Below are positions 1-64,000 of a stretch of 64,000 nt of DNA, one piece after another. The stretch is from a virus: positions 8,035-72,034 of IMG/VR virus record IMGVR_UViG_3300035180_002210; one strand, given 5' to 3'. The notes beneath the pieces were generated by a model. It worked only from the letters and a program-made list of their open reading frames with translations. It ran no database searches and was not told the origin of the DNA. The translations under genes and the position numbers were made by a program. Position 1 is the first letter of the stretch; each line of letters starts with the position of its first letter.

Positions 1-1743
1 CAGAATAAAATTGTTTCCGTCAAATCTTATTATGAAACGCTGCTATCCTCGAATGAAGCAAAGCGCGCTTCCATAAAAAAGAGCATTGAGACGTATGATA
101 AGCTGCTTGCCAACAAAGAGACAATAGAATTGAATCTGGGACGGCTGGACTGGTGTAAAACAGAACTGGCAAAGCTGGATGCAGGCGTCAACTGGGCGAA
201 AGATGCTTATTCGGCAGCGCAGGAATATGCAGAGGTCGAACGCCAGAAACTAATTCTTGACAGAGAATCAATAAGCAAAGCCACGAAGGACGCAGAGGAC
301 ATTCAAAGAAAAGCCAGGGAAGATTATGCCTGGAATCTGGATGAATTGGTACCGGCCAGAAAAGAGATTGAGGCCAATGAAAAGAAGATCAGCGACCATG
401 AGTATAACCTACGGTCCTATCGCAATAAGCTGAAAAAAATTGAGGAAGCCAGCCGTCTTGTTTCTTCCGTTCCCTGCGATGCTGCTTTGGGAGCTACCTG
501 CAAGTTTGTTTCGACCGCACACGCGGCGATACAAAGCAAAGCAGACGTTGAGAAGGAAATATTTGAGACTGAAAAAGTTATTGAACAGCTCCGGCAGCTA
601 AATATAACGAAGCAGGAAGAGATAGCCACGAAGGAAGATGCTCTGAAAGCTGAGTTGAACAGCAATATGATAACCTATGATACTGCTATTCGAACCATTG
701 AGGCGCAGCGGCAGGAACTTAACCGGAGAGAAAGCGATATAGCAAAAACGCTTGAAACTGTCAGTATGAAGCGGGATGAAATTATTGCATCTCTTAAACC
801 CCAGAGGGAAGAAGCTGAAACAATTCAGTCCGTGTTACAAGCAAACGATTGGACGAAACTTAAAGAGCGGGCCGCGGACGCGGAGAATCAGAAAAAAATC
901 CAGGAGCATTCACTTTCCAGTCTCGAAGCATCGGAGGCTGATGCCAAGATGCGGTTTGAGGCCGACACGAAGGAGTTAACCAATGAGTTAACTGAGCTGG
1001 AAAAGAAGTTTATTCAAATTGATGAAACACGGATCCCGGGCCTTGAAGCAGAGATACGGCGGGAAACCGAACTCTTCAAAACCAAGGATGAAAAATACAA
1101 AAAGCTCCAAAGCGATATTAACGACCGCGAATATGCCATCGTGACCGTTGAAACAAAGATCGAAACCGAACGGACGAATGCCAAAAAGCGGGAAACACTT
1201 GAGGCGGAAAAGACCGGTGTTCAGATGGATATAAGGGAATGGGCCGCACTTTGCAAGGCATTCAGCCCTACCGGAATACCGGTATTAAAATTGGAAAACA
1301 GCGGGATTGACGTAACGCTTTACGCGAACGAGCTTCTTTCCCTCTTCGAAAATAAATTCCGGATAGCGTTCGATACCACCAGGCTTGACGTGGACAAGAA
1401 GAACCTGAAAGAAACCTTTGATATAAACATCATTGAGCCTGACGGGATTTGCGAAATATCCAATAAAAGCGGCGGCGAGAAAGTATGGCTTGAAACGGCT
1501 ATTCAGTTGGCCATCAGTTTGTTAGGCCGCAGGCAAGGTAAGAGCATTCAGACGGCCTACCTTGACGAGAAGGACGGAGCACTAAGCCTCGAAAATTCAA
1601 TGGCTTATTTCGAAATGGTTAAGAAAGCGCATGAAATGAGCCACGTATATCATACGCTGGTGATTACCCATACGCCGGAGATCATAGACGCAATTCAACA
1701 GCAGGTCATATTCAGTGACGGCTATCTAACGTATAAAAATTAA
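1..1743 (+). CDS. SbcC/Rad50-like SMC-type ATPase, 5'-truncated by the window edge
   Basis: Frame open from base 1; long coiled coil; hook-like PCDAALGATC; ABC signature KSGGEK; Walker B YLDEKDGAL; H-loop VITH. Confidence 0.85.
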   Translation, partial: QNKIVSVKSYYETLLSSNEAKRASIKKSIETYDKLLANKETIELNLGRLDWCKTELAKLDAGVNWAKDAYSAAQEYAEVERQKLILDRESISKATKDAEDIQRKAREDYAWNLDELVPARKEIEANEKKISDHEYNLRSYRNKLKKIEEASRLVSSVPCDAALGATCKFVSTAHAAIQSKADVEKEIFETEKVIEQLRQLNITKQEEIATKEDALKAELNSNMITYDTAIRTIEAQRQELNRRESDIAKTLETVSMKRDEIIASLKPQREEAETIQSVLQANDWTKLKERAADAENQKKIQEHSLSSLEASEADAKMRFEADTKELTNELTELEKKFIQIDETRIPGLEAEIRRETELFKTKDEKYKKLQSDINDREYAIVTVETKIETERTNAKKRETLEAEKTGVQMDIREWAALCKAFSPTGIPVLKLENSGIDVTLYANELLSLFENKFRIAFDTTRLDVDKKNLKETFDINIIEPDGICEISNKSGGEKVWLETAIQLAISLLGRRQGKSIQTAYLDEKDGALSLENSMAYFEMVKKAHEMSHVYHTLVITHTPEIIDAIQQQVIFSDGYLTYKN

Positions 1744-1753
1744 AGGATTTACC

Positions 1754-1906
1754 ATGCAGGACCAGACAGTAATGAAATACAACCATCCTAAAGACGGTTT
1801 GAAAACAATTGTCCGCGTAGATAACGGAGAGCAGGCCATCGAGGAAATGACCGAGGAAGAAGAAAACGCCTTCCCTCCTAATTTATTCGGATCCCAAGTA
1901 AGCTAA
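1754..1906 (+). CDS. Small acidic hypothetical protein (50 aa, MQDQTVMKYNHPKDG...PPNLFGSQVS), not in the ORF track
   Basis: AAAGGA upstream of ATG; fills the gap between the SbcC-like and helicase genes. Confidence 0.6.
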   Translation: MQDQTVMKYNHPKDGLKTIVRVDNGEQAIEEMTEEEENAFPPNLFGSQVS

Positions 1907-1908
1907 GT

Positions 1909-3516
1909 ATGAGAATAATTCAGGATAGGCCGTTCATGCCAAGAGACTGGCAGCGGGAGGGACTAAACGCGCTGATGGAAACGCAAAGGCAGGGTAAGAA
2001 ACAATTCCTTTGCGTAGCGACTCCCGGGTCCGGAAAAACAAAGTTTGCGTTAATGGGTACGCACCGGTTTTTCAGGATGGGATTGATGGACCGCGTAGTT
2101 GTAGTTACCCCTACCGATTATTTGAAACGGCAATGGGCGGCGGAAGCAGCAGAGTTCGCAGGGATTGACCTTGATCCGGACTTTGCCAATGCCTACCAGG
2201 CGGAAACATCGGATTTTCATGGTGTAGCCGTTACTTACTCATTGATAGGTTTGGATAAAGCCGGAGTGCATAAGCACAACACGATCAATAAACGCACACT
2301 GGTTATTCTGGATGAAGTTCACCACGCCGGAGATAACAAGACATGGGGGACGGCCTTAATTGAATCGTTTAAGGACGCGGAATTTATTATTTGTCTGAGC
2401 GGGACCGCATTCAGGACGGATGACTGCGAAATTCCCTTCGTGACTTACAAAGACAGGGTAAGTGTTTCCGACTATGAGTACACCTATGAGCGGGCGATAA
2501 AGGACAATGTTTGCCGGTCCGTTTATTTCAGCATTCACGACGGGAAAATGAAATGGGCGGTTGATAAGGCCGAGTTTGAGCACACGTTCAAAGATTTTCT
2601 TACGCCTGATCAGGTGAGCAAACGGCTGAGAACTGCCCTTGACGCCGGAGGCAACTGGGTACGCGACGTTTTACGCGCGGCGGATGATAAGTTGAAAGAG
2701 ATTAGGAATACTCATGCAGACGCAGGAGCAATGGTTTTTGCCAGCAGCCAACAACACGCGAAAGAAATAAAAAGCGTTCTTGAACGGATAACCGGCTCAA
2801 AAATAGATGTAGTGATTTCGGAGGACGATAAAGGACGGGAGAAGATTGAGCGGTTTGCCAGGACAAACGACCGCTGGATCATCAGCGTAAAGATGATTAG
2901 CGAGGGTGTAGATATTCCCCGGCTGAGGGTTGGGGTTTACATGACGAATATTAAAACTGAAATGTTCTTCCGGCAGTCTGTAGGTAGGTTCGTCAGAGTA
3001 TTGAAGGGATTGAAGTTTCAGGATGCGTTCATGTTCATACCGGGCGACCGGGAGATCATAGGGCTGGCTGAGACTATCCAGGAAGAGCGCAACCATGTCT
3101 TAGACCAGGCCGAGAAGAGCAGCGATGATGACCAGCAGCGAAATTTGTTTGGCGAACCGGTTTACACACCGGCATTGAAGGGGAAATTTCAGGCTATGGG
3201 CGCGGAACTGACTACATCGAAGCTTATGAGCGTAAATGTTGACATTAGTAAAGGCGCAAAATTTAGTGTTGTTAAATCGCCGTCGGCAGATGATCCGATC
3301 TACATACAGAAAGAACGGCTGCGGGATTACCTGAATACTTTGGCAAAGAGATATGCCAGACGGCAGACGAACGGAAACCCTGCTATTCACCCCGATTACT
3401 CCGCACTTCACAAGTTATGGCGGCAGAACGGCGGGAAGCCGATGGAAATGGAAACTTTGCAGGAGCTTGAGAAGCGAGTACAATTTTATGAAGCACGGCT
3501 AAGAGAGGCAGCCTAA
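1909..3516 (+). CDS. Superfamily 2 DExH helicase
   Basis: Walker A ATPGSGKT, motif II LDEVHH, motif III LSGT, EGVDIP, QSVGRFVR. Confidence 0.9.
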   Translation: MRIIQDRPFMPRDWQREGLNALMETQRQGKKQFLCVATPGSGKTKFALMGTHRFFRMGLMDRVVVVTPTDYLKRQWAAEAAEFAGIDLDPDFANAYQAETSDFHGVAVTYSLIGLDKAGVHKHNTINKRTLVILDEVHHAGDNKTWGTALIESFKDAEFIICLSGTAFRTDDCEIPFVTYKDRVSVSDYEYTYERAIKDNVCRSVYFSIHDGKMKWAVDKAEFEHTFKDFLTPDQVSKRLRTALDAGGNWVRDVLRAADDKLKEIRNTHADAGAMVFASSQQHAKEIKSVLERITGSKIDVVISEDDKGREKIERFARTNDRWIISVKMISEGVDIPRLRVGVYMTNIKTEMFFRQSVGRFVRVLKGLKFQDAFMFIPGDREIIGLAETIQEERNHVLDQAEKSSDDDQQRNLFGEPVYTPALKGKFQAMGAELTTSKLMSVNVDISKGAKFSVVKSPSADDPIYIQKERLRDYLNTLAKRYARRQTNGNPAIHPDYSALHKLWRQNGGKPMEMETLQELEKRVQFYEARLREAA

Positions 3517-3605
3517 TTATTCCGGTGGCCGGGAGCAAGTACGTCCCAAACGTCGTGTGCCTCCACGATTGCAAACGGCCACTATTTTTTAAGAAAGGAC
3601 AGTTT

Positions 3606-4013
3606 ATGATAGTGTTTATGACAATGGTTCTCATGGCAATATGGTTCGCAATTTTTGTTGACGCCAGAATCAGTTTTTTGGAGCGCGGCTGGCCGGTACT
3701 GAACTGGATGAAATCGGATTTCATGTATTTGATTATGCCGGTTGCGCTTTTATGCCAGATGATAGCGTTTATCCATTTCTTTCCGGAGAAGAACGGCTAC
3801 CTGCTGTTTGTTGCGGCAGGCGCGTTTATTGGTTCATTTGCCTGGGATTTCGCGTTCGGGATTGTGGTATATGATGATGCTTTTTTCCCCTTCCGGAAAT
3901 GGCTGTTCAACATGGGATTTGCCGGCAAATATTACTGGCAGCGATACATTGCCGACGGCGCAAGGTTACTGGCAGGAGGCATTTTACTTTACTTCGCGCT
4001 GAAAGGAATGTAA
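3606..4013 (+). CDS. Multi-pass membrane protein
   Basis: About four hydrophobic segments; AAAGGA upstream favours ATG 3606 over 3525. Confidence 0.7.
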   Translation: MIVFMTMVLMAIWFAIFVDARISFLERGWPVLNWMKSDFMYLIMPVALLCQMIAFIHFFPEKNGYLLFVAAGAFIGSFAWDFAFGIVVYDDAFFPFRKWLFNMGFAGKYYWQRYIADGARLLAGGILLYFALKGM

Positions 4014-4294
4014 TGAATTACCAGGTAAGAAAAGCAAGTGATGTACCTGCAGAGGCTAAAGGTTTATTCCGATTTGTTAACGGCGCGCCGGTTGTACCGC
4101 CAGGACGTTTATTCCCGATTGAGGCTTACTGTATTCTGCTGGACCTGCGTTCAGATGAGGCGACGGTAGTTGTGGAAGCTTTGCGCGAGGCGAATTTGCT
4201 TCCGGCGAATCTTGAAAAGAGATTTAAGGCAGCAAACGAAACTTTTCCGCAAAGTGACCAGGTATCTTTTTTAGGCGAGGCAATCAATGGGTAA
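4013..4294 (+). CDS. Hypothetical protein (MNYQVRKAS...)
   Basis: TAATG coupling to the previous stop favours start 4013 over 3899. Confidence 0.6.
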   Translation: MNYQVRKASDVPAEAKGLFRFVNGAPVVPPGRLFPIEAYCILLDLRSDEATVVVEALREANLLPANLEKRFKAANETFPQSDQVSFLGEAING

Positions 4295-4550
4295 TAATGA
4301 CGGCCTTACTTTGTTTTTCATGCTTGCGTTTATTGTCACAGCATGCTACGCCATCGCCTATAAGAGGAAGTTTGAAGAGCTGGCGGACAAGCACAGCGGG
4401 CGGGAATATTCACCCAACTACAATGAAATAATGACCATGCCATTTATTGACAAGGTGATTCTCCGCTGGCATAAATGGAATAATAGGAATATCCACTTCA
4501 GGCGCGAACGAAAACGCCTTTACGTAACTCTGGAAAGGGAGGAGTTATGA
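4287..4550 (+). CDS. Hypothetical protein with N-terminal TM helix
   Basis: GAGG RBS, overlaps neighbours, hydrophobic N-terminus. Confidence 0.6.
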   Translation: MGNNDGLTLFFMLAFIVTACYAIAYKRKFEELADKHSGREYSPNYNEIMTMPFIDKVILRWHKWNNRNIHFRRERKRLYVTLEREEL

Positions 4551-4765
4551 CAGCCCAGACTTACGCAACTGATTTATCGAAACTGAATACGAATGTTACC
4601 TGCCCGCATTGCGGCCATGTTCATAACGATGCAGAACACGGGATGAAGCTGATCATGCGCTACATAGAGAGTGTACGGGGTGTTGTAAGCCATCATTGCC
4701 CGAAATGCAAGATAAAGTATAAGGTATCTGCCAATTTGCAAGGATTAACCGCGTTACGCCCATGA
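4547..4765 (+). CDS. Zinc-ribbon protein
   Basis: CPHC...CPKC; GGAG RBS; ATGA coupling. Confidence 0.7.
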   Translation: MTAQTYATDLSKLNTNVTCPHCGHVHNDAEHGMKLIMRYIESVRGVVSHHCPKCKIKYKVSANLQGLTALRP

Positions 4766-5091
4766 TTGATTCAGCAAAAGCAGATTCCGTAATAAAACTC
4801 ATATCCGAGTACCGGAGGAGCCGTCCCATAACCTCGAAGAAGATTGAGGATTTACTTGGAGTGCCAGGCGCAACCATTAGAGACGTTGTCCGCGAAGCCC
4901 GGAGAAAGAAAATACCCATAGGGAGTAATTCAAGCGGGTACTATTTGATAACCAAACAATCGGAGCTTGATGAAACGGTAAAACACCTACGCAGCCGGGC
5001 TTTGAGCGAGTTGGAAACACACCGGTTAATGAAGAACATACGGTTCAGCGAATTTCCGGAACAAATGCAACTTTTTGGAGAACAGGCATGA
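4762..5091 (+). CDS. Winged-helix DNA-binding protein with C-terminal clamp-binding-like motif
   Basis: ITSKKIEDLLGVPGATIRDVVREAR...IPIGSNSSGYY; ends QMQLF. Confidence 0.7.
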   Translation: MIDSAKADSVIKLISEYRRSRPITSKKIEDLLGVPGATIRDVVREARRKKIPIGSNSSGYYLITKQSELDETVKHLRSRALSELETHRLMKNIRFSEFPEQMQLFGEQA

Positions 5092-5224
5092 TAGAAAATA
5101 TACTTCTGATAGTTAAATGGTTTATCGCGTTTGGAATTATTGACGCGGCGATTTTGCTTCTGATCATTTTTTGCCATCGTGACCGGAAGGATAAAAAGGA
5201 TTCAAATACAAGGACACGCAGAAT

Positions 5225-5437
5225 ATGAAAATTAAGAATTATACGTCATCTACACCGGTAGCCCGGTCTGTTGAGTTTATTGAGACGCGACTTGCCGCGG
5301 CAGGCGCGGGGTTTATTACCAAGGTTTATGACGGGGAGCCAAAGCGGTTAAAAGGCCTGACTTTCCAGATCGTTATTAACGGAATGCCGACTATCTACAA
5401 ATTACCGGCAAGGGATGAGTACCCAGTAATAAAATGA
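5225..5437 (+). CDS. Phage hypothetical protein, probably C-terminally truncated
   Basis: IKNYTS...I...L...GA..I...Y start resembles a phage family I recall as about twice this length; ends soon after KLPA. Confidence 0.45.
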   Translation: MKIKNYTSSTPVARSVEFIETRLAAAGAGFITKVYDGEPKRLKGLTFQIVINGMPTIYKLPARDEYPVIK

Positions 5438-5486
5438 ATACAGAAGTTTCCGGAACAATTTTGAAAATAATTTTGAATAAACGTGC

Positions 5487-6470
5487 ATGAAAAATAATCT
5501 TGAATATTACCAGCGAAGAGCCGATTCATACAGGCATTCTAAAATTATATTTCTAAATGTTGAATATGGGGATGGTAATTCAGGCCTGGCAGCGGAAGCA
5601 AGATACTGGAGATTGCTCGACCTGATTGCTGAGTCTGATAATTGCGAGCTTGATTTGACGAAGAAACGGGAAAAAGCACAGGTATCGAAAATACTTGGAT
5701 TATCATTCGCGAAGCTTGATAAATTACTTAGCGTCTTGGTTAGTGATGATCTGAGACTTTTGATTGAGGTGAGAGAAAATGTTTATTCAGCAGAAAAACT
5801 TCGCAAGGTTTTCCAGGAAGTTTCAAAATTACGGGAAGCTGCCAGAGTACGAAAAAACGGTCAAAATAAGGGAGTTCAGCGAACCAATACCGAACCTGAC
5901 GGAAGTTCGGGCGAACTCTTAACGGGTTCGGACGAACTGAACAACAAAGTAAAAGGTAAAGTAAAGGTAAAGGTAAATGAAAGTAGTAGTTGTAGTAGTA
6001 GTAGTAAGGAGATTTCCGGAAACAACAACAACGACAACTTTGATTCTCCGAATTTTGAAAACAAGAAAAGTTTGTCCCAGGCTTTTACTAACCTCATCCA
6101 GCGGAAGTTTGGAGAATGCCCGACCGGGACCTTAACAACGCTTTTGAAAAAATTCAACAGCAGCGGACTTTCGCCGGTAACGGCCTGGCAAATTGTTCTT
6201 GACAGTTTCGATGAAATTGATTTGCAACCGGCAGAGAAGCGAAACGCAGCTTATCTGGTAGGCAAGATGAAAGGGAAGTTTGATGACGCGCGCGCGGCGT
6301 TACGAGAGCAGGAGAGCAAAGATCAGAAAAAAAAGGACGCCCGTGAACGGCGGGAGGAAGAAAAGAAAATAAGCGAGGAATACCGTTTGGCCAAGTTACA
6401 TGGCGGCGGACCACTTAGCGATTTTAAGAAATTAACCGAAGATTCACAAACAAAAGGTTGTATTAATTAA
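5487..6470 (+). CDS. Phage replication initiator (lambda O / Lin1244-like organisation)
   Basis: N-terminal wHTH-like region (YWRLLDLIAE), central repeat-derived KVKGKVKVKV linker, helical C-terminal domain; lies in the replication module. Confidence 0.7.
   Translation: MKNNLEYYQRRADSYRHSKIIFLNVEYGDGNSGLAAEARYWRLLDLIAESDNCELDLTKKREKAQVSKILGLSFAKLDKLLSVLVSDDLRLLIEVRENVYSAEKLRKVFQEVSKLREAARVRKNGQNKGVQRTNTEPDGSSGELLTGSDELNNKVKGKVKVKVNESSSCSSSSKEISGNNNNDNFDSPNFENKKSLSQAFTNLIQRKFGECPTGTLTTLLKKFNSSGLSPVTAWQIVLDSFDEIDLQPAEKRNAAYLVGKMKGKFDDARAALREQESKDQKKKDARERREEEKKISEEYRLAKLHGGGPLSDFKKLTEDSQTKGCIN
5874..6038. repeat. Putative phage origin: palindromic iterons plus purine-rich AAAGGT/AGT repeats
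   Basis: CGAAC-N9-GTTCG at 5891-5909 and 5912-5930 (21-bp period), extra CGAAC at 5880 and 5933, then (A)AAGGT/AAAGT, AGT and AAC runs at 5946-6038. Confidence 0.65.
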
Positions 6471-6471
6471 C

Positions 6472-6681
6472 ATGGCAAAAACATGGGTTTATGATCGTTT
6501 GTGTTCAGATTTGATTGCCCTCCGGCTGGAGCTTGCAGAGCTGGACCAGGATGTTGACAACGAGATCCGGAAACATGGTGAAGTAGACCCGGAATCGTTA
6601 CAGCAAGCAAAAGAAAAAATAGCCGAGGCCTGCGCCTTGGCGGAAACAGCATATCAAGAATTCGGGAAAATGAGGAAATGA
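6472..6681 (+). CDS. Small coiled-coil hypothetical protein
   Basis: Directly after the initiator; helical composition. Confidence 0.6.
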   Translation: MAKTWVYDRLCSDLIALRLELAELDQDVDNEIRKHGEVDPESLQQAKEKIAEACALAETAYQEFGKMRK

Positions 6682-6854
6682 CGATAACAGATTTACAGGC
6701 GAAAGCCAGCAGCATGGAAGAAACCATAGTGCTCAGGGAGCAAGAAATTAAAGACGCGAATGCCCTTGACGCATTCAGCGCCATTCCAAACAAGTTACGG
6801 GAAATTGCGGTAGCATTGAGCCGGTACACTGTTTCGGTGAAGGGTAAAAGATAA
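6678..6854 (+). CDS. Hypothetical protein (58 aa, MTITDLQAKAS...), not in the ORF track
   Basis: ATGA overlap with the upstream stop and TAATG overlap with the methyltransferase start. Confidence 0.6.
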   Translation: MTITDLQAKASSMEETIVLREQEIKDANALDAFSAIPNKLREIAVALSRYTVSVKGKR

Positions 6855-7555
6855 TGGACCTGAACAAGATTTACGAAGGCGACAGTGATTTTATTTTATC
6901 AAAATATTTTGATGATGAGTCAGTGGATTGTTGCATAACTTCACCTCCTTACTGGGGTTTACGTGATTATAAAATGAACGCGCAGCTTGGGATTGAACGT
7001 ACGCCCGAAGATTATATAGACCGGCTGGTAAAGGTATTCCGCGAGGTTCGCCGGGTATTAAAACCGGAAGGAACGCACTGGTTGAATTTAGGGGATAGTT
7101 ATGCCCGTGATGTCAAACAGGGCAGTTCCGGGGCACATGCGGACTATGCAGCTTTAGGCCATATCCATTTACGACAGGATATCATTTGGCAGAAGCCGAA
7201 TCCGATGCCAGAGAGCGTAACTGACCGCTGTACGAAATCTCACGAATATATTTTCCTACTGAGCAAAAGCCCGAGATATTATTTTGATCAGGATGCTATC
7301 CGGGTTCCTTTGAAGGAAGCGCATTTTGCCACTTTTCCCGAGAAGCTCATAGAGCCGCTGGTTTTGGCGGGTTGTCCGGAGGGCGGAGTAGTCCTCGATC
7401 CATTCATGGGCGCAGGGACTACGGGTGTAGTTGCGTTCAAGAATAACCGGAATTACGTAGGGATTGAGCTGAACCCGGACTACATAACGATGGCCGAGAG
7501 GCGCATTTATAACATTGCGCCGTTATTCACCGAAAATTTAGGTAAAGCAGAGTAA
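6854..7555 (+). CDS. Beta-class N4-C/N6-A DNA methyltransferase, apparently with internal deletions
   Basis: TSPPYWGLRDY, WLNLGDSY, IIWQKPNPMPESVTDRCTKSHEYIFLLSK, HFATFP, LDPFMGAGTT. Confidence 0.85.
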   Translation: MDLNKIYEGDSDFILSKYFDDESVDCCITSPPYWGLRDYKMNAQLGIERTPEDYIDRLVKVFREVRRVLKPEGTHWLNLGDSYARDVKQGSSGAHADYAALGHIHLRQDIIWQKPNPMPESVTDRCTKSHEYIFLLSKSPRYYFDQDAIRVPLKEAHFATFPEKLIEPLVLAGCPEGGVVLDPFMGAGTTGVVAFKNNRNYVGIELNPDYITMAERRIYNIAPLFTENLGKAE

Positions 7556-7563
7556 GAAATACG

Positions 7564-7860
7564 ATGGAAAGAGTTAGTTCTACAAAACGGTACGCGAGCG
7601 ACAAGGACCATGCACAAGGTACGGCCAAAATGCAATTGAAGTTTATTCTGGATAACGTCCGCCATTTGCGGAAGCTCCGCGGCGGCGACAGCTTAGAAAA
7701 GGCAGCAAGGAGCATGGCAGCGAACATTCAACTTGGCGGGGAGTTATCGCCGAACCAGTTATCCTACGTTGACTCGATTTATGAAAAGGCATGGAAGGCA
7801 GCCGGTTTTGAATCGGTTGAGACGAAGCATGATTTTGGGCCAAGGAAGGCAGACAGGTAA
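7564..7860 (+). CDS. Hypothetical protein
   Basis: Co-oriented ORF coupled to the next gene (TAATG). Confidence 0.6.
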   Translation: MERVSSTKRYASDKDHAQGTAKMQLKFILDNVRHLRKLRGGDSLEKAARSMAANIQLGGELSPNQLSYVDSIYEKAWKAAGFESVETKHDFGPRKADR

Positions 7861-8420
7861 TGAGCGTAAAAGGCAGCCGGGGTAAAACGGAAATTAAACA
7901 GATCAGCCACAAAGAGCTTTGCCGTATTGCGGCTATCTGGCTGCAAAATTACTGGGGTTGCAATGTAGTTGCGCGCGAGCTTGGAACATCGGCAGGTGAG
8001 ATCCCGGATGCGTTTGGTGTTAAACACGGAATATGTTACCTGATCGAGTGCAATGCCACCAGGAGTGATTTTCTGGCCGATGGGAAAAAGATATTCCGGA
8101 TTGATCCTGCGCTTGGGATAGGCTCATACCGTTACTTCATTTGCCCTGCAGGCCTTATCCAGCCGGAAGAAGTGCCGGAAAACTGGGGATTGCTTTGGAA
8201 ACATGATTTCCAGACGCGGGTAGTTAAGGAGCCTGAATGTCAGGAAAGCAATGCCATATCGGAGAAAATACTTCTCACTTCGATAATCAGGCGGTTAGAA
8301 ATTAGCAGCTGCGTTTTCGTCTCACCAGAAACGCCGCCGGAGAAACTTGAATGTTTTAGTACCGAGACTTACGACTATGAAATAAAAGCAATCGGCAATT
8401 CAGCCGAAATAACTCAATAA
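7860..8420 (+). CDS. PD-(D/E)XK-fold (MmcB-like) nuclease-family protein
   Basis: EIPDAFG...LIECNATRSDFLAD...GSYRYF...PEEVPENWGLL; the usual ExK appears as ECN. Confidence 0.7.
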   Translation: MSVKGSRGKTEIKQISHKELCRIAAIWLQNYWGCNVVARELGTSAGEIPDAFGVKHGICYLIECNATRSDFLADGKKIFRIDPALGIGSYRYFICPAGLIQPEEVPENWGLLWKHDFQTRVVKEPECQESNAISEKILLTSIIRRLEISSCVFVSPETPPEKLECFSTETYDYEIKAIGNSAEITQ

Positions 8421-8535
8421 TCAAAAACAAAATGAAGAAAGGATTGTTTGTTTGCGGGGTTCAAACCCGAGAAGTTTACTTGACCGGGACGGTTGGGAAG
8501 CCGTCCCGGATATTACAAACAGTGTAGTTACGATT

Positions 8536-8850
8536 ATGAAACAATTAGCAATTTACGTTCTGTTACCGCTGGCGGTCCTTGTGGCCTGGATGCTGCTGAA
8601 AATTACGAAGCGGAGCCCTTCCGGATTGAAGCAATATACTCTTGACCGGGAAGCAGCTTTGAAAGTTCATCCTGCAAATATGGAGCATCATCAGGAGTTA
8701 ATTTCACAAAGCGTTCACTCCGCAGGGGTAGAGGTAATCCGGTATAGTTCCAAGCAGGAAATGCCGGTTTATTTATGCGGGCGGAAGCCGAAGGATTGTC
8801 CTTCGTTTGGGGTTGTATTCATCGAAATTAAACCGGAGGTAGCCAAGTGA
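8536..8850 (+). CDS. Hypothetical protein with N-terminal TM helix
   Basis: MKQLAIYVLLPLAVLVAWMLL start preferred over TTG 8452. Confidence 0.55.
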   Translation: MKQLAIYVLLPLAVLVAWMLLKITKRSPSGLKQYTLDREAALKVHPANMEHHQELISQSVHSAGVEVIRYSSKQEMPVYLCGRKPKDCPSFGVVFIEIKPEVAK

Positions 8851-9200
8851 GAATTTTAGTATCAAGAACCGAAGGCGGTAAGTTTGAAGTTGTATCGCTA
8901 CCCAGCAGCCGGAAGGTAATGTTGAAGCGGTTTAAGCGCGGTGACTTTTCGGCCATAGGGAAGTTTTCCGGAATTTTGTTCGGGAAGGGCTGCCGGATAT
9001 TCAATAACAGCCCTGTACAAGCGAGGGTATATAGCGAATGCAAGGAATATAGTTTTACCGGGATAAAACCGGCCCAGAATTTTCCATTCTTTTTTTCTAC
9101 AGGCGAAAGAGGTTTATTCCAGATCAAAGCTTCCCGAACCTGGCAAGCTAATTCGAGAAGGAATATGCGGCGGAAGAAGAAATTCGGAGGAAAGCAATGA
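8847..9200 (+). CDS. Basic hypothetical protein
   Basis: GGAGG RBS, GTGA coupling. Confidence 0.55.
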   Translation: MRILVSRTEGGKFEVVSLPSSRKVMLKRFKRGDFSAIGKFSGILFGKGCRIFNNSPVQARVYSECKEYSFTGIKPAQNFPFFFSTGERGLFQIKASRTWQANSRRNMRRKKKFGGKQ

Positions 9201-9382
9201 AAGTATCATTTGATTTTGACGGCTGTTTGAGTCAGCCGGTTATGCAGCAGGTATTTTTGGCTATGGCCCACTACCGGGAGTATAACGGGAAATTACACCA
9301 GTTGCAGAACGAGGTATATATCATAACGAAGCGGAACGCAAACGGGAAGAATGATGATCTGTACGAGGTTTGCCGACCTTGA
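9197..9382 (+). pseudogene. Truncated HAD-superfamily phosphatase fragment
   Basis: Motif I VSFDFDGCL and motif II VYIITKR present, but stops at 61 aa without motifs III/IV. Confidence 0.55.
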
Positions 9383-9499
9383 CTATTCCAAGCTTACCTG
9401 AGATGGCTGATTCCCTTTGCCATTCACGCAGGGCGGAACTACCAGCAGCAGCACATTGGTTATTACGCTTCCATTACAGAAACACAATTCGGGAAGTAA

Positions 9500-9856
9500 A
9501 TGCGACGTAACCGATTTAGCGACCAGGAGCGCAAGGACCTGACAGAAAAAGCACTTGCAATGTGGAATGATATGGAGATAGGCGGCATGCACGATACGGG
9601 AAAGTTCAGGATTATTGCCGAGGAGCTTAACGTTTCGTTGAATACAGTTCTGACTATCATTTACAATAACACCGGAGAAAAGCCGGAAAAGGAGGAAACT
9701 GCCAGGGCAAAGGTAATTGCCAGGTACGGTTCTGATCACTTCAACCCGTTCATAGACTTGCTCCCGATAGCTGAGCTGAGCGTATTGAACGTGAGGAAGT
9801 TTGAAGAGCGGTTAAAGTTGGCGGAGCATCCTAAAGAGGAGGAATATTGGGAGTAG
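9500..9856 (+). CDS. HTH protein immediately upstream of terminase; candidate late-gene activator
   Basis: FRIIAEELNVSLNTVLTII HTH; same position as RinA/ArpU-type activators. Confidence 0.6.
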   Translation: MRRNRFSDQERKDLTEKALAMWNDMEIGGMHDTGKFRIIAEELNVSLNTVLTIIYNNTGEKPEKEETARAKVIARYGSDHFNPFIDLLPIAELSVLNVRKFEERLKLAEHPKEEEYWE

Positions 9857-9862
9857 CAAAGT

Positions 9863-9908
9863 TTATGCAAAAAACGATGCAAATAATGAAAAAATAAGCC
9901 ATTAATTT
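9863..9908 (+). promoter_or_regulatory. Late promoter element 1 (before terS)
   Basis: TTATGCAAAAAACGATGCAAA, with TAATTT 40 nt after the motif start; related to elements at 14429, 30798 and 43716. Confidence 0.55.
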
Positions 9909-9943
9909 ACTTTTTATTGAAAAAACACAGAAAACGATAAACA

Positions 9944-10516
9944 ATGCCACCCCGTAAAGCGCCGGAATCTCCCGAGCAAGTTGCAGCATTCGAAGCCTTC
10001 TTCAAAATGGGTAATACCCGGAGCATTGCCAAATTGTCCCGCTTGCTGAAAAAAAACAAAAATACGCTGCAGAAGTGGTATCAGAAATTCAAGTGGGAGG
10101 ACAGAGCAGAGCGCCGGAGCAGGAAAATTGCGAAGGAGATAGAGAAAAAGACCGATAAGGACCTGATTAAGCAGCGTACCAGCTATTTATCTGAGATTGG
10201 ATTTTACCGAGACGCATTGAAGGACTTGCTTGATACCGTGATCAAAAAGGATCCAAAGACCGGGAAACCAAAGATCATGATTATACCCGAGAGCGTTAAG
10301 GACGTAGGTATTATCATAAAGGCTTATGAGATTCTCACCCGGCTCGAAATGGACGTGTTGAAAGAGGACAAGGACCAAAATAAGGATGAGGGTGTTCACC
10401 TTACGTTCGTTCAGCAGATAACCGTCAACGGCAAAACAGTTGAAGAGGAAGTAAAATTGGAAAGCGCGCCGGTTGTTGATGAGATTGAGGAAGCGACTGT
10501 AGTGAATGAATCTTAA
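9944..10516 (+). CDS. terS: Terminase small subunit
   Basis: N-terminal HTH (RSIAKLSRLL...TLQKWYQKFKWEDR); overlaps the start of terL. Confidence 0.8.
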   Translation: MPPRKAPESPEQVAAFEAFFKMGNTRSIAKLSRLLKKNKNTLQKWYQKFKWEDRAERRSRKIAKEIEKKTDKDLIKQRTSYLSEIGFYRDALKDLLDTVIKKDPKTGKPKIMIIPESVKDVGIIIKAYEILTRLEMDVLKEDKDQNKDEGVHLTFVQQITVNGKTVEEEVKLESAPVVDEIEEATVVNES

Positions 10517-11888
10517 ATTAGAGAATGAGATAAACCCCGCGTACTTTCCTTTGTTTTGGGACCGGAAGCGATATGAGGTTTTGTACGGAGGGGGAGGTTC
10601 GGGCAAAAGCTATTTTGCCGGCCAGAAAATGCTTACCAGGGTTATGCAGGAGGAAGGGCATAAATTCCTTGTGGTCAGAAAGGTTGCTAAGACGCTGCGC
10701 GGAAGCTGCTATTCACTATTGCAGGGTGTAGCTCAATCATGGGGGATAGAACAAAAGTTCGATTTTAGGAAAACGGATATGTCCATCCAGTACAGAGCGA
10801 ACGGAAATGAGATTGTTTTTGCCGGTATGGATGATACGGAGAAGATTAAGTCTATTTTTGGCATTACGGGTATTTGGATTGAAGAAGCTACTGAATTAGC
10901 GAAAACTGATTTCATGCAGCTTGATATCCGACTCAGGGGACAGACGCCGAACTACAAGCAGATCATGTTGAGCTTTAACCCGATAAACAGTCAAAATTGG
11001 CTATACAGGCATTTTTTCGCCAATCCGGGAGCACGGGTACAAAAGCGGAGCACGATACTTAAAACTACGTACAAAGACAATTTGAAACTGGATGCCGAGT
11101 ACGTAGAAATGCTGGAAGGATTGCGGGAGCAGGATGAGAATTACTATAATGTCTATTGCCTTGGACTTTGGGGACAGTTAGCGGAAATTATCTACAAACC
11201 ATTCCCGATCAGGAAGCTTTATCCGCCATACTTCACGGACACATTTTACGGCCTCGATTTTGGTTTTGTAATGCCTACGGCCTTGGTCCAGATTGACCGG
11301 AGGGAAAATGAGTTCTTTTTGACTGAGAAAATATACCGGACAAGGCTCACTAACGGGGAATTAATCCAGCAAATGAATGATTTGGGTATTTCGAAGCATC
11401 AGCCAATCTACGCCGACGCTGCCGAGCCGCAGAGGATCCAAGAGATTCACAATGCAGGGTATATGATCATCCCGGCCAACAAGCGGGTGAAGGACGGCAT
11501 AGACCATGTAAAGCGCCATGTGATTTACAGCACACCTGAGAATGTGAATATAAACAGCGAGGTTTTGGGCTACGCTTACAGGAAAGACAAGGACGGCAAT
11601 ATATTGGAGGAGCCGATAAAAATTAAAGATCACATGATGGATGCTATCCGTTATGGAATACATACGCACCTGGGGTTAGACTTCGGTGAGTTGGCGCAGA
11701 ATCCGGCAAATATGGATATGGACAACCTGATAAAGCTATCGGATGCTTACATGGAGTTGAAGTACCGCTGTTTGAAGGAAGGTTTGGACGAGGCTACAAT
11801 GGCGCAAAGGCTTATCAAGGAGCTTCAGCTTAATGAGGTGAATTACGATAAGCTGAAAAAGTACGTGAAGACTGAATATGACTATTGA
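10506..11888 (+). CDS. terL: Terminase large subunit (PBSX-like) with C-terminal extension
   Basis: YGGGGSGKS Walker A, WIEEATE Walker B, LSFNP, nuclease motifs GLDFG, DAAEP, DHMMDAIRY. Confidence 0.95.
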   Translation: MNLKLENEINPAYFPLFWDRKRYEVLYGGGGSGKSYFAGQKMLTRVMQEEGHKFLVVRKVAKTLRGSCYSLLQGVAQSWGIEQKFDFRKTDMSIQYRANGNEIVFAGMDDTEKIKSIFGITGIWIEEATELAKTDFMQLDIRLRGQTPNYKQIMLSFNPINSQNWLYRHFFANPGARVQKRSTILKTTYKDNLKLDAEYVEMLEGLREQDENYYNVYCLGLWGQLAEIIYKPFPIRKLYPPYFTDTFYGLDFGFVMPTALVQIDRRENEFFLTEKIYRTRLTNGELIQQMNDLGISKHQPIYADAAEPQRIQEIHNAGYMIIPANKRVKDGIDHVKRHVIYSTPENVNINSEVLGYAYRKDKDGNILEEPIKIKDHMMDAIRYGIHTHLGLDFGELAQNPANMDMDNLIKLSDAYMELKYRCLKEGLDEATMAQRLIKELQLNEVNYDKLKKYVKTEYDY

Positions 11889-11908
11889 CAATTAACAAAT
11901 AGAACCCT

Positions 11909-12256
11909 ATGTTTGATAACATGAAAAAACCAATAAGTAACGAAATTTTAGAAAAACTCGTCATCGGCACATTGATTGACAAACCGGTAAGCTTTGAGCT
12001 GGTTGAATCATTCTTGAAGCCGGAACATTTTAATAATGATGATCACCGGAGAATATATCAGGCGATCATAGACCTTGCAGCAGCACATATACCTATTACT
12101 CCGTTCGCGATACTTGATAAATCCGCTCCTGATTTCATACACCGGTCAGACTTCGCGACATACATAATGCAGTTAGCACAGATAACGGTTTCACGGGGCC
12201 ACCTGGCAGATACGGCCAGAGCCTTGATAACCAAACAACAAGGAGCAGCAGAATGA
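11909..12256 (+). CDS. Stand-alone DnaB N-terminal-domain-like protein
   Basis: EKLVIGTLI...LKPEHFNNDDHRRIYQAIIDL...IPIT...YIMQL matches the DnaB-N pattern; no ATPase domain. Confidence 0.7.
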   Translation: MFDNMKKPISNEILEKLVIGTLIDKPVSFELVESFLKPEHFNNDDHRRIYQAIIDLAAAHIPITPFAILDKSAPDFIHRSDFATYIMQLAQITVSRGHLADTARALITKQQGAAE

Positions 12257-13191
12257 AGAAGTTATTTTATCGGTTCATCACTTTTTTGGTAGCGACGTTT
12301 ATTCAACCCATCCACAACGAGCTATTGACTTTACGCGGCTGGATCACCGGCAGGGCGGAACTGTTTGAAAATGCAGTGAAAGCGGAATCAGAGAAGTTTT
12401 ACAAAACGCTGGCAGAGCACGTAGAGGCTTTATCCAAAGGGTTGGCGGCTGAAGCGGTAGCACTTAGCCAAGGAATTGCCAACGAGGCCCAACGCGCTTT
12501 CAATAAATCAGTGAAACCGGCAGTGCTGATTGTGAATGATACGATCATTAACATGGCAGCGACACCAACGTTTAAGATTGAGGGTATTTTTGACCGGGTA
12601 GCTGATGAAGTAACAATCGCAATGCAGGCAAATTTCCGAGAAGTGGCGAAGTTCAGACTCGATATGAGGAAGATTGCTAAAATATTTGGCGAGGAATACG
12701 GGCAGCTTTACGAAAAGGGGAAAGAATCTATTCTGTTTTACCAGGAGTTTATTGCATCCGCTAAGTACAGAAAAGATCCCGTTGAACCACCGTTTGATTT
12801 CTTTTCCGGCGTAATGAAGGAATATAATTTCCGGTTCGCTAACAGCATTCAGAGTATGAATGTTCTAACCGAGGAGTATTTACAGCAGCAGTTTATTAAT
12901 TCCTTTATTGGCATTGCCCGCTATGTTATTGAAGAAGAAGAAAAGCTGGTACAGGAAAACCAGGCAAAGATACAGAGCATGCACGCCATAAGCGAAGGCC
13001 AGAGCGCGAACGTTCAGCAGTCCAATATTCTGGATATGAACGGGAACCCGATTAACACGGCAGCACCGACACCCAGCGAACCCGAACCAGCAGACGCCGA
13101 GCCAGCCGCGGCAATTTCATCGAGCGGCACATACCCTATTCCACCTGCAGGCAGCAGCCCGCTCCCAGCCGAGGACGGCGAAGTAGTTTAA
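12253..13191 (+). CDS. Hypothetical protein with Pro/Ala-rich C-terminal tail
   Basis: AAGGAG RBS, ATGA coupling, 312-aa ORF. Confidence 0.7.
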   Translation: MKKLFYRFITFLVATFIQPIHNELLTLRGWITGRAELFENAVKAESEKFYKTLAEHVEALSKGLAAEAVALSQGIANEAQRAFNKSVKPAVLIVNDTIINMAATPTFKIEGIFDRVADEVTIAMQANFREVAKFRLDMRKIAKIFGEEYGQLYEKGKESILFYQEFIASAKYRKDPVEPPFDFFSGVMKEYNFRFANSIQSMNVLTEEYLQQQFINSFIGIARYVIEEEEKLVQENQAKIQSMHAISEGQSANVQQSNILDMNGNPINTAAPTPSEPEPADAEPAAAISSSGTYPIPPAGSSPLPAEDGEVV

Positions 13192-13201
13192 TCCTAAAAA
13201 G

Positions 13202-13271
13202 TGCGCTCCGGTGTGGCGGGATATGTCAGGTCCCGTCACCGGGAACATCGGAAACAGAGAGCCGGAGCGCA
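13202..13271. other. Intergenic branched stem-loop
   Basis: TGCGCTCCGG pairs with CCGGAGCGCA, enclosing GTGGCGGGA/TCCCGTCAC; flanked by A-tracts. Confidence 0.55.
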
Positions 13272-13298
13272 AAAATTATAAACCGGAAAGGACTAACG

Positions 13299-13886
13299 AT
13301 GAAAACAATACTGTTTATCCTGTTAACAGTTGCGATATTCGCCCAGAATGATTACAAAGGTTGTCCGGAAACCGGGACGCCATCGAAGGCAAATATAAAC
13401 GCGCTGAATGTATTGAAGAACCGCGCAGCGATACCGGCGGTTGCTGATTTTGATACGACCGTTACTTTGGAGGCTATGCTGATCACCGGCGATGACACAA
13501 AACGATGGACACCGGCAAAGGCGGGACAGATCACCGGACAGATTAAACTTGTTAAGACCGGAGGCGCGGAATCCTGCAATTGCGGAATGAAAGACGATGA
13601 GGACAGAGACGCGCATATTGAGATTGTTTCACTCACTCATAGTACACTGCCGGTAATTGTAGAGGTTACACCCAGGATCAGGGCACAGATGAAGGCCCGG
13701 GGAATTGACTGGAGTACCAAAACTTTGAAAAGCCTTGTAGGCTCCATTGTAACCGTTCAGGGCTGGCTATTTTATGACGCCGAGCATAAGCAAAGCGCAA
13801 CGAACACCGCACCGGCAGGGAAGCATAACTGGCGGGCGACCGCATGGGAGATTCACCCCGTTACCTATTTGAAAGTGGTGAAATAA
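13299..13886 (+). CDS. Secreted OB-fold-like protein (WEIHPV motif)
   Basis: Signal peptide MKTILFILLTVAIFA|Q; DAHIEI, VIVEVTP, VTVQGWLFYD.EH, WEIHPV. Confidence 0.7.
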   Translation: MKTILFILLTVAIFAQNDYKGCPETGTPSKANINALNVLKNRAAIPAVADFDTTVTLEAMLITGDDTKRWTPAKAGQITGQIKLVKTGGAESCNCGMKDDEDRDAHIEIVSLTHSTLPVIVEVTPRIRAQMKARGIDWSTKTLKSLVGSIVTVQGWLFYDAEHKQSATNTAPAGKHNWRATAWEIHPVTYLKVVK

Positions 13887-13890
13887 ACGC

Positions 13891-14151
13891 ATGGATAAGC
13901 AAAACATCTACGCAATTTATTGGAGATACAAGAACTCAACCAGGGAGCGTATCCTCGTTATGGGGAGAAGGAACCCGGTTCTATTTAGCTCAGAATCTGC
14001 CTGCAGGGCTGACGTAAAATTGCGGAACCATGTGACCAGTAGAATTTTATATCGAGCTCAAAAAGTAAAAGTTTATAAAAATGGCGTAGTGAAGAAAATA
14101 GTCATAAATAATTTTCAGTGGCTATCACCCGCTATGACGGTGACGAAATGA
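13891..14151 (+). CDS. Basic hypothetical protein
   Basis: Co-oriented, coupled to the next gene. Confidence 0.5.
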   Translation: MDKQNIYAIYWRYKNSTRERILVMGRRNPVLFSSESACRADVKLRNHVTSRILYRAQKVKVYKNGVVKKIVINNFQWLSPAMTVTK

Positions 14152-14471
14152 AGCTTAACGGCCTCGAAGTTGACTTTGATGAAAATGAGGGCTTGCTAAA
14201 CATATTCGCCCGGCAATATTGGGAGATAAAGTTAGAGTTCATAAACGAGGAGATACCGAGGCCGCAGACGGAGAAAAGATTCATGGCGGCCTTCGCGGAA
14301 AAGTACAAGCTTGAAATGACACTGGATGATTTTATTGAGCTGAAAGACTACGCGGAGAACGACTACCGCGGGGAGGCATTAGCCAGAATTCAGGAAGATT
14401 TGGACAGTGGATTGCTTACAGAAGTAAATAGTGCAAAATATAGAGCAAAGGGGAAGCCCGAAACTTTATAG
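14148..14471 (+). CDS. Hypothetical protein resembling the TerL C-terminal extension
   Basis: ATGA coupling at 14148; YWEIKLEFINEEI...FIELKDYAENDY vs TerL YMELKYRCLKEGL...YDKLKKYVKTEY. Confidence 0.6.
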   Translation: MKLNGLEVDFDENEGLLNIFARQYWEIKLEFINEEIPRPQTEKRFMAAFAEKYKLEMTLDDFIELKDYAENDYRGEALARIQEDLDSGLLTEVNSAKYRAKGKPETL

Positions 14472-14474
14472 TTT
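14429..14474 (+). promoter_or_regulatory. Late promoter element 2 (before portal)
   Basis: TAGTGCAAAATATAGAGCAAA (17/21 match to the 30798/43716 copy) and TAGTTT exactly 40 nt after the motif start. Confidence 0.65.
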
Positions 14475-14501
14475 CCCGTCAAATTTTGGAGTAAAGCCGA
14501 T

Positions 14502-16316
14502 ATGAACATCAGTCTTGCTGACGATGAAAATGATAAACCAGAAATTCTCACGGACAATGATATTATTGAACAGGTCAACAATAACGCGCAATTCCAAAAG
14601 GATCTACGTGTTTTAGACCAATCCAGTGCGATAAACTTTGAATTAGCAAACGAGGTACTTGCCTTGCTGCAGGACAGCGAAGGCCTCATGTTCGATCAGT
14701 CTGAAGGAGAGCGGTTTATTAATTGGGAAACAGAGCCCATTCCCTACCAGGTATTACGCAGGGCCGGAGCTTCAGAGCCAGCCGAACTTATTAAGAGCCA
14801 CCGAACTTTCGATTTTATTACATGGGGCAGAATACCTCCAAGAGAGGGCGCGAGGGGTTGTAGGTTAAAATTCCGGAATCCGGATTATCAGCCGACCAGG
14901 GAAGAAAGTGCCATGCTTCGCCAGTGGGAAATGAAGATATTCGAACAGTTCTTTTTTCCCCCGAATGAGTATTACGCCAATTTCGGAAAGTTCATAAGCG
15001 CAGCGTACCGGGATTGGTTTGATCTGGATGATATTACGACTGAATTTAGGATGGATGGTTTTGGCCAGCCGGTAGCGGTCCACTTGCAGGATCCCATAAT
15101 AATGAAGCCGATTGTGAAGCAGAGGAAATACTCAGCAGCGGGATTATACTCAGACGTTGAGGATATCCTGAACGATTATGAGAAGCTTTTAGACACGAAG
15201 GAATTTAAGGAAGCGACCAGCCGGGACAGGGAAGAAGCCGACTATCTGCTATTGTACAATAACAAGCGCTTTGCAGCCCTCACCAGGGAAAGAGTACGTA
15301 AGTTCCACTTCTTCACCCGTAGCGATTTTCGACACGCACAGCGGGGCTATAGCGTTGTGGAGAAGGGAATCCGTACACTCACGAACATCATCAACGCGCT
15401 AACATGGAATGCCAGCAATTTCAACAGCCGCCAATTTACCAGCATGGTAGCATTTACCGGCGGAGGCGTTAACACCGTCGCGTTAGAAAAGCTGAAAAAG
15501 ATACTCTACGCCAACATGAGCGGAGCCAGCAACGCCCAGAAATTCCCGATGATCAGCTTAACCGGGGAAAAGACGGACGCCAAAGTTTTGAATCTTCGCC
15601 AGAACTCCAAGGACTTTGAATTCCACCAAGGCACTACTTTACTCTTCTCAATTTGGTGTAAATACTCCGGGACGGACCCGAACGAGCTTGCATTAGCTTC
15701 CTACAAGGACGCGGTAGGGAAACCGGGATTATTCAATGAATCCGCCGACGGCCTTGTTAAGGAGAGCAAAGATTCAGGAGCCAGAACCTTCCTTACGCAC
15801 CTTGCAGATTCAATGAATGTGCCTAACAGGGACGGGCTGAACGTATTCCAGCTTATGACTCAGATGGATGTTAAGATGGAGTTCACCGGCTTCGAAATAG
15901 AGGACGCAAAGGTAAAATACGAACTCCGTGAAAAAGACTTAGAAACCGTAAAGAGCGTAAACGATATTTTGGCCGAGCAGGACAAGGAACGTCAGGTTTT
16001 AATGTTGGGAGATAATAACATATTCGATATTCCCGGGTTCCATAACTCATCGGTTTATCAAACCGCGTTATTCCTTGCTCAGCAGAAGGCTCAGAAAGAC
16101 GCCGCCCAGCAGCAACCGGGAGGAATGCCGGGCATGCCAGGACAGCAGGCACCGCAGGACCCCGCAGCGGAAGCCCAGCAGCAGGGTATTCAATTAACTG
16201 ATAAAGACCAAGCTTTGTTAAAGCAGGTTCAACAAAAACAAGGCGGCAATTCAATGGACAACGATTTGCAGGCCGAACTACAACAAAACGGCGGACAGCC
16301 GGAGGAGCAGGAATGA
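14502..16316 (+). CDS. Portal protein (SPO1/Twort-like) with Gln/Pro/Gly-rich tail
   Basis: GYSVVE...NASNF, KDFEF...DPNEL, ESKDSGARTFLTHLADSMN pattern; between terminase and MuF. Confidence 0.85.
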   Translation: MNISLADDENDKPEILTDNDIIEQVNNNAQFQKDLRVLDQSSAINFELANEVLALLQDSEGLMFDQSEGERFINWETEPIPYQVLRRAGASEPAELIKSHRTFDFITWGRIPPREGARGCRLKFRNPDYQPTREESAMLRQWEMKIFEQFFFPPNEYYANFGKFISAAYRDWFDLDDITTEFRMDGFGQPVAVHLQDPIIMKPIVKQRKYSAAGLYSDVEDILNDYEKLLDTKEFKEATSRDREEADYLLLYNNKRFAALTRERVRKFHFFTRSDFRHAQRGYSVVEKGIRTLTNIINALTWNASNFNSRQFTSMVAFTGGGVNTVALEKLKKILYANMSGASNAQKFPMISLTGEKTDAKVLNLRQNSKDFEFHQGTTLLFSIWCKYSGTDPNELALASYKDAVGKPGLFNESADGLVKESKDSGARTFLTHLADSMNVPNRDGLNVFQLMTQMDVKMEFTGFEIEDAKVKYELREKDLETVKSVNDILAEQDKERQVLMLGDNNIFDIPGFHNSSVYQTALFLAQQKAQKDAAQQQPGGMPGMPGQQAPQDPAAEAQQQGIQLTDKDQALLKQVQQKQGGNSMDNDLQAELQQNGGQPEEQE

Positions 16317-16564
16317 TAGTTAACACCAAGGACACCCGTTTCGAACTAAAGGAAGGTGATACGCATATTTACAATAATTGCGTCATCCACCAGTATGGAC
16401 AATTGGACGCGGTAAAGGAAGATAAACCGGCAAAGACCATAAAGGATTGTGCGAACTTTGACCAGTGTGTTGCGTTCGTGAAAGAAGAAATAGGATTAAC
16501 CTACGAGCTGATAAAGAGCGTTTTAATCAGTGCCGATAAATTTTTCATTACCCAAGGCCAATGA
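16313..16564 (+). CDS. Small head-module protein with LIK|SVLI motif
   Basis: GGAG RBS, ATGA coupling at both ends. Confidence 0.65.
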   Translation: MIVNTKDTRFELKEGDTHIYNNCVIHQYGQLDAVKEDKPAKTIKDCANFDQCVAFVKEEIGLTYELIKSVLISADKFFITQGQ

Positions 16565-17610
16565 TACTTACTATAGATTCGAAGATTCACCACCTTAAAG
16601 AGCTTGATTTCATTGAGCGGGAACTTTACGGCCTTTTTAGCCCGGAGGAGTTCTATACCGATTTACGGAAGTTTCTGCAGCAGAATCCGGACATCGACCT
16701 ACGCAATAAGGGCTGGTTGAATGAATTCGAGGTCAGGGCCATTGATGAATATGTAAAGAATTATTTCTTCTCGAGGATCCCCGAAGCAAAGACATGGTAT
16801 TTACGCGCGTATATAGTAGGCCGGTTGACGGCTGAAAGCGACCTTATGGGAACGGTACTCAGTTTGGCGCCTTTAGCAACAATGCCATTATTTGTGCAGA
16901 CAGCAGCAAAGGAATTCGGGCTATCCCTACATGAAGCCAAAATGCTGGAAGGCGCGGTCAGTACGGCAGGAATGCACATAACCAACACTACCCAGGGGAC
17001 GATTCAGCAGATTCAGACCGCGATATCCGATGCTTTGATCAGGCGGGAAGGCATTCAGGGAATAGAGCGAAGATTAAATTCCATGCTGAATCTTGACATA
17101 GGCGATTTGAACCGGGACTGGAAAAGGGTTGCGATAACCGAAACGAATATGCTGTTTAACGACGGATATATCTCTTCTATGCTTGACGGGGACTATGTAA
17201 TAGGAGTGAGCATGCCGGACGCTTGCGATTCTTGTTTGAACGACATTAACAATAAAATTTACCAGGTGACAGCCGCGCCGCCGCCGGACTATACCGAGTT
17301 AACCGGAGAAGCCAAGAAACAGGCCGAATTTGATTGGGAAACCAAAGTTTGGGCAGGAAAGAACAATATAGGCCGGAGTGCTTCCAAGCGGAAACGTTTG
17401 GATAAACAGGCTGGTAACGCCGAGACTAATTTACGGCACAAGCATCATCACGAAATGAGCATGCCCGCTTGCCCGTATCATCCACACTGCCGCTGCCGAT
17501 GGATTCACTTTAACCCGAAATTCCAATGGATTGACAAAGGCGGTAATTTGCGCTTTGCAGTTGAGGACCCGGACGCGCATGATGAATGGTATAAGGAGAA
17601 TATAGGGTGA
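16561..17610 (+). CDS. MuF / SPP1 gp7-like head morphogenesis protein
   Basis: RDWKRVAITE, DACDSC, PYHPHCRCRW; directly after portal. Confidence 0.85.
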   Translation: MILTIDSKIHHLKELDFIERELYGLFSPEEFYTDLRKFLQQNPDIDLRNKGWLNEFEVRAIDEYVKNYFFSRIPEAKTWYLRAYIVGRLTAESDLMGTVLSLAPLATMPLFVQTAAKEFGLSLHEAKMLEGAVSTAGMHITNTTQGTIQQIQTAISDALIRREGIQGIERRLNSMLNLDIGDLNRDWKRVAITETNMLFNDGYISSMLDGDYVIGVSMPDACDSCLNDINNKIYQVTAAPPPDYTELTGEAKKQAEFDWETKVWAGKNNIGRSASKRKRLDKQAGNAETNLRHKHHHEMSMPACPYHPHCRCRWIHFNPKFQWIDKGGNLRFAVEDPDAHDEWYKENIG

Positions 17611-17849
17611 ACGTAGATACGGTCCCGATACTTGCAACCATTATTCTTATTGCGACAGCAGCCACGTTTATACTTGGAATAGGCGCCTATGTTATTCACG
17701 GCAGGAAAACGAAGCTGCCATTCACCCACTATGAGAAAGACATTCTGGAAAAGAAAATCCAGAACATTCTTTATACCGGCAATAATAAATACCGGACCGA
17801 AGAGCTTATAAAATTAATCGGCGAAGAAGTCAGAAAAGCAAAGAAATGA
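17607..17849 (+). CDS. Small single-TM protein
   Basis: AAGGAG RBS, GTGA/ATGA coupling, hydrophobic N-terminus. Confidence 0.6.
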   Translation: MNVDTVPILATIILIATAATFILGIGAYVIHGRKTKLPFTHYEKDILEKKIQNILYTGNNKYRTEELIKLIGEEVRKAKK

Positions 17850-20800
17850 AATTCGTAGTTAAATATCCGGACTATGAAGGCGGCTTCATTTACAAAGCCG
17901 TTGAAGGGTATAATGTTGTTACCAGGGACAATGACCTACATATCATTGACTCCCGGCCCATAAATATGCTCAGGAAGGGATTAGACACCCACCGGGGTAA
18001 GATTTTACGCTATGACGATAGTACGGTAGAGGTTTTGACAGATCAGGGCGTAAGGACAGCCGACAGAGAATTATTTAACCGAGTTCTGATTCATAAGTCT
18101 ATTGCCACCCAGGAACGGCAGGCAGCGGACGAAATTTGGCAGCGAGGCGGCCTGATTAAATCAGTTCGTAATATGATGACGGTAAAGCCCCCAAAGGTAA
18201 AGGACAATACTGTTAAACCGCCATCATCGGGCGGCCTGGCATGGAATGCGAAGGGCGGGCAGAAACCCGATCATAAATACATCGAGCGCAGGCCATCACC
18301 CACAAGGCCGGATGAATGGGTTTATTTATACCAGCTTCCTAATGGTGAGAAGAAATGGCATGATGAGAGCGGCCAGGAAATAAGCGAACAGGACGCAAAC
18401 TCCGCAGCGCAGAACGAGCCGTCAGAAGGCAATTTAACCGGGTATAAGGAAGGTTCGTTCGTTAAGGTAAACAGCAGAACCGCCAGAGTGAGCGGCGTAG
18501 CTGATAATGTAATTTCGGTTCAGTATGATGACGGCAGTGAGGAAATACTTTCTTCCTTCCAGTTGAATCCGAAGTTGCAGAAAGTTGGAGCAAACTATTT
18601 TGATCCGCAGTCACAACAGAATTATGCAGTTGAAACGATAGGGGACAATGTATTTTTAGGCAGGAGCCAGAGCGGAGAACTCAGGGCTTTTTTGAAACGG
18701 AAGATTTTCAAGCTCAGTGACGAGCAGATACACCCTAAAACAAAGTCACGGCTGGACCCGAACCACTACACCCACGACAGCGTTTACAAAACTTATGCTT
18801 CTCATTCCCAGGCGCACGGCTATGATGAAATGAGCGACGATGGTTTGAACTATGCAAAAACCACACCGGTTGCAGGCGGACAGTGGACTATAAACCGCGA
18901 ATATGATCCGGCTACAAAGGAATTTACCGTGAGTGTAAACGGGAAAAAGGATTTCAAAATTGACTATGAGGGCAAGAACCTTGAAGTTATAGACGCGACG
19001 GACACGGACATTATTGCCAAGGACGAAACCGGCGGGATCTGGAATGTTGATAAACGCCTGTACGGCGATTATTTACGGAAACAGGGGTTGAAGATCCCCG
19101 CAGCGGGTGACAATTCAGGGTTGAGCGAAACAGACCAGATATTGAAACACGTTACGGACACCGGCAGCCAGGGAGATAAAGCAATTTCAAACGCCACCGG
19201 CATTCCGTTAAACCGGGTGAAAAAATACCTTGCAGACCTATTGATCGACGGGAAGCTCCGGCACCGGAACGGGGAGTATTCGACGAAAGAGAAACCGAAA
19301 GGACGATGGGTAGCTGATCAGAAGGCGCCAATCGTCAGCGCAGAGGAGCGGGCCAAGGGTGAGCAGGAGCGGTTGTCCAGGATTAACGATAAGAATGTTG
19401 CCAAAAATTCAGATGAGTATAAGACCGGCACTTCTTTATTGGAGAAGGAAGGGTTTAATCTTAACCCGAATAATGAATTTTACGCATCGAAGCGGGTACG
19501 CGCGAACGGCTTAGATTTTGACATCGAGGCCAAGTATAACATGCAAACCGGATTGTGGGAAACCCAAGTTTCTAACGGCCATTACAAGGAACTGCAAATA
19601 GGCAGCAATCCGGATGAAAAATTCAAGATAGCCGATATCACCGGTGACACCGTCAGGTACTATGACCATAACGGAAAAATCAATTCAGTTGATTTGAAAG
19701 AGCTTGAAGCGATAAACGGCAGAAATGTATTTGAGCCTACCAAGGCGCAGAATGCCAGCCAGAATATTGCTATGGGTGATCAGACGGAGATTGTATATGC
19801 CAATGGTGAAAAGCACAAGGCAAACTACGCGGTAGTTGAGCTTGACGATATTACCGCCAGCCACGACGAGCGGACATTCCTTCCAAACAAGAACTATCCG
19901 CAGATGGACGGCCAGAGCACGAACGACCGGGATTATACCAAGAATCTGGACGATCAGCGCATGGTTCAAAAGGTTGAACAGAACTGGGATAACCGGACTA
20001 TCAACAACAGCCAGCAGGCGGACCAACATATTATTATTTCACCGGAAAACTTTGTTGTTTCCGGGAATAATAGGACGATGAGTGCGAAGTTAGCCAGAGA
20101 GAGTAACCCGAAGGCTTGGGAAGCGTTCAAAGAAAAGATGATAGCCGACGCCAGTTATTACGGGCTGGATCCGGAAGCCATAAAAGGGATGAAGCACCCG
20201 TTTTTTGTGAAGATTGACGCCGATACGCCGAAGGATGAGAACGGGAAATACGTGTACCGGAAATCGGAGCTTGCGAAATTCAATGCCGATGATAAGAAGT
20301 CCAAGACCGAAGAAGAAGAGGCCATGACCTACGGGGACGCGATTCAGGGCCGCCCGGAGATCATGGAGGTACTTGCAGACGCCATGAAGGATAAGGAAAC
20401 ACTTAGCGATATTTTGAACAGCAAAGCGGTTGATACGCAGAAGGCGTTCAGGGATGCCCTATTCCAATCCGGGGTAATGCCGCAGCAGGCAGCGAAAAAG
20501 TATTTTAATCCGGACGGCAGCTTAACGGATAACGGTAAAATTCTCGTTCGCAGCGTACTCAAAGGGACATTCCTCAGCCCGGACACGTATGAACTTTCCA
20601 CGTCAGAAGGTATGAAAACCTTCGGTGACGCCATCATTGATAATGTTGGAGCGAACTCTATAAACGCCAGCCTGCACCCTGAATGGAGCCTGCAGAACTA
20701 CATTAATGATTCAATACGACTTGAAGGGAAATATCAGTACAGCGGGGACTACAAGAAGAGCGGCAGCCCGTTTGAGCAGATGTTACGCATGCGGAATATG

Positions 20801-22231
20801 TTTGATGCACCGCACGACCGCCGGACCGTAGCTTTGAATCTGCTTGCTAAGAAGGGGAAGGAAGTTTACGGGAAAATTCTGAAAGATTATAACCAGACGG
20901 CCAGCACCGAGCAGACCAACAACATGGATAGCATGTTTGGTGAGAACATTACACCCGAAAACCTGTTTGAATCCGCGGTGATCGACGGGGAGTATAAGGG
21001 TAAACCGATATTTACACCGGAGGACCGGAAACTGCTGGATGAATTCAAATTTGAAACCCAGCCGAGCAAAGGCGGGAAATGGCAGAAACCGAAAGATACG
21101 TCAGCGGTTGATAAGGCGTTCAATGAAGCGACCGGGCAGCAGGAGGAAACGCAGCAGGTAGAGAAGTCGATTGATACCAGTCATAACGCACTTCTCCCGT
21201 CAAAGAAGAATCCGCGGGTGAGCCGGTGGCAGAGGATTGAATCAGCAAGTGCAGAATATCAAATTGGTGATTTTGGACCTATCTATCATCAGTTCAAGAA
21301 GAGATCAAAAGAAGCCATTCAGTTCCTTGTTGAAAAGAAGGACGGAGAGGCAATAGGCGCATTATATCATCCAGCCATAGGCGATATTGATTTGGTTTGG
21401 GGTAAAGAAGGGACTGGAAATAATGATGGATACGGGCTTGCGAAAATTGTTAAATACCATCCGGAAGTAGTTGAAAATCTTCAGGGAATATTGGAATCTA
21501 TGCCAATTAAGAGTAAAGGTAAAAATAGAATTCGATTAGAAGATAACAACCATGAAGCGGCTGTGAGTTTAGAATGGTATGGTAAGGCGAAGACCTGGTT
21601 GTTAACCGAGTACCAAAAACAAAAAGCCGCCCGAAGTATGAACGTGGGCGGCGAATCTCAGTTGAGACCAGATGAAACGACTACTTCATCTGTAAATCCA
21701 GTAAGCAATATAGTGAATGCAGGTGATGAAAGTCAAGAGATTAACAAAGGGATGAACGCAGTAGATTTCGCGCTGAAATATCACAAAGACCAGAAATATA
21801 ACGGTCAGCCGTATGTAGAAGCGCATTTGCAGCCGGTATTTGAAATGAGTAAAACACTTTGGACAGCCAGCGACAGGAAATTAGACTTTGAAACCTTGGG
21901 GAAGGCGGCCTTCCTTCACGATGTAATGGAGGACACCGATGCGACCTATGATCAGGTGAAAGAGCTTTTCGGACAGGACGCCGCGGATGCCTGCCAGCTG
22001 CTTGATACTACTAATAAGACCAAGGACGAGTATTACGCGGGAATAGCTACTTCTCCGTTAGCCAAGTTAATAAAGGCGGCAGACCGGCTTGTAAATCTGA
22101 AATCGCTTGCAGCTCACCCGGACGTTGACTGCGCAGCCTATCTTAAAAATAAATACCGGAATGATCTTGCATACTATGAGAAGTACGACATTTACCCGGA
22201 CCTGATTAAACAGGCAGTAGACGAATTATAA
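17846..22231 (+). CDS. Polyvalent protein 1: ddrB-like ParB domain + PBECR-type (barnase/EndoU/colicin E5-D/RelE fold) nuclease + HD/Mesh1-like (p)ppGpp-hydrolase domain
   Basis: About 19815-20300 YAVVELDDITASH...NDRDY...VVSGNNRTM; about 21250-21615 IGDIDLVWGKEG...GYGLAKIVKYH...WLLTEY; 21752-22231 ALKYHKDQ...PYVEAH...AAFLHDVMEDT...LIKAADRLVNL. Confidence 0.85.
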   Translation: MKFVVKYPDYEGGFIYKAVEGYNVVTRDNDLHIIDSRPINMLRKGLDTHRGKILRYDDSTVEVLTDQGVRTADRELFNRVLIHKSIATQERQAADEIWQRGGLIKSVRNMMTVKPPKVKDNTVKPPSSGGLAWNAKGGQKPDHKYIERRPSPTRPDEWVYLYQLPNGEKKWHDESGQEISEQDANSAAQNEPSEGNLTGYKEGSFVKVNSRTARVSGVADNVISVQYDDGSEEILSSFQLNPKLQKVGANYFDPQSQQNYAVETIGDNVFLGRSQSGELRAFLKRKIFKLSDEQIHPKTKSRLDPNHYTHDSVYKTYASHSQAHGYDEMSDDGLNYAKTTPVAGGQWTINREYDPATKEFTVSVNGKKDFKIDYEGKNLEVIDATDTDIIAKDETGGIWNVDKRLYGDYLRKQGLKIPAAGDNSGLSETDQILKHVTDTGSQGDKAISNATGIPLNRVKKYLADLLIDGKLRHRNGEYSTKEKPKGRWVADQKAPIVSAEERAKGEQERLSRINDKNVAKNSDEYKTGTSLLEKEGFNLNPNNEFYASKRVRANGLDFDIEAKYNMQTGLWETQVSNGHYKELQIGSNPDEKFKIADITGDTVRYYDHNGKINSVDLKELEAINGRNVFEPTKAQNASQNIAMGDQTEIVYANGEKHKANYAVVELDDITASHDERTFLPNKNYPQMDGQSTNDRDYTKNLDDQRMVQKVEQNWDNRTINNSQQADQHIIISPENFVVSGNNRTMSAKLARESNPKAWEAFKEKMIADASYYGLDPEAIKGMKHPFFVKIDADTPKDENGKYVYRKSELAKFNADDKKSKTEEEEAMTYGDAIQGRPEIMEVLADAMKDKETLSDILNSKAVDTQKAFRDALFQSGVMPQQAAKKYFNPDGSLTDNGKILVRSVLKGTFLSPDTYELSTSEGMKTFGDAIIDNVGANSINASLHPEWSLQNYINDSIRLEGKYQYSGDYKKSGSPFEQMLRMRNMFDAPHDRRTVALNLLAKKGKEVYGKILKDYNQTASTEQTNNMDSMFGENITPENLFESAVIDGEYKGKPIFTPEDRKLLDEFKFETQPSKGGKWQKPKDTSAVDKAFNEATGQQEETQQVEKSIDTSHNALLPSKKNPRVSRWQRIESASAEYQIGDFGPIYHQFKKRSKEAIQFLVEKKDGEAIGALYHPAIGDIDLVWGKEGTGNNDGYGLAKIVKYHPEVVENLQGILESMPIKSKGKNRIRLEDNNHEAAVSLEWYGKAKTWLLTEYQKQKAARSMNVGGESQLRPDETTTSSVNPVSNIVNAGDESQEINKGMNAVDFALKYHKDQKYNGQPYVEAHLQPVFEMSKTLWTASDRKLDFETLGKAAFLHDVMEDTDATYDQVKELFGQDAADACQLLDTTNKTKDEYYAGIATSPLAKLIKAADRLVNLKSLAAHPDVDCAAYLKNKYRNDLAYYEKYDIYPDLIKQAVDEL
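21615..21700 (-). ncRNA. Candidate antisense small RNA nested in polyvalent protein 1, just after the PBECR nuclease domain
   Basis: Minus-strand hairpins CAGATGAA/TTCATCTG, TCTC/GAGA and GCCGCCC/GGGCGGC followed by TTTTTGTTTTT; promoter directly upstream. Confidence 0.6.
21707..21736 (-). promoter_or_regulatory. Antisense sigma70-type promoter
   Basis: TTGACT (21736-21731), 18 nt, TATATT (21712-21707). Confidence 0.65.
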
Positions 22232-22265
22232 CAAATAACAGCATATATCAGTTAACAGGCGAAGC

Positions 22266-25200
22266 ATGGATAATCTTGATGATAAATTGAAGGCGGACAA
22301 AAACTTTAAGCTACAAGGACGTAAAAGCTTTCAGGGCCTTGATATTGCGGTAGAGAACCGGCCCGGCAGCATACGCAGCGGGCTTGACAATGACGGGGAG
22401 GAATGGGAAACCCGTATGTTTTATGAATATGGATATATCCGCGGCACGCTTGGAGTTGACGGCGAGCAGGTAGATTGCTATGTGGGTAAAAACGCCGACA
22501 GCCAAAAGGTTTTTATCATCCATCAGAAGAATCCGGAAACCGGCAAGTATGATGAGGATAAAGTTATGCTTGGGTTCACAGATAAAACACACGCCAGGGA
22601 CGCCTATTTGGCACACTACGACTCGCATAAGTTCCTTGGTGAAATAACTGAAATGACCATCGACGAATTAAAAGAGAAATTGAAAACCAGGAAGGGTAAA
22701 ATGATTAAGAGCGTATCAATTTTCGGTAAAAAAGTATTGCAGGCGTTCGAGGATATTTTTAAGTCAGTGAAAGTCCGGGATCTATTGACTATGAATATGT
22801 TTGACGCCGCGAATCCGGATGATGAGGTGACAGAGGGTAAAACCGTAGTAAAAAACGGAAAGACTTATGAATACCGCCGGAGCCAGAAAAACCCGGGGGT
22901 ACGCAGATTGTTTTCCACCGAGCAGGACGAACCGGCGCAGCCGGATTTATTCCAGACCGCTCCAAAGATAGCAGGGCCTACACCGAAGCAGGCAGCGGCC
23001 TTGGGTGAGCATGAGCCAGTAGACCAGGCAGCCATGAAGGAGGCCACAAAGAGAACTAAATTATTTGGCCAGCAAGTAAGTTTATTCGATCAGCAGGAAG
23101 AGCCGAAAACTGCAAAAAGCCTTGTAAAAATAACTAATAAAATAACCGGTGAATCTGCAAAACCGGATGAAAAAATAACTGACAAGATACCGGAAGAGGA
23201 ACACCCCGAGACAATAGGTGATGATCTGTTCTCCCAGCCAGCACCCAGCCCGAAAAAGAAAGAGGATGAAGAAAACCCGACAATGGCGTTTGGAGCGGAG
23301 GCTATTGATAAGAACGTCGTGAAGAAACGGCAGGAAATAAATGCCAAAGCGCTTGAACTTCTTAAAACAAAGAAACCTGAAGAAATGACAATGGATGATA
23401 AAATAATCCTTGCTCAGTATTCAGGCCGCGGCGGATTGGGCGGAAACACTTTTGACGATATCAGTTTGAACGAATATTACACCAGGACGCAGGAAGCACA
23501 GTTTATTTGGGATATGTTAGGGAAGTTTGGCTTCAAAGGCGGACCGGTACTGGAACCGAGTTCCGGAGTTGGCGTATTTATCCATACCGCGCCAAAGGAC
23601 ACCATAGTTGACGGCGTAGAGCTTGATAAGACGAGCAGCGCTATTGCTTCCATACTTCACGGGCAATTCCACAACATAACGAACCAGAGTTTTGAGCAAC
23701 ATATAAAAGGAAGCGACGGCGGAAAATATGCAGCGGTAGTAGGAAACCCGCCATTCGGGCCGCGCGGAATGACCTCAGTTGACGATCCGGAAAAGATAGA
23801 CTTGAACACCTGCCAGGAATATTTCCTTGACCGGGGTATTGACGAACTTGAAGAAGGCGGGTTATTGGGAATGATTGTTCCCACGGGTATCATGGATAAC
23901 CAGGTGAATGAATGGCGGCTTTCTCTCAATAAAAAGGCAGACTTTTTAGGCGCAATCAGGATGCCTACCGGAGTATTTAAGCATGCAAAGGCTCAGGTAA
24001 CAACGGATATTGTATTTTTCCGTAAAAGGGATGATGCAGTACGGGACTATCTTGAAAACGTTCCTAAAGAGGATTTGAAGGGCTTATACGACGCTCAAAT
24101 TCTTGACGCGGAGTTTATTGCCGGTAACTATTTTGAGAAGAACCCGCAGTACGCCCTTGGAACAAAGAAGCGCGGGCAATGGGAAGGACAGAGCATTTGG
24201 ACCGGTGACATAAGCCGGGGTGATCTGGATGAAGTTGGAGCATTACTGAAATTTACGGATCGGGACGCGGAATATCAGAAGCTTGGAATCCTCATTGATC
24301 GACTGCCGGCAAAAGAGCTTCATGTTGGAGATACCAAAACATTCAACGGGCGCACCTACCGATTGAACGAAAACCACCGATGGGAAAGGGTTGATGAAGC
24401 GGAGCTGGGTAAAGAATCCCTGCCAAAAGAGCTGCAGGAGAAGCTTGGAATAAAAACAAAAGCAGAATTTCAGGCCTTGCAGCGGGACGTAGCGAAAAAG
24501 CTTGAACTCACCCGCGAGCAGTTAAATCTTCTGGATGATAAGGTTTTGTCATCGGAGCTGGAAGCGTACAATGACAAAAACGACTTCCGGGCGGAAATGC
24601 TGAAGCACGCTACTTTGTTAGGGCTGGCAGTTAAAAAGTTTCAGATTGATTTACGAAGCGGGGCCATTGAAGGAAGCGACGCACAAAAAGAAGCAGCTAA
24701 GCTTGCAGGCTTGCTCAATCAGTTCCATGATAAATACGGACACCCGATTAATGATTTGAAACTGAAACGGTACTTAGGGCGCACAACCGGAAACCCTATT
24801 CTTTATTTGGCCGGGTCCTTTAACGAGGACGGCGGGTTAAGCGCAATTTTTGACGATCCACTGGCTTACTACGCAGTATACAGGACAAACTACGAAGTGG
24901 GTGAGCTTGACAGCAAGAGCATACCGAAAATTTTACAATATCTGGTTGATAACGGGCTTGACACTTCTTTCGAGTCTATACAGTCCATGTACAGCGGCGG
25001 CACCATCGAAGAAAATGAGCTTATCCGTGATGAGAATGTTTTTATTGACGAGAACGGCGGGTATAGCCCAACGCAGGAGGTTTGTGTAGGTACGGTTTAT
25101 AATAAACTGGATGCCTGGACAAAAATGCGAAAAGACATCAGCGAAAAATTGTCAACTCCGGCAGGGGTAAACGAACCCGAGGGCGAAGGTAAAACGCTTA

Positions 25201-28200
25201 GCGACGATGAAAAGGAAACCTTGCTACTGAAGGATAAAAAGCTTGAAGATCAGATTTTTGAGATGAAACGCAGAGCCGGATCTACGGAGTTAACGAATCT
25301 TCCGGTATCAATGAAGGACGCAGGAGAATTTTTTGATATTAAGCATTTGAACGAATATTTAAGCGGGAAACTGGGAGCTAATTTTGTTGGCAACATATCC
25401 AGGAATAAAGAAGGCTTTTTTGGTATGGAGGACCAAGGGCTACAGAACACCTATTTGATGTATGCCACAAAAGGCGCAGAAGGCCAGGACAAATATGAAA
25501 AAGATCAACGGAACCGGTCTATGGAGGCGTATTTCGGTAAGGAAAATCTGAATCCGCCGATGTTTCTCTTCCTGAATATGCTTAACGGCTTATCGGTTCG
25601 CGGCGCAAATAGTCTTGAATTCAAAAAACAGTACGAAGATATTGCGAACAGCTTTGTCAAATACCTTGATTCAATTGATGAGGCACCGGCCATAACCGAT
25701 ATTTATAACCGGGCTTTTAACGACTTCATACAGAAAAAGTATGATGATTCAGTTATCGAAGGCCTGAATCACTTTGCTTACGATAAAGTTGTTGCCACCG
25801 ATAAGGACGGCAAAGAATTTACAGTAAGGGATAAAATAGGCTCCCATGTTTGGGAAGTTGTCCGGCGCATGTATGACCAAGGGAAGGGTATAATTGCTCA
25901 CGGCGTCGGTTTAGGAAAGACTGTCACTGCAATTGCGCTGATAGCCTTATCGAAGGCAACGGGCCGATGCAAGAAGCCGGTAGTGATCATGCCGAAGTCA
26001 TTGCAGCTGAATTGGGTAAACGAAATTAACAAGTGGACCGAAGGGAGTAAGATACTTCCGGTTGGATTGAAGCAGGTAAACGGAGTCTGGAAGGATTGCA
26101 ACGCGCAGGAAACTATTTTGCAGCTTCAGCAGATTCAGAACGAGGACTGGGACTATATTCTGATCACCAGGGATGACTTTAAACGGATAGATTTCAACCC
26201 CGAGACGAAAAAGCGAATGATTAAAGAGATAGCGGATAAATACTATCCGGAAGGTGATGAAATGACCAAACTCGATAAGCAGAAGCGCGAAGTGGCTATT
26301 CAGCAATTGGCAAAGACCATGCAGAACGATACCGCGTTCGAAAACGTGTTTCTGGAAAATCTTGGGCTGGATATGATGGTGAGGGACGAGGCCCATGATT
26401 GCAAGAACTTACTGCAGGCAGTTCAGACGGATATTAAAGGCATAGGCAATGCCGCCGCGGCGATCAGCATGCACAACTTTTTTGCATCGAAGATCATACG
26501 CGGAGCCAATAACGAAAAGGGCGTATTCTCTATGACGGCAACACCGATTTCTAACAGTCCGCTTGAAGTGTTTAATATGATGCTGCCGGTTATGGAAAAG
26601 GAGCTCGAGGCGATCAATATTAAGACAATGGATGATTTTGTTGAGAAATTTGCAGATCACGGAATGCGGATGACTGCCGACGCCGATGGTAAGGTAGGAG
26701 AAAAAGACATGTTCTCCGGCTGGAAAGTGCCTGACGCGCTAAGGAAGATTTTCTACCGGTTCACCGACTTTAAAACAAAGGATGATGTTGAAAGTGTACG
26801 GTCAAGCATAAAGTTCCCGAAGGAACGGCCTTCCAATTTATACAGTACGTTAAATGCAGGGCAGGAACAATTAAGCGATCATTGTTCGGCAAGGCTGAAT
26901 TGTTTGAAATACCGTGAGCAGGATCCCAATACTAAAAAGTGGAACCTGAAAGACAGCGTAATGACCAAGGACATTGAGGAAGAAGTTCTAACCGAGCAGG
27001 AGAAGCAGGACGCGGTTCACTACTTCTATAATCAGTTCATACCCACGTATGAGAAATTGAACCGGGGCCGCAGTCCGGAGGATCCGCCGATTGATGACTG
27101 TTTCTTCTCAATTCAGAGCGACCTTATTAAGATCAGCAGCGATTTGGACTGGTACGCCGGGAACCGCAGCTATTATTCCAAGGATATTGATGAATCGTTT
27201 GTTGAGAAATACAATGATTTAGATAAGTATAAACAGTTGACCGAGCATGCTGCAGGGCTTTATAATTCGGGCAAGAAGCAGCTCATTTTCGCTATAAATA
27301 CTACGCTTCACCCGATCATACTTGATAATCTGATAAAGGCCGGGATAAAGCCTTCTGAAATTGCTATTGTAAACGGAAAGACGGCAAAGAACGCACAGGC
27401 CCGCTCCAAGTTCAGTGAAGGGTTCAACAGCGGCAAGTATAAAGTAATTATCGGTAACTACGCCACAATGGGCGAAGGTTTGAATTTTAACAAAGAATGC
27501 GCTGCCATCACCCACGTACAACCGGCCTGGAACTATGCACAGATCGAGCAGGGAAATGGCCGGGGAATTCGGCAGGGGAATGACCTGGACTTTGTTGATA
27601 CGTATTACATGCTCACCAAGGGCAGCATCGACACCTTCATGACTGATAAGATCATGAAGAAGGGCGGCATGGTTTCTAAATTCCTCAAAGGAGAGCTGAG
27701 CGAGTGGAACGAAGATGTTCAGCTTGACGGTGACGAAATGCTGGCCGCACGGGCGAAGAACCCGGAACGGGCAAGGAAAATTCTGGAAAGAAGGAACGCC
27801 GCCATTCAGGAGGCTAAGAAGGAGAAAAACCGGGTAATTAATTTCCAAAAGTTTGATCGGTTGTTTGAAGTAAAAGCTAAGATGAGTAAGTTTGAGGACC
27901 AAAACAGCAAACAGTATAAAATGCTGGAACAGGAACAAAATGAGATCATGGAGCGGTTGAACAACGATCCGGAATTCAAGCTGAAAGACCACCTTACTTC
28001 AGATCAGAAGCCTATTGTTATCAGGAACCATGACGTAGCAATTCCTGTAGGAAGTGTGGTGAAATATTCGAACCACCCGGACGAAGCAAATGAATTTGCG
28101 GTATTGACCGACTATACCCCGAGCACGGGACGGGTTCTTTTGACCACGTACAGTTCTGATACAAGGGAGATTAAGTCTATGCCGGTTGAATCGTTCATCA

Positions 28201-29009
28201 GCCAGTACGGATGGACCGTAAAGAAAACGGACCTTGACGTAGCGGGAATGTTCAAAACTTTGGTTGATAAGGAGAATCTTATTGATATGGGCATGATTAA
28301 CGCCATGCCGATAGACGCTTTGAACGCGAACCGGAAACAGTTATTGCAGAATTTACGGGATGTGGACTACGCACCCCCATTGATGTATAAAAATATGAAT
28401 GGTGAAATTAAATTTGATGTAGCCGATGATGTATTTCAGACAATAGAGGAGGACGGCGGGAAGGTCCTATTCCCGCAGGAATATCCGGATTGGGTTAAGG
28501 TTGCCAGCCAGATTATTAAGAGTAAACGGGATGACTCGAAAGCCCGGGGATTTTGCCGAGCGATTTACGGCGATAATTGGGAAAAGGAACTTCCGAAAGC
28601 GGTTAAGAAGTTGACGAATCCGAAAGCGGAAACAAACACCACACCGCAGGATAAGTTTGAAATACCGGACTGGAAAGAAGCCAAGTTTAATGTTTTAGTC
28701 AAGCAACTTGAAAACGAAGGCTATATTTCACCGTATGACGCTCATAGGGCAGTTAAGGAGAAATCGGACCGCTTGCCATCGGAATATCTCATGAACCGGA
28801 TATTGCAGGGCGGATTGAGTAAGAAATACATTGCGGATTATGAAAACGCGGAAAACAAGGAAGAATTTCTGCAGCGCAATAACGACCGCATGGAGTCTAT
28901 AATTGCGCTCTTTGACCACGGTGATGACGAACTGAAAAAATGGCACGACAAATTGAAGCTTGACAAATGGTACGGAGATAATAAACATTTAAGCGAGAAA
29001 ACAGCATGA
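22266..29009 (+). CDS. Polyvalent protein 2 (DarB-like): inorganic pyrophosphatase + N6-adenine methyltransferase + SNF2 helicase
   Basis: N-terminal ENRPGSIRSG...YGYIRGT.GVDGEQVDCYVG...DEDKVMLGF; MTase VLEPSSGVG, VVGNPPF; SNF2 AHGVGLGKT, RDEAH, MTATPISNSPLE, EGLN, EQGNGRGIRQGN. Confidence 0.9.
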   Translation: MDNLDDKLKADKNFKLQGRKSFQGLDIAVENRPGSIRSGLDNDGEEWETRMFYEYGYIRGTLGVDGEQVDCYVGKNADSQKVFIIHQKNPETGKYDEDKVMLGFTDKTHARDAYLAHYDSHKFLGEITEMTIDELKEKLKTRKGKMIKSVSIFGKKVLQAFEDIFKSVKVRDLLTMNMFDAANPDDEVTEGKTVVKNGKTYEYRRSQKNPGVRRLFSTEQDEPAQPDLFQTAPKIAGPTPKQAAALGEHEPVDQAAMKEATKRTKLFGQQVSLFDQQEEPKTAKSLVKITNKITGESAKPDEKITDKIPEEEHPETIGDDLFSQPAPSPKKKEDEENPTMAFGAEAIDKNVVKKRQEINAKALELLKTKKPEEMTMDDKIILAQYSGRGGLGGNTFDDISLNEYYTRTQEAQFIWDMLGKFGFKGGPVLEPSSGVGVFIHTAPKDTIVDGVELDKTSSAIASILHGQFHNITNQSFEQHIKGSDGGKYAAVVGNPPFGPRGMTSVDDPEKIDLNTCQEYFLDRGIDELEEGGLLGMIVPTGIMDNQVNEWRLSLNKKADFLGAIRMPTGVFKHAKAQVTTDIVFFRKRDDAVRDYLENVPKEDLKGLYDAQILDAEFIAGNYFEKNPQYALGTKKRGQWEGQSIWTGDISRGDLDEVGALLKFTDRDAEYQKLGILIDRLPAKELHVGDTKTFNGRTYRLNENHRWERVDEAELGKESLPKELQEKLGIKTKAEFQALQRDVAKKLELTREQLNLLDDKVLSSELEAYNDKNDFRAEMLKHATLLGLAVKKFQIDLRSGAIEGSDAQKEAAKLAGLLNQFHDKYGHPINDLKLKRYLGRTTGNPILYLAGSFNEDGGLSAIFDDPLAYYAVYRTNYEVGELDSKSIPKILQYLVDNGLDTSFESIQSMYSGGTIEENELIRDENVFIDENGGYSPTQEVCVGTVYNKLDAWTKMRKDISEKLSTPAGVNEPEGEGKTLSDDEKETLLLKDKKLEDQIFEMKRRAGSTELTNLPVSMKDAGEFFDIKHLNEYLSGKLGANFVGNISRNKEGFFGMEDQGLQNTYLMYATKGAEGQDKYEKDQRNRSMEAYFGKENLNPPMFLFLNMLNGLSVRGANSLEFKKQYEDIANSFVKYLDSIDEAPAITDIYNRAFNDFIQKKYDDSVIEGLNHFAYDKVVATDKDGKEFTVRDKIGSHVWEVVRRMYDQGKGIIAHGVGLGKTVTAIALIALSKATGRCKKPVVIMPKSLQLNWVNEINKWTEGSKILPVGLKQVNGVWKDCNAQETILQLQQIQNEDWDYILITRDDFKRIDFNPETKKRMIKEIADKYYPEGDEMTKLDKQKREVAIQQLAKTMQNDTAFENVFLENLGLDMMVRDEAHDCKNLLQAVQTDIKGIGNAAAAISMHNFFASKIIRGANNEKGVFSMTATPISNSPLEVFNMMLPVMEKELEAINIKTMDDFVEKFADHGMRMTADADGKVGEKDMFSGWKVPDALRKIFYRFTDFKTKDDVESVRSSIKFPKERPSNLYSTLNAGQEQLSDHCSARLNCLKYREQDPNTKKWNLKDSVMTKDIEEEVLTEQEKQDAVHYFYNQFIPTYEKLNRGRSPEDPPIDDCFFSIQSDLIKISSDLDWYAGNRSYYSKDIDESFVEKYNDLDKYKQLTEHAAGLYNSGKKQLIFAINTTLHPIILDNLIKAGIKPSEIAIVNGKTAKNAQARSKFSEGFNSGKYKVIIGNYATMGEGLNFNKECAAITHVQPAWNYAQIEQGNGRGIRQGNDLDFVDTYYMLTKGSIDTFMTDKIMKKGGMVSKFLKGELSEWNEDVQLDGDEMLAARAKNPERARKILERRNAAIQEAKKEKNRVINFQKFDRLFEVKAKMSKFEDQNSKQYKMLEQEQNEIMERLNNDPEFKLKDHLTSDQKPIVIRNHDVAIPVGSVVKYSNHPDEANEFAVLTDYTPSTGRVLLTTYSSDTREIKSMPVESFISQYGWTVKKTDLDVAGMFKTLVDKENLIDMGMINAMPIDALNANRKQLLQNLRDVDYAPPLMYKNMNGEIKFDVADDVFQTIEEDGGKVLFPQEYPDWVKVASQIIKSKRDDSKARGFCRAIYGDNWEKELPKAVKKLTNPKAETNTTPQDKFEIPDWKEAKFNVLVKQLENEGYISPYDAHRAVKEKSDRLPSEYLMNRILQGGLSKKYIADYENAENKEEFLQRNNDRMESIIALFDHGDDELKKWHDKLKLDKWYGDNKHLSEKTA

Positions 29010-29383
29010 AGGAAGCAGTAAAGAAGTTCTTAGAACTAATGTCCAACCAGGAAGACGGCAAATGCTTGTATAAGTTTTTTGGCGGCTGCTGGGAGCTTGC
29101 CTATCCGATCTTCAAGAAATATGCGCCAAAAGAGCTGCAGGCTTACGAAGACCGGCTGCCGGAAGAGTTCACCTATTTTAATCCTCAGGTTGAGAAAATA
29201 CTTTCCACCGGTGACGAAAAAGAAAACTGGACAGCCGCGGTAAACTATTATAATTCCCGCATGGCATCATACGCCAACCCGCAGGACGTTGACTTTATTA
29301 CCGATCCTACAACGGGTGATGACATTCCCTACGTGCCGAACCAGAGCATAGACGCGAAGCAATATTTTGGCCGGGAAGAATGA
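29006..29383 (+). CDS. Acidic hypothetical protein coupled to polyvalent protein 2
   Basis: ATGA overlap; 125-aa ORF. Confidence 0.65.
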   Translation: MKEAVKKFLELMSNQEDGKCLYKFFGGCWELAYPIFKKYAPKELQAYEDRLPEEFTYFNPQVEKILSTGDEKENWTAAVNYYNSRMASYANPQDVDFITDPTTGDDIPYVPNQSIDAKQYFGREE

Positions 29384-29730
29384 GCAGCGGTTTACGGAAG
29401 TTTTACGAAAGCCGGGATTCGCTAACGGCAGAGGAGCGGGAAAAGTTTGATGAGATATTCGAGCCGATAATCCGCGAATACGGGCATGGAGTAATCCGGG
29501 CCTTTTACCAGCTCAGCCACCGGCTACGGTTAGAATTCGAGTGCAACTCTTTGCCAATAACGCTGCTATACCGGCTATCGTTATTCCGTATGTTTGAAAC
29601 GGAGTATGCAGCGTTAACCACAAAAGAGGTGATTGATATTGAAGGCCTGCCGAAGCGGACGGCCTATCAGATGAAAGCAAGATTCTGGAAACAGAAACAT
29701 GATGCTAAAAAATTAACAAAGAACGGGTAA
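29380..29730 (+). CDS. Hypothetical protein with possible C-terminal HTH
   Basis: ATGA overlap; TTKEVIDIEGLPKRTAYQM. Confidence 0.55.
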   Translation: MSSGLRKFYESRDSLTAEEREKFDEIFEPIIREYGHGVIRAFYQLSHRLRLEFECNSLPITLLYRLSLFRMFETEYAALTTKEVIDIEGLPKRTAYQMKARFWKQKHDAKKLTKNG

Positions 29731-29735
29731 TATTA

Positions 29736-30068
29736 GTGAAAACAGGAAAAGGACGAATTACAGAAATTTTTAATACGCTGGAGAAGGTTGGGTATATCGT
29801 ATTCACGTTCAACAGCCAGAAAGCCCTTGGAACCGGAATGAAAGACTTTGTTGATCATTTGATCATCGGGCATGGCCGGTCAATTTATATTGAAGTGAAA
29901 TTGGGGAGAGACGTAATAAGCAAAGGGCAGGAGCGGACACACGCGCTTTTAGCCGCGGTATCGGCACAAAACAGGCTGGTTGAACTATTCATAGTGAGGG
30001 ACGAAACCCAGGCAACAGCGATTAGAGATAAAATTTTATATTCAAAAGATATGGAAATGATACTATGA
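29736..30068 (+). CDS. VRR-NUC-like PD-(D/E)XK nuclease
   Basis: GMKDFVDHLII...IYIEVK...SKGQ. Confidence 0.7.
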   Translation: MKTGKGRITEIFNTLEKVGYIVFTFNSQKALGTGMKDFVDHLIIGHGRSIYIEVKLGRDVISKGQERTHALLAAVSAQNRLVELFIVRDETQATAIRDKILYSKDMEMIL

Positions 30069-30661
30069 AGCTCGATTTCATGACCAAGATATTGATAGTG
30101 GCTACCGCAATCATAATCGGTACGCTTACTTTCTTCGTGACGAAAGGGATCTACTACAAGGCGCCGGTTCAGCCGCCACCGCCGATGATAAAGATTGATA
30201 CCGTAACCGTGACGGTTTACCAGTCTTTTCCGCCGATTGTGATACATGGCAAGATTGATACCTTTTATGTTTATGTAACATTGGACGGGAAGCCAACGCA
30301 GCAGATAACAGCCGAGGCCGATACTTCCATAGTTGACCAAGGCGATACGCTCAATATTTCCACCCGATACATCTTTCCGCCGGATAATCTGTTCAAGACA
30401 AACGTGAGCTGGCTGAAGCATACGCGGGAGATTCACACCACGACCACGAACTATGAAGTGAAGGAAGTCCCGGGAAAGCCCGATCTGTTTGATATGGGAA
30501 TAATGGGTGAGTTAGCATATCCGAATTTTACCGTTGAACCCGAGCTTTACGCAGCGCTAAACCTGGGTAAAAACAGTTATTGGGCCGGTGTAAGCGGCAA
30601 ATGGAGCAACCAGCGGATAAACCCGATCTACAAGCTGGGCGCGAAGTTCAGCTTCTTCTAA
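30065..30661 (+). CDS. Membrane-anchored beta-rich protein; candidate single-chain spanin
   Basis: N-terminal TM, Pro-rich linker, KIDT beta repeats, amphipathic C-terminal strands ending YKLGAKFSFF. Confidence 0.5.
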   Translation: MKLDFMTKILIVATAIIIGTLTFFVTKGIYYKAPVQPPPPMIKIDTVTVTVYQSFPPIVIHGKIDTFYVYVTLDGKPTQQITAEADTSIVDQGDTLNISTRYIFPPDNLFKTNVSWLKHTREIHTTTTNYEVKEVPGKPDLFDMGIMGELAYPNFTVEPELYAALNLGKNSYWAGVSGKWSNQRINPIYKLGAKFSFF

Positions 30662-30682
30662 AAAGACAATTCATTTTTTAAC

Positions 30683-30737
30683 AAAGGCCTCCCCACCTGC
30701 AAAGGCATAGGTACGTAAAGCGGGCGGCCTTTTTTTA
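30683..30737 (+). terminator. Intrinsic terminator ending the portal-polyvalent operon
   Basis: AAAGGCC...GGCCTTT stem followed by a T run. Confidence 0.6.
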
Positions 30738-30797
30738 TTTCTGCCAGTCATCCCCCTTGTCAATCCGAATCTACAACTCCCCCGTACTTAAAGTAAT

Positions 30798-30843
30798 TAG
30801 TGCAAAAAACAGACTAAATAATGATTCCTAAACGGCTTAGTTT
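30798..30843 (+). promoter_or_regulatory. Late promoter element 3 (before protease/capsid)
   Basis: TAGTGCAAAAAACAGACTAAA identical to 43716-43736; TAGTTT 40 nt after the motif start. Confidence 0.7.
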
Positions 30844-30869
30844 CACGCTATATGAAGAAACTATTTTAA

Positions 30870-32363
30870 ATGCACAACACAAGTAAAGACGAGTTCAGTT
30901 TTTTTGCCGACGAAGCCTACCTGGTTAAAAGCGGTGATGCCAAAAGCCACAAGTTTGGCGGCTGCTTTACTACTGAGGACCGGGACATTGACGGAGAAAT
31001 CCTCGACGCGGACGGCATGGATATTACTTCGTACTTCATGAACGGCTGGGGTAAGATAAAATATGAGCACCCGGATTACCTTGATACCTTCATAGGCGCG
31101 CCTACCAAAGTCTGGCGGAATGGGAAGAAGACCTACTTCGAAGCAGAATTCTACCATTTCCATGATATTCCGGATGATATGTTGAACACGCAGCAGAAAG
31201 CAGCCAAGCAGGCTTATGACTTGCTCAAGAACACCGAAGAGTGGAACCGGCTGCACCCTGAAGCGCCTAAGCAGAAAATTGGTTACAGTGTTGAGGGTGA
31301 GTGGCGGAAAAAGGACAAGGATGAAAAGACCGGCAGGATCAAAAAATCCAGACTGGTAAATGTTGTACTTACAACGAAGCCAAGGAACCGCGGTACGGAA
31401 GCAGTTTTGAAATCAATGGAAGTAGGGTATGCACACGGCATAACGGACCAGACGGGGTTTGGAGCGACACGCCTTTCATCCATTCAAAGAGATAAGAAGC
31501 AAATTAAAAAATCAGCCGATACGGACGATGACAGTCTGGTAGATATGACTGAATCTATTAACAATTCATTCATTAAAATCATTAAGGAGCATATTCCTAT
31601 GAAAAAGTTCAAAGACAAAAAAGAGTGCCATGAGTATTACAAAAGCTTAGGGCTCGACGACGACGAAGCCGGAATGCTTGCCGATAAGTGGGAAAAACAC
31701 GAATCAGGCGAAGGCAAGGAAAAGGAAGAGTTAGAGCGCAAGAAGAAAGAAGAAGCGGAAAAGAACGAGAAAGTTGAAAAATCGCTTGGTATTTCCGATA
31801 TGCGGGCCAGCCTGGAAGCAATCCAGTCCCTGGTTAAAGCGCGTCCTTCCTTCACGGTAGAAGAGTTTGAAGGGAAACTTTCAAAATCGGTTAAAGTGAA
31901 CGCCAAAGGCGAAGTTGAGGACATTACCCCCTATTTCAAAGAGAAAGAGAAAATGGATATTGCCATCCTCGAAACTCTGGTTGGGCTGAACGACAAACTT
32001 GATCTGTTCGCAAAATCAATGGGACTTTTAGTTGCGGGTACGGTTCAAATGGCTAAATCGGTTGGGACAACCATTCAGTTTAGCGAATTGAACGCGAAAG
32101 CCGCAGTAAAAATGCTGAAATCAAGCTCGATGAGCCTTGGTCTATCAACAGACAATCTCGACGATCACACCATTGACGATAACAACAGAATGGAAAAATC
32201 GTTAGGCAGCGACCTTAAAAAAGGAGAAGTGATTGAAATACTCGACAAGTTACGCCAGGCAGGCAAAGTTGACCGGTTAACTGTTTCCCGCGCGGAAGTT
32301 GGCGAGATTGACGATAGGACCATGCAGATGGTGAAATCGAACCGGAATCTGTTACACAAATAA
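30870..32363 (+). CDS. Prohead protease fused to scaffold
   Basis: TTEDRDIDGEI...G.IKYEH...IGAP...IGYSVEG...VVLTTKPRN protease motifs; charged helical C-terminal half with many xxKS motifs. Confidence 0.85.
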   Translation: MHNTSKDEFSFFADEAYLVKSGDAKSHKFGGCFTTEDRDIDGEILDADGMDITSYFMNGWGKIKYEHPDYLDTFIGAPTKVWRNGKKTYFEAEFYHFHDIPDDMLNTQQKAAKQAYDLLKNTEEWNRLHPEAPKQKIGYSVEGEWRKKDKDEKTGRIKKSRLVNVVLTTKPRNRGTEAVLKSMEVGYAHGITDQTGFGATRLSSIQRDKKQIKKSADTDDDSLVDMTESINNSFIKIIKEHIPMKKFKDKKECHEYYKSLGLDDDEAGMLADKWEKHESGEGKEKEELERKKKEEAEKNEKVEKSLGISDMRASLEAIQSLVKARPSFTVEEFEGKLSKSVKVNAKGEVEDITPYFKEKEKMDIAILETLVGLNDKLDLFAKSMGLLVAGTVQMAKSVGTTIQFSELNAKAAVKMLKSSSMSLGLSTDNLDDHTIDDNNRMEKSLGSDLKKGEVIEILDKLRQAGKVDRLTVSRAEVGEIDDRTMQMVKSNRNLLHK

Positions 32364-32432
32364 GCAAACAAGTTTCACACGAATTATAATTAACAAATAG
32401 AAACTTAAACTAATTAATTACGGAGTTTAATC

Positions 32433-33845
32433 ATGGATCAGGATATCCTTTCCTTCGGGCCCAGCAGCAATCCGGAAATTGCCGCTTTACAGAAAGCCCT
32501 GACGGTCGGTTACGACCACGCAATAACCGATCAGACCGGTTTTGGAGCTACCAGGCTCCAATCCATCCAAAATACCCTTGTATGGGCGATTGAGGATGAA
32601 ACCCAGTCGAGATTCTGGATCTCGCTGCGGAAAACAAAAGCGAAATCCTTAATTGAGGAATACGCCAAATTGAATTACATCGGCGATGCTTCGTTCTACG
32701 CTGAGGGTGGAATACCCGAAGAGTACAATGAAGATCTGTCAAGAGACTTCGAGCCCGTCAAATTTGTTGGCGCGGTTGGAACAGTCCCTTTGACTATCGA
32801 CGTTGTTGATTCAATCACCGATAACGAATTATTGGTGATGAAAGCAAAAGCCACGGCTATTGTAAGAACCTGCAATCTGAAAACCATCTTCGGCAATTCA
32901 AACAACATTCCTTTGGAATGGAACGGGCTGGTAGAGCAGTTTTACCGCAAGGTAAAGAACCCGACGCAGAACGTTATTGACTGCCGCGGACAGGTACTTG
33001 ACATCAACAACATGGCCGAAGCTGCTAAGATAATCGCCTATAACTACGGCGACAGAAACAATTTGAAATTTTGGATGAGCAACGGCGCGTTTACGAACTA
33101 CGCCAAAGAGCTGATCAAGAACAAAACCTATTTTGTAAACGGGCGTCAGATCAATGAAATTGTTGCCGTACCTAAAACCATTGAAATTGGTGATAACGGT
33201 AAGGGAACGATTGAAACCGATCTCCACTTCCAGTTCAGAGGCCAGACGAACATTAACGACTTATGGCCGCGCCTGAACTCAAACAAGAGTGACTTTGCAG
33301 CCACAACAGCAAAATGCCCGGCAACGCTTTCCGGCGGTACCGCAACGGCTACCGTTGTTGCTGATCCACACAGCAAGCTTGACGGCGGCGTATATGACTA
33401 TTGCTTTATTCCGGTTAACCAGTATGGCGCCGGCAAAGGCTTTGAAGTCCTGAATATCTCTGTTTCCACAGGACATAACGTAACCTTCGCGCTTAGCGAC
33501 AACGGATCGGCACCCGGTTATGAAGCGACCTGCTTTGAGGTTTATAGAAAAAACACTGCACAGACAAACCTTATTGACTACCGCTACATGGCAACATTCA
33601 AAGCCAGTGCACCCAATAAAGTTGATGACGGTTCAGCCATCCCGGGAACTGAAATTGCAATTTTAGCAGACTGGAACCCCGATCAGGTGTTTGACTTCCG
33701 CCAATTGCTCCCCATGGTCCGTATGGACCTGGCACGGGTGAAGGATTCAAAACAGTGGTTACAGAAATTATACGGAACACCTTTCCTCAAAAACGCAAAC
33801 AAGGTTGTTCTGTTCACGAACGTCGGCAGCACGCCTTTATCATAA
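32433..33845 (+). CDS. Major capsid protein (SPO1/Twort-like)
   Basis: LQK|ALTVGY...TGFGATRLQSI, FYAEGG, IFGNS...EWNGL, VIDCRG, QLLPMVRMDLA, YGT...KVVLFTNVG. Confidence 0.92.
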   Translation: MDQDILSFGPSSNPEIAALQKALTVGYDHAITDQTGFGATRLQSIQNTLVWAIEDETQSRFWISLRKTKAKSLIEEYAKLNYIGDASFYAEGGIPEEYNEDLSRDFEPVKFVGAVGTVPLTIDVVDSITDNELLVMKAKATAIVRTCNLKTIFGNSNNIPLEWNGLVEQFYRKVKNPTQNVIDCRGQVLDINNMAEAAKIIAYNYGDRNNLKFWMSNGAFTNYAKELIKNKTYFVNGRQINEIVAVPKTIEIGDNGKGTIETDLHFQFRGQTNINDLWPRLNSNKSDFAATTAKCPATLSGGTATATVVADPHSKLDGGVYDYCFIPVNQYGAGKGFEVLNISVSTGHNVTFALSDNGSAPGYEATCFEVYRKNTAQTNLIDYRYMATFKASAPNKVDDGSAIPGTEIAILADWNPDQVFDFRQLLPMVRMDLARVKDSKQWLQKLYGTPFLKNANKVVLFTNVGSTPLS

Positions 33846-33867
33846 TTGCTCTACTGCTGTCCGGTTG

Positions 33868-33904
33868 GTTGCGGAGTCCTCTGAAAATAGGCTCCGCAGC
33901 TTTT
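33868..33904 (+). terminator. Terminator after the capsid gene
   Basis: GTTGCGGAGTCCT...AGGCTCCGCAGC followed by TTTT. Confidence 0.6.
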
Positions 33905-34109
33905 AATTAGTCATTTACACCGTTTTACCGGTTCTATGTAGCAGGGCAGGCCGGAAACCGGCGCGATACGAAGCTTGAACTGACGGTTTACACCTGGAAG
34001 CGAAAGTACAGATAATTCACTCAGCCTATGACGGGCAAAATTTACCCCTTCCCCTTTCTTCGCGGAGAGGGGAAGGCCAATATTTAATTTAATTAATCAG
34101 GAAGCAGTT

Positions 34110-34412
34110 ATGATAGTTAAAAACCCGGCCCTTGCAAACAAAACACTGATTGTTCACGAAGAAGTGCATCCGTCGAACAAAATTACTCTCGATCATGAAG
34201 GTAAAGTAGAATTAACCCATGATCAGGCAACAGCCCTTTTAACCGTGCCGGGATTTACCGAGCATGTAGAGGAAAAGGAGCAGGAACAGAAGGTTCCCCA
34301 GGAACCCAAAACACCGGCAGAAGCGAAAGCGGCTGCAGCAGCAAAAGGCGGCAAAAAAGGGAAGGCGACAGACGAACCAAAAACACCGGCAGAAGAAACC
34401 GTACAAGAGTAA
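34110..34412 (+). CDS. Small head-associated protein following the capsid gene
   Basis: MIVKNPALAN...ITLDHEG...LLTVPGF then Lys/Ala/Glu tail with EPKTPAE twice. Confidence 0.7.
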   Translation: MIVKNPALANKTLIVHEEVHPSNKITLDHEGKVELTHDQATALLTVPGFTEHVEEKEQEQKVPQEPKTPAEAKAAAAAKGGKKGKATDEPKTPAEETVQE

Positions 34413-34454
34413 ACAGCCCTATGTTTCAATAACCCAGCTAAACTATGCAGAGCC

Positions 34455-35621
34455 ATGATAAAAAAACTTTTATGCGGATCCGCGCAAACACTTTTGCTCG
34501 ATTGGACCAATGTTGTAAACCTTACTAACTTCCTCACTACCGACGAAGGCGCAATACCTATTACCGTTGACGGAGAGGAAATGTTAGTTTCGCCTTTGGT
34601 TGCCAAATGGGAGATATATTTCAATCTCTTTGACGAGGACGGGCAGGCAGTAACCGATGCAGCGGGGAATCCGATCAAGGCGATCAAGTTTGACTTTGAC
34701 ACCGACAAAAATCAATTCTCGAAATCAATTACGATAAATGAATCGACACCGAACCAGTATGTACGGTTGTATGTCTATTCATCGGACGTTGATATTGCGG
34801 ACGGGGCCCAGCCGGAGGATTATAAGCTTGAAAAACTTGAAGTTGCGGCAATGGGTACTGAATTGGTACCGGTTAGTTATTTCATTGACTTCATATTGAG
34901 CCCGGAAACGAAGCTGGACCCCGCATACGCGGAGGCGGTTGCTTCATACGCGAAGAATAACCGACCGGGAATCAAATCATTTTTACGCAGCGCAGAATCG
35001 CGCCTGGAGAGCAAGACAAAGTTGTTTTTCCAGGAGCGGATTATTACCGAGCAGAGAGATTATTTTTTCGATCAGTACACAATCCACTTATGGCAGTTTG
35101 TTGTTGGCAGTCCGCCGATTAACGCCATTACCGATTATAAACTTCAATTTGCGAACCAGCAGATTGCAGATATAAACCCGAAATTATGCACTTATGACCG
35201 AATGATGGGCATTATTGAATTCCTTCCTTATCCGGCAGGCGAAAGTTTAGCGCTATACTCCATGCTTTTGACCAACATGAGCGCAATGGCCGTGACTGTA
35301 TTGAACGATTCGGCATTGAGCCGGATCCCTAATATGTTCGTTTGCAGTTACCGAACCGGACTTGTTTTCCCGGGTTGTGACGAAGGCGAGAAGGAGAGCA
35401 TACGGCAGGCCATTTGTAAGAAGGCGTTCAAAGCTTCCATTCCAATAATTGATCCGGGTATTCGCCAGACGTCGAGGACGGAAGGGATAGACGGGACTTC
35501 CTCTTCCCGTAATTATGGCGGGTATGATAAGCTGCTTGAGCGGATAGACAAAGAGGAAGATGAGTTCGTGTTTGACCTGATGAAAAAATACGGGAAACTT
35601 GCTGAAATGGTGGTTGTATAA
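34455..35621 (+). CDS. Head-tail adaptor (neck) protein
   Basis: AESRLE...EQRDY...SRTEGIDGTSSS...Y..RI pattern; position after capsid. Confidence 0.7.
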   Translation: MIKKLLCGSAQTLLLDWTNVVNLTNFLTTDEGAIPITVDGEEMLVSPLVAKWEIYFNLFDEDGQAVTDAAGNPIKAIKFDFDTDKNQFSKSITINESTPNQYVRLYVYSSDVDIADGAQPEDYKLEKLEVAAMGTELVPVSYFIDFILSPETKLDPAYAEAVASYAKNNRPGIKSFLRSAESRLESKTKLFFQERIITEQRDYFFDQYTIHLWQFVVGSPPINAITDYKLQFANQQIADINPKLCTYDRMMGIIEFLPYPAGESLALYSMLLTNMSAMAVTVLNDSALSRIPNMFVCSYRTGLVFPGCDEGEKESIRQAICKKAFKASIPIIDPGIRQTSRTEGIDGTSSSRNYGGYDKLLERIDKEEDEFVFDLMKKYGKLAEMVVV

Positions 35622-35893
35622 TGAAACTTTTTGGTAAAAGCATCGGCCAGGAACACGAAGCGCAGCCGGAAGTAAAAAGGCTGGCTGAAAAGGAAGAAGT
35701 AACCAGGACGGCTAAACCGCACTTATACAGGCGGAAAAGCGAGATAGAGCGGTTGACCGAGAAAGAAAAGAAAATGGCTGCCAAAGAAGGCAATGAGCAT
35801 TCAGGTACGTTCGCGAAATTCAAAGCGGGTAAGATCAAAACGCAGCAGGACCTTTTGAAGAAAGAAAAAGCCGGTCAGGAGCCGGTCCAATGA
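35621..35893 (+). CDS. Small charged protein beginning MKLFGK|S; candidate internal head protein
   Basis: TAATG coupling; shares the LFGKS tag with polyvalent protein 3. Confidence 0.65.
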   Translation: MKLFGKSIGQEHEAQPEVKRLAEKEEVTRTAKPHLYRRKSEIERLTEKEKKMAAKEGNEHSGTFAKFKAGKIKTQQDLLKKEKAGQEPVQ

Positions 35894-36077
35894 AATTATA
35901 ATTAACAGGATCGTTATGAAAAAAATATTTCTTATTCTCGTTTTATTGGATCTTCCTGCTTTCGGGCAGATATTTACCTATCTGAAGGCCAAAGAGAGTT
36001 TATAATAATTTAATAACGAAGTGAGAGAACATGACAGCACCGGCTTATAAATTGAATATTTCGTCACGGTTACTAAA

Positions 36078-36482
36078 ATGCAAGAAATAATATTTGATAT
36101 GGAACATTATGCTACGTCAATAATTGGCGGACTTGTCGGCGTTATCACCGTAATTATAGGCTTTGTGAGCCGTGACTTTAACGAACGACTAAAATTAGTT
36201 GATAAACGGTCGCAGGAAATTGAGACTAACTATCTTTCAAGGTTCGCTGATATAAAAGACCGTATTTCCGAAACTACACTGTCCCTAAGCACGGAAATAT
36301 ACGAAACAAAACACGAAATATTAAACGCTATGATGAAATTTACTGAGGCAAGTGCTAAAGTCCAGGAAGTTAACAGAGATAGGTATGCTGACAAAGCACA
36401 AGTGGATAAAGACCTGCAAGGCTTAAACGAGCGTATTCACGAGAATAAAACAGACATTCAAAAATTATCAGAAAGGCTATAA
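36078..36482 (+). CDS. Single-TM plus coiled-coil protein in the lysis cassette (holin/antiholin-like)
   Basis: IIGGLVGVITVIIGFV then coiled coil; precedes holin. Confidence 0.55.
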   Translation: MQEIIFDMEHYATSIIGGLVGVITVIIGFVSRDFNERLKLVDKRSQEIETNYLSRFADIKDRISETTLSLSTEIYETKHEILNAMMKFTEASAKVQEVNRDRYADKAQVDKDLQGLNERIHENKTDIQKLSERL

Positions 36483-36483
36483 G

Positions 36484-36735
36484 ATGAACGCAAAAGTAAA
36501 AGACCTGTATATGTATGTTTTGGGCGCAATTGTAGTGCTTGGAGCATTTATTATCGTAGGTATGATGATTTACCATGAAGTGCCCGCGGGCTCAAAAGAC
36601 ACGATTAATATTGCAATCGGAATTCTTCTCGGCCTGGCAGGTGCCGTTGTTCAATACTTTTATGGCAGTTCCAAAAGCAGTAGTGACAAAAACGATTTGC
36701 TGGCTGGTAAAGTACCTGAAGAAAAGACTGAATAA
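36484..36735 (+). CDS. Holin
   Basis: Two TM helices, VVQYFYGSSKSS..K tail, directly before endolysin. Confidence 0.8.
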   Translation: MNAKVKDLYMYVLGAIVVLGAFIIVGMMIYHEVPAGSKDTINIAIGILLGLAGAVVQYFYGSSKSSSDKNDLLAGKVPEEKTE

Positions 36736-37301
36736 TGACGATCTATGAACTGAAACAGATTGCGCCAAACGCTCACTCTCCGGAAGTATTTCTACCTATT
36801 CTCGAAGCATCGTTTGATAAGTATGGAATAAATACTCCGGAACGTCAGGCTTGTTTTATTGCTCAGGTACTTCACGAATCAGGCGAGTTCCGGTACACCA
36901 AAGAAATTGCATCCGGTAAAGAGTATGAAGGGCGTACAGATTTAGGGAACACGGTTGCCGGTGACGGTGTCCGGTATAAAGGCCGTGGCGCAATACAGGT
37001 AACAGGAAGAGCAAATTATTATGCGTGTTCCATGTATTTGTTTGGTGATGACAGGTTGGTGCAACATCCGGAATTACTTGAACAGCCTGAGTACGCAATC
37101 GCTTCCGCTTGTTGGTTCTGGAACTCTCGTAAACTATCTGACATTGCAGATGTTCCCGAAGGATGGACACACACTTGGAAGGGTAACGTTTACGATCACT
37201 TCCAATGGATCACAATTCGCATAAATGGCGGACTTAACGGTTATAGCCGGAGATTACAGTATTATACCAAAGCGAAGGCGGTATTAAAAAATGCTGCGTA
37301 A
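36735..37301 (+). CDS. Glycoside hydrolase family 19 endolysin
   Basis: FIAQVLHESG, YEGRTDLGN, GDGVRYKGRGAIQVTGRANY, SACWFW, INGGLNG. Confidence 0.92.
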   Translation: MTIYELKQIAPNAHSPEVFLPILEASFDKYGINTPERQACFIAQVLHESGEFRYTKEIASGKEYEGRTDLGNTVAGDGVRYKGRGAIQVTGRANYYACSMYLFGDDRLVQHPELLEQPEYAIASACWFWNSRKLSDIADVPEGWTHTWKGNVYDHFQWITIRINGGLNGYSRRLQYYTKAKAVLKNAA

Positions 37302-37318
37302 CATAATTTACATTTAAC

Positions 37319-38002
37319 ATGCCACTACGCATAACGGATCCCAATTTTACCGATATTATGACCATCTACGGGTTGGACGCATGGTATTATCATGCGCGGC
37401 TTTGCAGTTGTGTAGGCGCTAATAACGGAGTTCCGGATTCAAGTGATGATTGTGAAATGGGATTCAGGTACAGCGCACCGGAGAAGGTCCGCCTGCAGAG
37501 AACGCAGACTACCAAGAAAACGCTTAACACCCCATCCGGAGTAATACCGGACGGGGCCATCACCCTGACAGTTCCTAAATACTGGAAGAAGAAATTACAG
37601 AATGCCTGGGTGACTGCTGCTCATGGTGACGTTTATTCATTGATTGGTAAATCACAGGTAGCAAGGGATATTTTGAAACGCGGGGTACGCGACCGGATAT
37701 TCGCGTTTGATATACAGAAAATCCTATCGGTAGCGATAAAAGATACGTTTTATATACAAGGGACTGATTTTACCCTGCAAGACCGGACAATAGTCTGGGC
37801 GGAGGATAAGGGCCCGGAGGACGGAGCCTTTTATTCGGTTGAGTTTTTATGCAACCAGCAGTACCGGCAATATGACACGGACGCCTTCGACCGCGGTGGT
37901 GACGGCGATGATTTGCCAAAGAGAATTAATGCAGTGATCCGGCAGTACGTAAATCCGGATGATAACCCGCTTGACGCGGTAGACACCAAGGAGAATATCT
38001 AA
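37319..38002 (+). CDS. Head-closure/neck protein
   Basis: LCSC...C..GFRY, GAITLT, YIQGTDF...IVW...GP..G..YSV. Confidence 0.65.
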   Translation: MPLRITDPNFTDIMTIYGLDAWYYHARLCSCVGANNGVPDSSDDCEMGFRYSAPEKVRLQRTQTTKKTLNTPSGVIPDGAITLTVPKYWKKKLQNAWVTAAHGDVYSLIGKSQVARDILKRGVRDRIFAFDIQKILSVAIKDTFYIQGTDFTLQDRTIVWAEDKGPEDGAFYSVEFLCNQQYRQYDTDAFDRGGDGDDLPKRINAVIRQYVNPDDNPLDAVDTKENI

Positions 38003-45073: not shown

Positions 45074-46828
45074 ATGATTGTAATTAACGGACAAGTTCAT
45101 AATGTGCCAGACGTGTACGGATCGACGAAAGTGATTGATCAGGCGACAGGGACGGCACCGGCTTTTAACGGGCTGCTGATTGTTGGGAACGCGAAGCAGG
45201 GTATTCCGTACTCAGCTGCTACCGGCGACCAGGTATTCATCCCTTTTTCAAGCGTAAACGCGGCGAAGAAGATTTTTGGTAACTGCGAGCTTACGCAGGC
45301 TTTTGCATGGGCGAAGCGCGGCGGCAGCCAGGTTGCCTATCTTTCCACACCGGCATTACTCACGCAGACAAAGACCGTAATTAAAGACGCAACCAGCCCG
45401 ACACCTTTAGTGTGTTTTGACCTGACATCGAATCTTTACGGCGCAGTTGGCAACGACCATCAGTTGGCAATTACCGCCGACGGTACAGCCCATACACTGA
45501 GCTTCACGATCACACCGTCCAAGGCTTCGAAATTCCTTTCCGCTTCAGTGACCGCAGCTAAGCAGATTCCGCTTATTGAAACGGAAGGACTGCATGTTGG
45601 GGACACCGTAATATTTACGGATAATTCGACTTCCCCTACCTACACATCGGCAACGCTGGTAAGTATTGACACGGTGAATAACCGGGTTACGGTAGATACG
45701 GCAATTACCGTAGACGCTACCAAACAGGCAAGAATGTTCCTCCAGGACGTTTTAGGCGCAGTAACCAAGAAATTTACGGCAGTTAATACGGACCCGACAA
45801 TCCTTGACCAGATCGTAGGATGGTTCAACAGCACCGGAATATTGACGGCAAGCGCGAAGGACTCTTCCGGAGCTTTCTATGCCGGGTCACCGGCAACCAT
45901 AGCCACGATGAGCGCAACCTATTTAGGCGCACATACGCTTAAAACGGCAACCGGCTCATCAACTGACGCGACAACGACCAGCGGCGGCGATTGGGACAAC
46001 TTTATTACCGCTTTGCCACAGAAGATGGAAGAATTCCGGAACGTAAGGAAAAGCAGAATCCGCATTGTTAACGCGGTGACACCGGACGCAGGCGTTCATA
46101 CCATGCTGAAAACAGGCGCGGCGCAAATGCGGGCAAACCTGAACTCCATAAAAGTGATTACCGGCTGCGGAGTAACCAGCGGCGTACTGGATGAGCTGCA
46201 GGATGTTTCTGCCTCAACCCATCCCTGGAAGCGCGCACTTGCCCTTGATACCGACGATATCACCCTTGCTTCAATTTCGCTGGAAGGCATACCGGCTTAT
46301 TTGAGCTTAGCCCCTCAATACGCGGGTATGATGAGCTCGAACACCGTTCACAGAAACTTAACGATGGATCCGGTAGATGCAGTTTCCGTATCGAAGTTTT
46401 TCGGAGGATCGAACAAAGAAACAGAAACAACTTTCTGGCTGAAATCCGGCTGTTTAATTGTTTCAACGACACAGGACGGTTTTGTGATCACCCAGGCGAT
46501 AAATACTTATCTGAAACAGGATAAGAGCTGGAACGCCGATGACAACAAGACCTATCTTGACCAGCAGCGGCAGATTGCGGACTACGTAGACGAACGGGTA
46601 CGGACCGCGCTGAAATCTGCACCGGGTAACGAGAACACGACGGAAACGAGTGTGACGAACCTTGCTTCGAATGAAATTACCCTATTGAAGGGTGAAGGCT
46701 ATTTGAAGGACGCCAGCGGCATCACCAGCGTTTTCACGATAAACGGAGCTATCAAGGTAAAACCGAAATACTTCCTGATCGACAGCATTGATTTTATTGG
46801 TGTTGAGAACGAAATAGTTATTGTTTAA
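45074..46828 (+). CDS. Contractile tail sheath protein
   Basis: PDVY..., LIVGNAKQGIP...FSSVNAAKKIFGNCEL, LYGAVGN, ITQAINTY, IDFI; size and position. Confidence 0.85.
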   Translation: MIVINGQVHNVPDVYGSTKVIDQATGTAPAFNGLLIVGNAKQGIPYSAATGDQVFIPFSSVNAAKKIFGNCELTQAFAWAKRGGSQVAYLSTPALLTQTKTVIKDATSPTPLVCFDLTSNLYGAVGNDHQLAITADGTAHTLSFTITPSKASKFLSASVTAAKQIPLIETEGLHVGDTVIFTDNSTSPTYTSATLVSIDTVNNRVTVDTAITVDATKQARMFLQDVLGAVTKKFTAVNTDPTILDQIVGWFNSTGILTASAKDSSGAFYAGSPATIATMSATYLGAHTLKTATGSSTDATTTSGGDWDNFITALPQKMEEFRNVRKSRIRIVNAVTPDAGVHTMLKTGAAQMRANLNSIKVITGCGVTSGVLDELQDVSASTHPWKRALALDTDDITLASISLEGIPAYLSLAPQYAGMMSSNTVHRNLTMDPVDAVSVSKFFGGSNKETETTFWLKSGCLIVSTTQDGFVITQAINTYLKQDKSWNADDNKTYLDQQRQIADYVDERVRTALKSAPGNENTTETSVTNLASNEITLLKGEGYLKDASGITSVFTINGAIKVKPKYFLIDSIDFIGVENEIVIV

Positions 46829-46836
46829 GGCCTTCT

Positions 46837-46874
46837 TTCCCGCCTTGCCTGATGAGAAGAGGCAGGGCGGGGAA
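46837..46874. other. Strong hairpin between sheath and tube genes
   Basis: TTCCCGCCTTGCCT pairs with AGGCAGGGCGGGGAA. Confidence 0.55.
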
Positions 46875-46919
46875 ATTTTAACAAGCAGAAATTTATAATA
46901 GTTAAGTATAAGAAAGGAT

Positions 46920-47504
46920 TTGAAAATGTTTGGTTCATCGACATTGGGTTTACCGGTTCTGATTAAGACCATTAACAACCCGAACCAGTATTATAAAGGA
47001 AGATCGGGAAGCGCACTTGTTTTCCACCTCCTTGACGGGAATAATGATGTTATTGCCCGCGGACAGGGCGTAAGCCACAGCCAGGCACCACAGCAGAGCC
47101 CGTACATGGAGTTCGGCAAACGGAAAACGAGCGAGATCATAACCGGCGCCATGCCGGTAGGCCAGATTTCCGTAAACACGCTGTTCACGATGGAAAGCAA
47201 CGACCGCATGCCGACGGTCCGGAATCTGCCCGCCGATAAGGAATTCACGGCCATCATCCAGATTGGCCCGCACGAGGATCCGGAAGTGGCCAATGCAATA
47301 CTGAACGTGTTCAAAGGTGTGAAGTTTGCAGGCGAACAGGGAAATATGAACGCGAACTCGATTTACGTGATGAATTACAACTTCATGTACATTGAACGTT
47401 TATCCGGCGCCGAATGGGCCAAGGAGAATGGAAGCGCTGTCTATAACAAGATTGTTTCCATTGAAGTTGGTTCCAGAGATCAGATTCAGAACGGAGCCTA
47501 TTAA
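46920..47504 (+). CDS. Tail tube protein
   Basis: Follows sheath; IARGQGVS...PYMEFG...EII.G, FKGVKF...NFMYI. Confidence 0.75.
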   Translation: MKMFGSSTLGLPVLIKTINNPNQYYKGRSGSALVFHLLDGNNDVIARGQGVSHSQAPQQSPYMEFGKRKTSEIITGAMPVGQISVNTLFTMESNDRMPTVRNLPADKEFTAIIQIGPHEDPEVANAILNVFKGVKFAGEQGNMNANSIYVMNYNFMYIERLSGAEWAKENGSAVYNKIVSIEVGSRDQIQNGAY

Positions 47505-47506
47505 TC

Positions 47507-48016
47507 ATGAAAACCGCAGCAGTAGAGATTAATGGCCAGACTTTTGCCTTTAGAGTTGAAGAGACCATTCTTGACGAGATCAAGATTGAGAATGAGGCTG
47601 CCTCCCTCATGGGGGGAGTGCAGCCGCTTTCCGAACTGAAAAGCGCTATCGACGAAACGTTGAACCAATACCATAAATCGAATGATGATAAGTATGGCAA
47701 GGTTGAGTACGCAGAAATGCGGGCTAAGTTTGACGCATTGCGAAAAACAAAGGACGGAGAACTGCCGGAGGGTGAGCGGGAAGTTGTAAATGAAGCCTAT
47801 ACGAAGTTATGGGAGCAGATAAACGACAACCGGCACTTTGTGGCGTATTTACGGCTGCAGACGCAGCTTGACAATATTTACGGCTTCGCCAGGATAATTG
47901 TGCTTTGCCAGGAGAAACCACAGGGATTCAACTTCCGGGATCAGAAAAGCGACTTCATGAAGGAGGTTCTCGCTGCGCTCGACGCGCAGAAGTTTTTTTT
48001 TCGCGGAGCGAATTAA
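47507..48016 (+). CDS. Tail assembly chaperone (G)
   Basis: Between tube and tape measure; ends at a T9 slippery run (KFFFR). Confidence 0.75.
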   Translation: MKTAAVEINGQTFAFRVEETILDEIKIENEAASLMGGVQPLSELKSAIDETLNQYHKSNDDKYGKVEYAEMRAKFDALRKTKDGELPEGEREVVNEAYTKLWEQINDNRHFVAYLRLQTQLDNIYGFARIIVLCQEKPQGFNFRDQKSDFMKEVLAALDAQKFFFRGAN

Positions 48017-48437
48017 GAAGCTAAGGCGCCTTATTGACCTGACGGAAGAAGAGCAGGCGAAGGATAAGGAGTTTATTACTGAAGCGGTCAAACAAGGCCA
48101 GGATTTACGGCACTGGTGGAAGGCCCATTATAATTACAGCAGGACGGACCCGAGGTATTTAGCAGCGACGGACTCAGTTATTTATGAAGACTACCTTGAT
48201 TTTGTCATCGGCAAATTCAGGCCTGCAGTTGATTCGGAAGTTGGGTTAGACCTTTTTCTTGGCAGGCAGGAAGATCCGAAGTTTGATCAACGAATGAACG
48301 ATAATTTCAAGAATAATTTGAAACAGGCGATAGAGCAATTCAATGCTCCGGCAGATAAATCAGCCGGCAAAGATGACAGCAAAGATGACCGCAAACAATC
48401 GGATGAAAACACGGAAGAAGTAAATGCAGGAAGTTAA
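48000..48437 (+). CDS. Frameshifted chaperone extension (GT), not in the ORF track
   Basis: The +1/-2 frame is open from 48000 to TAA 48437 (FAERIKKLRRL...WWKAHYNYSRTDPRYLAAT...), with no ATG until 48295. Confidence 0.75.
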   Translation, partial: FAERIKKLRRLIDLTEEEQAKDKEFITEAVKQGQDLRHWWKAHYNYSRTDPRYLAATDSVIYEDYLDFVIGKFRPAVDSEVGLDLFLGRQEDPKFDQRMNDNFKNNLKQAIEQFNAPADKSAGKDDSKDDRKQSDENTEEVNAGS

Positions 48438-50925
48438 CAATCTCAGATTAGATATAATTGCGAATCTCAAAGCGGAAGGTTTTGAGAATGTTGAGAATTA
48501 TATCCGGAAGCTGGATGATGTTATAGGGCAGACTACGCAGAAAGCGCAGAGGGATTATTCCGGGGTTTTGAACAGTCCCAGCTATATGCAGAATAAATCC
48601 GGGCTTGATGAGAACCAGATTAAGCAGGCTGCTCAGTTTGAAGATACCTTCCGGCAGAGTTTGGCGCAAATGCAGGATCAGCTTATGGGAACGCATGCGG
48701 ACACCGCCGAACGATTAGGCTATTATCAATACCTTGGGGGAAAAGTTCAGCCGCCACAGGTAATGTCTCTCAGACGGGGTATAATTTCCAGTTATAGCAA
48801 TGTGTTCAACAGGATGAACGAATGGCAGAGCAGCGCGGAAACTTTACGCAACCAGCACGGGCCGGACTCAGAAATGGGCGGCATAATGGAAGCGCAGATA
48901 GCCAGTATTAAAAACCAGAAGTCCGCCATCCTTGATTCCATCCGGGAAGAGTTGAAGATATTCGATGAAATGGCGCAGAAATTTGCCAAGGTGAAGGGCG
49001 AAGGCACTGAATTTATAAAGAAGCTTGGCCAGATATTTTCCATAGGGTATATGATATCACAGGCCGGGCAAATGGCAAAATGGGCTATGCACGGTTCAGT
49101 GGTTGAGTCTGAAATTGGCGGCCATTACAGGACGGCGTTTGATTACACCAGCCCCATTGGTTCATATTCAGCAGGGATGGAAGCACAGTTGTTTGAGCGC
49201 ATGCAACGGCGTTCCTACGCGGCTCAGGGCTGGCAAACAGGAGCGGGTATAGCGCAAGGCGCGGGCATGGCGTTTATCTCATCAGGCAACCCGTATGCAA
49301 TGTTGGCAGGCGGTGTGCTCGCCGTATTAGGCACGATAGGAGGCGCCTACGCGGGGAACCAGGCACAGATAGCGAACATTGAGGACCAGAGCCGGATCCA
49401 GGAACAGTTGAAAATGACTTCGCAGTTTTATTCAATGGCTAAACCGGCGGTTGATCTTGCGCTGCGGATTGAAAATTTAGGAATGAGGACGAGGCGGAGG
49501 ACGGGAGCCAATTTAAGCGGCGGAGAGCTGCGCGATCTTGGGTTAACAATGGAAGAAGGACTGGGAGTTGAAAATTCCTTTTCCGCTTCACGCGGTTACT
49601 ACGACGGTGATCTGATGCACGAACAGGCAACATGGGCGAAAGCGCATGGACTTGAACCGGGCGCGCTGTTCGGGGTGAACAGAACTTCAATGATAACCGG
49701 AGAAAGTTACGGCGCGGCTTACCAATTACAGGCAACAAAGTATGCGAAAGCTGCCGGATATGCTGATCCTAACAAAGCAATTGAATATCTGGCAAAAATA
49801 GCCGACACCCAGGTTCAAATGCTGCAATTATCGGTAAAGGCAGATTTGAAAGATACGATGACCTTGTTTTCCATGCCGAGTAAATTGTTTGGTCCCGATT
49901 CTCCCTACGGTAAAATGGACGTAATGGGAGGCCGGACCATGAACACGCTTGCAAACCTAATGCAGCCGGGCGACAGGGCATCGGAAGCATGGCTTTATTC
50001 CTCTCTTGGATTAAGCCCGAAAGAGTTTAACGAGATGAAAAAGGGCGGCATGATGAATAACCTGGACAGCTTCCAGAAGGCCATGCGAACCCTACAACGG
50101 ATCGGCGCGGGAATGGAACCGAACCAGTTTTATTTTATGCTCGATCATTTGTTTAAGGACGGTCCACAGGGGATGGTCCCGCATATTCAGGAGCTTTTAA
50201 CGAAGGGAAGCGTGAGCTGGACTGATAAGGAGGGGAAATCTCAGTCCACTTCCTTATCGAAATTATTTTCTCCCGACACCGGAGTAAGTAAAGCTGAACA
50301 GGATAAATTTACCAAAGACATGCAGACGGACGCCCAAAATTCCGTTACTAAACTGAACCGGTTGAATTTTACGATGGAGGACATAAATAAGAAGATAGGT
50401 GACACTTCTTCGAAAACTATTATTGGAATGATGGTTGAGCAGGCCCGGTTTTCCGAAAAGTTATTCGGGCAGGACGGGGTAATGGAACAGCTTAATAAGG
50501 CCTCGAGATGGGGACAGATTGAACAGTATTCCTCAGCGGTTAAGAACGGAATTATCGGCTTCGGAAAAGTTGAAGGTATTCTTTCAAAAATGTATAAAGA
50601 TCCGGATGAATTATTAAACGCTCTTTACCATGTTGCCGAGAATAACGACCAGGAATCAATATTGAAGGAGAACGCCAGGAACTATGTTGCCGGTAAAAAA
50701 CGGATACAGCATGAAATAGGCGTTAGGAAGGTAATTAACGAAGCAAAGTCTCATGGTGATGCAGGCGGAGATTCGTACAATGGAGTTATTGAAGTTTTAC
50801 ACAGCATTCATTCGCGTTTAGGTGATTTGGCAAACGCGCCGAATATAAATCACCTGCATATCAATGGGAGTAACCCGAATGAGGTTTGGGAACTGGCGAA
50901 CAGTTCCACCGGAGGATTGGGATGA
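48424..50925 (+). CDS. Tape measure protein
   Basis: 833 aa, Ala/Gly/Met/Gln-rich helical sequence with central hydrophobic segment, after chaperones. Confidence 0.8.
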   Translation: MQEVNNLRLDIIANLKAEGFENVENYIRKLDDVIGQTTQKAQRDYSGVLNSPSYMQNKSGLDENQIKQAAQFEDTFRQSLAQMQDQLMGTHADTAERLGYYQYLGGKVQPPQVMSLRRGIISSYSNVFNRMNEWQSSAETLRNQHGPDSEMGGIMEAQIASIKNQKSAILDSIREELKIFDEMAQKFAKVKGEGTEFIKKLGQIFSIGYMISQAGQMAKWAMHGSVVESEIGGHYRTAFDYTSPIGSYSAGMEAQLFERMQRRSYAAQGWQTGAGIAQGAGMAFISSGNPYAMLAGGVLAVLGTIGGAYAGNQAQIANIEDQSRIQEQLKMTSQFYSMAKPAVDLALRIENLGMRTRRRTGANLSGGELRDLGLTMEEGLGVENSFSASRGYYDGDLMHEQATWAKAHGLEPGALFGVNRTSMITGESYGAAYQLQATKYAKAAGYADPNKAIEYLAKIADTQVQMLQLSVKADLKDTMTLFSMPSKLFGPDSPYGKMDVMGGRTMNTLANLMQPGDRASEAWLYSSLGLSPKEFNEMKKGGMMNNLDSFQKAMRTLQRIGAGMEPNQFYFMLDHLFKDGPQGMVPHIQELLTKGSVSWTDKEGKSQSTSLSKLFSPDTGVSKAEQDKFTKDMQTDAQNSVTKLNRLNFTMEDINKKIGDTSSKTIIGMMVEQARFSEKLFGQDGVMEQLNKASRWGQIEQYSSAVKNGIIGFGKVEGILSKMYKDPDELLNALYHVAENNDQESILKENARNYVAGKKRIQHEIGVRKVINEAKSHGDAGGDSYNGVIEVLHSIHSRLGDLANAPNINHLHINGSNPNEVWELANSSTGGLG

Positions 50926-52667
50926 GAGAACAAAAACGGCACATACAGCCGAAAGTTTTCCTTTACAATGTTGGCGGCGGTCTAAGGCTGGATGAATTTG
51001 TGCAGAGCATAACGATACATAAATCGCTTGAAGGTGAAGTTCATTCACTGCTAATTACGCTTAATCCGGTATTGCGACCGACGAAAAAGCCCTATACCAC
51101 GACCACGAATATGATAAGCTACTGGCGGAAGATCATACGGCCTTTCCAGATCATTTGCGCTACCATCGACGGACAACGGGAAGACTGGACCTTTTTAGGG
51201 TTGATAGATCAGCCGACAGAAGGGAACACCATAGGCAGCGGCCAAGGATCCAAGACATTCAGCTTCAGCGCGGGATTGTTACTGCCAAAGTTATTGTCCG
51301 CGCAGAAAATAGTTACTTCGCAGATGCTTGTAGATATGAACAACGCGAAGATAAAGCAGGCGTTCGGGGATAATCTTTCCTTCTTCAAATGGGTACGGGG
51401 CTATGTGGACCGCATTGATAAAAACGTTTTTCAGGGTAATAAGCCCGAGGACGCGATCCGCTGGATATTGAACAATTGCCTGCATATAAAATATATTCCG
51501 ACTTTTGACATTCATGGTGGGGTTGAGGTCCAGCGGATTGACACCAGCGAATTTTTGGGATGGAAAAATGACAAGGTTAAAAATGACGTTCTCGATTTTA
51601 AGATTTTAGAGGAAGATTTATTATACGATCCGACATTAACGACTTACACAGGCACTATACTTGAATATATCAAAAGTTGCCTTGATATGGGGTTCTATGA
51701 GTTGTTTTTTGATACGATCACCAGGAACGGGCAGCCCTATAACTGCATGAAGATACGGACCATTCCTTATTCAAGCAGGAAAGTAAACAGCAAGAGCCCA
51801 TTCAGCTCGACCGCGAACTGGGCATACTGGGATGATCTGCCGGTTTATACCATAGATGACAGTAAACGGCTTAGCGATAATCTTGCAATATCGGACCGGG
51901 AAATTGGAAATTATTTCCAGATGCACTTTGACAATAATATCATGGGAGCACCAGGCGGAGTAATGGACACTTTCGGGTACGGGTTTCCCTTGGTTAATAC
52001 TGATTCGGCGCAAATGTACGGCCTGCGCGAAATTGGCGGCAGGACGAAAATGATTTTGAACATGGCGCCGGAGATTATTAATAAAGGGCCGTATACTTCC
52101 CAGAGCGGGCTTTTGCAGGATATTTACAATAACGTACTGCCAATTCTAAACAGCGCACAGAAGCAATATGAAATCAGCCTGAATGAATATCTATTCGTCC
52201 GGAGAGAAAAACTTGCGGAGTGGTTCAGCTTCCCGAATTATGAATGCGGACAACTTTCGATTGTTGGGGATGAGGATGCCACAATAGGGATGAAGCTGGA
52301 TTATACGGACCGGGAATATTTTGAAGCTTTATTTTTTGGCGAGATGGTAGACGCTTCCGGGGCTATCAGGAAAGAAAATTTTAAGGAGATATCCGGCAGG
52401 GGAATGGAATATTATATCAAGGGTGTGACGCACAGTTATACTTACCCGGGATTTTTCCAGACTAACTTGCAGCTTACCCGCGGAGTTCCCAAGGGAGGAC
52501 AGATAGCCGATTGGTACGCAGCGGTAAGGCCGCATTTTACAGCCGCGAATCTCAACTATGAAGGAGAAAAGGTTTTACCGGCCAACAGCGCAATTATAAT
52601 TCCATGTGATATATTAAGGCCGGTGGAAATTGGGGATAGTGTAACCGTGAATAAAGGCGCGAAATGA
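50922..52667 (+). CDS. Baseplate hub protein
   Basis: After TMP (ATGA coupling at 50922); FYELFFD, YGLR, IGMKL...EYYIKGVTHSY...T.LQLTRG. Confidence 0.7.
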   Translation: MREQKRHIQPKVFLYNVGGGLRLDEFVQSITIHKSLEGEVHSLLITLNPVLRPTKKPYTTTTNMISYWRKIIRPFQIICATIDGQREDWTFLGLIDQPTEGNTIGSGQGSKTFSFSAGLLLPKLLSAQKIVTSQMLVDMNNAKIKQAFGDNLSFFKWVRGYVDRIDKNVFQGNKPEDAIRWILNNCLHIKYIPTFDIHGGVEVQRIDTSEFLGWKNDKVKNDVLDFKILEEDLLYDPTLTTYTGTILEYIKSCLDMGFYELFFDTITRNGQPYNCMKIRTIPYSSRKVNSKSPFSSTANWAYWDDLPVYTIDDSKRLSDNLAISDREIGNYFQMHFDNNIMGAPGGVMDTFGYGFPLVNTDSAQMYGLREIGGRTKMILNMAPEIINKGPYTSQSGLLQDIYNNVLPILNSAQKQYEISLNEYLFVRREKLAEWFSFPNYECGQLSIVGDEDATIGMKLDYTDREYFEALFFGEMVDASGAIRKENFKEISGRGMEYYIKGVTHSYTYPGFFQTNLQLTRGVPKGGQIADWYAAVRPHFTAANLNYEGEKVLPANSAIIIPCDILRPVEIGDSVTVNKGAK

Positions 52668-53551
52668 AAGGGTATGAACCAACTTTACCGAGTATATCAG
52701 GAAAAGGCACCAGGGCATTATTTACCCAGGGCAGGCTTGTATGCTTTAAGCTAAAGGACGGAGGATATACTACTTATCTCGAAGACCGGTACCAGAAGCG
52801 GTACGCATGGGACAGATTAGTTTTTCTTTCTTCAGGCTGGAATGCCAGCGACGGTAACAATAATCTACCTAAGCCATTTATTATTGATGAGAGCAATAAG
52901 GTTTTACAAAGCGGCGATACTATTATTTATGTAATGCTCAGCAGTGACCTGCTACTGGTCCTGGGATCGGCGCGGACTCCATACCCGCACCTGGACGATA
53001 ATTTGAATGCGGACCCGACGGACCCGAATAGTTTTGAACCGAGTCAAGTGCGGAATAACGATAACCGGTACTGGCAGTGGAAAGATGACGGGAAAGGCGG
53101 CCTTGCTTTATACCTTGAAGGGAAAGAAGGAGGCACCGGTAATTTTGGCGTAATGGTTTCGGGGAAAGGGGTGAATGGCAATTTTTATTTGAAGGTAAAC
53201 GGCGGCGCTTACTTGACAAAACTTGACAAGACAGGCAAAGCCATATCCAGCTTCGGGGTTGATAAGGACGGGAATTATATAGTTGATGCAGGCGGGACGG
53301 TAACTCTTCAGAAGCGGAACGGAACCGATGTTATAGCAAAAATGAGCATGGACGCCCAGGGTAATTTTGATATAAGCGGAAACGGGAAAATGAATATTAC
53401 GATGAACGGGATTGATCTGCTTTCCGTTTTAAGCGATCTGATAACCGAGACAGGAAACATTAAGACTATGGTCCAAGGCGCGCCGGTACCGCCGAGTAAT
53501 TTTGCAAACTTCCCCTTGCTGAAAGCTAAAATTGACGGGATGAGGAAATGA
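52664..53551 (+). CDS. Baseplate central spike (gpV-like)
   Basis: Beta-strand repeats in the C-terminal half, GAPVPPSN..F; position after hub. Confidence 0.6.
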   Translation: MKGYEPTLPSISGKGTRALFTQGRLVCFKLKDGGYTTYLEDRYQKRYAWDRLVFLSSGWNASDGNNNLPKPFIIDESNKVLQSGDTIIYVMLSSDLLLVLGSARTPYPHLDDNLNADPTDPNSFEPSQVRNNDNRYWQWKDDGKGGLALYLEGKEGGTGNFGVMVSGKGVNGNFYLKVNGGAYLTKLDKTGKAISSFGVDKDGNYIVDAGGTVTLQKRNGTDVIAKMSMDAQGNFDISGNGKMNITMNGIDLLSVLSDLITETGNIKTMVQGAPVPPSNFANFPLLKAKIDGMRK

Positions 53552-54270
53552 TACAGAAATTTTCGATACCAAAAGCGGAGTATGTAGTTTTCCAGTTGGT
53601 GAGCCTTGACAGTTCAACGACAGTAACCGTTATTGATACTATTTATCTGGCGCTGCTGCCTAATAATTTTGGTTACGGCCTGCAGAGCCGGGACTCAATT
53701 GTTAAAACGCACAGTCAGGTTTTTACGAACGCGGTTGACTATGCGCCGGAAAAGGTAAGGATATCGGGGACGTTTGGACAGAGGCCGCGGTATATGGCCG
53801 GTACTTACATGGACGGATGGAGCAGGCTGAAACAGTTTGAAGATACGATAGTCCGGAAGTCTAAAACAAGGGACGGTGACACGCATTACGCGATAAACTA
53901 TTATGATTATGTGTTCCAGCGCTTTGGCAGCATCAATATAGGTGATTGGAGCATCGACGGGAACGCGGATTCCAACGCACAGTTAGTTCCTTACGCGTTA
54001 AATTTTGTGATCACCGGAGATTTAATCCTGGTGGACAATACGGATCCGCTGCTTTATATGCTGCAGAAGGTGTATTCACCGGTTGACGGTATCTATAAAA
54101 GCATAGTGGCCGCGGCTGATTCGTTAGCGGCGAGCCTGGCAATAGTGAGCATTGCTGCTGAAATAGTTGAAATTGCCAGTGTGCTCACCGAGCCATTGGC
54201 GCAGGTGACGAGCCTGATTGTAGATGTACAGGGAGCGAAGATCAGTCCGGCATTGAAGGGAATAGGATAA
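53548..54270 (+). CDS. Baseplate/tube-initiator protein
   Basis: LLPNNFGY...ISGTFG...YALNFVI. Confidence 0.6.
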   Translation: MIQKFSIPKAEYVVFQLVSLDSSTTVTVIDTIYLALLPNNFGYGLQSRDSIVKTHSQVFTNAVDYAPEKVRISGTFGQRPRYMAGTYMDGWSRLKQFEDTIVRKSKTRDGDTHYAINYYDYVFQRFGSINIGDWSIDGNADSNAQLVPYALNFVITGDLILVDNTDPLLYMLQKVYSPVDGIYKSIVAAADSLAASLAIVSIAAEIVEIASVLTEPLAQVTSLIVDVQGAKISPALKGIG

Positions 54271-55047
54271 ATGGAAGCAGCGGCAACAATTTACACAAAC
54301 GCGGCAATTTTGGAAGCAAAGGTAAAAACTGCTTTGCAGGCTTTATTGCCGGTGACAGACGAGTATGATTTGAATAATACTTCCGAGGCCGTTCATAACC
54401 TTGAACTCACTTTACGTCAGGCGCGCATGCTGCTGGTGTATGAGCGGTTCGCGAAGCTGAGCAGAGAAGATTTTATTACGCTTACTTCCGCGCAGGCCGG
54501 AGGGCTGGTGTTGCGGGATTACACGATATCCAGTTTTGATACGCCGTCGAAAATAGCGGCAAAGTTCGGGATGAATCTGGATGATCTTACACAGTTAAAC
54601 AATCTGAAATCATCGCAGTTTACGCAAGGACGAACTATTCATGTTTATGTTCCAGCCGGGACGGTTACGGTGACGAAAAGCGATATTCCGGTCTACGGGA
54701 GCCATAAGGGCCGGGATATACTGGGAACGGATATTCCAGCAGCGCCGTTCTTTGTAAAAAATGACCTTGCGGTTTTGAGCCCGGAAGATACTTTCATACA
54801 GGGGGTGAATATACTTACCAGTTTGATAAAAGGGGACTACCCGATGGTTGACATTGGAATAACAAACTATGCAGGCAGTGATTTGCCGGATGACCTTGTA
54901 GATAATTTATTAACGACGGAATTACTGGCCCAGTTGGATCTTGACGGACGTATTGCATCGGCAGACGCCATCGTGATCAACCGGCAGGAGGGCGCAATAA
55001 CAGCGCAGGTAAAAGTAACATCAATAAACGGGTATAGCAATGATTAA
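54271..55047 (+). CDS. LysM + gp25-like baseplate protein
   Basis: YTISSFDTPSKIAAKFGMNLDDLTQLNNL...GRTIHV LysM; GTDI...DLAV, LDGRI. Confidence 0.75.
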   Translation: MEAAATIYTNAAILEAKVKTALQALLPVTDEYDLNNTSEAVHNLELTLRQARMLLVYERFAKLSREDFITLTSAQAGGLVLRDYTISSFDTPSKIAAKFGMNLDDLTQLNNLKSSQFTQGRTIHVYVPAGTVTVTKSDIPVYGSHKGRDILGTDIPAAPFFVKNDLAVLSPEDTFIQGVNILTSLIKGDYPMVDIGITNYAGSDLPDDLVDNLLTTELLAQLDLDGRIASADAIVINRQEGAITAQVKVTSINGYSND

Positions 55048-56194
55048 GCGCGCCAGCCAGATTTTAGGAGAAATGATCGCAGACTTTATAGCCGAACAGG
55101 ATAAAGTTAACTTTTTAGGGATAAATTCAGCAATCCGAGGTTGCTTTGTTGGAATAGCCAATCAATTATCCGAGGTCTGGAATGATATTACGCAGACAAA
55201 GCGGGATAACCAGATACAGACGGCCAAAGGCGATGACCTTTCGGTAATTGCAGGCTGGGATAATCTTTCCAAACGAGGCCCGGCCTATTCAAGTGTGCCT
55301 TGCATATTCAGCGGGCCCGGCAGCCAGGTAATTTTAGCCGGTACGCAGGTACGCGCTCCGGGGAGTAATGCAATTTTCAGCACTTTAGAAGATATTACTA
55401 TCGGACGTAATTACAATCAGTTAGGACACCCGATATTAAGTAATACTTTGGGAGATACGGTACTCTGTATATCAATTGACACCGGTTCAGCGTCGAAAGT
55501 TCAGGCGGGAGAAATTACGGAGCTGGTTACGCCTATTTCGGGAGTGAGTGTTATAAATCTTGTGCCGAGTACCGGCGGGGCCGACACCGAGACGGACGAA
55601 GAATTGCGGGCAAGATCGACGGCAAAAAACGAGCTGCCATCGCAGGGTGTAACGGGTTATTATCTTGGAATAGCCCAGCAGGCAAATGATAACGTACTCA
55701 AAGCATTCCCCAAATTTAATTACGCTGCGGACAGTGTTGATTTATACTTATTGCGCCGAGGGCTGGGCGGGTTCACGAATGATGAGCTAACCGCGATTGC
55801 AGCGTATGTAAACGGCTATAATAAGGGCGGACAGCCGGTACATTGTTATAATTCACCGCAGCAGGGAATTTCAATATATATAGAGTTGACCAGTAAACAA
55901 GGAGTTGATCCGGCGGTTTTATACCGGAACCTGGCTATTTCCATTTCGGATTATATAGACCGGGAAATTCTTGAATATGGCGCGGTTGTGGTAGCCTCGA
56001 GAGTGCTAACTATTCTTCTGGAGGATGCTAACACGGTTGAAGTTGATTTAGATACGTACACAATTAATGGCGGGAAAGATGATATTTATTGTGGAGCGAG
56101 CGAAACGCCGAGATTTATTTCCCTAAGCGGAAAAATAAACGGTTCCTCAATGCCGATGATCGTAGCAGAATTAACCCAGAGTTATTATGCCTGA
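55040..56194 (+). CDS. Baseplate J-like wedge protein
   Basis: TAKGDDL, AGTQV, TGGADTETDEELRAR. Confidence 0.9.
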   Translation: MIKRASQILGEMIADFIAEQDKVNFLGINSAIRGCFVGIANQLSEVWNDITQTKRDNQIQTAKGDDLSVIAGWDNLSKRGPAYSSVPCIFSGPGSQVILAGTQVRAPGSNAIFSTLEDITIGRNYNQLGHPILSNTLGDTVLCISIDTGSASKVQAGEITELVTPISGVSVINLVPSTGGADTETDEELRARSTAKNELPSQGVTGYYLGIAQQANDNVLKAFPKFNYAADSVDLYLLRRGLGGFTNDELTAIAAYVNGYNKGGQPVHCYNSPQQGISIYIELTSKQGVDPAVLYRNLAISISDYIDREILEYGAVVVASRVLTILLEDANTVEVDLDTYTINGGKDDIYCGASETPRFISLSGKINGSSMPMIVAELTQSYYA

Positions 56195-56891
56195 TGTAAA
56201 CAGCGTTCTCGATGGAATAAAAAGGACAACGCCGAAGTTTGTTATCTGGACCGATGATCTTACGGTTATGGTAAAACAAGCAGCGGCCAAAATTCTTGAG
56301 ATACTGGAAGCTTATGACAGTTTTCCCACTTACCGCTATGCAGGCCAGGGCTTATTATTGACCGCGGCAGAAAAGGGAGTGATCAGGACCGGGTATGAAA
56401 CCGAGCTTGATATCCAGGACAGGGTTTTCCAGAACAGGGCTATGGCTGCCAGGCGCGGGACGTTAGACGGGATAAGGAATGACATTGCTCAGGATTTATG
56501 GATAAATGTTACTGATGTGACGGTAGCCAGAAAAGGGTATGACGAATGCGGCGAGGTTATTAATCATAGATATGAAGGGGTTGATGACCGGGCCGATATA
56601 ATTAACTGCAACAGGGCCATAATTTGCACGATAAACCGGAAAATACCGGTACAGAATATTGACACGGAGGCGATACGGAAGCGGTCTATTCCAGCAGGGT
56701 ATTTGTTCGAATTGATTATTGATGAATCCGGAGACAGCGGAGCAAGAATGCGCCCGCCCGAAAACAAGTATGTTCTTTTCCGGAAAACGGGTGACGGTTC
56801 AATGGTTACGCAGTGGACGAGGATCATATTTGATTATACCTACGTGACAATGAGTGACGGTTCAAAAGTATTAATCACAGCGATTGGATAA
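56187..56891 (+). CDS. Baseplate wedge subunit (gpI-like)
   Basis: GYETELDIQDR...RRGTLDGI...IPAG; follows J. Confidence 0.65.
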   Translation: MPDVNSVLDGIKRTTPKFVIWTDDLTVMVKQAAAKILEILEAYDSFPTYRYAGQGLLLTAAEKGVIRTGYETELDIQDRVFQNRAMAARRGTLDGIRNDIAQDLWINVTDVTVARKGYDECGEVINHRYEGVDDRADIINCNRAIICTINRKIPVQNIDTEAIRKRSIPAGYLFELIIDESGDSGARMRPPENKYVLFRKTGDGSMVTQWTRIIFDYTYVTMSDGSKVLITAIG

Positions 56892-56899
56892 GGAATAAC

Positions 56900-58723
56900 A
56901 TGAAATTTAATTATTTAGACAGTTTAAAAATGGGATCCCTTGAAAGGGAGCACCAACAGGAATTAATTCAAAGGATTACGCAGGGAACTTTGCAGAGCAT
57001 GTTTTTTACCCCGGGGTTGCTGCCGCCGTTAACGGTTTCAGGCACAGAGCAATGGGGAGTGGCAAAGACTTCCGGCGCCTACGACGGCCTTCTGGTTCAA
57101 AGCGGGAACGCGGTATTGGCCGATGATACAGGCTTGCTTTTTATTATCCAGGGCGGGGATGCGCGAGCGATCAGCGGGCCTTTTTCTGCCGGAGCATATA
57201 AAGTGTACCTGCATTATCATACTACCAATGATGAGCGCGGCACGGTGAGCAAGGGGACTATCGGCGGGACGGACTACATTTTAGGGACCAATACTGAGTT
57301 TTTAAAAATCCTGGGAGTTAACCGGGAGATAATTATTGCCGGTACGAGTTATAAGGTACAGGCGGTTCAAAATGATCTGCAATTGAGCCTGCAGGTTGCG
57401 GTACCGACGGTTACGAACGCCAAGTTTCAGGTAGGCGGCTGGTTTGTGGATGAACCGGTGACCATTGACGGCAAGAAGATATACGTGAATGACAGTTTTG
57501 AAATAATTGTTACTACTTCGACCTTGACCGGGAATCATTATTTGCTGGCTACTTTTACTTCGGACGGGACTTCAATATCAGCCTTGACGGATCATCGTTC
57601 CTCTTCTCTTGCCGTTTACAAGGATATGATAGGCCTGAGCGGTGATTTGCTTGCATTGAACCGACCGTTAGCAGTAGGGAGCGCGCTAACGATAATGCCT
57701 TCCATTTTCACCCTGAATAATACGGATCAGTTTTTGAACAGCGACTATACCTATAAGAATGAAGTGAGAACCGTACACAGGGTAATAGGCGGAGAATTCA
57801 GAACAGAAATATGGGTTTTTGCGGACGCGAGTACGGGTTTAGTCTGGCAGCTTAAACCGAGTTCAATAATTAATAACCTGACCGGTGTTTTTTTCTCAGA
57901 CGTCAATACCGGTACAGCCGTTGGTTATGACGGAGTAATTTTACGAACTACTGACGGAGGTTCAAGCTGGGCGGCGCAGGCAAGCGGACTTACGACGCCA
58001 TTGAATAGCGTGTTCTGTACAAACATAAATACCGGCTGGGCGGTTGGCGCGGGAGGAAAGATACTGCATACAGCAAACGGCGGCAGTACCTGGGGAACGC
58101 AGACAAGCGGTGTTACAAATGATTTATACGCGATATTCTTTACCACATCGAATATCGGCTGGGCAGTAGGGCAAGGAGGGAGCATTCTGAAAACGGTGAA
58201 CGCAGGAACAACCTGGACTGCCCAAACCAGCGGGACAACAAACTTTTTGAATAGTATGTTCTTCACTAATTCAAGTACGGGCTGGGCGGTAGGTGACGGC
58301 GGGACAATATTGCATACCATAGACGGAGGCACTACCTGGGCCGCACAAACCAGCGGAGTAGAGACATCTCTTTTTGGCGTTTCCTTCGCTAACTCGAACA
58401 CGGGCTGGGCGGTAGGTGACGGCGGGACAATATTGCATACCATAGACGGAGGCACTACCTGGGCCGCACAAACCAGCGGGGTGACGGAAATTCTTAACGG
58501 TGTTTCCTTCACTGATGTAAACAACGGGACCGCAGTAGGGACGAACGGGACGATCTTAAAAACAGTAAACGGCGGTACGAACTGGCTGCTGCAGGAAAGC
58601 GGCACAACTTATTTTTTGAATAGTATCTTTTTTAGCAATTCAAACATAGGCTGGGCAGTAGGTGACGGCGGAACAATTTTGAAAACTTCGGTAGGCGGCC
58701 CAGCCTGGAAGCAGCTTTTATAA
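56900..58723 (+). CDS. Tail fibre/receptor-binding protein with C-terminal YCF48-like beta-propeller
   Basis: About seven 41-aa repeats GWAVGxGGTILxTxDGGxTWxxQTSG. Confidence 0.75.
   Translation: MKFNYLDSLKMGSLEREHQQELIQRITQGTLQSMFFTPGLLPPLTVSGTEQWGVAKTSGAYDGLLVQSGNAVLADDTGLLFIIQGGDARAISGPFSAGAYKVYLHYHTTNDERGTVSKGTIGGTDYILGTNTEFLKILGVNREIIIAGTSYKVQAVQNDLQLSLQVAVPTVTNAKFQVGGWFVDEPVTIDGKKIYVNDSFEIIVTTSTLTGNHYLLATFTSDGTSISALTDHRSSSLAVYKDMIGLSGDLLALNRPLAVGSALTIMPSIFTLNNTDQFLNSDYTYKNEVRTVHRVIGGEFRTEIWVFADASTGLVWQLKPSSIINNLTGVFFSDVNTGTAVGYDGVILRTTDGGSSWAAQASGLTTPLNSVFCTNINTGWAVGAGGKILHTANGGSTWGTQTSGVTNDLYAIFFTTSNIGWAVGQGGSILKTVNAGTTWTAQTSGTTNFLNSMFFTNSSTGWAVGDGGTILHTIDGGTTWAAQTSGVETSLFGVSFANSNTGWAVGDGGTILHTIDGGTTWAAQTSGVTEILNGVSFTDVNNGTAVGTNGTILKTVNGGTNWLLQESGTTYFLNSIFFSNSNIGWAVGDGGTILKTSVGGPAWKQLL
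58277..58479 (+). repeat. Recent exact 80-bp duplication (123-bp period) in the propeller
   Basis: 58277-58356 identical to 58400-58479. Confidence 0.85.
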
Positions 58724-58745
58724 TTTACGATAAGGAAATAATATT

Positions 58746-61700
58746 ATGAGCATAACTAATCAAATACCATTAAAAGTGGTTGTAACCGGAACGGACACAG
58801 ACGGCAATGCTGTTGCAACGGTTAAACAATTTGAGGCCGGGGACGTATTGCCGGTAACTTTGGGAGGAACGGGAAGCGACTCACTGGACGGGACGGTAGC
58901 GGCAATAATAGGCACACTACCGACAGCAACAGCCGATCATAACGGATTGATGACAACAACACAGGTTGCAACATTGACCGATGTTGCGACGAACAAGATT
59001 GATACATCACACAAGGCCGGTCCCTCGGTGATAGCAGACCAGATCGTAACTGTTACTTCGCTGACAGCGCCTACGCCCGCTTACAAAGGGCAAATTGGGC
59101 GGGACTCATCCGGGCAGAAATATGTTGCAATTTCAACAACGGGATCCCCGATGTGGGAGAAGGCGGAGAACGTGCTTTTAGGCACGCTACAATCGTTTTT
59201 GAATGCAGGCGGGCAGTTGGCGACAACGGGATTGCAAGACACTTCAGTAACCGGAGGTAAAACAAGTTTCATTGTCCGTAACAAGAATTTATTTGTTTAT
59301 GGGACTTGCACTCAGAATTTTTACGTAAGTACGAATGGTAATCCAACATCTGCGACCGGGTATTTGCTAAGCGATTATATCCCGGTTTTGCCAAGCACGA
59401 ACTATTTTCGTTCAGCAGCCGCTGGTAATTACCAGGGCAACATTGCCTGCTACGATGCAGGCAAGACATTCATCCCGGGCGGATCGGGGTATTTAACACC
59501 ATCTGCCGGGTTAAATTCTGTATTTACAACACCCGTTGGCTGTTATTATATAAGGATAAATGTTGCCAACAGTTCGGGTAAATGGGCTTCGGTCCAAACG
59601 TCTCTGCAAATTGAGCAGGGCAGTTCAGCAACTTCCTACGTGCAGGCCGGTTGGACTCTTGACACGGAGGCCGGATTATCTGTTATTGCCAATAACGTTA
59701 TCCCATCTACCCAGAGCGTAGCGGGCTCCATGAGCGCATCTGATAAGACGAAACTCGATAAAATAATAGTTGACGCCAACTACCAGTTGGGCGAAGGAGC
59801 ATTGCAGCAGCAATCCGTTACCCCCTGGGAAACCACCTTTATAATTCACGGGAAGAATTTATTCAACAAGGACATGGCCAGTATTGGCTACTTTGTAGAT
59901 CACACGAACGGTACCTTAGTTTCCAACGCGAGTTATGATACATCAGATTATATGCGGGTGACTCCCGGCGTCACGTATGTTGGCTCGGATGGGACTCATA
60001 GAATCCGGAAGGTAGCATATTACGACGTAACCAAAACCTATCTTACCGGCAGCGACGGCGACATGAATACCTTTACCCCGCCTGCAGGAGCGATATTTGC
60101 GCGGTATAGTTGCTATCATGCGGGCCTGAACAGCTTCCAGCTTGAGGTAGGCTCAACTCCAACAGATTACGAAGCCTGGTATCAGAAATTAACAGATACA
60201 GGCTCCAATAAGGTAACTGTACCAAATACGCGAAAAATCGGAATTGATAATTCAAGCAAGGTAGTTCTCATTGGCGATAGTTATTCAGCGCAGTATAACG
60301 TTACCAAGGGTAAGGCCTGGATCGCATACCTTAGTATGTTTAGCGATTGGAATTTCGAAAATTATGCCCTGAGCGGGGCTGATCTACCAGCAATGCTGGC
60401 AAGAATTGTTTCGAACGCCAAGATCTACCATGCGAGCTACGGGATCCAGGACTACAACGGCACCTATGCTCTTATAATGAGCTTTGCCAACGATTATACG
60501 GTTATTAATGATTCCAATCTGTTGGAGGTTTATTTAACCAATATGCGGAAGGTTATTGAGGCGGTAAAATCGCTGGGTATGGTTCCCATTATCTGTACTG
60601 AATACCATAATCAGGACGGCGGCGGCCATTCTGATCTATTAGAAACGTCCATGCGGGCGTTAGCGAATGAATATGGAATAGTGTTCGCAGACATTCTTGC
60701 GAAGGTCAAATTGTTTAAGGCGAGCAAGGATCCTATTACCCCTGCCTATTTTTGGGCTGGCAGCCACCCAGGAGTGAGGACAAATACTTTATTCTGGGCG
60801 AATTTGAAACGGTATATTGATGCTTTGCCTCGGCCTCGACAGGGAATAAAAATCTACCGGAAACGGACGCAATTTACGATTTCAACAATAGCCGATCTAT
60901 TTTACAAGAATATTCTGGACCGGGCGGTGATCTGGAAGGAAATTCTTGTCAGCCAGTGCGGGTTAGACGATTCAAACGGGGACGAAAAATATTTTGATGA
61001 TCAGGACGTTTACAACGGGCTTGGATATTCAACGAAGGTATATTGTGACTACCTGAATCTGAGGGCCGGTTCCAATGTTGCCTTCACGGACTATGCGCTT
61101 ATTGAAGCAATCTTGCCTACAAGAGCCCATTTGCTCAGTTATTTAGCTTTGAACATTTCGGACGCCACGGCCACCGTTTACGTCCGGGACATGGTAAACC
61201 AATCCTGGGTTTCGGTGACGAATAGTTCAGGGAAGGTAGTGCTGCCGTCATTTATCAAATATGTTAACTATGATAAGGTGAGCTTCCTCGTTGTTCATTC
61301 AGGCGCGTTTAATCTCAATGCAGTTAGCGTAGACTGGGACGGGCAGGAGCACAAAGATTACAACATTGGCACAAAGCCAATTGCGGCAGAACTTTCCACC
61401 CCGGAGTTATTGTCAACAACCGACGTGACCAGCTTATCGGGTTGGACGCAGGTAGGTTCACTTTCTTCAGCAACCCCATACGATTCAGTTTTGCCAGCTG
61501 GGTTGACAAAAGAGACGGATTTAACGAACGCAGCGTATTTAACGCAGGCGGTAACATTTGCCGGTGATGCCAAGCGAATAAGGAAACTGCAAATTAAGGC
61601 CTGGGTAAGATTTTTGCCGGCAAAATTTTCATACTCTTCTTCCTATCCTTCCGCGAGCTGGCAGAGCGAGGACACGTATGATTTGGCACAGGTAAATCTT

Positions 61701-61880
61701 GAGATCAGAAAGGATGCAAAGAACATTGTCTATTTGACGGCGCCGGTAGGGCTGCATTGGCACGAAGTATTTTTCGAAGTTGATGTACCGTTGAACGAAA
61801 CCGGGTTTACCCTTGCAATTAGGTCCGCCGATACGAAGGCGGTACAGTTTGCATACGCGAGTGTGAAGATCAGCGCGTAA
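58746..61880 (+). CDS. Tail spike/fibre with SGNH esterase domain
   Basis: LPTATADHNGLM and AGSMSASDKTKLD fibre motifs; two KNLF...SDY..V.P...Y modules; LIGDSYS, NYALSG, FANDY, GSHPG. Confidence 0.75.
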   Translation: MSITNQIPLKVVVTGTDTDGNAVATVKQFEAGDVLPVTLGGTGSDSLDGTVAAIIGTLPTATADHNGLMTTTQVATLTDVATNKIDTSHKAGPSVIADQIVTVTSLTAPTPAYKGQIGRDSSGQKYVAISTTGSPMWEKAENVLLGTLQSFLNAGGQLATTGLQDTSVTGGKTSFIVRNKNLFVYGTCTQNFYVSTNGNPTSATGYLLSDYIPVLPSTNYFRSAAAGNYQGNIACYDAGKTFIPGGSGYLTPSAGLNSVFTTPVGCYYIRINVANSSGKWASVQTSLQIEQGSSATSYVQAGWTLDTEAGLSVIANNVIPSTQSVAGSMSASDKTKLDKIIVDANYQLGEGALQQQSVTPWETTFIIHGKNLFNKDMASIGYFVDHTNGTLVSNASYDTSDYMRVTPGVTYVGSDGTHRIRKVAYYDVTKTYLTGSDGDMNTFTPPAGAIFARYSCYHAGLNSFQLEVGSTPTDYEAWYQKLTDTGSNKVTVPNTRKIGIDNSSKVVLIGDSYSAQYNVTKGKAWIAYLSMFSDWNFENYALSGADLPAMLARIVSNAKIYHASYGIQDYNGTYALIMSFANDYTVINDSNLLEVYLTNMRKVIEAVKSLGMVPIICTEYHNQDGGGHSDLLETSMRALANEYGIVFADILAKVKLFKASKDPITPAYFWAGSHPGVRTNTLFWANLKRYIDALPRPRQGIKIYRKRTQFTISTIADLFYKNILDRAVIWKEILVSQCGLDDSNGDEKYFDDQDVYNGLGYSTKVYCDYLNLRAGSNVAFTDYALIEAILPTRAHLLSYLALNISDATATVYVRDMVNQSWVSVTNSSGKVVLPSFIKYVNYDKVSFLVVHSGAFNLNAVSVDWDGQEHKDYNIGTKPIAAELSTPELLSTTDVTSLSGWTQVGSLSSATPYDSVLPAGLTKETDLTNAAYLTQAVTFAGDAKRIRKLQIKAWVRFLPAKFSYSSSYPSASWQSEDTYDLAQVNLEIRKDAKNIVYLTAPVGLHWHEVFFEVDVPLNETGFTLAIRSADTKAVQFAYASVKISA

Positions 61881-61905
61881 TTAACTTTTTATTCTTCCAC
61901 TTTAC

Positions 61906-61935
61906 ATAGGGCATAGATTTATGCCCTATTTTTTT
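61906..61935 (+). terminator. Intrinsic terminator of the tail operon
   Basis: ATAGGGCATA-gatt-TATGCCCTAT followed by a T run. Confidence 0.85.
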
Positions 61936-61953
61936 GCTGCATAAACAAAAAAA

Positions 61954-62006
61954 GGGTAATATTAGTTAAAATAGTTCTTGACAACTACAATATATTGTAG
62001 TATATT
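61954..62006 (+). promoter_or_regulatory. Sigma70-type promoter with an 18-bp palindromic operator in the spacer
   Basis: TTGACA (61978), 17 nt, TATATT (62001); perfect palindrome ACTACAATATATTGTAGT at 61984-62001. Confidence 0.8.
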
Positions 62007-62039
62007 GAAAGTGAGATTTGAAACAAGAAAGGACAGAAG

Positions 62040-62318
62040 ATGAAAGCAGAAGAATTGTTTGAGCAGACGGGACCAATCACATTGAACGTTTTTTCACTTT
62101 GCGACGCCCCCGATAGATTTATTTTGAATCCAGACAGCAGGCGGTTACGGTCAACAACTATTCACCCCTCAATAAGTGATGCGGTAAAATTCTCTCTGAG
62201 TGAAGAAGGAACGCCGGACAATGACTGGGACTTGATTGAATGCCGGAAGCAACTGCCTGCGGAATATATTCATGTTGACACCGAAGGGAAGTTTTCCGGA
62301 TGGAGGCAACAGCAATGA
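62040..62318 (+). CDS. Moron hypothetical protein
   Basis: AAAGGA RBS after promoter. Confidence 0.65.
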   Translation: MKAEELFEQTGPITLNVFSLCDAPDRFILNPDSRRLRSTTIHPSISDAVKFSLSEEGTPDNDWDLIECRKQLPAEYIHVDTEGKFSGWRQQQ

Positions 62319-62662
62319 TCACCAATAAAAAGCCCGCGGCAAAACCGCGGGCCCGGTTCGAGACAAGAACGGATATAAAAATCACCGGAATAGAATACCT
62401 GGATAGCTACTTCTCAGACAGGGAGCGGCGTTTGTTCAACCCAACGTTATGGGGACAGTATGACAATGTGCCGACAAAGTCAGCAATGGACAAGATCCGG
62501 GATATAATCTGGAGTTTCCGGTTTAACCTGGAATGTGACGGCAAAAAGTTGATCACCGGCAACGAAGAAAGCTATTTCTGGATTGCTACCCCCGATGGAA
62601 TCCGGAGAATAATTATTAATTTTACGGAAGTAAAAAGAAGGGTTCAGATATGTACCTCCTGA
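62315..62662 (+). CDS. Hypothetical protein
   Basis: GGAGG RBS and ATGA coupling favour 62315. Confidence 0.6.
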   Translation: MITNKKPAAKPRARFETRTDIKITGIEYLDSYFSDRERRLFNPTLWGQYDNVPTKSAMDKIRDIIWSFRFNLECDGKKLITGNEESYFWIATPDGIRRIIINFTEVKRRVQICTS

Positions 62663-62856
62663 TAGTGCTTAACGGTAAACAGAAAAAGATCAAGATTTTC
62701 ACCAGCAAACAGAAACTTAACCTGGCGGAAGGAAATCTGACCGGTCCCTACGGTAAATGCGATCATAACTATAACGGGATCCTTGAATCCGACGATATGG
62801 TTATTGACCTGAAGCAGGTAGAGTTCAAGGAAGTAATTGTGATGAAGAAAATATAG
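62650..62856 (+). CDS. Hypothetical protein
   Basis: Co-oriented overlapping ORF. Confidence 0.5.
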   Translation: MYLLIVLNGKQKKIKIFTSKQKLNLAEGNLTGPYGKCDHNYNGILESDDMVIDLKQVEFKEVIVMKKI

Positions 62857-62868
62857 AGAGAGAGCGGC

Positions 62869-63505
62869 ATGGACGCAACTACCTGGAAAAATCTCATGCG
62901 AAGGGAATGGGTCCGGTCAGGGAAACGCGGTAAACCCAAAGGAGTATTACCGCTGCATAATTTTTTTGTTGAAGTTGTATCAAGAGCGAAGGGAATGCGG
63001 GATCAACAATACAGACGATTTAACTAAGCACGACACAATCACCCGTATTAATGGCATAGGGCTTGCTACCATTAATATGATAAATGGGTTTTTGGCGGAA
63101 AATGGTTATCCGCCTTTAAAATCAAATTATATTAACACAGCTAAAAATTCCACCCTTGTCCCGGAGGAAACAGATATAATAGTAGTCCACATTTCAACCG
63201 TGAGCTCAAAAATGTATAATTGTCTTTGTACAATAGCGGAAAGGATTTTTGAGTCGCCAATTTCAAAGGGTGAGGCTGTTAAAAAATATATGGGTCCATT
63301 TATCAAGGAATTGAACGGCCACACGATAGGCGGTACCCTTGCAAAACAAAAAATAGAGTCGATTATAGAACTTGGTATTGTTGAGCGAGTTGCTTCAAAG
63401 TACAGATTATCTAAAACCTATAAAACACAGCGGGCGTATCTCGTTAACGATGAATCGTTATTAGATACGCTGGTTAAAAAAATGAGGAGTTCGCATGTCC
63501 AATAA
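62869..63505 (+). pseudogene. Probable frameshifted gene with HhH/alpha-CTD-like motif
   Basis: ORF from ATG 62869 joins the 62966-63505 frame if one base is removed near 62960-62995; ITRINGIGLATINMINGFL. Confidence 0.45.
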
Positions 63506-63776
63506 GGAAATTTTTAACGATCCGGAAATTCAGGCAGGCATGCAGGTGATAGGTGATTACTTGCGCAGGCGTCGGGAAGAACTTAAATTAACACAAACCG
63601 AGCTTGCTGCCAAGGCCGAGATTGATTTCAAAATTATTATTCGGACCGAGCATGGAAGAGGCTGCGGGCTTGGAACGCTGCTCAAAATGCTCCGCGCGCT
63701 TGATGTTTGCGTGTTGCCGGAGGTGATTGGCTTGAAGGGAAAATCCCTGGCTAAAATGATCAAAGGATGGGAATAA
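63495..63776 (+). CDS. XRE-family HTH transcriptional regulator
   Basis: IGDYLRRRREELKLTQTELAAKAEID...IIRTEHG...LGTLLKMLRAL; GAGGAG RBS. Confidence 0.9.
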   Translation: MSNKEIFNDPEIQAGMQVIGDYLRRRREELKLTQTELAAKAEIDFKIIIRTEHGRGCGLGTLLKMLRALDVCVLPEVIGLKGKSLAKMIKGWE

Positions 63777-63871
63777 TTTGTATCATGTTTTGTATCATAA
63801 TCGAGTGAGAATAGGTGAGCCTGAGTGAGGGAATAGTTAAATTTTAGGGCTCCATTTACCTGTTGTATCAT
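63777..63871. repeat. Candidate integrase arm-type binding sites
   Basis: TTTGTATCAT at 63777 and 63789, TTGTATCAT at 63863, next to the att core. Confidence 0.6.
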
Positions 63872-63879
63872 CGAAATTG

Positions 63880-63925
63880 GAATGGCATTCAAGAGGTCAG
63901 CGGTTCGATCCCGCTTAGCTCCACA
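63880..63925 (+). tRNA. 3' half of tRNA-Ala(GGC): attR duplication, not an intact tRNA
   Basis: GAATGGCATTCAAGAGGTCAGCGGTTCGATCCCGCTTAGCTCCAC gives anticodon loop, T-arm and acceptor 3' strand; no D-arm or 5' strand upstream. Confidence 0.9.
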
Positions 63926-63930
63926 AAACG

Positions 63931-63966
63931 AATCCTGATCAGTACTGATCAGGATTTTTTGTTTTA
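63931..63966 (+). terminator. Host tRNA terminator beyond attR
   Basis: AATCCTGATCAG-TA-CTGATCAGGATT followed by T-rich tail. Confidence 0.85.
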
Positions 63967-64000
63967 CAGGAGGCCATGTATGTTCACCGTATACATACTG

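What the first reader, a model, noticed from the sequence alone, without database searches (positions are those of the whole stretch)
21250..21750. Antisense structured small RNA embedded right after the PBECR nuclease domain: candidate RNA antitoxin
Seen: within the coding linker between the nuclease and HD domains, the - strand has TTGACT-18-TATATT (21736-21707), then about 85 nt folding into three consecutive hairpins (CAGATGAA/TTCATCTG; TCTC/GAGA; GCCGCCC/GGGCGGC) ending in a U-tract at about 21625-21615. The terminator stops exactly where the nuclease domain ends (WLLTEY), and no ORF fits. Known: PBECR domains belong to the barnase/EndoU/colicin E5-D/RelE RNase fold, several members of which cut tRNA or rRNA, and type III systems use RNA antitoxins. 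Inference: an RNA inhibitor or decoy substrate for the RNase, encoded antisense inside the toxin gene. It barely overlaps the nuclease sequence, which argues against simple antisense silencing.
Basis: partly seen in the sequence, partly recalled or inferred. Interest (0 to 1): 0.88.

Follow-up and report, generated by a model that had tools for sequence, protein, structure and literature searches.

The report
Conserved antisense RNA behind phage RNase
A small RNA gene written backwards inside a phage's giant injected protein, directly behind its RNA-cutting domain, is conserved together with that domain in phages of many bacterial phyla, so it is probably a built-in antidote or regulator of the enzyme.

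Summary
On the minus strand at 21736-21614 lie TTGACT-18-TATATT, three hairpins and a U-tract, inside the PBECR1-HD linker of a 1461-aa polyvalent protein. Within this window alone it could be chance: such a promoter-terminator pair arises in about 11-15% of randomised windows.

Comparison settles it. In 59 non-redundant PBECR1 loci the antisense strand carries a promoter at the same place:
- a sigma-70-type promoter in non-Bacteroidota hosts, built by codon choice (Fisher 3.5e-15);
- the Bacteroidota -7 box TAnnTTTG in 7 of 8 named Bacteroidota loci against 1 of 40 others.

Two hairpins follow, with strong covariation: 87% of cells paired against 57% shuffled, 0 of 500 shuffles as high. G.U pairs favour the minus strand. 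The loop sequence is fixed at synonymous sites.

A covariance model built without the window hits 21608-21710(-) at 28.6 bits. It hits nothing in 504 kb of non-PBECR1 loci. An orthologous gene carrying PBECR2 instead lacks the element.

So this is a cassette-borne antisense sRNA family. It is absent from Rfam and from the papers searched. This scan noted it once before on other DNA. No transcript has been seen, and the antidote function is inferred. It is not a type III system.

The parts
17846..22231 (+). Polyvalent protein gene (1461 aa). Domains: ddrB-ParB at aa 653-789, PBECR1 at 1172-1261, HD at 1305-1417. It lies in the head-morphogenesis module, between the portal and minor-head genes upstream and the protease and major-head genes downstream.
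   Evidence: ORF list and translation; Pfam; PHROGs hits of the neighbouring genes.
21242..21745 (+). PBECR1 cassette (aa ~1133 to ~1300): the RNase-like domain plus its conserved tail. It is absent from the orthologous gene in L110, which carries PBECR2 at another slot. The 3' boundary is approximate.
   Evidence: BLASTP of P0001 against P0003: 74% identity over aa 1-1110 and 58% over the HD module, with no counterpart of aa 1133-1276. Pfam of P0003. Tail conservation among homologues.
21731..21736 (-). -35 box TTGACT of the antisense promoter (codons AGT CAA, S1296-Q1297 on the + strand).
   Evidence: A promoter conserved in position in 26 of 59 non-redundant PBECR1 loci by empirical p<=0.05, and in 18 of 59 by synonymous recoding.
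21707..21712 (-). -10 box TATATT (codons AAT ATA, N1288-I1289). The inferred transcription start is near 21700.
   Evidence: The same AAT ATA codons occur in phages with GC3 of 0.65-0.87, where ATA makes up 4-6% of Ile codons.
21669..21692 (-). Hairpin A: a 9-bp stem with loop GUAGUC. It is the homologue of the family's first conserved hairpin, whose loop in most members is antisense to the D-T-A codons.
   Evidence: Folds; the covariance-model alignment pairs all 6 model pairs; covariation in the family.
21655..21668 (-). Middle 5-bp hairpin (GUCUC/GAGAU). It is lineage-specific and shows as an insertion relative to the family model.
   Evidence: Folds; shown as an insert in the model alignment.
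21626..21652 (-). Hairpin B, which is also the terminator stem: GCCGCCC/GGGCGGC with a 13-nt loop antisense to the S-M-N-V codons. It is the homologue of the family's second conserved hairpin.
   Evidence: hairpin dG -14.3; model alignment; family covariation, helix 2 with 90.3% of cells paired.
21614..21625 (-). U-tract UUUUUGUUUUUG (antisense to the Q-K-Q-K codons directly after WLLTEY). This is the inferred 3' end, giving an RNA of about 87 nt.
   Evidence: In the family, a hairpin plus T-rich tract occurs at this position in 27 of 59 loci, against 21% of background 60-nt windows.
21608..21710 (-). Full-length match to covariance model R1, which was built from 45 other PBECR1 loci with the window excluded.
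   Evidence: 28.6 bits, E 3.5e-5 (rough calibration), model positions 1-103 of 103. It is the only match with E<0.9 in the window plus L110.

Best explanation
The element is a genuine member of a conserved family of antisense small-RNA genes built into the C-terminal tail of the PBECR1 (predicted RNase) cassette of phage polyvalent proteins.

**Shown**
- The host RNA polymerase would find a promoter of the host's own type on the antisense strand, about 100 nt after the WLLTxF motif.
- The RNA it specifies has two covarying hairpins. Their loops lie over the conserved tail codons and are fixed at synonymous sites.
- In this window the second hairpin plus a U-tract forms an intrinsic terminator, giving an RNA of about 87 nt (21700-21614, minus strand).
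- The RNA gene travels with the PBECR1 cassette.

**Inferred**
- It is an antidote for the RNase made in the producer cell or lysogen.
- The mechanism I think most likely (about 0.4) is that the two GUC-bearing loops are recognised by the PBECR1 domain itself, as pseudo-substrate or inhibitor. This would keep the enzyme harmless until it is packaged and injected without the RNA.
- Base-pairing with the complementary mRNA (rival 1) may act as well.

My odds that the RNA gene is real and conserved are about 0.9. My odds that it controls the PBECR1 module by some route are about 0.7.
For: **Promoter**
- A sigma-70-like motif with its -10 at +87..+111 from WLLTxF reaches empirical p<=0.05 in 26 of 59 non-redundant loci (2.95 expected; Fisher 8e-17).
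- It is made by codon choice: 18 of 59 loci have p<=0.05 under synonymous recoding (Fisher 3.5e-15). By group this is 15 of 40 named non-Bacteroidota loci and 0 of 8 Bacteroidota loci.
- Bacteroidota loci instead carry TAnnTTTG(Y) there: 7 of 8, against 1 of 40 named non-Bacteroidota loci. The consensus is taken from a passage of PMC12632263.

**Structure**
- All 13 of 13 predicted pairs show compensatory changes.
- 87.4% of cells are paired against 57.2% in shuffles. The covariation score is 0.819 against 0.266, with 0 of 500 shuffles as high. Slid controls give 38-51% paired.

**Strand**
- There are 61 G.U cells against 13 A.C cells, a ratio of 0.82 against 0.60 in shuffles.

**Membership and specificity**
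- R1, built without the window, hits 21608-21710(-).
- It hits 7 of 18 held-out PBECR1 loci at E<=0.001.
- It hits 0 times in 98 non-PBECR1 loci totalling 504 kb.
- L110, the orthologue without PBECR1, has no hit.

**A sequence-specific partner**
- Loop A codons are GAC in 29 of 29 loci (14.2 expected), ACA in 22 of 29 (5.6 expected) and GCT in 26 of 29 (6.1 expected), across GC3 of 0.28-0.87.
- GUC occurs in loop A in 37 of 46 sequences and in loop B in 39 of 46, against 16% of control windows.

**Context**
- The passages of Iyer et al. 2017 that I read predict that such proteins are packaged and injected. A term search of its main text found 0 occurrences of 'immunity protein'.
Against: - No transcript has been observed for any member.
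- No binding or rescue data exist, and these tools cannot model RNA-protein contacts.
- A canonical terminator is found in only 27 of 59 family loci. The sigma-70-like promoter is significant in only about a third to a half of loci.
- Selection for overall folding stability is weak across 11 distant phage loci (Fisher 0.047 for the minus strand and 0.012 for the plus strand).
- The window's own loops (GUAGUC and ACGUUCAUACUUC) differ from the family consensus. Loop A keeps GUC, but loop B has only GUU.
- I dropped 14 of the 59 representatives by eye before the covariation alignment. 6 of them were later recovered by the model at E<=0.001.
- Related sequences inflate shuffle-based statistics.
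- Conservation of the loops could reflect a partner other than PBECR1.
Confidence: 0.4

Rival explanations
1. Cis-antisense regulator, working like lambda OOP RNA or a type I antitoxin. The sRNA pairs through its hairpin loops with the mirror-image hairpins of the polyvalent-protein mRNA. The duplex is cut (for example by RNase III) or blocks translation. The RNase-bearing protein is therefore silenced whenever sense transcription is low (early infection, lysogeny) and escapes only when late transcription outruns the sRNA.
For: - The RNA is perfectly complementary to the mRNA by construction.
- It has its own host-type promoter and, in the window, a terminator that gives a short stable RNA.
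- Stem-loop architecture is typical of countertranscripts (recalled).
- The gene sits in a late virion module.
- An OOP precedent exists: OOP suppresses CII activities (abstract of PMC5869508).
Against: - A pure cis-antisense RNA needs no particular loop sequence. Yet the loop nucleotides are fixed at synonymous sites across phyla, and both loops share a GUC motif.
- The target site lies 3.8 kb into a 4.4-kb gene, far from the ribosome-binding site.
Confidence: 0.3
2. A trans-acting phage sRNA whose conserved loops target a universally conserved host RNA or RNA-binding factor, for example to help takeover or counter-defence. Its placement in the PBECR1 tail would then serve only co-mobilisation.
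For: - The conserved loop sequence is independent of host phylum.
- The promoter matches the host type, so the RNA can be made from incoming DNA by unmodified host polymerase.
Against: - No target was identified.
- Strict linkage to one protein domain, with 0 hits in 504 kb of other phage or prophage loci, is more easily explained by a functional tie to that domain.
Confidence: 0.15
3. Not an RNA gene. The conserved hairpins act at the DNA or sense-mRNA level (a recombination signal at the cassette border, or a translation pause), and the promoter-like boxes are by-products. Or the window's element is a chance assembly.
For: - Within this window alone the promoter-terminator pair is not significant.
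- All stems in the window are Watson-Crick, so the plus strand folds nearly as well (-29.1 kcal/mol).
- The cassette border inferred from BLAST falls inside the element.
Against: - The promoter motif switches with host phylum at the same position.
- The G.U over A.C excess favours the minus strand.
- The covariance model hit has E 3.5e-5.
- Chance cannot produce the family-wide statistics.
Confidence: 0.08

Closest known systems
Phage lambda OOP RNA (a short countertranscript antisense to the 3' end of cII)
   Same: A short RNA with its own promoter and intrinsic terminator, encoded antisense within or next to the 3' part of a phage protein-coding region. It lowers the activity of a protein harmful to the cell (abstract of PMC5869508; further details recalled).
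   Different: Here the RNA lies inside a domain linker of a 1461-aa virion protein. It moves with one domain cassette between genes and phyla. Its promoter type tracks the host. Its loops are conserved at synonymous sites. No transcript or RNase III dependence has been shown.
Type III toxin-antitoxin systems (ToxIN, CptIN, TenpIN)
   Same: An endoribonuclease toxin held in check by a structured non-coding RNA that binds the protein (abstracts of PMC8860590 and PMC13682666). This is the mechanism I rank first.
   Different: Type III antitoxins are tandem repeats encoded upstream on the same strand and processed by the toxin into a cyclic complex. Here there are no repeats, the RNA is antisense inside the toxin's own coding sequence, and the toxin fold is BECR-type PBECR1. 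It is not a member.
Type I toxin-antitoxin systems (for example hok/Sok) and plasmid countertranscripts
   Same: A cis-encoded antisense RNA with stem-loops that pairs with the toxin mRNA (recalled).
   Different: Type I toxins are small membrane peptides, and the RNA usually covers the translation start or the 3' end. Here the 'toxin' is one domain of a giant virion protein and the overlap is internal.
Protein immunity factors of BECR-fold tRNases (colicin E5 and colicin D immunity proteins)
   Same: A neutraliser encoded next to the RNase that protects the producer until delivery (recalled). E5 recognises UQU in anticodon loops (abstract of PMC1635277), and the family's loops are rich in UGU and GUC.
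   Different: The neutraliser proposed here is an RNA, not a protein. Any substrate mimicry is speculation, and the window's own loops lack UGU.
   Same: An antisense sRNA gene with promoter, hairpins and terminator in the linker directly behind a PBECR-like domain, said to be kept in distant relatives by compensatory changes.
   Different: It concerns different DNA and is an unchecked AI note. Here the claim was tested independently on 59 non-redundant loci, and the host-matched promoter switch and synonymous-site conservation were added.

Membership tests
PBECR1-tail antisense RNA family (defined here; model R1) | Lies on the antisense strand directly 3' of the WLLTxF end of a PBECR1 domain | tested here: met
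   U-tract at 21625-21614 abuts WLLTEY at 21596-21613. The model hit covers 21608-21710(-).
PBECR1-tail antisense RNA family (defined here; model R1) | Two hairpins at the family positions, scored by a covariance model built without the window | tested here: met
   28.6 bits, E 3.5e-5, model positions 1-103 of 103, no non-canonical pair flagged. There were 0 hits in 504 kb of control loci.
PBECR1-tail antisense RNA family (defined here; model R1) | Host-type promoter with its -10 or -7 box at +87..+123 nt from WLLTxF | tested here: met
   TTGACT-18-TATATT with the -10 at +99. P(recoded >= observed) is 0.005.
PBECR1-tail antisense RNA family (defined here; model R1) | The RNA is transcribed | not testable with these tools
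   The only runs holding the sequence are 4 DNA runs.
Type III toxin-antitoxin system | Antitoxin RNA made of tandem direct repeats | tested here: not met
   Tandem Repeats Finder gives 0 rows in 17000-23000 at minimum score 30.
Type III toxin-antitoxin system | Antitoxin encoded upstream of the toxin on the same strand, separated by a terminator | tested here: not met
   The element is on the opposite strand, inside the gene and 3' of the nuclease domain.
Type III toxin-antitoxin system | Toxin of the ToxN/AbiQ, CptN or TenpN families | tested here: not met
   Pfam finds PBECR1, ddrB-ParB and HD only.
Type III toxin-antitoxin system | The RNA binds and inhibits the toxin protein | not testable with these tools
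   No RNA-protein modelling or assay is available.
Type I toxin-antitoxin system | Small hydrophobic toxin peptide | tested here: not met
   The target is a 1461-aa multidomain protein.
Cis-encoded countertranscript of the OOP kind | Own promoter and intrinsic terminator on the strand opposite a coding region, giving an RNA under 150 nt | tested here: met
   Searches show this by sequence only. In the family, a terminator-like end occurs in 27 of 59 loci.
Cis-encoded countertranscript of the OOP kind | Duplex-dependent decay or repression of the sense mRNA | not testable with these tools
   Needs experiment.
PBECR1 (Pfam PF18809) for the adjoining domain | Profile match above the curated cut-off, and the conserved His / C-terminal Thr positions | tested here: met
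   36.3 bits against a cut-off of 27.6, E 8.5e-9, aa 1172-1261. H in KYHPE and T in WLLT are invariant columns in an 8-sequence alignment. The residues are named in a passage of Iyer 2017.
Rfam isrD (RF01388) | Score at or above the gathering threshold | tested here: not met
   16.5 bits against 37, E 5.6. No Rfam family was found on the element in 10 other members.

The most novel reading that the evidence does not exclude
The sRNA is an RNA 'immunity factor' for a virion-packaged RNase. Its two loops, which are antisense to Asp/Thr codons and therefore anticodon-like (GUC, UGU), would act as pseudo-substrates that occupy the PBECR1 active site in the producer cell. The conserved peptide motif TDT...DTA in the protein tail would then be a by-product of the RNA's loop sequence rather than the reverse. 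This would be the first RNA antidote encoded antisense within its own toxin's reading frame, and it would move as one unit with the toxin cassette across bacterial phyla while swapping promoter type to fit each host.
Probability: 0.3. Interest if true: 0.95.

Novelty: new variant of a known kind. Interest (0 to 1): 0.85.

Why it matters
- **The missing antidote.** Polyvalent proteins are thought to be injected anti-host weapons. How the producing cell tolerates their RNase modules is unknown, and a term search of the defining paper's main text found no occurrence of 'immunity protein'. A cassette-borne antisense RNA would supply that missing antidote or control.
- **Dual coding under two selections.** The amino acids vary while the nucleotides stay fixed. 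The promoter inside the reading frame is rewritten from the TTGACA/TATAAT type to TAnnTTTG when the cassette lives in Bacteroidota.
- **Practical uses.**
  - It defines a new RNA family, with a covariance model, that is absent from Rfam.
  - It marks PBECR1 as probably toxic and active.
  - It gives directly testable constructs in cultured phages and hosts.
  - It warns annotators that the 'linkers' of giant phage proteins can hide genes on the other strand.

Tried and rejected
- **Close DNA relatives.** None were found in the phage or plasmid collections. Scans with the major head and terminase proteins found no close phage relatives. P0006, the protein with the most similar tail, could not be located as DNA. 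The N-terminal alignment found only the L110 contig.
- **RNA evidence.** No RNA holder was listed. 4 DNA runs (sediment and microbial mat) hold the stretch. Laying them showed identical sequence over the element, so there are no variants to use.
- **Rfam.** The only hit was a sub-threshold isrD match.
- **Repeated binding site.** The inverted repeat of hairpin A occurs once in the window, so I rejected a parS-like repeated site.
- **Programmed frameshift at CAAAAAG plus hairpin.** I considered this from the sequence and dropped it. There is no spacer, no canonical heptamer, and no downstream ORF of at least 40 aa in another plus frame.
- **Bacteroidota-type host for the window.** TAnnTTTG is not enriched in its intergenic DNA (2 of 26 plus-strand sites). 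Sigma-70-like sites are enriched there (4 of 9).
- **Homology of the 'ESQ' linker between the window and L110.** This is not significant (13-nt identity at E 0.028; protein E 16).
- **Family-wide selection for total folding energy.** This is weak.
- **PBECR1 in 401 genomes of the phylum of L110.** Only 1 hit, so that route gave almost no loci.
- **PBECR2 relatives of L110.** None were found in viral contigs.
- **Own-genome notes of this scan.** None exist.
Full report
**1. What is in the window**

The finding lies inside one long plus-strand ORF, 17846-22231 (1461 aa). Pfam finds a ddrB-like ParB domain (aa 653-789), PBECR1 (aa 1172-1261; 36.3 bits against a cut-off of 27.6) and an HD phosphohydrolase (aa 1305-1417).

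The window is part of a 72-kb virus record. Nearly all of its genes are on the plus strand. The gene sits between portal and minor-head genes upstream and a 2247-aa ORF, head protease and major head protein downstream. This is a phage 'polyvalent protein' in the sense of Iyer et al. 2017. [quoted passage not shown]

**2. The observation**

On the minus strand:
- TTGACT (21736-21731), an 18-nt spacer, and TATATT (21712-21707). This is 10 of 12 matches.
- Hairpin A: 21692-21684 with 21677-21669.
- A 5-bp middle hairpin: 21668-21664 with 21659-21655.
- GCCGCCC/GGGCGGC: 21652-21646 with 21632-21626, with a 13-nt loop.
- UUUUUGUUUUUG: 21625-21614.

The 87-nt stretch 21700-21614 has MFE -29.8 kcal/mol and z -3.90, and 0 of 200 shuffles fold as well. 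The U-tract starts at the codon after WLLTEY (aa 1251-1256, 21596-21613). No ORF fits.

**3. Is it more than chance in this window alone? Only weakly.**

- Promoter-like and terminator-like sites are not enriched in 17-30 kb (18 against 18.4 expected, and 19 against 14.8).
- 70 of 3196 minus-strand 100-nt windows fold at least as well.
- I defined a unit as a promoter of at least 10 of 12 matches followed 40-200 nt later by a hairpin (dG <= -12) plus a T-tract (at least 6 T in 8).
  - The window has exactly one such unit on its two strands, and it is this one.
  - Dinucleotide shuffles give 0.15 per window, and 9 of 60 have at least one.
  - Among synonymous recodings of all genes, 18 of 157 have at least one, and 1 of the 18 null pairs folds as densely.
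- Local recoding of the 49 codons gives the promoter in 0.6%, the terminator in 1.6%, the minus-strand energy in 3.6%, and all three together in 0 of 1000. This test is post hoc.
- Codon usage over the element is in the lowest 1.2% of 35-codon windows.
- The host does appear to use sigma-70-type promoters and intrinsic terminators.
  - 4 of 9 plus-strand sites with at least 10 of 12 matches lie in the 8% of the window that is intergenic.
  - Clean terminators follow the major head gene and others.

At this stage I rated chance at about 60%.

**4. An orthologue without the cassette**

No close DNA relative exists in the phage or plasmid collections. Most protein homologues share only the PBECR1 part.

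One protein, P0003 (1636 aa), is an orthologue of the whole gene:
- 74% identity over aa 1-1110 (825 of 1120);
- 58% over the HD module (108 of 186);
- a short segment (aa 1097-1132) re-found at P0003 aa 1407-1442.

P0003 carries PBECR2 (aa 1159-1275) and no PBECR1. Its gene is on L110, a contig of an Ignavibacteriales MAG. PBECR1 with its tail (aa ~1133 to ~1300) is therefore a swapped-in cassette. The DNA of the two linkers is not alignable before the HD domain.

**5. The cassette has a conserved tail, and the antisense promoter is conserved in position**

Protein alignment of 118 homologues shows conservation for 25-40 aa beyond the Pfam boundary. The consensus runs ...WLLTAFEKK..TTDT......DDTA...(S)(D/N)xI(V)....

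I treated it as a lead and tested it on my own loci.

*First test, on a small set.*
- The set comprised 14 PBECR1 loci: nine phage records plus metagenome or MAG loci.
- I fixed the expected position from the window: the window's -10 position +/-12 nt, numbered from a reference point 18 nt further downstream than the WLLTxF end used below.
- A sigma-70-like motif stood out on the antisense strand in 5 of 14 loci (empirical p<=0.05; Fisher 3.7e-4).
- Under synonymous recoding, Fisher was 4.2e-5 over the 11 loci whose ORF continues.
- The -10 is written as AAT ATA (Asn-Ile) in Itty13 (GC3 0.87; ATA is 4% of Ile codons) and in PBC5 (GC3 0.65; 6%). It appears in another codon phase as A-AT TCT A in two Campylobacterota loci.

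*Second test, on a large set.*
- I fetched 159 more PBECR1 loci with an 8-sequence domain alignment.
- Of all PBECR1 loci held, 171 had a recognisable WLLT motif and 165 were usable.
- Single-linkage clustering of the tail DNA at 80% identity left 59 representatives, none of them the window.

*Results on the 59 representatives.*
- 26 of 59 have empirical p<=0.05 for the positional promoter (2.95 expected; Fisher 8e-17). The spacer is nearly always 17, and the -10 lies mostly at +96 to +106.
- 18 of 59 have p<=0.05 under synonymous recoding (Fisher 3.5e-15). By group this is 15 of 40 named non-Bacteroidota loci, 0 of 8 named Bacteroidota loci and 3 of 11 unnamed loci.

**6. The promoter type follows the host**

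In Bacteroidota loci the same place on the antisense strand carries TAnnTTTG followed by a pyrimidine.
- 7 of 8 named Bacteroidota representatives have it at +102 to +118. The background chance per 37-nt window is 0.009, giving binomial 4e-14.
- 1 of 40 named non-Bacteroidota representatives has it.
- 5 of 11 unnamed representatives have it.

TANNTTTGY is the -7 consensus of Bacteroides promoters (passage of PMC12632263). The encoded amino acids differ (K-D-S, K-V-N, K-V-D, K-G-T) while the DNA motif is kept. A reading-frame by-product cannot explain a switch of promoter dialect with host phylum. A promoter used by the host polymerase can.

**7. A conserved, covarying RNA structure on the minus strand**

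*The alignment.* A plain MAFFT alignment was made of the minus-strand segments (+125 to -24) of the window plus 45 of the 59 representatives. I left out 14 by eye because their tails looked divergent: L112, L116, L117, L118, L120, L158, L173, L176, L179, L183, L185, L191, L195 and L199.

*The consensus.* RNAalifold gives two hairpins. All 13 of 13 pairs show compensatory changes, for example one pair is CG 21, UA 17, AU 2.

*Counting on that structure.*

| Measure | Observed | Shuffled | Shuffles as high |
|---|---|---|---|
| Cells paired | 87.4% | 57.2% | 0 of 500 |
| Covariation score | 0.819 | 0.266 | 0 of 500 |

With the partner slid by 1-3 columns, 38-51% of cells are paired and the covariation score is 0.13-0.22.

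*Strand.* There are 61 G.U cells against 13 A.C cells, a ratio of 0.82 against 0.60 after shuffling. The minus strand is therefore the folded one.

*The loops.* They lie over the conserved tail codons. Loop A (consensus GAGCUGUGUCAU) is antisense to D-T-A, and loop B (AGUGUCUGUCCUCGUG) is antisense to T-D-T.
- The loop nucleotides are fixed at synonymous sites. Among the 29 representatives with a DT[AV] motif, the codons are GAC in 29 of 29 (14.2 expected from each locus's usage), ACA in 22 of 29 (5.6 expected) and GCT in 26 of 29 (6.1 expected), over GC3 of 0.28-0.87.
- GUC occurs in loop A in 37 of 46 sequences and in loop B in 39 of 46, against 16% of control 13-mers.

*The 3' end.* A hairpin next to a T-rich tract at the WLLTxF end is found in 27 of 59 loci, against 21% of background windows. 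The 3' end is therefore canonical in about half of the family, the window included.

**8. The window's copy is a member**

Covariance model R1 was built from 45 loci without the window.
- It matches 21608-21710(-) over its full length at 28.6 bits, E 3.5e-5 (rough calibration), with both helices paired and the middle hairpin as an insertion.
- Nothing else in the window or L110 reaches E<0.9.
- On 18 PBECR1 loci not used for the model, it finds 7 at E<=0.001 and 3 more at E 0.06-0.24. All are on the antisense strand at the expected place.
- On 98 loci without PBECR1 (504 kb, both strands) it finds none at E<=1.

The hit partly reflects homologous coding sequence, so it shows membership rather than independent proof of structure.

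The 13-nt loop of the window's terminator hairpin had looked atypical to me. It is a family trait, because the loops must carry the conserved codons.

**9. What it does**

*Shown.* This is a promoter-hairpin-hairpin(-terminator) unit on the antisense strand. It is conserved with, and confined to, the PBECR1 cassette across Pseudomonadota, Campylobacterota, Bacteroidota, Spirochaetota, Acidobacteriota, Planctomycetota and Verrucomicrobiota records (organism names as given).

*Inferred.* It controls the RNase module. Two mechanisms compete.

- It fits the sequence-specific conservation of the loops, the repeated motif in the two loops, and the need of a producer cell to tolerate a packaged RNase.
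- It also fits the fact that a term search of the main text of Iyer 2017 found no occurrence of 'immunity protein'.
- The loops are anticodon-like because they are antisense to Asp and Thr codons.
- Colicin E5 recognises UQU in anticodon loops (abstract of PMC1635277). That link is speculation, and the window's own loops (GUAGUC; ACGUUCAUACUUC) lack UGU.

(b) Cis-antisense silencing of the mRNA, as with lambda OOP (abstract of PMC5869508) or type I systems.
- It needs only the complementarity that exists by construction.
- It does not explain why loop nucleotides are fixed across phyla.

*My odds.*
- The RNA gene is real and conserved: about 0.9.
- It controls PBECR1 by some route: about 0.7.
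- Route (a): about 0.4.
- Route (b): about 0.3. The two are not exclusive.
- Another trans target: about 0.15.
- No RNA function, or chance: about 0.08.

**10. Comparison with known systems**

- **Type III TA:** not a member. There are no tandem repeats, the strand and position are wrong, and the toxin family is different. The defining features are taken from the abstracts of PMC8860590 and PMC13682666.
- **Type I:** not a member, because the target is not a small peptide.
- **Closest in design:** short phage countertranscripts such as OOP.
- **Rfam 15:** no matching family on the window, nor on the element in ten other members.
- **Literature:** full-text searches for PBECR / polyvalent protein and for PBECR1 / antisense RNA / polyvalent protein / MuF returned no paper linking the two. 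Iyer 2017 has 0 occurrences of 'antisense RNA'.
- **This scan:** it had noted the same design once before on other DNA (e1-6068763).

**11. Limits**

- No transcript has been seen. Only DNA runs hold the phage, and their sequence is identical over the element.
- The statistics use related sequences. I reduced redundancy but did not correct for phylogeny.
- The covariation alignment omitted 14 representatives chosen by eye, 6 of which the model later recovered at E<=0.001.
- The taxon labels are those of the MAG or genome records.
- The Bacteroidota-type set (16 loci) was chosen partly by eye. The named-only counts are the ones to rely on.

Noticed in passing
L110:9900-10160 (minus strand), in the orthologous polyvalent gene: Behind the PBECR2 domain of the orthologue lie the only two minus-strand terminator-like sites (dG <= -12) in 16.9 kb, at 10075 and 9948. 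There is also a promoter-terminator unit (TTGACA-17-TATCTT at 10052-10024, then 75 nt to the terminator), which arises in 2 of 400 shuffles of the 1.7-kb region. A third promoter-like site at 9936-9908 shares 13 nt with the window's -35 region. Other PBECR cassettes may carry their own unrelated antisense RNAs. However, L110 also has convergent minus-strand genes starting 8 nt after the gene, which could equally explain the terminators.
   Followed up: partly
window 21134-21241 and 21674-22231, against L110:10219-10908: Orthologous polyvalent proteins differ by cassette swap (PBECR1 against PBECR2). A 36-aa segment (KSIDT...RWQR) also sits at a different place relative to the nuclease cassette. 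This is a clean example of module shuffling within one gene lineage.
   Followed up: partly
PBECR1 tails in L113-L280 (protein level): The conserved peptide motif TDT...DTA behind PBECR1 coincides exactly with the two RNA loops, and its codons are fixed at synonymous sites. The peptide motif may therefore be a by-product of RNA-level selection.
   Followed up: partly
L070:2101-2195 (minus strand): Model R1 hits at 29.6 bits although the PBECR1 reading frame stops 5 codons after WLLTAF in this 2.4-kb metagenome contig. Either this is a frameshift error, or the RNA is kept where the tail is no longer translated.
   Followed up: no
window 22266-29009 (+): A second giant ORF (2247 aa) directly follows the polyvalent gene. 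I did not analyse it. It may be another polyvalent or ejection protein.
   Followed up: no
window 61881-62299 and 63930-63960: An intergenic region holds a plus-strand terminator (61927) followed by a strong sigma-70-like promoter (TTGACA-17-TATATT, 61978-62006). There is a strong minus-strand terminator just inside the next ORF (T-tract from 62331, dG -20.1) and a bidirectional terminator at 63932/63955. These are likely the boundaries of a transcription unit and the end of a minus-strand gene.
   Followed up: no
window 16081-16200, 37461-37620 and 59381-59480 (minus strand): These are the most stable 100-nt folds of the window (-42 kcal/mol), inside coding regions. I did not examine them.
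   Followed up: no
L220 (viral contig), +91 after WLLTEY: This is the relative with the tail most like the window's (WLLTEYKKAGRTMNVSG). Its antisense box TATTTTTG fits both a sigma-70 -10 (with TTGACT 17 nt upstream) and the Bacteroidota -7 consensus.
   Followed up: no
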